DNA from: Fonticula alba ATCC 38817
Lineage: Eukaryota > Protista > Nucleariida
Reading direction: 5' to 3' (one strand)
Assembly: GCA_000388065.2 (NCBI GenBank)
Contig: KB932206.1
Length of the DNA stretch: 41,194 nucleotides
This document shows positions 1 through 41,194 of the stretch, one piece after another. Within the stretch, counting starts at the first letter, position 1. Each line of letters starts with the position of its first letter. The position numbers and the translations under genes were made by a program. The notes under the pieces are model-generated. The model had not been told where the DNA came from, did no database searches, and saw only the letters and a program-made list of their open reading frames with translations.

Positions 1-244
1 GGCGGCGGTCCGGCGCCCCCGCAGAGGCCGGATGAAACGCCCCCCGGGCTGTGTCCTGCCTCGGGGGCGCGAGCAGGCCGGCCCCTGGCCCCGCCGCCTG
101 GAGGCCATGTGCGTTGGCAGTGTGGTCCGCCGATGGCCGCGGCGCATTCGGCCGGGGATGGCCCGGCACCCGGTGTTCGGTGTGGGCCCGGGGAGGGGGG
201 GAGGGGGACAATGGCTGTGGCGTGTATTTGGGGCCCTGCCGGGG

Positions 245-1087
245 TCAATGGCCCGGGGGCGCGTCGTCCGTGTAGGCGATGCTCAGCGGCGAGGCCAGGC
301 CCGGGCCCCGGAGGTGGAGGCGCAGGCGCGTCCTGCCGGGCTGCAGGAGCCCGCACGGCAGGGCGCGGTGGCCGGCATCGAGCAGCAGCTCCGGCATGAA
401 GGTGGCCGCGGGGGTGGCCCGGCGCTCGAGCAGGGCCACACTGCCGTCCGGGAAGGCCGCGCGCAGGGCGGCCGGCAGGCGGTGCAGGGGCACCTCGGTG
501 CCGGCCAGCTCCACGCGCATGTGGACCATGGCCACCAGCGGCGGGTCCACGAGCAGCAGGGGCGACGCCTCCTCCGGGCAGGTGGGGATGTGCGCGCGAA
601 AGTCCTCGGCCAGGTGGACCACCCGCCGGGAGGCGTGGAGCACGTCGGCGCTTCGGGCCACAAACAGCCGGGAGTGGCACAGGAAAAACAGGCACCCCGG
701 CGGCGTGGCCGCGGCCCGGCGCCACTCGCACAGCGACTGGAAGACATCCCGCGGGAGCCGCAGCCCCGGGTGAAGGGGCGTCGGCGCCGGGGCAAACACC
801 GCGCCCAGGAAGACCATGCGCTCCGGGCCGCAGCGCACCGCCAGCATGTGCGGCTCCGGGCCCAGGTCCACCTGGCGGCTGAGGGTCCGGAAGGTGATGC
901 GCGTCAGCCGCGGGACCAGCAGCCCGGCCGGCCGGGCAACATTGTGCATGTCCATCTGCCTGGTGGGCACGAGGAAGGCCTCGTGCCGCTGCTCCGGCGA
1001 ATCCTCGCCGGGAACCGTGATCCGGTACTTCTGCCGGCAGCCGAGGCAAGCACAGGGTCAGAGGGGGGCCGTGGCGAGGGGTGCCGG

Positions 1088-1119
<32 letters not shown>

Positions 1120-4100
1120 TGTGTGGCGGCCTCCCGGGCACGGACCTGGTACGTTTGGAGTACCGAGGCCGGGCCGAGGGCCTGGTACAGCTGCCGCTCC
1201 AGCTGCTCCGGGTCCAGCGGCGGCAGGCGGCGCTCCTCATCCATCGACAGGAAGCAGGTGGCCATGGCGATTTCCGGCGGCCAGGCGTACTTCAGGCGCA
1301 TGGGGCCCGGCAGCTGGCGGTGGAGATCCTGGCCCAGGAGCAGGTGGTGCGGGGGCAGCTCCGGCGAGGGATCGGTGGCCGGCCTGCGCCGGGCCATTGG
1401 ACGAGTGTCAGAATGCATGGCCAGCTGGGGGGGAGGGGGGGGGGGGGGCCTGACCAGGGTGGCCCGCGCCCCCGGGCGGCACCGGCGGCCACTGGGCCAC
1501 GTACAGCATGTGGAGCCCCTGGTCCAGGAAGAGGCCCGGGCCGTCGTCGAGGCAGTGACGCCGCAGCAGGCGCAGCGTCTCCTCCGGGGCCTGGATCCCG
1601 CTGTGATCCAGGTGCATGGGGCTGATGGCGTCGGCCACCGGCAGGCGAATGGCCGGGCCCAGGAGCGGCAGCTGCAGCAGGACCGTCGGCGGCACGCCCA
1701 GCAGGCGGAGCCCCCCGCCCGGCGCGCTGAGGTGCACGAAGCCCGGCCACCGGCGCATGGACAGCATGCCGGCCATGACCGGCTCCATGTGGGGGTCCAG
1801 TAGCTGAGCCACCCGGGCGTGCGCCGTGCCCCTGGGCAGCGGCAGGTCGAAGGTCTGCGGCACACATGCGGGGGGGGGGGGGGGGGGGGGGGGNNNNNNN
1901 NNNNNNNNNNNNNNNNNNNNNNNNNNNNNNNNNNNNNNNNNNNNNNNNNNNNNNNNNNNNNNNNNNNNNNNNNNNNNNNNNNNNNNNNNNNNNNNNNNNN
2001 NNNNNNNNNNNNNNNNNNNNNNNNNNNNNNNNNNNNNNNNNNNNNNNNNNNNNNNNNNNNNNNNNNNNNNNNNNNNNNNNNNNNNNNNNNNNNNNNNNNN
2101 NNNNNNNNNNNNNNNNNNNNNNNNNNNNNNNNNNNNNNNNNNNNNNNNNNNNNNNNNNNNNNNNNNNNNNNNNNNNNNNNNNNNNNNNNNNNNNNNNNNN
2201 NNNNNNNNNNNNNNNNNNNNNNNNNNNNNNNNNNNNNNNNNNNNNNNNNNNNNNNNNNNNNNNNNNNNNNNNNNNNNNNNNNNNNNNNNNNNNNNNNNNN
2301 NNNNNNNNNNNNNNNNNNNNNNNNNNNNNNNNNNNNNNNNNNNNNNNNNNNNNNNNNNNNNNNNNNNNNNNNNNNNNNNNNNNNNNNNNNNNNNNNNNNN
2401 NNNNNNNNNNNNNNNNNNNNNNNNNNNNNNNNNNNNNNNNNNNNNNNNNNNNNNNNNNNNNNNNNNNNNNNNNNNNNNNNNNNNNNNNNNNNNNNNNNNN
2501 NNNNNNNNNNNNNNNNNNNNNNNNNNNNNNNNNNNNNNNNNNNNNNNNNNNNNNNNNNNNNNNNNNNNNNNGGGGGGGCCGTGCAGCCGGGCACACGGGC
2601 ATCCACCACCGACAGGGTACCTGGCCCACGGACAGCATGGTGTCGTCCATGATTTGCAGCACGGCCTCCATGGCCGAGGAGTATTTGATGGGGGCGCCGG
2701 GGCCCGAGCCCGGGCCCACCGACAGGTGGATCTCGACGCGGGCGGCATGCGGCGGCAGCATGCTGGCCCCGGCCCAGTGGAGGCTGCGCCCGGCAAAGAG
2801 CCGGCCAAAGTCCCACGCGCTCAGGGTAAGTTGCTGGTGCGAGGGGGCCGCCCGGGGGTCGGGGTCGGGCCTGGCCGGCCGGTGGGCATCGGGCGGGTGA
2901 GTACCGTGCGGGTGGCGGCGCGGGGCCCGGAGGCGGGTGGTACGCACTCGAGCAGCAGCGCATGGCCGCCGGACGACCGGAGAAAGGCCTCCTCGGCTTC
3001 GGGCAGCCATTCCCGGAGCTCCCGATAGGCCAGCGGGTTGACGGTGGCGCGGCCGGGGGGGAACCGGGCCAGCTGGCTGGCCCGTGCCTCCAAACTCAAA
3101 AGGGCCTGGTGCTCGGCATGGCCGCCGGGCGGCGGACTAAGCAGCAGCCACTGCCGGCGCGCGGGCCCCGCCGCCCCAGGCGCCAGGACATGCAGGCAGC
3201 CCGCCGCGGCGGAGTGCTTTTCCGGCAGCAGCCCCACCGGCCGGTCCACCTCCGGCGCGTCCGCCCAGCCGATACCGTGAATGCCGGCGAGCAGCCTGTG
3301 CCCCTGCCACTCGAAGGGCAGGTCCTGCGGCGGGGAGGAGGGTGAGCTACGTCAGGAGGCCCGGTTACAGGCACATACACACAGGCATGCCCATGTGAGC
3401 AGGCGTGGCCGGATGTGCGCGTGCGTGCGTGCGGATGTGCGTGCAGGGAGCGATTGCTGGGCGCTTGTTGGCCGCTGCGCGCACCCGGTCCAGGCGCATG
3501 GTGGCCCCGGCGTGGGCGGCCAGGAAGGCCTGCTTGAGCGTCTCGTCGCAGGGCAGGCCCCGCGCGGCGGCCGGGTCGCCGGCAAAGCGGATGTCCACGC
3601 GCGCGGCCACCGGTATCCCGGGTAGGGGGGCCAGGTGCAGGGTGTCCATGTGGACCGGGCCCAGGGCTGCCAAATCCCGCGGGTGCATGGCCATGGTGAA
3701 GCGGGGGACCCGGTCGCTCGGGCTTCCGGGGGGCGGGGGCTCGGGTCAGCGGGCAGCGGGGGGGGGGGGGGGGGGCAGATTCGTCAGCGCGAAAAGCCCG
3801 GCCCAAGGCCCGGGCGGCGGGGCGCGGCACATACCGCACGTCAAACAGCGCCCCCTGGGCGAGGAATCGCGCGGCACCCCGGCGCAGGTCGTCCGGGCCG
3901 GCGATCCGCCGGAAGGCGGCCGGCGAGACCAGAAGGGTGCCCTCGGCACTGTCCGGGGCCCCGGGCGCCAGGTCCAGCAGCACCGCCTCGGGCCGGCCGG
4001 GATCCGGCCGCAGGGAGGCCACCAGGGGCCGGTCGTCGGGCCTGTCCCGCGGCGAGCGCACATGAATGACGGTCGGCTCGGGCCCGTGGCCGGTGGCCAT

Positions 4101-4614
4101 GCCGGCCGAGACCTCGCGGAAGTCCCGGTCCATGAGCCGCGACACGCGGAATCGACCGCGGGGCCTTGCCAGGCGGATGATCTACCAGGGCGCAGGGTGG
4201 CCAGTCAGACGGGGGTCGGCGGCGGGGTAGCGGGCGCGGGGGGGGGNNNNNNNNNNNNNNNNNNNNNNNNNNNNNNNNNNNNNNNNNNNNNNNNNNNNNN
4301 NNNNNNNNNNNNNNNNNNNNNNNNNNNNNNNNNNNNNNNNNNNNNNNNNNNNNNNNNNNNNNNNNNNNNNNNNNNNNNNNNNNNNNNNNNNNNNNNNNNN
4401 NNNNNNNNNNNNNNNNNNNNNNNNNNNNNNNNNNNNNNNNNNNNNNNNNNNNNNNNNNNNNNNNNNNNNNNNNNNNNNNNNNNNNNNNNNNNNNNNNNNN
4501 NNNNNNNNNNNNNNNNNNNNNNNNNNNNNNNNNNNNNNNNNNNNNNNNNNNNNNNNNNNNNNNNNNNNNNNNNNNNNNNNNNNNNNNNNNNNNNNNNNNN
4601 NNNNNNNNNNNNNN

Positions 4615-4684
<70 letters not shown>

Positions 4685-5134
4685 AGAAAGGACGGGCGGG
4701 CAAGAGGCGGCATACATCGCCCCGGCGCAGCGGGGCCCCGGCCAGCATGGCCAGCATGCCGGGCCGGTCAAGCCCATCGTCGGCCAGGTCACTGTCGAGG
4801 CAGACAACGGCCAGGTCCCGGGGCGCGTCGCCGGGGCCCAGCAGCAGGGGCTGTCCCCGGGTGTTGAGCGACAAAAGCAGGCGCTCGCCGGCTCGGAGGG
4901 CGGTCCCCGGCAGGACCGGCCGCGTGCAGATGCTGGGCATCCACGCGTACATGTACGTGCACATATGTAGATGCACATATGTAGATGCACATATGTAGAT
5001 GCACATATGTACGTGAAAATGCATATGTACACGTAGATGCAGGCGCAGACGCAGACGCAGGCATACATGCACATGCACATGTACACAAACACACACATGT
5101 ACACAAATACACACATGTACACAAATACACACAT

Positions 5135-5206
<72 letters not shown>

Positions 5207-6255
5207 GTTCAAGGTCAAAATGACAGCGAGATGCAGTCCGATCAGCGCACCGGATCTGGAGTGTCCGGCCATCGTGCGCCGCATAGAAGCTGCCGTTCGG
5301 GTGCCGGGCCCACCCGGCGCACAGGGCCCGGGCCACCGGGCCGTCGGCCGGCGCCAGCAGCACATCGAGGCTGGTGGCCGGAAGGTGGACCATGTCCACC
5401 GGGTAGAGCTGCCCCAGCGGCAGGGCCACCCCATGGGAGGGGGCCCCCGGCGGGGTGACCCCCACGACCACCGGGCCGCCGTGCAGGCGCACGCGCCCGC
5501 CCGGCTTGGCGACCAGGACCACCTGGGTGTCGGCCGAAAGGAGCCCATGGCCGACGGCGCCCGCCGGCGCACGGAGCTCCACCACCTCCAGCGCCAGCTC
5601 CACACCGCCGGCCACCAGGCAAAGGGTCTACGCCGGGTCAGAGCCATGCTGCAGAGCCCCGCAAGGGGGGCGAGCCAGGCACAGGCGGCCAAGGGGAATG
5701 GGCTTGCCGCGTACCTGGGCCATGCGCATGAGCTGTGCCCCGGGCGCGGCAAGGGCCGCGGCGGCCGCGGCCTCCAGCGCCGCGAAGGGGACCCGGGGCG
5801 GCTGCCCCGCGGCCGGGCAGCCTGGCCGCGCGGCCGACACGCAAAGGCCGATGGCCTGCAGCTTGGCCGGCAGGACGCGCCGCGCCTCGAGCAGGCCCTT
5901 GTTGCTCGGGAGGCCGGCCGCCTCCTCGGGAAGAAGGCACCCGCCCGCGGCCCGGGGGTCGGGCCTGGCACCGCACCACCGCGTGAGTCAGGGCCAACAA
6001 GCGCAAAGGGCCGGGCCCTGGGGTCTGAGCAGAGGGCACGCACCGCGCTTCCAGGAGCAGGTGCCCAAGTGCGATGCACAGCGGCCGCCCGGCGGCCAGC
6101 TTGGCGAAGACATCCGGCCCGAGCAGCAGCTCGCCCGGGTGCGGGGCGGCGCCGCCGCCGCCGCCGCCCGGCCACACGGGCAGCTCGGTGCCGTCGTCGA
6201 GGCGGAGCACTCGCAGGGACCGGCCGGCGGCACCGCCGGGCGTCATCTCGGTCAT
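245..6255 (-). CDS. Multi-exon protein (paralogue A) built from repeated CDC48/p97/PEX6 N-domain-like modules; no ATPase domain seen
   Basis: Exons stitched by eye: ATG 6255 MTEMTPGG..GELLLGPDVFAKL..; PDPRAAGG..RRVLPAKLQAIGLCV..; GGVELALEVVEL..HGLLSADTQVVL; DLAVVCLDSD..LAGAPLRRGDV; EGTLLVSPAAFRRI; MAMHPRDLAALGPVHMDTLHLAPLPGIPVAARVDIRF; last exon ends at TGA 245-247. Segments are colinear with paralogue B. Two N-gaps (1894-2571, 4247-4614) interrupt it. Confidence 0.7.
4944..5201. repeat. Intronic compound repeat: short ATGTAGATGCACAT-type units grading into a (CA)n microsatellite
   Basis: Visible directly; lies inside an intron of paralogue A. Confidence 0.9.
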
Positions 6256-8495
6256 GGCGCGGGGAGGGGGGCGGGGGACGGCACGGAGCGGAGGGGAAGC
6301 AGGGCCGTGCAGGGGACCGTGGTCTCTGACGGACGCGATGGGACCCCGGCCGGGCGCGCCCCTCGCGGCCGCCGGCCGAAATACGGCCGACGCCGGCCGT
6401 GGCGGGGGACCGCCGTCGGGTGCGGCCGTGGCGGGGGGGGGGGGGGGGGCGGCCCCCGCCGCAACAAAAGCCGACCACCGGCCCAGGGCCCCCCGCCCAT
6501 TCCCCGGGCCGCGGTCGGGGGGGGCGGCCGGCCCGGCGATGCGGTGGCATCTGGTGGCGGGGGCTTGTTTTGTTTTTGTCCATCCCCCCTGCTGGTCCGC
6601 GGCCCGGCGCACGGCCGGGGACCGCCCCCCGCATCGGGGGCCGGCGAGGGGCCCTGGCACAGGTGGTGCCAACAGCAGCCGTGGCCCGGGTCGCTGCGTT
6701 GGCCGGGCCGCGCCCGGGCCACCGGCGCGCCGAACGCCCCGGCTGCGAGGGGGACACCCTGCGGAAGAGGCCAAGACAGAGAGGCGGGTGGCCGGGCGGC
6801 GGGCCCCGCTGGCCGCCGGGCCAGCGCGCGCCGGAGGGCCGGGGGCATACAACGGCCGTGTGCACTCCGGCCCGACCCCGGCGGCCAGCACCGCGCCCTC
6901 GAGCAGGGCAGCAAGGGCGGCCGCCCGGGCCGGCCACCGGGCCGCCCCGTGGCACAGTTTCCCCGGCCCGCCAGACGTACCGCCCGGACATGGGCGCGGC
7001 CGCCAGCACGCCGGGCACCGATCGAGCCAACAGGGGCCCCTGCCGGGCGCCCGGTCCGGGAGGAAGCGGCGGCGGCCCGACGAGCGCGGCCAGCAGCCGA
7101 GTTTGATTTGTTCGGCGGGCCTTTGCCCCGGACATATACATATGCACACATGCTGGGGCACCGAGCAGCCAGCATCCGTCAGCTGGGAAGGGCGAGACGG
7201 GGAGCAGTGCTCGACACGCCTGCATCGGCGAGCCGGGTGGGGGCAGGGAGTCCTGGCTGCCAGGCCGTCGGCGCGCAGGCCGCCGGGCTGCCGGCCTCAC
7301 GCCATGACGGAGACCCGGCTGTGAGGGGCGCCCCTCGCAGTCGGTCGAGGAGGCCAGCCCTCCAGAGCGAGGGGCGCATGGTGATCGGCGGCGGCCGGCA
7401 GCAGGCTCGGCCGGGCCCCGTCGGCTCGGCGCAAATGGGCTCGCCTCCGTCGCAGGCGCAGGTCCACCACGCCCGGCGAGTCCGTGCGCCAGCGCCGATA
7501 ACGCACCTCGGCCGCGCGGAAAAGGTGCCCACCTCCGGCAGGAGCACCGTCCGTCGCAGCCCGGGAGCCACTCGCCAGGAGGAGCCGGGCCCCCGCCGGG
7601 GAAGGCACGCCCCCGGAGGGGGGCGATGCCGGCGGGCCCGGGTGAGCGCGGTGGCCTCGGGTCCGCCTCCCCGCCCCTCCCCTTGCCGGGTGCCCGCTGC
7701 CCGGCTGGACCCATATGGTCGAGGTGGCATCGGCCGGTGAAACGCGCAAGCCGCCGCCGGGGCGGGAGCCCCCTTGGATGCCGGGACATCGCGCGTCCAG
7801 GACGGGGAGCATGCCCGGTCCGGCGCCGGGGAGCGGCTGATTGTCGCACGCGACTATGTGGCGCGCGCGCGGCGGCGGGCGGGCCTCGCTTTGCCCGGCT
7901 GGCGAGATCGCGCGGAGGAATGCGCCCCGCGCCGCGAAGTGCACGTGGTCTGCAGCGTTGTTGTAACGAGCCCTGCCCGAAACCCCCGCGTCCGTGCACG
8001 TGACCCATCTGAGGGCCGCACTTTGCCCACGCGGATGCCGGGGTATCAACTTGGTACAAATGGTCCGACTGTGTAAGCATCATGTAAAGGGCGAGGCACT
8101 TTCGGAGGAACCTCGACTTAATACAATTCTTTGTTCTCCTCAATCACGCCTTTTGCCGAACCCTTTCAGTTGTCCGGCGCAGGGCGGGCCATCCTGCCGG
8201 GCGGTTCTGGTCGAGCGCGCGGATGTCAAAAATGCGGGCACCCGGAGGATGAAACGCGCGGGGCCGCACGAACCAGGGTCCGTGGGCATGTGCAGCCGTG
8301 CCGGCGCGCGCGTCCCGGCATGCGTCCCCCCCTTCCCGCCTGGCACATGCACGCGCGGGCAAAGGCGCCGGCATGCTGCCATCGGCGCACAGTGTGTGCG
8401 ACACACACACACACACACACATACACACACGCGCGCGCGCGCGCGACCGGACATGGGGGCTCGACACAGACACGCAGCACCGGCGGGGGGATGTA

Positions 8496-11400
8496 TTAGG
8501 GTGCTGGCTGGTGGGGGCCCGGGCCCGGGGGCGGCCCCGCGCCATCGGCCAGGGCCGGCGCCCGGGGCGCCCCCATGCGGCGGAGATGGACCTCGGTCTT
8601 GCCGGGCTCGAAGAGCCCGCACGGGGTGGCCCGGCCGTCGGCGTCGAGCAGCAGCTCCGGCATGAGGATGGCCTCGGCGCCGGGGATGGGCCGGCGCTCC
8701 AGGAGGGCCATGCTGCCGCCGGGGAAGGCCGCCTGCAGGGCCGCCGGCAGGTCCAGCAGGCCGAGGCCCGGGCCTGCGGGCGGGGGCCCGGCGCCGAGGC
8801 CCGGCATGAGCCGCATGTGCACCGCGCTCAGGCGGAGGTCCACCTGATGGGCATGCGGCATGGACAGGACGGGCCTCTCCCGGGGGTAGAGGTGGTCGCG
8901 GAAGTCCCCGGTCAGGCGCACCACCCCGGGGGCGGTGTGGGTATCGGCGCGCCGGGCCACGAAGCCCCGGCCGGCGCACTCGAAGAAGAGGTGATCCCGC
9001 GTGTGGCCGGCCGGGCCGAGGGCCTCGCACAGCGAGCGGAAGGCCCCGCGCGGCAGCGACAGCCCCGGGTACAGGAGCGTCGGGCCCGGGACAAACTCCA
9101 CCCGCAGCGAGAGCATCAGCGGCCCGGACCGGAGGACCAGCGAGTATGCCCGCGGCAGGGGGGCCGACATGCTGTCCAGCGTCTGGAAGGAGGCCTGCGT
9201 CAGGCCGGGCACCCAAAACCCGGCACGGACATCGCGCCTGATGTCGGCCGCCAGCTGCCGGGTGAGAGTGAAGTTCAGCTGGCACGAGGGGCCCAGCATG
9301 GTGGAGTGGGTCTGCCAGCCGGCATGCGTGCGTGTCAGAGGCTGCAGGCACACTCGCTCGTGTGTGTGTGGGTGTGGGTGTGGGCGTGGGCGCGCGTGTG
9401 GGCGTGGGCGTGGGCGCGCGTGTGGGCGTGGGCGTGGGCGCGCGTGTGGGCGTGTCTGTGCACGGGCGCATGGTCGTGTCGAAGGTGTGGCAAAGGGGCA
9501 GCAAAGAGATGGCAAGGCCTACCGTGTATGCTTGGGTCAGCCAGGACCGGGGGAGGGCCCGGAGGAGCAGGTGTTCCAGCTGCCGGGGGTCCAGGTCCGG
9601 CAGCGGTCCCGGCGGGCTCGTGGACACCTTGTACTCAAGGGTGAGCAGCTTGCACGGCCGGGTGTATACCAGGGCAGGCGCCTGCTCGGCCCCCCGGGAC
9701 AGGCCCTTGCCGATGATGATGTGGTTGCGCCGGAGGGCCGCATGGCCGCGGTCGGCGCCGCGCGGGCTGCACCAGCAGGCGGGCCCCGCGGGCGGAGGGG
9801 GGCGGGGGCGGNNNNNNNNNNNNNNNNNNNNNNNNNNNNNNNNNNNNNNNNNNNNNNNNNNNNNNNNNNNNNNNNNNNNNNNNNNNNNNNNNNNNNNNNN
9901 NNNNNNNNNNNNNNNNNNNNNNNNNNNNNNNNNNNNNNNNNNNNNNNNNNNNNNNNNNNNNNNNNNNNNNNNNNNNNNNNNNNNNNNNNNNNNNNNNNNN
10001 NNNNNNNNNNNGGGGGGGGGGGGGGCAGTCAGCAGGACGAGGGCGGGGCGCGAGCGTGCCGACATGCGGAGCGGCAAGGGGCCGCGCCGCGGGACGCACC
10101 TGGCCGACGGTGAGCACCGACCCGAGGAAGCGACGGAAGAAGGCCTCCTCCAGCAGGGCGTGCGATATGTCGTGGACCGGCTGCTGCTGCCGCTGCTGCT
10201 GCTGCTGCTCCGGCCCCGGGAAGAGGTGGACCTCGACCAGGTCCAGCACCGGCGGCGTGCTAGTGGCCACGGCCCAGCGAAGGACCGGCCCGGGGAAGAG
10301 CCGCTCGAGGTCCTCGCCACTGAGGATGACGTGGCCATCGGGCACCGGCGAGCGGGGACTCGGGTCGGGGCTGTGTGGGAAGGTGTGAGAGAGAGAGACG
10401 GAGAGAGCGAGAGCGAGCGGGGGGGGAAAAGGACAAGGGGAGGAGGGAAACACACTAAACCAAGAGAAGGTGGCCGCCGGACTGGAGGAAAACTTCCGAC
10501 CCGCCGGGCAGCTGGTCACGCAGCAGTCGATAGTCGTCGGGGGTGACGGCCGCCCGGCCGGGTGTGAAGCCGGCCAGTGGGCTGGCGCTGGCCTGCAGAC
10601 ACAGCGGCCCGGCGCCCCGGAGAGGCTGGCCCACCAGCAGCCAGTTGGGTGCGGGGGAGGGCGCCAGCGCGCGCGGGCCGGCCGACGCCGGGCAGGGGGG
10701 GCCCGCCATCGGCGGCACCATGTGGCCGGCCACCACGTCCAGGGCCGCGGGAGGGTCGCTCGGCAGGCGGCCCACCGGACGGCCGACCGTGGGCGCCTCG
10801 GCCCAGGTGACCCGGTGGACCCGGGCAAGCAGCCGGGCGCCGTGGGATTCGAGCGGCAACGCCTGCGTCGGGGGGTCAGTGGGGCAGCCGGGCCGGCAAG
10901 GCAGCAAGCATGCGGGACCGCCAGGGCCCCGCGTGGGGAGGACGCACCCGGTCCAGGCGCAGGGTGGCCCCGCCATGTGCGGCCAGGAGGTCGCGCCGGA
11001 GCCGGTCCGGGCACAGGCCCTGCCGCAGGGGCTGCCCGGCCGCCGGGGCGAAGGACACCTGGGCCGAGGCCGCGAGCGGCAGGCCCGGGGCCGGGCGCAG
11101 CCGCGCCGGCGAGGGGCCAGGCACCCCGAGCCCCGGGCCATCGAGCGGGTGAACGGCCACGGCGAAGGGTCCTACGCGGTGGCTCGGGCTTCGGGGCGAG
11201 GGGCATCAGCCGTGGGCCGACAGGCAGGGCAGGGGAGCTCGCACCCCGAAGGGGGGGGGGGGGGGGCACACGCGGCAGGGCACGACGCACCGGACATCGA
11301 ACAGCGCGCCGTTGACATGGAAAAGGGCCGCGCCCTGGGCCAGGTCCTCCGGGCTGGCCACCCGCCGGAAGGCGGCGGGCGAGACGAACAGCGTCCCTTC

Positions 11401-12941
11401 GGGGCCGGTCACGGCCCCCGGGACCGGGGTCAGCAGGACCAGCTCCGACGCGTCGGGGCTCCGGCACAGGGCCACCAGCTGGTGCGCCTCGCCGGCACCC
11501 CCGCGCGGGCTTTCCACATAGAGGGCGGTGGGGGAGGCGTCCTGTCGCGCCAGGCCGACGGGGACCTCCCTGTAGTGGCGGTCCATCAGACGGATGACCC
11601 GGATCGAGTGCCCGGCCGCCGGGAAGCGGACAACCTTCCCCCGGTGCGGCCGGGCGTTAGGCGGCGCGGGTGTCAGACGCGGGCGGGATGGGGCGGGGCG
11701 GGACAAGCAAAACCGGCAGGGCAGGCGGACACACGTCGCCCACGCGCAGCGGCACGCCGGCCAGCTGGGACAGCATCTGGGCATGGTCGAGCTGGCCGGC
11801 CTCGACATCGGCGGCCAGCCAGGCGACGGCCAAGTCCGGCGGGGCCGCGCACGGGGTGAGCACCAGCGGGCGCCCCTGCAGCAGGACCGCCAGCGGGGCC
11901 AGCAGCTGGAGGCTGGCGCGCAGGCCGGCCCCGGGCCCCGGGCACACCCTGGAGTCGGCACGTCAGCACACCACGACGCAGGGGCGGCAGAGCCAAGGCA
12001 ACAAACACCAGAGCCCGCGCGTACCGGATCTCGAAGAGGCGGTCCTCGTGCGCCGCGTAGAAGGACCGGCCCGGGGGGGTGGGCTGGCAGGCGGCCAGCG
12101 CCCGGGCCGCCGGGCCGCCGGCCGGCGCGATCAGCACATTCAGCTCGGTGTCCAGGGTGTAGATGGCGTCCACCGGGTGGTACATGCCGGGGCCGGGGTG
12201 GTCGGTTGCGCCCGCGGGCGCCAGGGCCACCACCACCGGCGCGTGCATCAGGGCCGGCCGTGTCGCCGGGCAGGCGACCAGGATGACATCGGTGTCGGGC
12301 CCGGGGGTGCCGGCGGCCGCGGTGCCGGCGGCCGTGCGAAGCTCAACCACCTCCAGCTCGAGGCCGTCGGCCTCCAGGCGGAGGATCTGCCCCGAGGGTC
12401 AGGCGGGGCTCAGGCAGTCGGGCGAAGGCCGGGGCCTGAGTGCGTGCGTGTGGGCGTGTGCGTGTGTGCGAGCGTGTGGGCGTGCGTGCGTGTGGGCGGG
12501 CGAGCGGGCGAGCGGGCGCACTTGGGCCAGGCGCAGGTGGCCATGCGTGGCGATGGCCGCGCGGGCCGCGATCTCGAGCGTGGAGAAGAGGACGCCCGGG
12601 TTGTGGCCGACAGGGGCGCCGCCCGGCCGGGCCGGCCGCACGGCCAGCCCGATGGCCTCGAGCTCGGTCGGCCGGGCGCACCGCGTCACGGCCGTGTGCC
12701 CGGCCTCGGGCTCGTATGCCGCCAGGGCGGGGGAGCCGGCTCCGGCATGTGGGTCGGGCCTGGGCTCGGGTCAGCAAAGCACCGGGGCCCGATGTGTCGG
12801 CCGGCCGCGGGGGCCGGGCGGAAGGCGGCCCGAGGCCGGGTGCGCGCACCTCGATGTGGGGACCGGAGCGTCGCCGGGGGCGTCTGGCCGGCCGCAAGAG
12901 GCGCCGATCGCCCCGGTGCTCTGGTCCACGGGAGAGTCCAT
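8496..12941 (-). CDS. Multi-exon protein (paralogue B), tandem paralogue of 245-6255
   Basis: Segment-by-segment similarity to paralogue A: SFYAAHEDRLFEIR vs SFYAAHDGRTLQIR; EGTLFVSPAAFRRV vs EGTLLVSPAAFRRI; LLAAHGGATLRLDRV vs FLAAHAGATMRLDRV; LPAALQAAFPGGSMALLERR..MPELLLDA vs LPAALRAAFPDGSVALLERR..MPELLLDA. Stop TAA at 8496-8498. The ATG at 12941 is tentative. Confidence 0.7.
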
Positions 12942-13333
12942 GCTTTCGGAGCGTGGGGGGACGGGGGGGACCGGGGGGGGGGGGGGAGGGGGGAAGGCGC
13001 ACTGGGGGGGGGGGATTGGCAGCGAACCAAGCCCGTGTCGGCATCCCGGGCCCCTTCAAAGATCCGGGCTTTTTGGCTGTGACGCAGGGACAAGCGGCGG
13101 CGGCCGGGGATCGGGGGCCGGGGGGCGGCGTGTTTCGCGGGCCCTTCACGGCGGGCGCCAACTCAAAGGGGCAATAAAAGAGCGTCCAATAAAAAAAGGC
13201 CCCTTTTGATGTGCCCGCGCTGGCACGGTTGGCTGTTTTTTTTTTCTTCCCAGGCGCGTGAGAACCGCCCGGGGCGGCGGGCGGGAAGCCGAAAAAATAA
13301 ATGCCCCCGGGGCGGGACCTCCTACAAGCTTCG

Positions 13334-13404
13334 GCGTCGATGGTTTAGTGGTAGAATTGCCGCCTGCCACGCGGTAGACCCGGGTTCGATTCCCGGTCGA
13401 CGCA
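13334..13404 (+). tRNA. tRNA-Gly(GCC)
   Basis: 71 nt cloverleaf: acceptor GCGTCGA/TCGACGC, anticodon stem-loop GCCGC-CTGCCAC-GCGGT, T-loop GGTTCGATTCC, downstream T-runs as Pol III terminator. Confidence 0.97.
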
Positions 13405-15249
13405 AGCCCTCTCTTTTCCTTTTTGCCTGCCCTGGGGCCCGGGCGGGGGGGCATTGCCGCCGGTTGCGCGCCGTGCCCGCGCCAGGTCCGGGGCAGACCC
13501 GGGGGGGCCGCCGGCCCCGAGGCGTGGTGGGCGTGTGATGCGGATGTGGGGCGGTGTGCTGGCGGGGGCGGGCGGCGTGGGTGGCGTGGGCTCCCTCCGC
13601 CCGCACATGCGCCCGGAACGCCGGGGGCCAGGGGAACATGTGTGTGTGTCGTGCCGTGCGTTGTCGGTGGGGCCCGGCCGGGGGCCGTCGCGAGACGAGG
13701 GGCGGGGCCATGTGCCGGCGAGGCGTCCATCGCCCGGCGGAGAGGGGGCAGGGGGAGGAGGGCCCCGCATGTGCACCTGGGCCAGGGGGCGTGGGAGGTC
13801 CCTCGGTCGGCTGGCGGTGAGCGTGCCCAGGCGGCTCTGCCGGGGACGTGGCCGGCCCGCCGGGCCCTGGGAGGCGCGGCGCCTGGGGCCAAAGCCGATG
13901 GGCCTGCCCGCCGCGCGCGTGGGGGTGCCTTGTGCGGGCTGGCGGTGAGAGAGGGACCAGCCGCCGGCCCCTGCTGGGCCGGGGGACATGTGGCGAGGCG
14001 CTCGGTTATGGCTATGCCCCGGGCGATCGGCCGGCGGCTGCCCGGCAAGAGCCACCCCGGCAGCCCGGGAGGCGCTGCCACTCCGCGGCAGGCGGACGAG
14101 GGCGGGCCGCGAGCAGGGCGCCATCCGGGCAGGCGCGGCGGTGGCCTGCCCGCCATGCCGCCAGCCGTCGGGAATCGGCCCGAGCTTGAGCCAAGCACGG
14201 GGGCCGGGGTCGAGCCCGACTGTGCCGGTCCCCGGGGCAAGCGAGGGGCACCGGTGGAGGGAGGTCGGGCGAGCCGGCCAGCAGCAAGCCACGACAATGG
14301 CTGCCGCCGGCGCCGGCAGCCCCGGGCGAGGGCGGGGCGCTTCTTGATCGCGGGGCCCCCTCCGGCGGGCCGGCCAGTCCGGGGCCCGGCGCGCGTCCGC
14401 CAATCTCGATGTCCAGATTGTGGATCCAGCGAGTTGGCAGCACTGCCGGCTGGCGGGGCTCCCAGCGGGCGCCCGGTGCGATGTGCTTCCGGGCCCGCGC
14501 CCGGGGATGTGGCCCGAGCTGGGGGCGCGCGTGCGCGTGCCGGGGGCATGCCGCGGGATCGGCCGGCCTGCCGGAGGGGCTTGCGGCGCCGGGCACATGC
14601 CTCGGCGATCGTGCGTCGCCCTCGGCGGGTCCGGGGGAGCTGTCCATGGGGTGCCTCGGACAGGGCGGCCGCCCGGCAGGGCGCCTGGTGTGATCCGGCC
14701 GAGCAGGGCCCAGCGCTGGCGGCCCCGACGCGCGGGTGTCCGCCGCCCGTCGGACAGGACCAGCGCCCCCGGGTGCGGGACGAAGCGCCATCATCGGGCC
14801 GGGGGTGCTTGAGCGGCCTGCCCCGCCAACAGCAAACCCCCGGGCGGCCCGGACTTCCGCAGGGAGGCTGCCGGGTGCGCGTCGCCGGCGGCCGCTGGCC
14901 GGGCACGCCCCGAGAGCGGCCAGGGGGGGGCCCCCGGCGCAGGCATATGGCTTGGGCAGGCGGCCAGCGCGCGGCCGGGCGCCGCGCCCCTTGCCCTGGG
15001 GGGGGTGGGGCGCTCGCCGGCTCGGATCGGGCGGGGTTCCTGTCTCCCTCGTTCTGGGGGGCGGCGGGTCCCCTCGCCGCCGAAAAATAAATGGCCCAAC
15101 ACGAACCTGGCACTGCGCGGGTCGCCGTGCCCCCCCGAGTGGCCGAGGAGTCCCCGCTGAGAGATCGGATGGCCCTCTGCCCGCCTAGGTTGGGAGAACA
15201 CGCCTGCCGGTGGTGCGTTGTTCCCTGTGCGCCTGCAAAAAGAACATGG

Positions 15250-15328
15250 TGATTGGAGTGGGACTCGAACCCACGCGGTTTCCCACCAGTGCCTTAAACT
15301 GGCGCCTTAACCACTCGGCCATCCAACC
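15250..15328 (-). tRNA. tRNA-Leu(AAG), followed by genomic CCA (15247-15249)
   Basis: Reverse complement identical to 16364-16442; anticodon loop TTAAGGC, long variable arm, GGTTCGAGTCCC T-arm. Confidence 0.96.
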
Positions 15329-16363
15329 TGTTGATGGGAAGCGCCCCCGCGCGAGGGCATAAATCCAAGAACACCTCCGTGCGCGCGCGCGCGCTCCCGC
15401 GACCTTAGCTGGGCGCCCGGGCGTCGGGCCCTGCCGCCGGCGCGAGGGAGGAGGGGCCCACACTTCGGCGTGGCGGGGGTCGGCGCTTGGGCCTGTGGCG
15501 TCCCTCGTCGGCGGTGGTCCGCGAGGCGGGGGCCACCCGCGACAGGGCATGCCGCGCTCTGTCGGGCGGGCGGAAAGAGGCATGCCGGGGCTGTGTGCAC
15601 TTTCCGCGGCCTCGCCGGCGACCTGGCCCGGCATGGGGCGTGCCCTGGCGCCACGGGGCGCAATGCGCGCGGCTGCCGGAGCTCCGCCGGCCTTGGGTTC
15701 GGCGGATGTCGCAGTGCCGAGTGCGCCCGGCCGGGTGGGGGGCGATGATGGCCAGGCGCCGGGGGCCCGAGCGTCGGCACGCTCAGGGCGGCCGGGCAAG
15801 CGGGCCTGCCGCGGCTGCCGTCCCGCGGCCGGCCAGCCTGCTTGGTGGTGTCGCATCCGACCGCGACAGATGCGGGGAGATAGACAGCGGCAGAGAGAGA
15901 GGAAGAGGGCAAGAGAGAGAGAGACATTCTCACATGCATACACACGGCCAGGAGACCCGGAGGGGGGGGACGCGGCATGGGTTCGATCGAGGTCCACTGG
16001 AGCTGGGGGGGATGTGTCGCTGCAGCGGCTTCCCGGGGCCCGGGCGCCGCATTTGACTCCCTGGGGGGGAAGCCCCAACTCGGACGCGAGGCGCCAATCT
16101 CGGTGTGTGCGCGCGCGTGCACCCTGGCGCCGGACCGGCTACGGGCAGCACCTGCGGCCGCCATGCCCCGGGAGGGAGGCCAGGAGCAGCCGTTGCACCC
16201 GCCCGGAGGGACGGGAGCTGCGCCGGGCCGATGGCCGGCACGCCGCGCGGCCGGGCCATCTTCCGCGACCGGGGTGGGGGCATCTCGGCAGCGGGGGCAG
16301 GCGGCGCCCGTGGATCGGTGAGGTCGAACAAGTATGCGCTTGGGGGTGGGGAATCCATCAGCA

Positions 16364-16442
16364 GGTTGGATGGCCGAGTGGTTAAGGCGCCAGTTTAAGG
16401 CACTGGTGGGAAACCGCGTGGGTTCGAGTCCCACTCCAATCA
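16364..16442 (+). tRNA. tRNA-Leu(AAG), followed by genomic CCA (16443-16445)
   Basis: GGTTGGA..TCCAATC acceptor, A-box TGGCCGAGTGG, stem-loop CCAGT-TTAAGGC-ACTGG, then A, CCA, TGTTCTTTTT. Confidence 0.96.
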
Positions 16443-16865
16443 CCATGTTCTTTTTGCTTGCCCGCGCCCCGGGCGATTGTTCTGCCAGAAGGGCGAGGGA
16501 CCCGAGGGGGGGACACACGGCGGGGCGGGGACACACGGCGGGGCGGGGACACACGGCGGGGCGTGCCTCCTTGCGGGGGGCCGGAGCGTGGCCCGCCCCC
16601 CCGTCGTCTCATGCTCCCCCCCCGGTCCTGGGAGGGAGGATCTGTTGGGGGGATGCACGCGGGCGGGGGAGCGTCCGTCCGGCCGACCTGGGGCGGAGCG
16701 CCGCACCGGGTGCGCGGCGAACCGCGCACAGTGTTTGTGGTTTTTTAAATTCTGCCTCCACATGTGTGTGCGCGTGTGTGTGTTTCCGCCGCGCCCTGGG
16801 TCGCGCTCCGTCGGCCTGCCCCGCCGCCAGGCAAAAGGGCGCGGCCGCGCGCAAAAGAGGAGGCG

Positions 16866-16936
16866 TGCGTCGACCGGGAATCGAACCCGGGTCTACCGCG
16901 TGGCAGGCGGCAATTCTACCACTAAACCATCGACGC
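16866..16936 (-). tRNA. tRNA-Gly(GCC)
   Basis: Reverse complement identical to 13334-13404. Confidence 0.97.
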
Positions 16937-17520
16937 GATCGCTGGGAGGATGGCCCCGGGGTGGCCATAAGTCGTGGCAGCTGTTGGAAGCCCCCCGCCG
17001 CCCGGGCCAGATCCCGCCAGGCGGGGCCGGTCCACCCACCCACCCACACACACACACACACCAAGCCACAACAGAGGGCGGCCCCCCCCCCCCCCGGGTT
17101 GCCAGCNNNNNNNNNNNNNNNNNNNNNNNNNNNNNNNNNNNNNNNNNNNNNNNNNNNNNNNNNNNNNNNNNNNNNNNNNNNNNNNNNNNNNNNNNNNNNN
17201 NNNNNNNNNNNNNNNNNNNNNNNNNNNNNNNNNNNNNNNNNNNNNNNNNNNNNNNNNNNNNNNNNNNNNNNNNNNNNNNNNNNNNNNNNNNNNNNNNNNN
17301 NNNNNNNNNNNNNNNNNNNNNNNNNNNNNNNNNNNNNNNNNNNNNNNNNNNNNNNNNNNNNNNNNNNNNNNNNNNNNNNNNNNNNNNNNNNNNNNNNNNN
17401 NNNNNNNNNNNNNNNNNNNNNNNNNNNNNNNNNNNNNNNNNNNNNNNNNNNNNNNNNNNNNNNNNNNNNNNNNNNNNNNNNNNNNNNNNNNNNNNNNNNN
17501 NNNNNCCCCGCCCCTGGCAG

Positions 17521-19884
17521 TGCTCTTCCCCGAGGGCGGCGGCCAGCCGGCCGACCGGGGCACCGTGCGTCGCCGCTGCCCCGGCCTGCCGGGGCTTCTT
17601 CTTCTTGCTCTTCGGCTGCTCGCCCCTCGCCCGCCCCGCTGACCGCTTCCCCGGCTCGCCCGGCCCCCCCCCCTCCCTCCATGGCGATCTGCGCCCAGAT
17701 CGCCGGCATCCCCGTCATGGATGTCCAGCGCCATGACGGCCTGTGCGTGCACTACCTCGCGACGGTCCCCCCGCCGGCTGGCATGACGGTCGAGGTGGCG
17801 CTCGACTGGGAGCACCGCTGGGACGTCATGCAGCAGCACTCCGGCCAGCACCTGTTCTCGGCCACGGCCCTGGCCACCTTCGGCTGGCGCACCTACCGGT
17901 GGGACTACCGGCCGGACATCTGCTCGGTCGAGCTGGTCACCGAGTCGGTGCGTCGGCGCGCCCAGCCGCGCCGGGCCGGCCTCTTGCGTCTGCTTTTCCT
18001 TCTGTTCCCCGCCCTCGCCCCGCGCCCTCCTGCCACGTCCTCACCCACGCCCCCCTCCCCTCCCCCGGCAGGCCATCGTCACCGAGGATGTGCTGGCGCA
18101 GCTGGAGCGCGCGGTCAACGCGGCCATCGGCCGCGCTCACCCGGTGGCCGCGCGCATCCACAACCCCGAGGACGACGCCGGCCCCACCCGCGTCACCTCC
18201 AAGCAGTCCCTCTTCAATGCGTCGCTGTGAGTTTGCCCCCCTTTTTGTCGCCCCCCCCCTCCCCCCCTGCCGCCGGCTGCCTGCGCACGCACGCACGCAC
18301 GCACAACCTGACAGCCATACGCCCGCTGCCCATCCGGCCGTGGCCTCCGCTGTGGTAGCGGCCCGACCCCGCCGGTTCGCATCATCGAGATCGACACGGC
18401 CGACAGCTGCACCTGCTGCGGCACCCATGTGTCCAACACCTCCGAGCTGCAGGTGCGCTTGGTGCTTTTGCCCCGAGGGTTTCCCCGTGCTTTCTTTTTT
18501 TCTTCCTTCCTCCGGCTTGCCCCGCTCCTGCCCCGCTGCCGGTCGCCGGTCGCGCGGGCCTTGCCCGGGCCGCCCCCCCCCCCCTGGCTGGCATGCGCTC
18601 ACCGCCACTCGCCCGGCCTGGCGCCGCGTAGCTCTTCAAGATCCTGCCCACGGTGACCACGCGCCGGCGCAGCGGCCTCCCCACCACCACCATCAGCTTC
18701 CTGGCCGGCGGGCGCATCCTCGGCTTCATGAGCCACCTGCTGCAGGTGGACCAGGCGGTCGGGGCGCTGCTGTCCTGCTCGCGACCCGAGTACGCCCAGA
18801 TGATCGAGTACAACAAGACCCGGCTGAATGACGCGCGCGCCCTGTCCAGCTCGCTGCTGTCGCACACCTGCGGCTTCCTCCACACCACCATGCGCACCTC
18901 TTCGGCGGACGGTGCGTGTGCCCGGGCCGCGGCATCCATCCTCTCCTGGCCCACTTGCCTGCCTGCCTGCTGGCTGACTGGTTGGCCCGTGCCGCCCTGC
19001 TCGACTCCCCCTGTGGCGCCGCTTCGCGCGCGCGCGCGCGTGCATTTGCCCCCTGGCTGTCCTGTGGTCTCTTTTTTGTCGTCGTATCTCTCCTTTTCCT
19101 CCCTCTTCTCATCCTTTGTTCCTTCATCTCTCTCTTCTCATCTTTTGTTCCTTCATCCCTCCCTTCTCATCCTTTGTTCCTTCATCTCTCTCTTCTCATC
19201 CTTTGTTCCTTCATCTCTCCCTTCTCATCCTTTGTTCCTTCATCTCTCTCTTCTCATCTTTTGTTCCTTCTTTCATCCTTCCTTTTCCTCTCCTCTCGTC
19301 TCCTCTCCCCCCCCCCTCCCCCATTCGGCCCCGTCTCACCCCGGCCCATCCCATGCGCCGACACGCCCACGGCGAAAAAAACAGTCACCGTGTGGCGCGC
19401 ATTCGACGTGCCGATCGAGCAGCTCAAGACCATCGTCCTGAAGATCGCCCAGCTCCTGCAACAGTCGCATGCCGAGGCGCCGGCCGCACGGCCGGCGCGC
19501 CAGCTCCTGGCCGTGTCCTGTCCGGCCCCGGTCCCGGCCAAGGGCGGCAAGAAGGCCGCCGACCAGCAGCCGGCCCAGCCGCAGCAGACCCTGCCGTACC
19601 TGCTGCTGACGGTGGCCGGCGATGCGCCCGACGCCGAGGCGCTTGCCACCGCCGCCTCGGACGCCCTGGTCTCCGCGGTGCAGGGGCCCCTGCCGAACAC
19701 CTGCTATCGGATCGCCGTCCCGCCGGCGGCCGGCGGCGGGGGCCGCGGGCGTGGGGCCGCGGCGGCCGCCCCGGCCGCTGCGCCGCTCGCCTCGATTTGC
19801 TGCCAGGGGACCATCGCCTCGCAGGCCGAGCTGGATCATGTCCTCCAGGCCTGGGGTGCTTCGCGACAGCTCCACCTGTGCTGA
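17521..19884 (+). CDS. AARSD1: Alanyl-tRNA editing protein (AlaX/AARSD1-like), multi-exon; 5' end probably lies in the N-gap 17107-17506
   Basis: VLFPEGGGQPADRGT, then IAGIPVMDV, MQQHSGQHL (HxxxH) and IIEIDTADSCTCCGTHV (CxGxH Zn ligands); GT-AG introns restore the frame; stop at 19884. Confidence 0.88.
19100..19270. repeat. About 6 x 29-bp pyrimidine-rich tandem repeat (TTCTCATCCTTTGTTCCTTCATCTCTCTC) in an AARSD1 intron
   Basis: Visible directly. Confidence 0.9.
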
Positions 19885-20189
19885 TGCGCCGGCCGCAGGC
19901 CCCCTTGCATGGGGGCTCGCCCGCGCCTCGGCTGTCCTCTCCCCCGCGCCTGGCCCGGGAAAATACACGCTAGCATGGCCCTCCCCCCCCCCTCCCCTCG
20001 TCCCTTTGTCCACTTGTCCCCTCGTCCCCGGACACACGGAGTGCGCCCCGCCCCTGGGGCACCCACAGAGCATCTTTCGGCAGGCCGGCCGGCCCGGCTG
20101 CGTGTGTATCAGGGAAATGGGGGGGGGGGCGCGAATGGGCGGAAAGTGGGAGGAAGCCCCCCCGCCCGCGGGGGCGTGCACATCAACAA

Positions 20190-22713
20190 TCACTCCCACT
20201 CGATGGTGGCCGGGGGCTTGGGGCTCACATCGACCACAACCCTCCCGACGCCCGGGACCTCGGCCAGGATGCGCCGGGACACCTCATCCACCAGGTCATG
20301 CGGCAGGTCCACCGACACGGCGTCGATGTAATCCCCGGTCGACACGGCGCGCAGGACAACCACCCCGGCGTAGCGCCGGCGCCGGCTCTGGTGGTGGTCG
20401 CTGGCGGCGCCGCCCCGGGCCATGGTCACGCCGACGGCCCGGACCGAGGGCAGCAGCACGGCGAAGGCCTGGCCGATCTGCCGGCGCAGGCTGGCCGGGC
20501 GCCGGGGGTCCGCCAGGGCCGCCTGCAGGATGGCATCCGCGCGGCGCAGGCGCGCCAGGCGCCGGCGCGTCAGCGGCGCATTCACCACCCGGATGGCCAG
20601 CCCCGGGCCGGGGAAGGGCCGGCGCCAGACCGACGCCGCCGGCAGGCCCAGGCACAGGGCCCCCAGGCCGCGGACCTCATGCTTGAACAGCAGCCGCAGC
20701 GGCTCCAGCAGCTGCAGGGCCAGCCGCTCCGGCAGGCCGCCCACATTGTGGTGGGACTTGACCGACGGCGCGCCGCCGGCGCTGAGGCCCTCCTCCTCGT
20801 CGGAGGACGAGGCCGCCGAGTCGTACTCCTGCTCGGCCGGCTGCTCCGTCTCGGTGGTCGCCTGGCCGGGGGGGAGGGGCGCGGCTGCCGAGACGCTGCT
20901 GGCCGATGGGGCCGACTCGATGACATCCGTGTAGAGGGTCCCCTGCAGGAGGTATGCCGCCTCGGGGATGAGCTTGGACTGCTGCTCGAAGGTGTCGATG
21001 AAGGTGTGGCCGATGATCATGCGCTTCTTCTCGGGCGCGATGACCTGCACGGTGGGTGGGTGCAGGCCAGGGGGGGGGGTGCATTTGCAGGGCGTGGGCA
21101 GGGGTGTCAGCAGGGGGTTGGGTATCTGCCCTCGGGTCGAAGGGAGAGGATGCCCAGGAGGGGGGTGATAGAGGGAGGAGAGGAAAAGGAGAGGCGGAGA
21201 CACAGAGAGAGGCGGAGACACAGAGAAAGGCGGAGACACAGAGAGAGGCAGAGACACAGAGAGAGGCAGAGACACAGAGAGAGGCAGAGACACAGAGAGA
21301 GGCAGAGACACAAAGAGAGGCAGAGACACAAGGAGAGGCGGAGACACAGAGAGAGGCGGAGAGACGCACATTGTCCAGGGCCGACAGGAAAGTGTCGGAC
21401 GCATCGACCACACGGAGCTCCGCATCACCAAGCACCGACTTCAGCAGGCACGACGCCTCGGCCACCTCGTTCTGCCGCAGGCAGCCGTGGTCCACAAGAA
21501 TGGCGTGGAAGCTGGACCCCCGCCGGCGGGGCGGGGAGGAGGGAGAGAACGGAGCAAGTCAGCACACCGACCGAACAGGAGGCACCCCAGCAAAGCCCCA
21601 TCCCCCGCGGCCGCATGACAGCCAGCAAAAAGGCAGCAAGGACAACAGGGACAGCGGAGCAGGGGGACACACGCACCGCGACCCGAGGGACCGCGCAACC
21701 AGCGCCGCAGCCACCGAGCTGTCCACACCGCCGGAAACCGCGCCGATGACATGCTTCTCCGGGTGGATGGCCCCGGCGATGCTGGCGGACATGAGATCGA
21801 AGAAGCGCCCCGGGGTCCAGGCATCGGCCGCCCGGCGGTCCAGCCCGCAAAGCAACTCCCCGAAATTGATGGCCAGCACCTCGGCCCGGCTGGCGGACTC
21901 CCGGTCAAAGAGCCCGGCGAAGTTGTCCACATCGAAGCCGTACGGCCGCGGGGCCGACCGGTCAGCCACATCCGGCTCCGGCACGGTCCACGGCCCGTCC
22001 AGCGCGGCCACCGGCCACAGGGCGTCCATCGGCGGAAGCTCGGCGCAGGCGAGCACCGCCGCGCGGGATGACAGCGCAACATGCGACTGGGAGCCGACCG
22101 GCTGCCAGCCGGCCGGCAGGCCAGCCGCCTGGCGCAGGTTCCCCACCAGGTCCAGGCCACGGGCCAGGGCCTCGGGCTTGCAGGGGGCCGCCGCGCGCCC
22201 GGCCAGGGCCTCCTCAAGCTGGCCGGCGAGCTGCGGGGCAGGTGCGCACGGGGCATTGGCGCGAGCGGCGGCCGATTAGAGGCGACACAGAGGGAGGGGG
22301 GGGGGGAGGGCGGAGAAGGCACAAGGGCAGGAGCAATGGCCACGCACCTGGCACGCGCCGGTGCCAAGCAGCATCACCGGCAGGCCGAGGCCCGTGATGC
22401 AGGGAAGGTCCGCGGCCAGGGTGCTGAGGGTCTCGGTCCCGGGGCCGCCGTAGATGATGACCCCCGCCGGGCGGATGTCCAGCAGGCCCTGCACCCGGGG
22501 GTCGGCCTGGTCGAAGATGTCGGCCTCCAGGATGCCGGTCGACGCGCTCCGGCGCCACAGCCCGGCATACAGCCCGGCATTGCGCACCGACCGCACAAAG
22601 CGCATCACCGGGGGGAGGGCGTCCGAGCCGACGCCGGTGCCCAGGTCAACCACCGCCAGACCGCCCACCGAGGGGAGGGGCTGGCAGGGGGCGGCGCTCG
22701 ATTCCTGCGGCAT
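20190..22713 (-). CDS. GUA1: GMP synthase (GATase + ATP-pyrophosphatase + C-terminal dimerisation domain) with a degenerate GATase domain
   Basis: Motifs AVSGGVDSSVAA, VDHGCLR, PEKKRMIIG, LLQGTLYTDVIES, KSHHNVGGLP, PFPGPGLAIRV and C-terminal KPPATIEWE-stop; three GT-AG introns. Confidence 0.93.
21189..21363. repeat. About 10 x 18-bp minisatellite (GAGAGGCRGAGACACAGA) filling a GMP synthase intron
   Basis: Visible directly; the intron donor GTGCGT (minus, 21369-21364) lies immediately beside it. Confidence 0.92.
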
Positions 22714-23344
22714 GCTGTACGTTGGGGAGGGGGAGGGGGGGATGTAGGCTCCGTGGAGGGGAAGAGGAGGGCAGGGGATTGGGGGGGGGGGGGGGGGGGG
22801 GAGAGAGAGAGGAGGGGGGGCAGGGAGCTTTGGATGTTTTCGGATCGCGGGGGGAAGCCTCCCGACCCGCGGCGGCGGGCCCTTTTATAGCGCGCGCGCG
22901 CGCGGGCCGGGGCGCGGCGGCGGCGGCGGCGCATGGTTCGACGAGAGGCCTGCCCACCCTGCCTTGGCACGACTACCGTCCGTTCCTTGGCCGGGGAGGG
23001 GCGGACAGAGGCCCCCCACCCGACCAGGCATCAAACACCATAGACTCTTGAGCCTCATGGAGATCGGGCCGGGGCTGGCGCCAAAACACCGGCGGAGGCG
23101 CGACCGAGGCGGCCCCCCAGCCATCCAACGGAGGCGGGGCGCGCGACGGCATTGGACTGCACGGCCCCGCCGCCGTCCGACCCCGCACCCCCCAGCCAAC
23201 GGCGGGCATGCGGACCCGCCCGACCAGCGCCCAGCCCGTGGCAGACACCGACCGGCGGGCACCCCGACCGCGGGCGCCTCGGTCACGTGTGTGGATCGTG
23301 TGACTGGGGCTGACGGAGGGCGTTCGGCTGGCGGTGTGAGGTGC

Positions 23345-23388
<44 letters not shown>

Positions 23389-23550
23389 TGCTGCGGCCAG
23401 GGGCACCGGCGCCCTCCTCCTCTGGAGAGGGGATTGTGTGCGGCCTCCTCTTTCCTCGCGCACTGTGCCCGGCCCTCTGTCAGGGGGGCAGGAGCCCCGG
23501 GAGGAGGGACGAGGGGGGGGGAGACGCACTAGACGTGCGCCCGCACACGC

Positions 23551-23596
<46 letters not shown>

Positions 23597-23818
23597 CCGC
23601 GGGCGCAGGGTGTGCCACCCCCGCGTCCATACTTTGGGGCATGCGCAACCGGAAGGGAAAACAACCCTCGAGCACTTGGGCGACGGCCTCCAGCGGAAAA
23701 AAGAAACTGCCCGAGGAGGGGGGGCGCGCGTTCCCGAGGGCAGGGAAGAGGAGGGGAGGGGGATGGGGCGGAGGAAGGAATGGCCGGAGGGGGGCACGGG
23801 TGGCAAGCGTGCGCACAC

Positions 23819-24423
23819 CTACACGCGGAAGAGGGAGAACCCGCCGACGCGCAGGTCGGTCAGACCGCAGCACGAGCAGGTGACCGTCTCCCCGGGGTGC
23901 GGTGGGGTGGCCGGCGCGCGGTCAGTGGTCGGCCGGCGGCCGATCTCATACTCCAGGACCGACAGGAGGTCCGTGACCAGGGGCTGCCATTGGGCCGGCC
24001 GCAGAGAAGGCGACCGGGGGACGGGGGCCAAAGACCGGGGCGGTGTGGTCAGCGGGAGGCGCGAAACGGCACAGGGGGGGGGGGAGGGAGGGAGACAGCA
24101 AAAAAAGGGGAGGGGCCCGGAACCATGGCCCGGACGGCAGGGCGGCGCACCAGCTTGACCACCACATCCGACGAGGGGATGTCCACCTTGGGCCGGGCGC
24201 CGGTCGAGGAGGAGGCGCCGGCGGCGGCGGCGGAGGAGGAGGGCAGGTCCACGTCGCTGCCCTCCAGGTCGATGGACAGCGAGGGCGAGGCATTCACCTC
24301 CAGGATCCACGGGTGGTCGTTCTCGTCGAACATGATGTCGAACCCGAGGAGCTCATAGCACCGGCGCTTGGACCCGGCCCCGTCGGCACTGTTGAGCGAC
24401 GTGAGCCAGCACCAGGGGTCCGA

Positions 24424-24460
<37 letters not shown>

Positions 24461-26304
24461 GCCGGCCCCTCGCCGGCGGGCGCCTGGCTCGGGGCATCCG
24501 GCGTCGGGTGCAGGGCCATGGCGTTCTGGATGGCGTAATCGCCGGCCCGGCGCAGGGACCGCAGGATGAGGCTCTGCACGCTGTGCCACTGCTGGTCGGT
24601 GATCAGGCCGGGCGCCTGGCCGGGGCTGGTCGGCGAGCCCCCGGCCGCGGGGGCGCCAGAGGCGCGGGTGGGCTCGGCCCGCCGGGGGGCCGGCTTGGCC
24701 GCCGCGCCGGCCGGCCGCAACGACAGCAGCGGGCACTTCGGGCAGCCGGGGGTCAGGGCCCGGGTGCCGATCGGCAGGATGCCCTCCTCGGCCCCGAGGG
24801 CGCGGTTGACGCTCTCGAGCGCGTGCAAGTCCACCAGCCCATTGGTCTCCAGCACGGTGGCAATGTCGTCCCCCTCGTTGGCCATACTCCGGCAGTTGAT
24901 GACCTCCTGCCGGGCGCGGCTGGAGTTGGACAGGTGCGTGGCCAGCGAGGGGCCGTCGTCGGCCACCGACACGTACACCGTGTCGGAGTACCCGTGCAGG
25001 GCCACCGGGTTGGGGGTGCCCTCGTCGGCCGGGGCATCGCCGATGCGCGGCTTCTCGTACAGCCGCGTGCAGAAGCGCGCCAGCCCGTCGCTGTAGATCC
25101 ACACCCGGGTCTCGAAGTCCTGGCGCCCGGAGTCATGGCTGCCGACCTCGGCAATGAGGACGTACCTGGGGGGGGGGGGGGCCGGGGGCGGTCAGCCAAC
25201 GGGGCGGCAGTCACCCAGGTGGACGCGGGGATGTCAGTCAGGGGCGAAAAGAGCGGGGAAGAAAGGCCCCCGCCGCACGGGGGCCAAGAGAGACACTCGC
25301 CCGGCGGCGCGGAGGCCGGGGCAGGGGGGGGGGGGGGGCACACGCACACGCGCAGGTCGAACTTCACCCCGGACACCAGGCGCGGGTTGGACAGGTACCG
25401 CTGGACCACCAGCTGGCGGCGCTTCTCCCGCCCGGCCCACATGGCCAGCGACATGATGGACGGCGGGAGGAGGGTCTCGTCGGCCTCCTGGCCGGCGTCC
25501 CGGTCGACGGTCCCGCGCTGGGCCTTGAGCAGGGTGATGGCCGCGCCGCCGCAGCCGTCCGGCGGCTTGGCGATGTAGGCATCGGAGAAGGACCCGGCGG
25601 CCGGGGCCCCGGGCGACTCGGCATCCTCCGGCCCGGTGACATAGTGCAGGTGCCGGCTCAGGGCGGCCGCATCACGCGGCAGGCAGAAGGTCGTCGGCTG
25701 CAGCGCCACCGACAGCGGCCGCGAGGAGAGGCTGAAGCGCTCGGCCGTGGACAGATCCCCGGCCGACAGGCGCCCGGCCGCCAGCAGCAGGTCGATCTCG
25801 ATGTTCTCGCACCATGTGAAGTAGTCGGCCATGGTGGTCTTGTTGGCCAGGAATTGCAGCGAGGCGAAGCGGTTGGCGAAGCCGCCGACCCCGGGGCCGC
25901 GCCCGGCCGACTGCCGCGTCGGCGGGCCCAGGTGCGGCCGCTCGAAGCGCCATACCACCGCCGCGTCGGCCAGCGTGGCCTCCTGGAACCCGGCGGCAAT
26001 CTCGCCGCCGTTCATGAGCGGCTGCTCGGGGACGCTGGCCGTGGACCAGAGGTCTGCGCGAGCGGCGGCGCGGATCCGCGCGGCGGCCGCGAGGCAGACG
26101 CATGGGTCAGAGGGGCACTCGACACATAAAATTGGCAGGGGGGGGGGGCGGGGGGCAGGGGACCGACGCACCGGAAAGATAGTCGCTGATGACGCGCTTG
26201 TAGGTGGTATGCGTGTTCGGGGTGCAGTGCATCACGAAGCGAGCCGGGGGGTGGCCCTCGGCGCCCTGCTCCGAAGAGGGGGTGCTGCCGGATGGGGGGG
26301 ACAT
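23819..26304 (-). CDS. Tubulin-tyrosine-ligase-like (TTLL) ATP-grasp enzyme, probable tubulin polyglutamylase (TTLL6/7/11/13 group)
   Basis: YIAKPPDGCGGAAI, VVQRYLSNPRLVSGVKFDLR|YVLI, IYSDGLARFCT, CYELLGFDIMFD, PWILEVNASPSL. Both ends are tentative; the 3' end may splice further toward 22900. Confidence 0.88.
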
Positions 26305-27510
26305 CGCGCGGGCGGCGGGGCGGCACAGGGGCTCGGAGGAGGGACGAGGAGAGGGGGGGGGGGGGGGGGGGGGGAGCGGGCAGGGCGAGCGCACAGCGGG
26401 ATCGTCCTGGCGCCCTCTCACGCGCGTCCTCTTTCTTTCTCTCTATCAAGGACAAAACTCGGGTGCCGGCGTGTGTCTGCTCACCCTCTGTCTCGCTTTC
26501 GTCTTCCTTCACGCCTCGCTCTCGCTCTCCTCGTGGCCGCTCTCCTCGCGCTGGCCCGGGCCCGGGCCCTCTCCAGGCCCGGGCCGATCTCGCCGATGGC
26601 CGATGCGCGCGCACGCACACCCGGCCGCCGGGCGGCGCGGCGCTCGCGGTGCGCACTCTTCTACGGGGGGGGGCGGAGGGGGGCGGGGCGGGGCGGGCGC
26701 AGCGGAGGGAAGCAGTGGAGGGGCGCACGAATCCCAGCAAGGGCGGGGGGAGAAGGGGGTGTGCATGCGACCGGCGCGCCGATCCGCCCCGGACACACCG
26801 GCCCTTAGATCTCCCGCACGGCAGCCTGGTCATCACGCCCGGGGGCGCGCGCGCGCGCGTATGTAATACGACGATCGGCCAGGGGGAGGGGGCAGCGGGC
26901 GCGCATGCCTGCCAGGGGGGGGGATCAGCGCGCGCCCCGGAACGGGAGTGGGCAGCCGCGACAAACATTAATCGCGCGGCCGGTGCATGCGCCGCCGCTG
27001 GCGCCGGGGCCGTCTGGTGCCGGTGCACAACGGCCGCGCCCCTTGGGGCCCCCGGCGCGGCCGGATCCTTGGCCACCCCCCCTGGCGCGGAGGCGCTCGC
27101 CCGGTGCCGGCCCTCGGCGCGCGCGCGCGCGCGCGCCCCTGGTCACAGACCAACCGTGTGTCCGGTGACGCATGCCTCGCAGGCCTCAGGCGCGGGGCGG
27201 CCGGGCTCCGGCCGCAGAGGGGCCGAGCTCCCTGCGGTGGGGCTCGCCGACCCGCGGCGGTTCGCCTTGCCGGGGCCGAGGCCGGGCGTGGCGGGCGGAC
27301 GAGCGCCTGGGGCCCTCGCCCCTCCCCGGGCGTGCCCGGGGAAGGCCGACCGGCGCGAATGTGTGTGTGTGCGTGCGCGCCGGCGCCGGTCCCGGCTTCG
27401 CGCGGCGAGTTGGCAGCCGGGCCACATTCCACCGGCAGTCTCCGGGGCAGCCGGGGCCATTCCTGCCGGAGCCGCGGGCGTGTGTGTGTGGGTGTGTGTG
27501 TGAGCCTACG

Positions 27511-27559
<49 letters not shown>

Positions 27560-27950
27560 GCGTCCCCGGGCGCCGCGCAACGCCGGCATTCATCCCTCGT
27601 CCCCCCGGCCGGCCGGCCCCTCTCTTCCGGGCGCCGGCCGGGGCGCGCCGTCCGACTTGCCCGAGGCAGCCTCGCCCCGCACAGGTGCCAACGTGCCATC
27701 CCAAAACCATGGTCTCAGACCGCCGGGCGTTCTGAGGCGATGCATGTCTCAAGGTGGAGACGGGCGGATCTGCGGCGCGCGGCCGGGATCACGCCCCGGC
27801 CCGGGTCACACGGCGGGGCCTCGCGCCGGCACCTGGTCCGAGGGCATATACTCTTCGGGGGCCGGGCCCGTGGGTGCGCAGCCGCCCGCGGCATCCCAGC
27901 CAGCTCCCCCCCCCCCCCTCCCTCCCCCTGCTCGCATCCCTCTGTTGACC

Positions 27951-29249
27951 ATGTTCTCCTCACGCTCCTCCCACATCCTGGCATCCCTCGGGCGCCGGGC
28001 CTACGCCGCCGAGGCCGCTGGTGCGTGTCCCCCGCTTTGGCCTCCGGCCCCTCGCCCCTGCCTCGGATCCCCCTGACGCCGGGGGCCGATGTGGCCGGCC
28101 GCGATCTGGCCTCTTCATGCGCCCACCCATGCCTGTGCTTGCATGTGCACACACATTAAGACAAACTCACACACGCACGCACGCACACACACACGCACAC
28201 GCGCACGCACGCACACGCGCACGCACGCACACACACGCACGCACGCACGCACACGCGCACGCACGCACACACACGCACGCACGCACGCACGCACGCACAC
28301 GCACGCACACGCACGCACGCACGCACGCACACACACAAACACAAACACAAACACAAACACACACACACACACACAAACACAAACACACACAAACACACAC
28401 ACAGTCTCTCTCACCGCCCCCCGGCAGACCCGGGTCTTCTGGAAGGCGGTCTCCACCCGGCCGCTGGACCCCACCTGGGTCAGCACCAAGGCCAAGGTCC
28501 CGGCGCACTTCCCCGAGGGGACCCCCAAGTTTGGGGTCTTCCTCGACGCCCGGCCCCTGCGCACGCACCTGAAGCAGCTGTTCGAGGTGCCGTGCCCCCT
28601 GCTGGCGGAGCTGATCGCCGCCGAGTGGTCCAGCCAGCGCGAGCACCTGAAGCCGCTGGCCCTGCCGCTGACGTCGCTCATCAGCCGGGCCCTGGACGGG
28701 CCGCTGTATGAGCAGCGCGACACCGAGTCCATCATCGATGGCCTGGTGGCGTACCTCCACTCGGACACCCTCTGCTTCCCGGAGCCCTACCCGGCCGGGC
28801 TGGTGGAGCGCCAGAACCGCGAGTGGACCCCCATCCGCCGGTGGGTGGAGGCCGAGTACGGGGTGACCCTGCGCTGCGCCTCCGAGCGGGAGTTCGATGT
28901 CACCCAGTCGCCGGAGACCGTGGCCAAGCTGTCGGCCTTCCTGCGGGAGCTGCACCCCTGGCAGCTGGTGGCCTTCGAGGAGGCGGTCATCTCCTCCAAG
29001 TCCTTCATCCTGCCGCTGGCCCTCCTCCGGCGGCACATCACCCTGGACCAGGCGGCCGATGCCTCGCGCCTGGAGACCCTCTACCAGGTGGGCCGCTGGG
29101 GGCAGGTGGAGGACACCCACGATGTGGATCACTATGACATCCGCACGCGCCTGGGCGCCGCGCTGCTCATGCATCGCGCTGTCACCGGCCTGCACCACGA
29201 GCAGGCGCTCCTGCGCGCGGCCGAAAAGGCTGCCACCCCCTCCGAGTAG
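27951..29249 (+). CDS. ATP12: Mitochondrial F1-ATPase assembly chaperone ATP12/ATPAF2
   Basis: Exon 1 (27951-28020) is presequence-like ([22 protein letters not shown]). Proposed intron 28021-28404. Exon 2 carries [60 protein letters not shown]. Confidence 0.92.
28165..28403. repeat. (GCAC)n/(CA)n/(CAAA)n compound microsatellite in the ATP12 intron
   Basis: Visible directly. Confidence 0.92.
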
Positions 29250-29543
29250 GTTGCCCCGGCCGGGCCACAGGCGCCGGCCCTCGCTCGCCCCCTTTCTCGA
29301 TCCTCCCTCCCCGCTTGCGATGCCTCGCCCCCCCCCCCCCGCCCTCCGAAGATATGGCGCCACACCAAGGTGCTCAATGTACAATCCATAGACTGAGAAG
29401 GGGACGCATGCTTGTGCGGGTGCGGGTGCGTGACGCGCGCTCGGTCGCGTGCTTTCTATTTGTCTTTTCTGCCCACGCGGGCGGCGGCAGCGAGGGGAAT
29501 GACGCCGGGAAGGGGGTGCCCGGGGGGGACATATAGACCATGC

Positions 29544-29738
29544 TCAGCGGCGCTTGTTGCCCCCCTTGCGGGCCGATGACCCGGTCGATGGCCCAGGGAC
29601 CACGGCGTGGCCGGTGTCCTTCAGGTGCTTGAACATCTGATTGCGGGTGGGGAAGGACCGCCGGCACTTCTGGCACTGCAGGCGGGCCGGTCCGTGCGGG
29701 GGAGGGAGGCGCGCGCGCGTGTGTGCACGCGAGAGAGA

Positions 29739-29781
<43 letters not shown>

Positions 29782-32647
29782 GAGTGGGTCAGCATACGAA
29801 GGGGGTGGGGAAGGAGATCGCGCAGGGAGTGCCACGTACCAGGAACTCCTCCCCGTCGGTGGCTGCCGCCGCCTGGGCAGAGGCCTTGCCGGCACCGGCG
29901 GCGGCGGCGACTGGCTTCTTGCTGTTGGGGGGGGCTGTGGCCGGAGCCGAGGCAACCTTCTTCTTGGCCTTGCCTATGTTGGCGCGCATGGCCGGGTGTG
30001 GATGGGGCGGCGGGNNNNNNNNNNNNNNNNNNNNNNNNNNNNNNNNNNNNNNNNNNNNNNNNNNNNNNNGCGCCTGCCGCCCCGCGCATTCCGACCATCA
30101 TCCGAATCGGAGTCCGAGTCCAGCACATCGCCAAGGATGGAAACACGGGGCTTCTGGCCGGACGCCAGGGATTCCTCCAGCGACAGGAGCTCCGCCTGCA
30201 TGCCGGACAGGCTGGACAGCCCAGCAGACTTGGGGCCGGGCTTGCCCCTCGATCCGGCCATGAGGCTGGGGTGGCCCTCGTTCTCCGACCCATCCTCATC
30301 CTCATCCTCGGACTCGGACTCGGACTCGGACTCGGACTCGGACTCAGACTCGGACTCGGACTCGGACTCGGACTCGGATTCTGACGCCGACCCAGGCTCC
30401 AACTCGGACTCTGACCCGGGCTCTGACTCATCATCATCATCATCATCATCCTCCTCGGAAGCGCTTTCGCCCTGGGGAACACCCTCGGGCTGGGATTCAG
30501 ACTCGGAATCATCCTCGAACTCGTCCTCCGAGGAGGCAGCCGACATGGCGTCCTCATCCGAGGTGACATACTCGACGTCCTCATCGCTGTTGGCCTGGTC
30601 GTTGGACGCAAAGTACATGGCATCCTCCATGGCCATCTCCTCCTGTAGCTGCTTCATGTTTTGCAGGTGCTTGCGCGACCGGTTGTGGTTCTTCAGCCTG
30701 GTCGCCGAGGAGCGTGAAAGGGGGGCGTGCGTGGGAAAAGGAGCCATCAGTAAACCGACCGCATGCAGGCACATTGCGGGCCGCGGGAGAGGGGAAGGAC
30801 TATCATCCACATTGCCGAGGGGGAGAGGGGGGGCGGGGGCGGGGCAGAGAGAGGACGACGGCACGCACTGCATCTCCGAGCGGAAGGTCTTGTTGCAGGC
30901 CGGGCAGAAGAGCACATCGTCAAAGTCATCCCCATCCGACAGGTCCTCCGGGTCCAGGTGATCCCGGTACGCCGGGTCCAGCAGCCAGGAGGGCGGCTTG
31001 GAAAAGCGCTCGGCCGCGCTGGCCGCACGCTCCTCCTGCTCCTGCTTCTTGCGCTGGTTGTACTCCTCCCGGCGGCGGGCCTCCTCCGCCTGGCGGACCT
31101 GGTCGAAGGCAATCAGACGCCGGTCGCGCTTGGCCACATGTGCCACGAGGTTCTGCGCCGGCCACCGTCGGCCGCCAGGCCACACAAACACATCCCACGT
31201 GTCAGTCGATGCACAGCCAGGGGGGAGGGGGGCGGAGAAGACAAGGGGGGCACAAAGGGGGGCGGCCCTGATGCGCGTACCCGGACCGTGGTGCTGTATT
31301 CGCGCTTCTTGGCGTCGCGCAGTCGGCGGTTCTCCTTCTCATAATACCGCCGGGTGTACCGGTTCGGCATGTCCTGGAAGCTGTCCACCCCGATGCCCAG
31401 ATGCGTGAAGGACTTGTAGGTGGAGAAGTTCATCCACGCCGCGTAGAAGGCCCGCACGTCGGCCTCGGCCGCGCCGCTGTCCCCGAAGGGCGGCAGGTCC
31501 AGGGTGAAGCTGGCGCTCCGGTTGGACATCTTCACCCAGGAGAAGGCGTCCTCCTCCTGCAGGCGCAGCTCCTCAAAGAGGTCTCCGTAAACGACGTAGA
31601 AGCTCTGGTGCCTCCGCCAGGGCCGACACCGGGGAGGGGAAGGGGGGAGGGGGGGGCGGTGGCGAGCCCATGCGAGGGTCAGCGCCGGCGGCGGCGGCGG
31701 AGGGAGAAAAGGCAGCAAGCAGCCCCCGGGGGCAAGGGGACACACGCACAAAGTCGTCGGAATCCGAGAACCCACGGAAGACCGTCGGCTGGAAGTACTG
31801 CTCGAGGTCGATCTCCTCGGCCTCGTCGTCGTCGCCCATGAGGATGGCTACGATGTGTCAGAGGGGGGATGCGGCGCCGGAAACCGGGGGCAAAGGAAGG
31901 GGGGAGGGAGGCGGGCAGCGCGACCGACGCACCTTCGCGGTTCTTGTCATACCTGCGCCGGTGTCCGGGGGGAGGAGGGGGGCGGGAGACGATGGCGGTC
32001 AGTTGGCGTCAGGGGCCCATACGACCTGGGGCCCGGCCAGCACGCACCAGGCCCGCTCATTCGGGTCGCTCAGCACGTCGTAGGCCTTCTTCACCTGGAG
32101 GAAGTGCTTCTGCGCGGTTTCCGGATCGTCCAGGTTCTTGTCTGCGGGCAGGTGTCAGTGACGTGGAGAAGGGCAGGCACGTGTGCGTGTGTGTGTGTGT
32201 GTATGTGGCCGCATCGAAGCTCGCGCGTCTCGGGCGAGCATGTGCCACGCCCTCGGCAGGACAGCCGCCACGAGGCCGAGGCGGTACGCGGCTGCCGCGT
32301 CGCGGGAGGGTGCGCCGACGAGACAAAGATGCATGTGTCGGCTGATGCGGCATGCGCGGGGGGAGGGGGGGCGCATGCGTTCATGCATGCAGGCCGCGCG
32401 CGCGCACACACGGGACAGCGCAGACAGCGAAGACGCATGGACCCCACCCGCCGCAGCACCCTGGCAGGGGGGGGAAGCGGGGGGCGACATTCCGGCGGCC
32501 GAGACAAGGCGCCCGTCGACGCCAGACACAAGCAGGCCAGGACGCACCAGGATGGTACTTGACCGCAAGGCGAAGATACGCGCGGCGGAGTTGCTTTTCA
32601 TCCGCGTCAATCTCCACCTCCAGGAGGGTGTAGTAGCAAGTTCTCAT
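29544..32647 (-). CDS. DNAJC21: DnaJ subfamily C member 21 / Jjj1 (J-domain, two C2H2 zinc fingers; 60S biogenesis co-chaperone)
   Basis: MRTCYYTLLEV..AVKYHP|DKN (HPD split by an intron)..AYDVLSDPNERAW|YD; AFYAAWMNFSTYKSF; EKENRRLRD; LFCPACNKTFRSEMQ|LKNHNRSRKH; acidic (SE)n tract; CQKCRRSFPTRNQMFKHLKDTGH. Confidence 0.92.
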
Positions 32648-33391
32648 GGCTGAGCGGCGCTGTGAGATGGGCGGGCAGGCAGGCAGGGCGACACGTGCAA
32701 GGACGTGGGGGGAGGGAGGGAGAGAGAAAGAAGGAGAGAGAGAGAGGGGGGGGGGAAGGGGGGATATGCCGTGAGCCCCTCTGGCCGGGGGGGGGGGGCT
32801 CGCACGTCGCGCCTTCTTCTCTCCTGTCCTAACCCGCCGGCGCCACGCCGCCGATCATCCGCCTCGGCTCGCCCGCCGGGGCGCAGCAGACACGCAAGCC
32901 GAGGCGCGAGATCGCCGCGTCACCCAGATCGCGCGGGGCGTCTGCCGAGGGAGTGCCAACGATCCCGGCTTGCGCAATCACGCGCCTTCGTGGAAATGTC
33001 ATTCTAGAGGATGAGCTCCCGACGCTCCGGCCAGCTGCCGCGCCGGCGTGTGGCAAACAGCACACCCCAGTCTCGGGAGCCGGGGACGCCCCGAGGAGGG
33101 AGGGGGGGGCTCGGGCAGCTGGGGGACGGACATTTCGTGAACCACTGCCCAACGCCAGCCGGGCCCGGGCCCCAACAGATCTCCCCTCCCCCTCCTCCTG
33201 ATCCGCTCCCCCCTTGCCCCCCCCGTCCGCCCTTCCCCCTCGCCCTCCCCTCGGCCTCTGGCCCCCGGCCCCTTCTAGCTCCCTTCTTTTGGGCATCATC
33301 TCGCTGCCCCTCCCCCCCCCCCTGCACGCCTCTTGCCCCGGGGACATTGGCCCTGCACATACCCACGGTCGCGTGCGTGCACTGCTCGCCG

Positions 33392-35626
33392 ATGCTCTCG
33401 CTCGCGCATAGGGTTCCCATTGGCAACATCCAAGGGCGCGAGGGCCTGTCCCTGGCGACAGCCTCGCGGTCTCTGCCCAGCGTGCAGCGCTCTCGGATTT
33501 CCCTGTGGCCCAATTCCGTGGATGGCCGGCAGCCGGGGCCCTCGGGCCACGGGCGCACCCGCGTGCCGGCCGGTGCCGTGATCGCCTCGAGCGCCGGGTC
33601 GCGGGCGCCGCTGCCGGCCATGGCCGGATCGCTGGCGGCCCTGCCGCACCGGCGGATGGCCTCGCAACCGGGGTTCATCGCGGCGCCGCGGGCCCTGACC
33701 CGGGTGCTGGCCTCGCCGGTGCTGCTCTCGACCAACTTCCTGCTGGGGATCTCCCTGCGCAATCGGGTTCTCTCCTCCATGGACCGGGACATTGCCTGGG
33801 TGTCGCAAATGCGCGACCCGATGTCGGTCATCAGCCATGCGGCACGGGTGCCGGGCTTCATCGAGCCCGGGGTCCGGGCCGCGGCCCGGACGCGCTCCGG
33901 CGATCATCTGGCGGTCCTGGCGCCGGGGGATGTGGCCGCGGCGGCCCTTGCCCAGAGTGGCCTGCCGCCGCGCCAGCGCCGGTGGGCCCTTGCGCAGCAT
34001 GCCCGGGCGGCGGTCCGGCCGGTGGGCCGGTCGCGCCTGTACCGGGCCTCGGACAAGCTGCATGCCGTATCCACGACGGCCATTGTGGCGGGTCAGTCGT
34101 TCGGGCGGCCGAGCAGCATGTGGCGCTTCCTTTCGTCCCAGGCGGTGGCCCTGCCGGGGGCCGATGCCGCGAGCACGGTGCTGTCCAGCCGGGAGGCCCT
34201 GCTGTCGGCGCTGGACACGGTGGCCATCCTCCCCCGGAGGCCCATCAGCCCTGATGCCCTGGCGGCCTTGCGCCGGCTGGAATTCGACGGGGCCCGGGGC
34301 CAGGCGGCGCGCTTCACCGCCATCGGCATCCTGGCGGCCGATGTCCTGGCCAATGCCAAGGACCAATTGGGCGCCAATCCGATGGACAGCTACCGCCCGG
34401 AGGAGGCTCCCTTCCCCGGGCTGAATGACAGCACCCCGCGTACTCGGACCCGGGTGCGGCTCTTGCAGCTGGCGCACTTTAGCACGGCCCTGCAGCAGGA
34501 CCCCACCACCCGGCACTTGGCCCTGTCCATGACCGACATGGCCATCCTGCTGGACAGGGCGCGCACCACCGTGCAAGAGTCCCTCGGGCGCAATATGCCG
34601 GACTTCCGGTCGCCCATGAGCCAGCAGCACCCCTGGCGGCAGGAGGCCCTGGAACTGGCCCGGCAGGGGGTCCCCCTGGCCGAGGTGAGCCGGCGCTTGA
34701 ATCGGCCCGTGGAGACACTGCGGCGGGCCCTGTCGCACTTGGCGCCGGAATACCTGGTGGAAATGGAGACGGCCCAGGCCGCCCGGAGGGCGGAAAGCCG
34801 CGCGGAGGTCATCGCCCTGGCCACCGGGCCGTCGAGCCACACGCACAGCATCAGCAGCATCGCCCGGCAGACGGGGATTTCGATGTACCACGTCCGGTCC
34901 ATTTTGCAGGCCGAGTGCCCGGAGTTCGTGATGCTGCGGTCGGTGTCGTCGGAGCAGCGGGCCCAAATCCGCGCCCTGCTGCTGGCCAGCCCCCAGGAGT
35001 ATGCCATCACCAAGTCCAAGACGCTGGCCGGCCTGGTCAGTGACACCGGCATTCCGGAGCGCATTTTGCTGGTGGCCCTGCGCCAGGCGGCCCTGGACCA
35101 GACATGCCCGCTGGCCTCGCGGGCGCGGGAACTCCTGGCCACGGTGTCGCCGGTGTCGGCCGCCGAACTGCCCCCCGTGGCCCCGGCTGTCGATGGCGCT
35201 CCGCCCGGCCAGGGGCCCGTGGCGGCTGGGGCGGACACCTCCCTGCTCAAGGCCCCGGCTGCGCCCGGCGGCCGGAAGGCCGCCTCGCCGCAGCTGATCG
35301 CCGAAATCGTGCACCTGGCCCGGCAAACCACGGTGACCGTGGTCCACACCCCGACCGCCGAGTACCACCTGACGCGGCGTGCCACCATGGAGGAGATCGC
35401 CAACCAGCTGGGCTGCTCCTTCACCGTGGTCCGGCAGACCATCAACCGTCTGGTGCCGGAGTTCGCGAAGTCCGGCGCGCGCTGTCCCTCGCTGGAGGCC
35501 TACGTCCTGGACTTGGCCCTTCAGACTTCGCCGAAGCTGTCGCTGTCGGAAATCAGCCGCCGCGCGGGGTTCAGCCGCTCGGCCATCAACGCCATCCTGG
35601 CTCGCGTCCTGCCGGCAGCCGACTAG
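33392..35626 (+). CDS. Intronless 744-aa orphan with about six helix-turn-helix-like motifs and an Arg/Ser/Ala-rich N-terminus
   Basis: Long ORF with protein-like composition from ATG 33392 to TAG 35626. HTH-like segments include GVPLAEVSRRLNRPVETLRRAL, SISSIARQTGISMYHVRSIL, ATMEEIANQLGCSFTVVRQTI, LSLSEISRRAGFSRSAINAIL. Confidence 0.8.
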   Translation: MLSLAHRVPIGNIQGREGLSLATASRSLPSVQRSRISLWPNSVDGRQPGPSGHGRTRVPAGAVIASSAGSRAPLPAMAGSLAALPHRRMASQPGFIAAPRALTRVLASPVLLSTNFLLGISLRNRVLSSMDRDIAWVSQMRDPMSVISHAARVPGFIEPGVRAAARTRSGDHLAVLAPGDVAAAALAQSGLPPRQRRWALAQHARAAVRPVGRSRLYRASDKLHAVSTTAIVAGQSFGRPSSMWRFLSSQAVALPGADAASTVLSSREALLSALDTVAILPRRPISPDALAALRRLEFDGARGQAARFTAIGILAADVLANAKDQLGANPMDSYRPEEAPFPGLNDSTPRTRTRVRLLQLAHFSTALQQDPTTRHLALSMTDMAILLDRARTTVQESLGRNMPDFRSPMSQQHPWRQEALELARQGVPLAEVSRRLNRPVETLRRALSHLAPEYLVEMETAQAARRAESRAEVIALATGPSSHTHSISSIARQTGISMYHVRSILQAECPEFVMLRSVSSEQRAQIRALLLASPQEYAITKSKTLAGLVSDTGIPERILLVALRQAALDQTCPLASRARELLATVSPVSAAELPPVAPAVDGAPPGQGPVAAGADTSLLKAPAAPGGRKAASPQLIAEIVHLARQTTVTVVHTPTAEYHLTRRATMEEIANQLGCSFTVVRQTINRLVPEFAKSGARCPSLEAYVLDLALQTSPKLSLSEISRRAGFSRSAINAILARVLPAAD

Positions 35627-35762
35627 CGGTGCTGTGTGTGTGTGCCTCTTGTCTCTCTCTCTCTCTCTCTTTTCCTCTTCGCGTGTGGCGTGTCTGCCGT
35701 GTTTGGCACGCGCGTGCCCGGGCCTGGTCTCCTCCTCTCCCCACGGGCGCCACATGTCCCTG

Positions 35763-35781
35763 CACGACGCTCTTCCGATCT
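35763..35781 (+). other. Illumina adapter remnant (CACGACGCTCTTCCGATCT) between a false 189-bp duplication (35574-35762 / 35782-35970)
   Basis: Exact match to the 3' end of the Illumina Read 1 primer sequence as recalled; flanked by identical copies. Confidence 0.95.
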
Positions 35782-36106
35782 GCCGCTCGGCCATCAACGC
35801 CATCCTGGCTCGCGTCCTGCCGGCAGCCGACTAGCGGTGCTGTGTGTGTGTGCCTCTTGTCTCTCTCTCTCTCTCTCTTTTCCTCTTCGCGTGTGGCGTG
35901 TCTGCCGTGTTTGGCACGCGCGTGCCCGGGCCTGGTCTCCTCCTCTCCCCACGGGCGCCACATGTCCCTGTCCTTGAATTCAAAAACATTCCCCGATGAC
36001 TGTGTTGTCTCTGCTTGCAGGGCCGCACTTTCGTGTGTCTTTTGTGTATTTCTTTCCCTGGTCCCTCTTTTGTGTGTCGGTTTTCTTCCATGTCTTTTTC
36101 CATCTT

Positions 36107-36134
36107 ATACGATATTACAAGGTGACTGGAGTTC
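36107..36134 (+). other. Illumina indexed PCR primer remnant (ATACGA[T]ATTACAAGGTGACTGGAGTTC; index TACAAG) between a false 94-bp duplication (36013-36106 / 36135-36228)
   Basis: One mismatch to ...ATACGAGAT-TACAAG-GTGACTGGAGTTC as recalled; flanked by identical copies. Confidence 0.92.
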
Positions 36135-36845
36135 GCTTGCAGGGCCGCACTTTCGTGTGTCTTTTGTGTATTTCTTTCCCTGGTCCCTCTTTTGTGTGTC
36201 GGTTTTCTTCCATGTCTTTTTCCATCTTCCGAGCCTTCTGTGCATTTTCCCTCTTCTGCCCCCTCCCCGCCTGTCGCCCGCCCTTTGCATCGCCTTGCGC
36301 CTTCCCCTGCGGCCCTCCTGCCTCCCCCGGCTCCTGTGCCCTCCCCGTGGCCTGTGTTCCTTTCATTGTCGCCCCACACACGTGTCCTTGCCATCTCCCA
36401 TGCTCGGGACTCCCATGTGCACCTTTGCCCTCGCTGCTCCTTGTGCGTGCCGTTTGGGGTGACCTTGTTGTGCCTGCCCGGGATGCCCCCCCGGATGCCC
36501 GACCGCGCGAGTGACAACACGGATTTTATTTTTGCCCAAAGTGCATGAGAGGCCCCGCGCCCGGGTCTCTGGTACTTTTCCTGCCCGCCCTCCCTGCACA
36601 TGCGCCACAGACATGTACATGCGCAGAGTCACGCGCAATCCACCATATGTACCTGCTCTCGTTTTCGCCCCGGTTCGCACAACAATATGCAAGAGAGAGA
36701 GAGAGAGAGAGAGCGAGGAAGAGAGAAAGACAGAGACACGGGGCGCGTCGCGCCACACGGGCGGAGAGAGCAGAGAGAAGGGGAAGGCGCGAGAGAAAGA
36801 GAGAAAGAGAGACCGGGAGAGGGAGGGGGAGGCCCCGCGCGCATG

Positions 36846-39538
36846 TCACGCCCACAGGCAGGCACTGACCCCGGCCACGAAGGCCGCGCCGGACCAGTAG
36901 CCCACCGCGCGAAGCAGGTCCGCCGGGAGCCCCGGGTGCGCCGGGCCGATGAAGGTCAGCTTCAGCAGCGCCGTCAGGCCGAAGCGCATGCTGGCCAGGC
37001 ACAGGAACCCCAGGAAGATCCAGGCCACCAGCGGCAGGACCGACCCGGGCACCGGCTTCAGGGGGTACACACGGGAGACGCCGGCCCGGTCGCACGCCAG
37101 CGTGCCGTCGGCCGGGCGACTGTCCATGGCGGCCAGGAGCGAGTCCTCGTAGCGACAGTAGCAGGCACTTTTGGCCGCCGGGGCGGGCGCCGCCGCCGCC
37201 GCCGGCCGCGGGGAGGCCGGGCTCAGGGGGACGGCATCGGCCGCCGGGAAGAAGGCCCCGAAGGAAGACAGCCGGCTCAGCAGCAGGGCCTTCCGCCGGA
37301 AGATGGTCTCCAGCCAGAATTCCAGCCGCGGGGCCGGGGCGTCGATGGCCCCGGCCTCGGTCAAATCCGAGTACCGGGCCCGGGCGGCGGCCGTGGTCAG
37401 ATCCGGCACCGGGCCGAAGGGGACCCGCGCGGCCGAGTGCACACGCAGGTCCATGTGAATGCGCCGGCGCATGGGGCCCGGCTGGGGGTCCACCACGAGG
37501 TTGGTGAAGCTGGGGGGCTCGTCCTGGACGGCCGGCCCGCCGGCCGCCAGGCGCCGCAGGGCCGCCTGGCCGTTGCGATTGCCCCGGGCATCCGGCCGGG
37601 CCCCGGTGGCGGCCGACTCGTCGGCGAAGAAGCGCAGCATGCGCCGGTCGCGCATGCTGGCCGGCGCCCAGCCATGGAACACCTCCTCATCCATGCACTG
37701 GTATCCGAGGGTCACGTCGATGACCGTGGGGCAGGCGCTGCCCGGGCCGGCCAGGCTGCGCAGGACGGCCGCCGCGCCGCGCACCCGCGGGTACAGGACC
37801 TGCTCCATGCGGTGGGCCTGGAGGAAGGCCTGCCGCGAGGGGAGGCTGGCCGGGGCGAAGTGGCACCGGTCGCAGGTGGCCCGGTAGCAGGCGGCCAGCT
37901 GGGCCAGGGCGGCGGCGGTGTCGGTGTCGGTGTCGGTGTTGGTGTCGGCGGCGGCGGCGGCGGCGGCAAGGGTCGGGGGGGTGACGGCCGGCTGCTCCGG
38001 CTTCAGGGGGGGGGAGGGCTTTTTGAGCAGGTCCACCGCCAGCAGCGCATGATCATGGTGCCGGTGGTGGTGGGAGAGGAGGGACTGCTCGTCGGCGGTT
38101 TCCTCGCCGCTGGAGGCGGACTCCGAGTCCGACGACGAGGAGCAGCACGAGTCCAGGGAGCTGACCGAGTGCGTGTCGGTGGGCGTGTCGGTGGGCGTGT
38201 CGGTGGGCGAGTCGGTGGGCGTGTCGGTGGGCGAGCCGGCGGCGGCGTTGGGGGGCAGCCCGACCGGGGCGTGGCCCGGGGCCGGCTGGCTGTCCGGCTG
38301 GCTGTCCGGCAGTCCGAGCGCCTCGGCCAGCTCCAGGTACCGCTTCTCGGAGAAGGCGTCCGACCGGCTGCGCGTGCCGGGGGAGGGGATTGTCCCCTCG
38401 GGGAAGAGGATGACCGTCATGGGGGCGTCGTCCACCTGGGACAGGTGCCGCAGGTAGCGCAGCTGCCGGACCAGCGGCAGCCGGTCCTCGAGCCAGTTGC
38501 GCTTGAGGAAGATGAAGCGGAAGATTTGCATTCCCTGGGGATGGTTGGGCATTTCCCACGCGTGCGTCCATGGATGGCATTTGGCAGTGGGTGCTCCTTT
38601 GTTAGCGCCGGTCGGCGAAGGGGAGCGGGCGGCATGTGTGCGGCATGTGTGCGGCATGTGTGCGGCTGTGAGGGGGGAGATGAGGGAGGGGGGGGGGGTC
38701 CTGCGCGCGCGCGCGCTTCCCGCACGCACCCAGCCGAACACCGGGATGTGCTGCAGGGAGGCCTTCAGCAGGATGACAAAGGCGCCGGCCATGGGGGCCG
38801 GCCGGCCGGACAGGGCATCGCGCCATGTCCGTCGGATGCCGGCGGCGGCGGCCCGCTGGCGGGCCTCAATCTGGAGCTCGTGGTTCCGGTGGTGGGCCAG
38901 GGTCCAGAGGAACCACCAGTCGGCGGTGGTCTGGTGGTTGGCCAGGAGGACGGAGTTGTCGCGGAAGAGGCTACACGCGAATGCGTGTGCATTGGACGGT
39001 GGTGGTGGTAATGATAGCGAGGTCAGTCCCTGCGTGCGTGTGTGCGTGCGTGTGTGCGTGTGATGGATGCATCCCGCGCGCCATGTGCACCGCGTGCAGG
39101 GCCGGGGTGGCGGGAAGAGGAAGGAGAGCGGCGGGGAGGCAGGTCGGCCGCCGGGCAGACGACGCACCGGTCGAGGTCCCCGGTAACCACCAGCTCCCCG
39201 GGGCCGAGGCAGTAATGCAGCAACGTCAGCAGCGTGGCCCAGTGGCACTGGAGCAGAGCCATGTACCGGCGGACGGCGCGCGTGCGGCCAAGCATGCCGG
39301 TGGCGCGGGCCGCGCCGGCGGCCGGCTTGCCATCGGCGTCCAGCTCGGCCGGGTGCTCGGTGAGCGAGCCATCCGGCCAGCCCAGGGGCGCGGTCCAGAG
39401 GCCAAGATACCCGACCAGCTGGAACCACGGCTGCAGCACCAGGATCCCGGCGCACATGGGGGTGCTGCAGAGGACCAGCACCAGCAGGAAGACCGCGCGC
39501 ATGGCCATCCGACGGAGGGCCAGCAGGCGTGCGTGCAT
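36846..39538 (-). CDS. PlsC-family lysophospholipid acyltransferase (LCLAT1/AGPAT/CST26-like), multi-exon, with large insertions
   Basis: N-terminal hydrophobic helix; NHQTTADWWFLW (HxxxxD); LKASLQHIPVFGW|GMQIFRFIFLKRNW; VILFPEGT; VLYPRVRG; VIDVTLGY; IHMDLRVH; C-terminal hydrophobic helices. Start is tentative because a gap lies upstream. Confidence 0.88.
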
Positions 39539-40305
39539 GCCGCCCCCGGCCGGCCGGCTTGGTGCCGGGGGGCGGCCAGGTGCAACCGACGTGTCGACGC
39601 GCAGAGGCGCCGGGGCGCCAGGTCGCCGGGCTCCGGGCGACGGCATACTGCGAGAGGGGGGGCGTGGGGGGNNNNNNNNNNNNNNNNNNNNNNNNNNNNN
39701 NNNNNNNNNNNNNNNNNNNNNNNNNNNNNNNNNNNNNNNNNNNNNNNNNNNNNNNNNNNNNNNNNNNNNNNNNNNNNNNNNNNNNNNNNNNNNNNNNNNN
39801 NNNNNNNNNNNNNNNNNNNNNNNNNNNNNNNNNNNNNNNNNNNNNNNNNNNNNNNNNNNNNNNNNNNNNNNNNNNNNNNNNNNNNNNNNNNNNNNNNNNN
39901 NNNNNNNNNNNNNNNNNNNNNNNNNNNNNNNNNNNNNNNNNNNNNNNNNNNNNNNNNNNNNNNNNNNNNNNNNNNNNNNNNNNNNNNNNNNNNNNNNNNN
40001 NNNNNNNNNNNNNNNGGGGGAGGGCCCACCGGTGGTGGCTCCCCCCCGTTGGCCACCTTGCAGGTGCGCGCACCCGCGAGCACAAAGGGGGGGGGATGGG
40101 CGCCGGGCGGAGCGAACGCACACGCGCCAGGGGAACACGGTGATCGGGCGCGCCCTGGGGGCCAGGGCGCACAGCCCGGTGAGACCGCCGGCCCCCGGCG
40201 CATGTGGGAGAGTTCGCCCGGGCCGCCGGCCGGGGGGGGGCATCTGGCCGGGGCCGGCCGGGCGTCCGCAGATTGGGCTGCCGAAGGCAAGTGGGCGCAC
40301 ACGGG

Positions 40306-40416
40306 CCGGCAGACAAGCTGGCAGACAAGCCGGCAGACAAGCCGGCAGACAAGCCGGCAGACAAGCCGGGCGACAAGCCGGGCGACAAGCCGGGCGACAA
40401 GCCGGGCGACAAGCCG
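40306..40416. repeat. About 9 x 12-bp tandem array (GACAAGCCGGCA grading to GACAAGCCGGGC)
   Basis: Visible directly; contiguous units with no spacers. Confidence 0.9.
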
Positions 40417-41194
40417 CGAGCGGCCCGCACGCTGGGGGGGGGGGGGGGGCCGGGCCGGCCGGCCGCCGACCGCCCCCCCGGCCAGCTCACGATTTCACAC
40501 CGGCGCCCCTCCGCCCCTGTGGCGTGGCACGGGCGCAAGCGCGCGCCCCCCCCCCCTCTCCCCTGTCCGCGCGCGGCCAGTGTGCGGCCGCGCCGCGAGG
40601 CCCGCAACTTATCTTCCCCCGCCCGGGCCGTCCCCCAGGGAACGCGCTTTTGGGGCGCCCGGCACGCACGCACGCACATTAGACCGCGACATTCACGCCT
40701 CTCGACGGCGCCCGGGAGAGCGGCGAGGGGGGGCTGGCCTCCGGCCGCGTCACCGTAAAGGTCCCTTGCCGAAGTGTCGCGCCGACGGCCGGCGGGCATT
40801 TTCACGAGCGCCCAGGGTCGCGAGCGCGCCCGCGTCCGGCGGGGGGCGGGGCGGCCGGGGGGGGGGGGGGGGGGGGGGCCACACACGGCCCGAGGACGCA
40901 GGGCACACCTATCTCACGCCCGGGGGCGGCTCGCCGGCGCGCGATACGCCCGGGGAGATCCCGGCGCATGGGTGTGAGGGCATGCGCGCGACTCCGGGGC
41001 CGGGGCGCCGGAGCCCGGCCCCGGAGGGAGAGAGAGAGAGAGAGATAGCACGGGACCGGGGGCGGCGGCGCCGCCGCGCCGGCGGGCTATCTTCGCCCGG
41101 CTTCTGCGCGGGCGTCTTGTTTTTGTTTTCGTCCCGCTCGCCTTCGGCGCGCATACAAACACGGGAGAAGGGCCCCGGGGGGCCGGGCGCGGGG

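Follow-up and report, generated by a model that had tools for sequence, protein, structure and literature searches.

Two neighbouring Fonticula alba genes predicted to encode chains of about six AAA+ N-domain-like units without a motor

The N-domains of the Cdc48-, NSF- and PEX-type unfolding machines are the docking sites for substrates and cofactors: that of p97 binds UBX, VIM and SHP motifs, that of NSF binds alpha-SNAP, the N1 domain of Pex6 binds Pex15, and Ufd1 binds ubiquitin. To our knowledge, all characterized domains with this fold serve in protein docking. The type II AAA+ ATPases (p97/Cdc48/VAT, NSF/Sec18, PEX1, Pex6 and SPATA5/AFG2) have one or two N-domains, Pex1 and Pex6 already possessing two in tandem (N1 and N2 in Pex6), together with a motor, whereas the Fonticula proteins described here are predicted to carry about six copies with no ATPase after them; the two-lobed fold is alike in both, element for element. 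The fold also occurs on proteins without a motor. In Ufd1, where a single N-domain copy acts as a helper of such a machine, the UT3 domain has the N-domain fold on an ATPase-less protein, as in the Fonticula proteins (Z 10.3 over 163 residues with the unit modelled below), but there the single copy leads into a tail bearing SHP and Npl4-binding sites, whereas the Fonticula proteins have six copies and no such tail. The N-terminal domain of DEPDC5/Iml1 (GATOR1/SEACIT) is likewise N-domain-like and motor-less, its residues 3–167 matching our modelled unit at Z 10.6, and an N-domain-like module without an AAA motor is predicted in cytochrome-b5, CAP-Gly, VWA and cNMP-binding proteins; in all of these one copy stands among other domains, whereas the Fonticula proteins consist of N-domains only. 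We found no published description of a protein with about six N-domains and no motor.

The window, that is, the whole stretch of DNA analysed, comprises 41,194 nt of contig KB932206.1 from F. alba ATCC 38817. Gene A (248–6255, including a proposed 5′ extension) and gene B (8499 to a visible 5′ limit at about 12761) are neighbours on the minus strand, on which all exons given below also lie. An exact look-up identified gene A as H696_04153 (XP_009496312.1, here P0001), publicly labelled "hypothetical protein"; for gene B no public protein model was found. The first-pass annotation, made from the sequence, had proposed two colinear paralogues, and composition-corrected BLASTP of their stop-free pieces bore this out, with eight blocks in shared order at 35–51% identity (E 1e-6 to 6e-34). 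Overall the two genes are about 42% identical, and their intron positions and phases match. The recurring motif classes listed in that annotation are also real, being common columns in an alignment of 29 repeat units, where GTLLVSPAAF, ATVNPLAY and GLRLPRDVF fall on strand 2/helix 1, ARVEIHL and ARVDIRF on the first strand of the second lobe, and LRRGD and SVGQ on strand 8. Its pairing of motifs held in part: GHVILSGEDLERL of gene B corresponds to QQLTLSAWDFGRL, in the second psi-loop half of the barrel, and the assignment to the first half did not stand.

The public gene A protein of 1064 aa maps exactly onto ten GT-AG exons, and RNA contigs cross exon joints at the predicted GT-AG sites. With the units numbered U1 to U6, exon 2 (5251–5627, 377 nt, phase 0) encodes the end of U1 and the first half of the U2 barrel, and exon 3 (4716–4932, 217 nt, phase 2) the second half of that barrel and the start of the second lobe, ending in ...RRGD; its boundary at 4716 is confirmed by an RNA contig continuing from 4181. 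Exon 4 (3835–4181, 347 nt, phase 0) holds the end of U2 and the first half of the U3 barrel, and is joined in RNA (3722|3835) to exon 5 (3485–3722, 238 nt, phase 2; U3). RNA joints were likewise seen for exon 5, for exon 6 (2948–3324, 377 nt, phase 0; end of U3 and first half of the U4 barrel) and for exon 7 (2621–2870, 250 nt, phase 2; U4, ending in ...SVGQ). There follow exon 8 (1505–1854, 350 nt, phase 0; end of U4 and first half of the U5 barrel), exon 9 (1146–1383, 238 nt, phase 2; U5) and the last exon (248–1030, 783 nt), which holds the end of U5 and an intronless, whole U6 before the stop codon TGA (247–245) and is 49% identical to 9314–8499 of gene B. Two assembly gaps, at 4247–4614 within the intron 4182–4715 (flanked by G homopolymers) and at 1894–2571 within the intron 1855–2620 (flanked by G runs), are intronic, and the reading frame of gene A is continuous, because RNA contigs bridge both with GT-AG ends (4181 to 4716 and 2621 to 1854).

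Upstream of exon 2, the public model lacks the first unit. The piece at 5715–5966, of which only the last five codons (5729–5715) are in that model, would supply the rest of U1, namely the second psi half and the start of the second lobe; this block is conserved with gene B 12761–12516, and a tblastn match with H696_05767 covers 5891–5259. We propose an unannotated start further upstream (5971–6255), with an ATG at 6255 and an open frame beginning MTEM, as a candidate first lobe of U1. It carries the GELLLGPDVFAKL motif and aligns with the N-terminus of H696_05767; profile comparison did not confirm its identity as an N-lobe. Its frame is shifted by one base from that of the following piece, and joining the two needs a frame change or a putative 34-nt intron.

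In gene B, the visible part of U1 (12522–12761, ending in ...LRLAQ at the donor GTGCGC) is followed by exons homologous to those of gene A: 12025–12386 (A 5627–5251; same phase, GT-AG ends), 11735–11948 (A 4932–4716; ending in ...RVGD), 11291–11634 (A 4181–3835), 10948–11188 (A 3722–3485), 10456–10862 (A 3324–2948), 10100–10370 (A 2870–2621; ending in ...TVGQ at the donor GTGCGT) and, beyond an assembly gap at 9812–10011, 9523–9766 (A 1383–1146; 244 nt, phase 2). The last exon (8499–9341, with its acceptor at 9341 or 9311) encodes the end of U5 and U6, with the stop codon at 8498–8496. The gap occupies the expected site of the homologue of A 1854–1505 (about 350 nt, phase 0 to 2): nothing resembling that exon was found in any frame of 10099–10012 or 9811–9767, and without it the flanking exons are out of frame. 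The gap most probably replaces this one whole exon. It had been argued that 200 nt is too small to hide an AAA domain; the conclusion stands in that the gap would represent a known exon, but the nominal length is an underestimate, because that exon is absent from the visible sequence.

Gene A encodes a unit of about 200 residues in tandem repeat. When each of U2 to U6 was compared with a profile of the others, all matched in register over 138–177 columns (E 2e-5, 1e-7, 2e-9, 1e-5 and 7e-10), which confirms the proposed internal repetition. The second lobe of U1 also matched the unit profile in register (E 1.2e-3), and its first lobe received no support from this comparison; of the four to six units first suggested, five are therefore firm and the sixth is supported by its second lobe only. 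In a tree of units from the family, every unit position groups by itself with 96–100% support; like-numbered units of different paralogues are 31–47% identical and different units 10–20%. On these comparisons, the multi-unit chain predates the expansion of the family, and the gene evidently lengthened as a pair of exons, one of about 350–377 nt in phase 0 and one of 217–250 nt in phase 2, was duplicated in tandem.

The fold was examined on U4 of gene A (1720–3168; P0001 residues 451–652). From an input alignment of 29 repeat units, AlphaFold2 returned a model with a mean pLDDT of 90.3 and a pTM of 0.81. In a Foldseek search of the PDB, the best 50 matches were all N-domains of NSF, Sec18, p97 or SPATA5 (E from 4e-8, probability 1.00, about 190 columns), that of NSF being the best. 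VIA-align gave Z 12.5 to the N-domain of p97 (residues 21–187) and 12.0 to that of NSF (1–188), both lobes being aligned. Over all structural comparisons, Z was 11.9–12.0 for NSF, 10.8 for the N-domain of PEX1 and 10.3 for Pex6 N1; the alignments cover 150–165 of about 170–190 target residues. A structure search independent of Foldseek yielded 12 chains at Z ≥ 8: NSF, CDC48A (three entries), PEX1, Sec18, Pex6 N1 and N2, UFD1, VAT-N and two entries of the DEPDC5 N-terminal domain, for which the label of N-domain is not confirmed. No single-lobe match reached Z 8 in this search, the highest being at Z ≤ 7; isolated double-psi barrels matched the first lobe only, at Z 6–7. That lobe runs strand-helix-strand-strand and then strand-helix-strand, aligns with p97 residues 21–106 and with the NSF N-domain, and is predicted to form a six-stranded double-psi barrel of two strand-strand-helix-strand halves. 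The second lobe (model residues 118–200) aligns with p97 112–187 as a predicted small beta-barrel with one helix. The double-psi barrel and beta-clam modules of the first-pass annotation are thus recovered in the U4 model. Strands of the model cover residues 6–200 of 202, which would leave adjoining units with almost no linker.

For two paralogues, the models in AlphaFold DB can be superposed on that of U4 (TM 0.88 and 0.79), and U2, U3, U5 and U6 are tied to U4 by profile-profile comparison; the full-length model is poor (pLDDT 47, pTM 0.31). Sequence profiles did not detect the relationship. Identity to known N-domains is 7–14%. No exon and none of the seven full-length proteins matched a Pfam family at E ≤ 1, the CDC48_N, CDC48_2, PEX-1N and UFD1 profiles that had been suggested as a check included, and N-domains were also absent from the results of a PDB sequence profile search. 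Language-model features of the whole protein fell with CDC48_2, CDC48_N, PEX-1N and UFD1_N2 clusters, which we take as a lead only. Each protein probably consists of about six strongly diverged bipartite N-domains; in gene A, U4 is assigned by its model and the others by profile, U1 by its second lobe only.

A and B belong to a multigene family that has so far been found in F. alba alone. The taxonomic survey, a search of 1.84 billion representative proteins with a U5–U6 profile, returned seven matches, all from this species and lying in tandem clusters; gene B is not among them. Besides A and B, the members include H696_05766, 05767, 06118, 06122, 06124 and 05299. They share with A and B the order of units, at 31–47% identity unit for unit, and the tandem arrangement; gene A groups with H696_05767 in the unit tree. 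The usual number of units is six, H696_06118 lacking U3. The present analysis contributes the census of the family and the tree of its units, as well as the exon-pair periodicity and the checks on gaps and exons.

The proposed lack of a motor was upheld. No Walker A motif (G-x4-GK[ST]) occurs in any family protein, and the sole six-frame match in 1–13300, GLFEPGKT, lies within a conserved strand of the last unit of gene B. The AAA family had no Pfam match among the exons and seven full-length proteins, and neither a signal peptide-like start nor an AAA ATPase or other recognizable domain was seen in the A and B proteins; the coding sequence of gene A is wholly covered by repeats up to its TGA. 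Because the region has three assembly gaps and the window extends only 244 nt beyond the stop codon of gene A, one could suppose that these are the N-terminal parts of normal AAA ATPases, the motor being hidden in a gap or outside the window. This is extremely improbable: RNA spans both gaps of gene A and no AAA domain emerged there, the gap of gene B corresponds to a known exon of about 350 nt, seven of seven paralogues terminate just after U6, and, at a different locus, 450 nt separate the stop codon from the start of the following family gene. It is very unlikely, too, that the genes are functionless lineage-specific repeats, pseudogenes or annotation artefacts. The family was found in one species only, every copy is labelled a "hypothetical protein", truncation or splitting affects several of the public models, and gene B has a gap and weak RNA support (5–11% of sampled words present in RNA runs), but gene A is spliced exactly at its predicted sites, A and B, which are about 42% identical, have kept their open frames and intron phases, and at least seven paralogues retain a core pattern sufficient for a model with a pLDDT of 90.

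Our tentative working hypothesis is that the A and B proteins are rigid, cytosolic, multivalent protein-binding scaffolds. This role seems the most likely because the fold is a docking module, the units are nearly linker-free and the unit positions are separately conserved. Every unit would have a partner of its own to dock, and the chain, which would itself unfold nothing, might hold several partners together or keep them away from the motor with which they usually work. It is possible to imagine instead that six units in one chain close into a ring like the N-domains of an NSF or Cdc48 hexamer, and act as a decoy or regulator that competes for or stores cofactors (SNAPs, UBX/SHP proteins, Ufd1–Npl4). 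The usual six units equal the subunits of a hexamer, they adjoin without linkers and the NSF N-domain is the best Foldseek match; however, the N-domains of real hexamers are kept in place by the D1 ring, we know of no N-domains that form a ring by themselves, the full-length model is too poor to reveal one, H696_06118 lacks U3, and units only 10–20% identical are far too diverged for equivalent sites. We consider this unlikely, and judge similarly doubtful a closed or near-closed ring in which diversified replicas would capture motor cofactors or pathogen effectors aimed at the motor. A further suggestion, that six UT3-like units in a row form a high-avidity reader or shield of long ubiquitin chains, would accord with the full-length structural match to UFD1 and the UFD1_N2 clusters among the feature look-alikes, but NSF, p97 and PEX1 outscore UFD1, the UFD1 Pfam profiles have no sequence match, and one would expect units that read a homopolymer to have stayed similar, whereas these are strongly individualized; we regard it as quite unlikely.

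For the annotation of the genome, gene B can be added as a gene without a public model, and the three assembly gaps can now be located with respect to the exons. A protein consisting of about six N-domains and nothing else would show that the docking module of the unfolding machines can lead an independent life as a repeat scaffold. With at least eight genes, the family is expanded in a single aggregative amoeba related to fungi, and would serve as a natural test case of what N-domains are capable of without a motor.

Gene A lies on the minus strand, and its product corresponds by exact look-up to the public protein H696_04153 (XP_009496312.1). Stop-free pieces of the minus strand were translated and those from 1–8100 compared with those from 8100–13300; composition-corrected BLAST gave eight blocks in a common order at 35–51 % identity (E 8e-7 to 6e-34), extending over about 6255–248 in gene A and about 12761–8499 in its paralogue, gene B. 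The tandem pair of colinear, diverged paralogues proposed in the first-pass annotation is thus borne out, and family matches within the window are confined to these two stretches. The window is very GC-rich (about 70–80 %), and BLAST without composition correction was discarded as GC-driven noise. The equal base counts of 1–1000 and 37001–38000 are a coincidence, the two sequences being unrelated. Long GT/CA and GCGT microsatellites occupy homologous positions in introns of both genes (4975–5240, 9323–9490, 1049–1133 and 12421–12544), and a repeat is present at 5076–5212. Four tRNA genes form a palindromic group at 13334–16936, namely Gly(GCC) plus, Leu(AAG) minus, Leu(AAG) plus and Gly(GCC) minus, coinciding with inverted repeats I3 and I4; inverted repeat I1/I2 (4247–4639 versus 17082–17474) proved to be merely N runs and homopolymer tracts.

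In contigs of RNA libraries from two Fonticula alba samples of 2012, between 36 and 59 % of the sampled words of gene A are present. RNA contigs were placed over 2575–4245 and show three minus-strand GT–AG joints (2870/71–2946/47, 3324–3483 and 3723–3834); their loose ends at 2621 and 4181 continue at 1825–1854 and 4716–4745, so that introns 1855–2620 and 4182–4715 enclose the assembly gaps 1894–2571 and 4247–4614. The first-pass annotation had allowed that closing the gaps might reveal an AAA ATPase (motor) domain; in gene A both gaps are intronic by the RNA contigs, and the spliced frame is open throughout. The public protein of 1064 residues is an exact fit to ten GT–AG exons, the RNA-joint junctions included. 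Conserved coding sequence extends upstream of the annotated start, and the public model, starting downstream, is without most of U1, the first of the tandem repeat units (U1–U6). The second lobe of U1 aligns in register with the unit profile (E 1.2e-3), and a candidate first lobe (6255–5971), undetected by that profile, aligns with the N-terminus of H696_05767, another family protein. The frame of this piece is shifted by one base relative to that of the next, the change falling within 5960–5975 at a C5 run; an assembly homopolymer error at that run, or a 34-nt intron, could account for the change near 5966.

Segment 3485–3613 of gene A is matched, with three differences, by RNA contigs from all four runs, which continue into sequence absent from the window and from the other loci L001 and L002. 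These contigs probably come from another family member sharing a nearly identical segment of about 113–129 nt, which would in that case suggest recent gene conversion. In addition, 9–67 % of the 31-letter words of gene A occur in soil and sediment metagenomes and in 2025 DNA runs under another organism code (X2, X12, X16 and X4–X8), so this strain, or one very near to it, is present in other samples.

The homologous junctions of gene B share the phases of those of gene A and have good donor sites at six positions, with two more past the gap at 9812–10011. Neither of the sequences visible beside this gap contains the exon homologous to gene A 1854–1505, whose omission would throw its neighbours out of frame; this exon, together with parts of two introns, is therefore most probably what the gap replaces. 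The 200 nt assigned to it, which the first-pass annotation had judged too small to hide a motor domain, is a nominal figure exceeded by the real length, and the content is, by homology and frame, most probably the missing repeat exon. RNA support for gene B is weak (5–11 % of its words in the runs used for gene A), and the gene is absent from the matches of a U5–U6 profile among 1.84 billion representative proteins, so it seems to be without a public model. It is 43.0 % identical to H696_05766 and 41.5 % to H696_05767, and hence only marginally closer to the former; that the pair of genes B and A arose by block duplication of H696_05766 and H696_05767 is a lead only. Long G runs flank all three gaps in genes A and B and probably caused them; G or C homopolymer runs flank five of the six gaps in the window (1894–2571, 4247–4614, 9812–10011, 17107–17505 and 39672–40015), the longest such tract being about 70 bases (4615–4683).

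The exon lengths of gene A alternate (377, 217, 347, 238, 377, 250, 350 and 238 nt, with phases 0, 2, 0, 2 onward) before an intron-free final exon of 783 nt. Each exon pair codes for about 195–209 residues and is offset from the domain boundary, beginning with the last strands of one unit and reaching as far as the ...GD or ...GQ turn of the next, a periodicity characteristic of a gene that grew through tandem duplication of a segment carrying an intron. Units U2–U6 were cut from an alignment of seven proteins. As pairwise hhalign gave only three pairs below E 2e-3 (U2–U4, 6e-5; U5–U6, 9e-5; U4–U5, 2e-3), the remainder being weaker, mostly long and roughly in register (U2–U3 and U3–U5 were short and out of register), leave-one-unit-out profiles were used. 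Each of U2–U6 matched the profile of the others over 138–177 columns (E 2e-5, 1e-7, 2e-9, 1e-5 and 7e-10), confirming the repeated modules described earlier. Different units share 10–20 % identity in an alignment of 29 units, against 31–47 % for the corresponding unit of paralogues.

Unit U4, all of whose exons are RNA-confirmed, was chosen for modelling with the 29-unit alignment as input, and AlphaFold2 returned a model with mean pLDDT 90.3 and pTM 0.81. The top 50 Foldseek matches in the PDB are all N-domains (double-psi beta-barrel plus beta-clam) of NSF, Sec18, p97 or SPATA5 (E 4e-8 to 7e-7, probability 1.00, about 180–220 columns), in agreement with the fold first suggested, and AlphaFold DB and ESM Atlas searches concur. 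VIA-align gave Z 12.5 to p97-N (3tiw, 3qq7; residues 21–187) and 12.0 to NSF (1–188), with rmsd 3.3–3.8 Å. A Foldseek-independent search found 12 chains at Z >= 8, comprising NSF-N, CDC48A-N (three entries), PEX1-N, Sec18-N, the DEPDC5 N-terminal domain (two entries), Pex6 N1, Pex6 N2, UFD1 and VAT-N; matches below Z 8 mostly covered one lobe (Z <= 7). In the predicted model the strands and helices follow one to one the order in p97-N. AlphaFold DB models of H696_05766 and H696_05299 match the U4 model at TM 0.88 and 0.79. A language-model feature search with the whole gene A protein pointed to CDC48_2, CDC48_N, PEX-1N and UFD1_N2 clusters (scores 0.77–0.86), which we regard as a lead only. 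For ten pieces of exon sequence and seven complete proteins Pfam gave no match at E <= 1, and the unit profile, compared with PDB sequences, returned one chance match (E 1.5). Full-length AlphaFold2 with seven sequences reached pLDDT 47, too poor for any statement on unit arrangement.

The proposed absence of a motor is upheld by several observations. No Walker A motif was found in any family protein, the sole six-frame pattern match falling in a conserved strand of the last unit of gene B, and AAA Pfam profiles matched neither the exon pieces nor the seven full proteins. The gene A coding sequence is wholly covered by repeats, and all paralogues stop shortly past U6; at a different locus 450 nt separate the stop codon from the start of the next gene of the family. 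A split system, with a separate AAA gene beside family members, was also considered, and no such gene was present at two other loci.

The seven U5–U6 profile matches are all from Fonticula alba (H696_04153, 05766, 05767, 06118, 06122, 06124 and 05299) and are arranged in tandem clusters. A word-indexed search for homologues of the last exon gave no match, and the 29-unit profile, used in the same kind of search, recovered nothing beyond a fragment of H696_06124. A 481-aa gene lying head to tail with H696_06124 (409 aa) at 18049–23145 of L001 (KB932219.1) is also a family match and may represent the front half that H696_06124 lacks, in which case annotation has split one family gene in two. H696_06122 carries the UniRef label 'CPSF A subunit C-terminal domain', which Pfam did not reproduce. 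A tree of the units separates them by position, each position being a group with 96–100 % support, and for three of the four units common to both, gene A clusters with H696_05767. These groups, together with the higher identity between corresponding than between different units, indicate that the multi-unit chain is older than the family expansion; that each position has since been kept separately speaks for selection acting on the array as a whole.

The fold itself is known, as is a motor-less single N-domain in Ufd1. The two-lobed match of the DEPDC5 N-terminal domain to the U4 model suggests another, and predicted fusions of an N-domain-like module with other domains are further candidates. 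A protein solely of about six N-domains was found neither outside Fonticula nor in the literature, our limited coverage of which makes this weak evidence of novelty; the same coverage gave no report on Fonticula together with Cdc48, or on tandem motor-less N-domains. New here are two further family members, gene A with RNA-checked exons and the apparently unannotated gene B, along with an analysis of the gaps, the periodicity of the exon pairs, a tree of units and a census of the family.

To our knowledge, all characterised domains of this fold (p97, NSF, Pex6, Ufd1) dock other proteins. Judged from the U4 model, consecutive units adjoin without linkers, each unit is individually conserved, and no signal-peptide-like or membrane-spanning stretch was seen on inspection of the family sequences. 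It is improbable that such an array acts as a ring-mimic or decoy, as the first-pass annotation had in part suggested, and slightly more doubtful still that it reads ubiquitin chains. On the strength of the docking fold, the abutting and individually conserved units and the lack of signal-peptide or membrane stretches, we tentatively favour by analogy a rigid, multivalent scaffold in the cytosol, each unit of which would have its own partner.

What the first reader, a model, noticed from the sequence alone, without database searches (positions are those of the whole stretch)
33392..35626. Intronless orphan with about six tandem bacterial-style helix-turn-helix motifs and a presequence-like N-terminus
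The C-terminal half carries repeated HTH-pattern segments (hydrophobic-x-x-I/V-A/S-x-x-x-G/N-hydrophobic-S/P): LSMTDMAILLDRARTTVQESL, GVPLAEVSRRLNRPVETLRRAL, SISSIARQTGISMYHVRSIL, TLAGLVSDTGIPERILLVAL, ATMEEIANQLGCSFTVVRQTI, LSLSEISRRAGFSRSAINAIL. Several are preceded by a helix of the type ..EALELARQG / ..EVIALAT / ..EIVHLARQ, typical of tri-helical Hin/sigma-region-4/transposase HTH domains. No DDE catalytic domain, terminal repeats or introns are visible, whereas every neighbouring gene has introns. The N-terminus is rich in Arg/Ser/Leu/Ala and poor in acidic residues. Inference: a horizontally acquired, retroposed or transposase-derived poly-HTH nucleic-acid-binding protein, possibly targeted to mitochondria as a nucleoid or transcription factor.
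Basis: partly seen in the sequence, partly recalled or inferred. Interest (0 to 1): 0.72.

Follow-up and report, generated by a model that had tools for sequence, protein, structure and literature searches.

The report
Diverged Fonticula tandem-HTH array protein
This expressed, intron-free gene of the amoeba Fonticula alba makes a protein whose rear half is a string of four clear and two worn DNA-gripping helix-turn-helix modules. It is not a lone orphan: it is a far-diverged member of an undescribed family of about thirty such genes seen only in this species, and whether it works in mitochondria remains open.

Summary
The ORF at 33392-35626 (+) is a real, unspliced, transcribed gene of 744 aa. 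Its first AUG is fixed by RNA contigs that start at about 33322. Four units (R1, R2, R4, R5) are solid by Pfam, by an independent profile and by AlphaFold. R3 is supported by the fold only, and R0 is degenerate.

The protein has no orthologue among 1.84 billion representative proteins. It is not a singleton, however. A profile of its repeats finds about 30 other long open frames in the same genome. They are built from the same module (family repeat consensus begins RLLALARRTPPLSLAEIA...), which ends in an invariant Pro within a P-(E/D)-(Y/F) tail. This scan had already flagged the family on other DNA of this genome (s1-065373, s1-065573, s1-065450). I reached it independently before reading those notes.

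No DDE domain, terminal repeats or extra copies were found, and codon usage is native (GC3 0.90). A transposon or a recent gene transfer is therefore unsupported. Mitochondrial targeting is roughly even odds for this member. Many paralogues carry the species' typical presequence ending in R-A-F-S-S, but this protein's leader is atypical. Two Illumina adapter artefacts lie just 3' of the gene.

The parts
33322..35996 (+). Transcribed unit, unspliced. The leader is about 70 nt. The trailer is about 160 nt once the artefactual 208-bp duplication is removed.
   Evidence: contigs of four runs start at 33322-33328 and end at 35994-35996. There is no cover at 32891-33288. The runs are shown to be RNA because they skip three CT..AC introns in the upstream minus-strand gene.
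33392..35626 (+). Coding sequence of 744 aa (P0001). It starts at the first ATG of the transcript.
   Evidence: no other ATG in 33322-33391. GC3 is 0.897 in this frame, against 0.56-0.70 at the other two codon positions.
33392..33781 (+). aa 1-130: an acid-poor, Arg/Ser/Leu/Ala/Gly/Pro-rich leader with 15 K+R and 2 D+E. It starts MLSLAHR and ends in R-V-L-S-S at aa 125-129. It is either a possible long import presequence or a disordered basic arm.
   Evidence: AlphaFold gives no secondary structure in aa 1-100 at pLDDT about 32.
33782..34456 (+). aa 131-355: a helical region of unknown fold with no repeat module and no Pfam match.
   Evidence: pLDDT 28-52; best module score 5.0 bits, within the range of shuffles.
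34457..34606 (+). Repeat R0 (aa 356-405): a degenerate module whose tail is M-P-D-F.
   Evidence: Leave-target-out profile 8.5 bits against a shuffle maximum of 6.3. No Pfam match on its own. AlphaFold predicts one long helix instead of a turn.
34643..34753 (+). Repeat R1 (aa 418-454): an HTH module whose tail is A-P-E-Y.
   Evidence: HTH_23 match at aa 415-449. 24.9 bits with the leave-target-out profile. pLDDT 89-91. VIA Z 5.3 to Tc3A and to Tn3 resolvase HTH.
34802..34927 (+). Repeat R2 (aa 471-512): an HTH module whose tail is C-P-E-F.
   Evidence: 26.1 bits. pLDDT 81-89. VIA Z 5.6-5.9 to winged-HTH regulators.
34961..35110 (+). Repeat R3 (aa 524-573): a module worn at sequence level, with an insertion between helices 1 and 2 and only a Pro left of the tail.
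   Evidence: 2.5 bits and no Pfam match on its own, but three helices at pLDDT about 80-85.
35111..35299 (+). aa 574-636: a Pro/Ala-rich linker, predicted disordered. It splits the array into 4 + 2 modules.
   Evidence: model residues 241-275 have pLDDT 28-37.
35300..35464 (+). Repeat R4 (aa 637-691): an HTH module with an inserted beta-hairpin between helices 1 and 2. Its tail is V-P-E-F.
   Evidence: 25.7 bits. 18.4 bits with a profile made only from the bacterial protein P0002. Pfam HTH_AsnC-type, HTH_Mga and HTH_11. VIA Z 6.2 to a Myb domain.
35498..35614 (+). Repeat R5 (aa 703-741): an HTH module whose tail is L-P-A-A, followed by the C-terminus.
   Evidence: Sigma70_r4 at aa 715-740. 21.3 bits. 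VIA Z 5.4-5.6 to Lrp/AsnC HTH.

Best explanation
The gene encodes a far-diverged member of a Fonticula alba-restricted family of tandem helix-turn-helix array proteins.

The module. Each module is a small three-helix bundle: helix 1 (R-L-L-x-L-A), a Pro-containing loop, helix 2 (L-S-x-x-E-I-A-x-x-L-G), a turn, and recognition helix 3 (S-x-x-T-V-R-R-x-L-R-R). It closes with an invariant Pro in a P-(E/D)-(Y/F) tail. Scaffold positions are conserved. The exposed positions of helix 3 are the most variable.

This protein. It has four good and two worn modules, arranged 4 + 2 around a disordered Pro/Ala linker.

Inferred mechanism. Successive recognition helices read successive stretches of a long or bipartite nucleic-acid site, most likely double-stranded DNA. 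This is how Tc3A, paired domains, Myb repeats and Cbp1 work.

The front half. The 355-aa front half has no recognisable fold. Its first 130 residues are an acid-poor basic leader that may be a long mitochondrial import signal (about even odds) or a disordered arm.

Shown: transcription, the start codon, the module fold and number, family membership, and the absence of outside orthologues. Inferred: nucleic-acid binding, its specificity, and the compartment.
For: The gene is real. RNA contigs cover 33322-35996 unspliced, and the first ATG is at 33392. GC3 is 0.897 in both halves.

The HTH modules are real. Four Pfam HTH families score above their own cut-offs. AlphaFold gives pLDDT 77-91 for R1-R3. 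All leading structure matches are three-helix DNA-binding domains such as Tc3A, resolvase, Myb, homeodomain and winged HTH, at Z 5-6.

The family is real.
- The repeat profile A1 finds 13 further matches in other open frames. The 32-repeat profile A2 finds 75 matches in about 30 open frames.
- Only 32 of 452 long open frames in all the fetched DNA hit the profile, each in the expected frame.
- The leave-target-out profile scores four target modules at 21-26 bits, against a shuffle maximum of 6.3.
- The paralogues carry HTH-type Pfam families almost exclusively; the one other hit is a sub-threshold TFIIA match in L021.

The family is species-restricted. The exhaustive search gave only two outside proteins, at E 6e-8 and 4e-6. 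Word searches with two other family queries returned only F. alba H696_ hypothetical proteins.

Variability pattern. Entropy is 3.0-3.6 bits at helix-3 positions 25-27 and 29-31, against 0-1.5 bits at L5, P10, A18, G22 and P37.

Leader. Annotated subfamily-A paralogues have acid-free basic leaders ending in R-(A/G)-F-S-S. This is the motif seen in this species' ATP synthase alpha-type subunit, MnSOD and ISCU precursors.
Against: - No binding experiment or target sequence exists.
- Z 5-6 is a common level for small helical domains (note), and the Foldseek search of the whole model found nothing significant.
- The inter-module geometry is unreliable (pTM 0.40).
- Two of the six modules are degenerate.
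- The N-terminal half is unmodelled (pLDDT 38) and shares nothing with the paralogues.

Against mitochondrial import of this member:
- There is a Glu at residue 17, and Gly and Pro are frequent near the start.
- No amphipathic helix is predicted.
- Its hydrophobic moment, charge and first-acid position do not differ from composition-matched background frames.
- A 127-aa presequence would be four to five times longer than the 20-30-aa leaders seen in two calibrators (ATP synthase alpha-type subunit, ISCU).
- One paralogue (H696_00212) starts with an acidic stretch and a K-R-P-R motif.
Confidence: 0.72

Rival explanations
1. The protein is a nuclear sequence-specific transcription factor or chromatin protein. 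The HTH array reads nuclear DNA, and the basic leader is only a disordered arm, not an import signal.
For: HTH arrays are classic double-stranded DNA readers. About 30 diversified paralogues fit a lineage-specific transcription-factor expansion better than the needs of a small mitochondrial genome. The paralogue H696_00212 has an acidic start and a K-R-P-R motif. The target's leader fails my presequence criterion, and its features match background.
Against: The target has no clear classical nuclear localisation signal, with only 1.1% Lys. Many paralogues carry the same R-x-F-S-S leader end as bona fide matrix proteins of this species. The target's acid-free stretch ends in R-V-L-S-S at aa 125-129.
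Confidence: 0.4
2. The gene is a domesticated transposase DNA-binding domain or a horizontally acquired bacterial or phage poly-HTH gene, taken up once as a singleton.
For: The Pfam and NCBIfam hits are to transposase-type HTH families: HTH_23, HTH_Tnp_ISL3, IS21 and IS630. The only outside matches are tandem-HTH proteins from metagenomes. One of them, P0002, shares the R-R-I-A-P-E tail and lies beside a phage-integrase fragment. The gene is intronless.
Against: There is no DDE domain, and the NCBIfam transposase scores are far below their cut-offs (21.4 against 160, and 12.4 against 100). There are no terminal inverted repeats. The gene is single copy. Every HTH_23 match in the genome belongs to this family and none to a transposase. 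Codon usage is native. About 30 paralogues in tandem clusters point to expansion within the genome. Identity to P0002 is only 30%, over one module.
Confidence: 0.12
3. The array binds RNA rather than DNA. It would act as an organellar RNA-maturation or translation factor, as PPR, OPR, HPR and mTERF proteins do.
For: A nuclear, expanded, fast-diverging family of helical repeat proteins with organelle-type leaders is the hallmark of such factors (known biology; review PMC8635915 listed). Tandem winged-helix domains can read RNA: SelB, PDB 1lva, appeared among the weak Foldseek rows.
Against: The modules match DNA-binding HTH families. There is no PPR, mTERF, RAP or FAST match at E <= 1. Import is not shown.
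Confidence: 0.15
4. The ORF is spurious, a chance open frame in 70% GC DNA, and the transcript is non-coding.
For: Long open frames occur in all frames here, for example the 835-aa antisense ORF.
Against: There are Pfam matches above the curated cut-offs only in this frame. GC3 is 0.90 in this frame alone. Repeat modules are shared with about 30 other genes. The fold is predicted confidently.
Confidence: 0.02

Closest known systems
Hin / resolvase / Tc3A-type three-helix HTH domains (Pfam HTH_23, HTH_7, HTH_38; homeodomain-like fold)
   Same: The module has the same fold and sequence pattern: helix 1, then a hydrophobic-x-x-I-A-x-x-x-G turn, then a recognition helix. HTH_23 scores above its cut-off. 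VIA Z is 5.3-5.4 to Tc3A, to the Tc3 bipartite domain and to Tn3 resolvase.
   Different: No recombinase or DDE catalytic domain is attached. There are six modules in a row instead of one or two. There is an added invariant Pro-(E/D)-(Y/F) tail. The gene is eukaryotic, nuclear and single copy.
Archaeal CRISPR-repeat-binding proteins Cbp1/Cbp2 (tandem HTH; PDB 2lvs)
   Same: Several small HTH modules are joined head to tail and read one long DNA site. There is weak sequence similarity (2lvs E 0.11; NCBIfam HTH_Cbp1 23.3 bits).
   Different: The score is far below the family cut-off of 140 bits. Cbp proteins have two or three modules and nothing else. There is no CRISPR context in a eukaryote.
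Bacterial and phage tandem-HTH array proteins (P0002, 259 aa with 5 modules; P0003, 818 aa with about 13 modules; ESM Atlas clusters with HTH_23 or Sigma70_r4/SpoIIID)
   Same: These are the only outside matches in 1.84 billion proteins (E 6e-8 and 4e-6). They have the same head-to-tail HTH architecture. P0002 shares the basic helix-3 end plus the A-P-E tail. The Atlas structural neighbours are of this kind.
   Different: Identity is 26-30% at module level only. They have no long N-terminal region. Their own function is unknown. All TM-scores are <= 0.27.
Eukaryotic multi-HTH DNA readers: Myb R1R2R3, the paired domain, Pipsqueak repeats, CENP-B (from general knowledge)
   Same: They work alike: consecutive three-helix modules dock their third helices in successive major-groove sites.
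   Different: The target has no Pfam match to Myb, PAX, HTH_psq or CENP-B_N. Only two paralogues show sub-threshold CENP-B_N hits.
Organellar helical-repeat families (PPR, OPR, HPR, mTERF)
   Same: The family-level picture is alike: nuclear, expanded, tandemly duplicated and fast-diverging repeat proteins, many with organelle-type leaders.
   Different: The repeat fold is different (three-helix HTH, not helical hairpins). There is no Pfam match. Organelle import and RNA binding are not shown.

Membership tests
Pfam HTH_23 / homeodomain-like HTH clan | Profile score above the curated gathering cut-off | tested here: met
   38.7 bits against 24.6 for the whole protein. R1 alone scores 24.3 bits, just under the cut-off.
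Pfam HTH_23 / homeodomain-like HTH clan | Three-helix bundle with a helix-turn-helix | tested here: met
   AlphaFold models R1-R3 at pLDDT 77-91 with three helices each. VIA gives Z 5.2-6.2 to Tc3A, resolvase, Myb and homeodomain structures. R0 is not modelled as an HTH.
DDE transposases with an N-terminal HTH (IS630/Tc1-mariner, ISL3, IS30, IS21) | DDE/rve catalytic domain | tested here: not met
   No such Pfam family at E <= 1. NCBIfam IS21 scores 21.4 against 160, and IS630 12.4 against 100.
DDE transposases with an N-terminal HTH (IS630/Tc1-mariner, ISL3, IS30, IS21) | Terminal inverted repeats and multiple copies | tested here: not met
   The only inverted pairs that span the gene are AG/CT microsatellites. 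There is one copy in the genome.
Sigma-70 factors | Region 2 (core binding and -10 recognition) as well as region 4 | tested here: not met
   Only region-4 and region-3-like HTH hits appear. There is no Sigma70_r2 match.
Cbp1 CRISPR repeat-binding protein (NCBIfam NF040595) | Equivalog score above 140 bits | tested here: not met
   23.3 bits.
Fonticula tandem-HTH array family (undescribed; earlier notes s1-065373, s1-065573, s1-065450) | Modules recognised by a profile built from other members | tested here: met
   The leave-target-out profile scores 24.9, 26.1, 25.7 and 21.3 bits for R1, R2, R4 and R5. The shuffle maximum is 6.3.
Fonticula tandem-HTH array family (undescribed; earlier notes s1-065373, s1-065573, s1-065450) | Invariant Pro within a P-(E/D)-(Y/F) tail after helix 3 | tested here: met
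   Full tails are A-P-E-Y, C-P-E-F, V-P-E-F and M-P-D-F in four units. The Pro alone remains in R3 and R5.
Fonticula tandem-HTH array family (undescribed; earlier notes s1-065373, s1-065573, s1-065450) | Architecture: a non-repeat N-terminal region followed by a C-terminal array, with almost no other Pfam domain | tested here: met
   In the target the array spans aa 356-741 of 744. In the paralogues it typically starts at aa 200-500. The paralogues carry HTH-type Pfam families almost exclusively; the one other hit is a sub-threshold TFIIA match in L021.
Fonticula tandem-HTH array family (undescribed; earlier notes s1-065373, s1-065573, s1-065450) | Mitochondrial-type leader ending in R-x-F-S-S, as in subfamily A | tested here: inconclusive
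   The target starts MLSLAHR. Its first 130 aa are acid-poor and contain R-R-M-A-S at aa 87-91 and R-V-L-S-S at aa 125-129. It also has Glu17 and no predicted helix. The chance of an R-x-(F/Y/L)-S-S in such a stretch is about 0.05 by my own estimate.
PPR / mTERF / RAP-FAST organellar repeat proteins | A match to the family repeat profiles | tested here: not met
   None at E <= 1 in Pfam.

The most novel reading that the evidence does not exclude
The family, this gene included, may be a new class of organellar repeat protein. It would be a nuclear-encoded, tandemly duplicating, fast-diverging set of mitochondrion-imported HTH arrays, each reading a specific mitochondrial DNA or RNA site. That would be a DNA-binding-fold analogue of PPR, OPR and mTERF proteins. 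It might be locked in an arms race with the repeated selfish-looking gene cassettes that earlier notes of this scan report in Fonticula mitochondrial DNA, much as restorer-of-fertility PPR genes counter selfish mitochondrial ORFs in plants.
Probability: 0.15. Interest if true: 0.85.

Novelty: new variant of a known kind. Interest (0 to 1): 0.58.

Why it matters
Arrays of bacterial-type helix-turn-helix modules are rare as a eukaryotic protein architecture. Here one species has built about thirty genes from one such module, which carries its own signature tail. The exposed recognition positions differ from module to module. That is the pattern of a programmable, modular nucleic-acid reader, as in zinc-finger arrays, TALEs and PPR proteins.

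If many members are indeed imported into mitochondria, this would be the first organellar repeat family built on a DNA-binding HTH fold. It would also give a handle on how Fonticula expresses or polices its unusual mitochondrial genome.

For this particular gene the practical gain is smaller. It is shown to be a real, expressed and very diverged member, which widens the known sequence range of the family.

Tried and rejected
- A pairwise six-frame search of the genome with the whole protein found only the gene itself. This wrongly suggested a singleton, and only the repeat profile revealed the family.
- The word search and the feature search in the ESM Atlas found nothing.
- A Foldseek search of the multi-module model against the PDB had no match at E <= 0.001. 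The flexible multi-domain model is unsuited to global comparison.
- The Atlas fold search gave TM <= 0.27.
- Sequence search against the PDB gave only 2lvs at E 0.11, plus chance pteridine reductase rows on the Pro/Ala linker.
- The N-terminal half has no Pfam match, no repeat module above shuffles, and pLDDT 38.
- P0002's genomic context (RecD2-like helicase, DUF7986, integrase fragment) said nothing about function, and its DNA could not be fetched.
- Looking up P0001's contig by exact protein gave no record.
- My presequence criterion gave 11 of 31 family frames against 16 of 311 background frames. I chose it after seeing the sequences. The single features do not differ from background, and the target itself fails it, so I give it little weight.
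- 'Subtelomeric' for subfamily A is rejected as a claim. Many copies lie within a few kb of contig ends, but no telomere repeats are present there. Contigs may simply break at these 60-86% identical copies.
- An octotricopeptide (OPR) relationship, suggested by the P-E-(Y/F/W) tail, is rejected. From memory of the OPR consensus, the Gly-to-Pro spacing is 15 residues here against about 3 in OPR, and the modules match HTH profiles.
- Five literature searches found no description of the family.
Full report
**1. What is at the coordinates**

The window is about 70% GC. Protein records retrieved later show that it comes from Fonticula alba (H696_ locus tags). It lies on a 2.53-Mb contig, about 200 kb from the contig's end.

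The open frame runs from 33011 to 35626 (871 aa). RNA evidence sets the start at 33392:
- Contigs of four runs (two samples, one study) begin at 33322-33328 and leave 32891-33288 uncovered. They run colinear with the genome to about 35995.
- Those runs are on record only as 'RNA?'. They must be RNA, because they skip three CT..AC (GT..AG on the minus strand) introns in the upstream gene: 31153-31280, 31605-31749 and 32142-32547.
- The 70-nt leader holds no other ATG.

GC3 is 0.897 in this frame (0.879 in the N-terminal half, 0.913 in the C-terminal half), against 0.56-0.70 at the other two codon positions. This resembles the paralogues, at 0.76-0.90. The 835-aa antisense ORF shares the same triplet boundaries. 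It is the usual mirror frame of a high-GC3 gene, and it has no Pfam match.

**2. The helix-turn-helix modules**

Pfam scores the protein above its own cut-offs for HTH_23, HTH_Tnp_ISL3, Sigma70_r4 and HTH_28. It also lists some 25 further HTH families below cut-off, all in aa 405-744.

These share helix 1, a Pro loop, helix 2, a Gly turn, helix 3 and a tail x-P-(E/D)-(F/Y).

| Unit | Residues | Leave-target-out profile (bits) | Other evidence |
|---|---|---|---|
| R0 | 356-405 | 8.5 | no Pfam match alone; AlphaFold gives one long helix |
| R1 | 418-454 | 24.9 | Pfam match alone; pLDDT 89-91 |
| R2 | 471-512 | 26.1 | only a marginal Pfam match alone (HTH_29, E 0.08, 13.5 bits); pLDDT 81-89 |
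| R3 | 524-573 | 2.5 | no Pfam match alone; three helices at pLDDT about 80-85 |
| R4 | 637-691 | 25.7 | Pfam match alone; same helix pattern at pLDDT 34-58, with a beta-hairpin insert |
| R5 | 703-741 | 21.3 | Pfam match alone; same helix pattern at pLDDT 34-58 |

The maximum over 300 shuffles of the protein is 6.3 bits. A profile made only from the bacterial protein P0002 still scores R4 at 18.4 and R5 at 6.4 bits, against a shuffle maximum of 4.9.

Structure comparison with every PDB representative returns only three-helix nucleic-acid-binding domains at the top. These include Myb, Tc3A (1tc3, 1u78), Tn3 and other serine-recombinase HTH domains, homeodomains, Lrp/AsnC and winged HTH, at Z 5.1-6.2. 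The level is modest, but it is consistent across the list.

The verdict is four solid modules, one supported by fold only, and one degenerate. They are arranged 4 + 2 around a 63-aa Pro/Ala linker predicted to be disordered.

**3. Not a singleton**

- A pairwise search of the genome found only the gene itself.
- The word search found only the protein itself.
- The exhaustive scan of 1.84 billion representatives added two metagenomic tandem-HTH proteins. P0002 has 259 aa and five near-identical modules ending R-R-I-A-P-E-A. P0003 has 818 aa and about 13 modules.
- A profile of the six repeats, however, hit a dozen other long open frames in the same genome.
- Every HTH_23 match in the genome falls in this set, and none in a transposase.
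- Iterating on 13 frames gave 75 modules. The family repeat consensus begins RLLALARRTPPLSLAEIA and ends in R-R-H-C-P-E-Y.
- A 32-module alignment (A2) then found 75 matches in about 30 open frames of 350-1700 aa.
- Specificity is good. Of 452 open frames of 250 aa or more in all six frames of the fetched DNA, only the 32 expected ones hit.
- Pfam finds HTH-type families almost exclusively in 19 paralogues; the one other hit is a sub-threshold TFIIA match in L021.

BLAST splits the set:
- A subfamily of about 20 genes is 32-86% identical over about 600 aa. Members are often in tandem and often within a few kb of contig ends.
- The remaining members are dispersed and related only module by module.
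- The target has no BLAST partner at 1e-5, so it is one of the most diverged.

Word searches with the 13-module paralogue and with a subfamily profile returned only F. alba hypothetical proteins. The database includes EukProt. Earlier notes of this scan (s1-065373, s1-065573, s1-065450) describe the same family on other DNA. I read them, and they agree with what I found. The 1,559-aa giant of s1-065450 is my locus L014, where I count 15 modules.

**4. How it probably works**

Across the 75 modules the scaffold is conserved: L5 85%, P10 85%, A18 73%, G22 69%, L32 66% and the tail Pro 100%. The positions of helix 3 that face outward in HTH domains are the most variable, at 3.0-3.6 bits.

That is the signature of a modular reader in which each module contributes its own contacts. 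I infer binding of a long or bipartite site, most likely double-stranded DNA, as established for Tc3A, paired, Myb and Cbp1 arrays. RNA cannot be excluded. The role of the P-(E/D)-(Y/F) tail is inferred. It may cap helix 3 and pack the aromatic residue. In the model the tail of R1 runs into a long helix that becomes helix 1 of R2. The pTM of 0.40 makes inter-module geometry unreliable.

**5. Compartment**

- The ATP synthase alpha-type subunit starts with a basic, acid-free leader ending T-R-A-F-S-T-S.
- MnSOD has R-R-A-F-T-S just before the mature domain.
- ISCU starts M-L-S-R-F-A-S-L-Q-R and ends P-R-R-F-Y.

Annotated subfamily-A proteins have just such leaders, ending R-A-F-S-S, R-G-F-S-S, R-G-L-S-S or R-E-F-S-S some 10-65 residues in. 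Import is therefore plausible for many members.

For the target the picture is mixed:
- In favour: it starts M-L-S-L-A-H-R. Its first 130 aa hold 15 basic and 2 acidic residues. The acid-free stretch ends in R-V-L-S-S at aa 125-129, with R-R-M-A-S at aa 87-91.
- Against: it has Glu17 and many Gly and Pro residues, and no predicted helix. A 127-aa leader would be unusually long.
- Charge, first-acid position and hydrophobic moment of family leaders do not differ from composition-matched background frames in this Arg-rich genome.
- One paralogue begins with an acidic stretch and K-R-P-R.

I put mitochondrial import of this member at about 0.45.

**6. Origin**

Nothing supports a transposon. There is no DDE domain, and the NCBIfam transposase scores are far below their cut-offs. 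There are no terminal inverted repeats, and there is only one copy.

Nothing supports a recent transfer either. Codon usage is native. The gene has a normal eukaryotic setting with its own leader and trailer, and it is divergently placed about 620 bp from a zuotin-like J-protein gene (DnaJ and ZUO1-like domains in separate exons).

The shared basic helix-3 end plus Pro-Glu tail with P0002 leaves an ancient bacterial or phage origin of the module possible but untested. Tandem clusters point to growth of the family by local duplication.

**7. Assembly artefacts beside the gene**

Two fragments of Illumina adapters are embedded just 3' of the stop. Each sits exactly between two copies of a direct repeat.
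- 35762-35781 (G-C-A-C-G-A-C-G-C-T-C-T-T-C-C-G-A-T-C-T) lies between 35571-35762 and 35779-35970.
- 36107-36134 is an index-primer piece ending in G-T-G-A-C-T-G-G-A-G-T-T-C. It lies between the 100% identical 36013-36106 and 36135-36228.

The RNA contigs carry a single copy of the first repeat. The coding sequence is unaffected, because the first copy is contiguous with it.

The exons of the upstream gene were searched one by one, by reference, and were not joined.

Noticed in passing
window 35571-35970: An Illumina adapter fragment at 35762-35781 sits exactly between two copies of a 192-nt direct repeat (35571-35762 and 35779-35970). The repeat duplicates the last 56 nt of the coding sequence plus the 3' UTR. 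RNA contigs hold one copy only, so this is an assembly artefact. The second copy creates a false ORF end (151-aa ORF 35379-35834).
   Followed up: yes
window 36013-36228: A second adapter-type insert lies at 36107-36134. It ends in an index-like hexamer plus the start of the Illumina read-2 primer sequence. It sits between two 100% identical 94-nt direct repeats, and the region has no RNA cover. It is probably another assembly artefact.
   Followed up: partly
window 31100-32700 (minus strand): The upstream, divergently transcribed neighbour is a zuotin-like J-protein. The DnaJ domain is in exon 32548-32647 and the ZUO1-like homology domain in exon 31281-31604. RNA contigs confirm three GT..AG introns (31153-31280, 31605-31749, 32142-32547).
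   Followed up: partly
window 33296-35803 (minus strand): An 835-aa antisense ORF lies in the mirror frame of the gene, with the same triplet boundaries. It has no Pfam match. It is a by-product of GC3 0.90, which makes the reverse complements of stop codons rare.
   Followed up: yes
G000 C16:1-6000, C4:1-6000, C22:1-6000, C11:1-6000, C15:1-10000, C10:1-10000, C7:2145500-2153500, C14:527000-537000 (L025-L030, L036, L016): About 20 mutually 32-86% identical family members (subfamily A) sit in tandem pairs or triplets, often within a few kb of contig ends. Some are broken by N runs or truncated by the contig end. No telomere repeats are seen at those ends, so this may be a subtelomeric location or merely assembly breaks at repeated genes.
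   Followed up: partly
P0005-P0013; L043, L039, L051: Bona fide matrix proteins of this species (ATP synthase alpha-type subunit, MnSOD, ISCU) and the annotated subfamily-A HTH-array proteins share a leader end of the form R-(A/G/R)-F-(S/T/Y)-(S/T). This is a species-typical processing-site motif that could serve to screen the whole proteome.
   Followed up: partly
P0002 (metagenome contig, sample ERZ21830300): This 259-aa bacterial-type protein has five near-identical 53-aa HTH modules ending R-R-I-A-P-E-A. It lies next to a phage-integrase fragment and a RecD2-like helicase. It is the closest outside look-alike of the Fonticula module, and its function is unknown.
   Followed up: partly
L018 (G000 C1:977000-986000), protein P0004 = H696_00212: This is the family member with the most canonical modules (13). 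Its annotated model needs an upstream exon, because the first Met of the open frame lies after three modules. It starts with an acidic stretch and a K-R-P-R motif, unlike the presequence-type leaders of other members.
   Followed up: no
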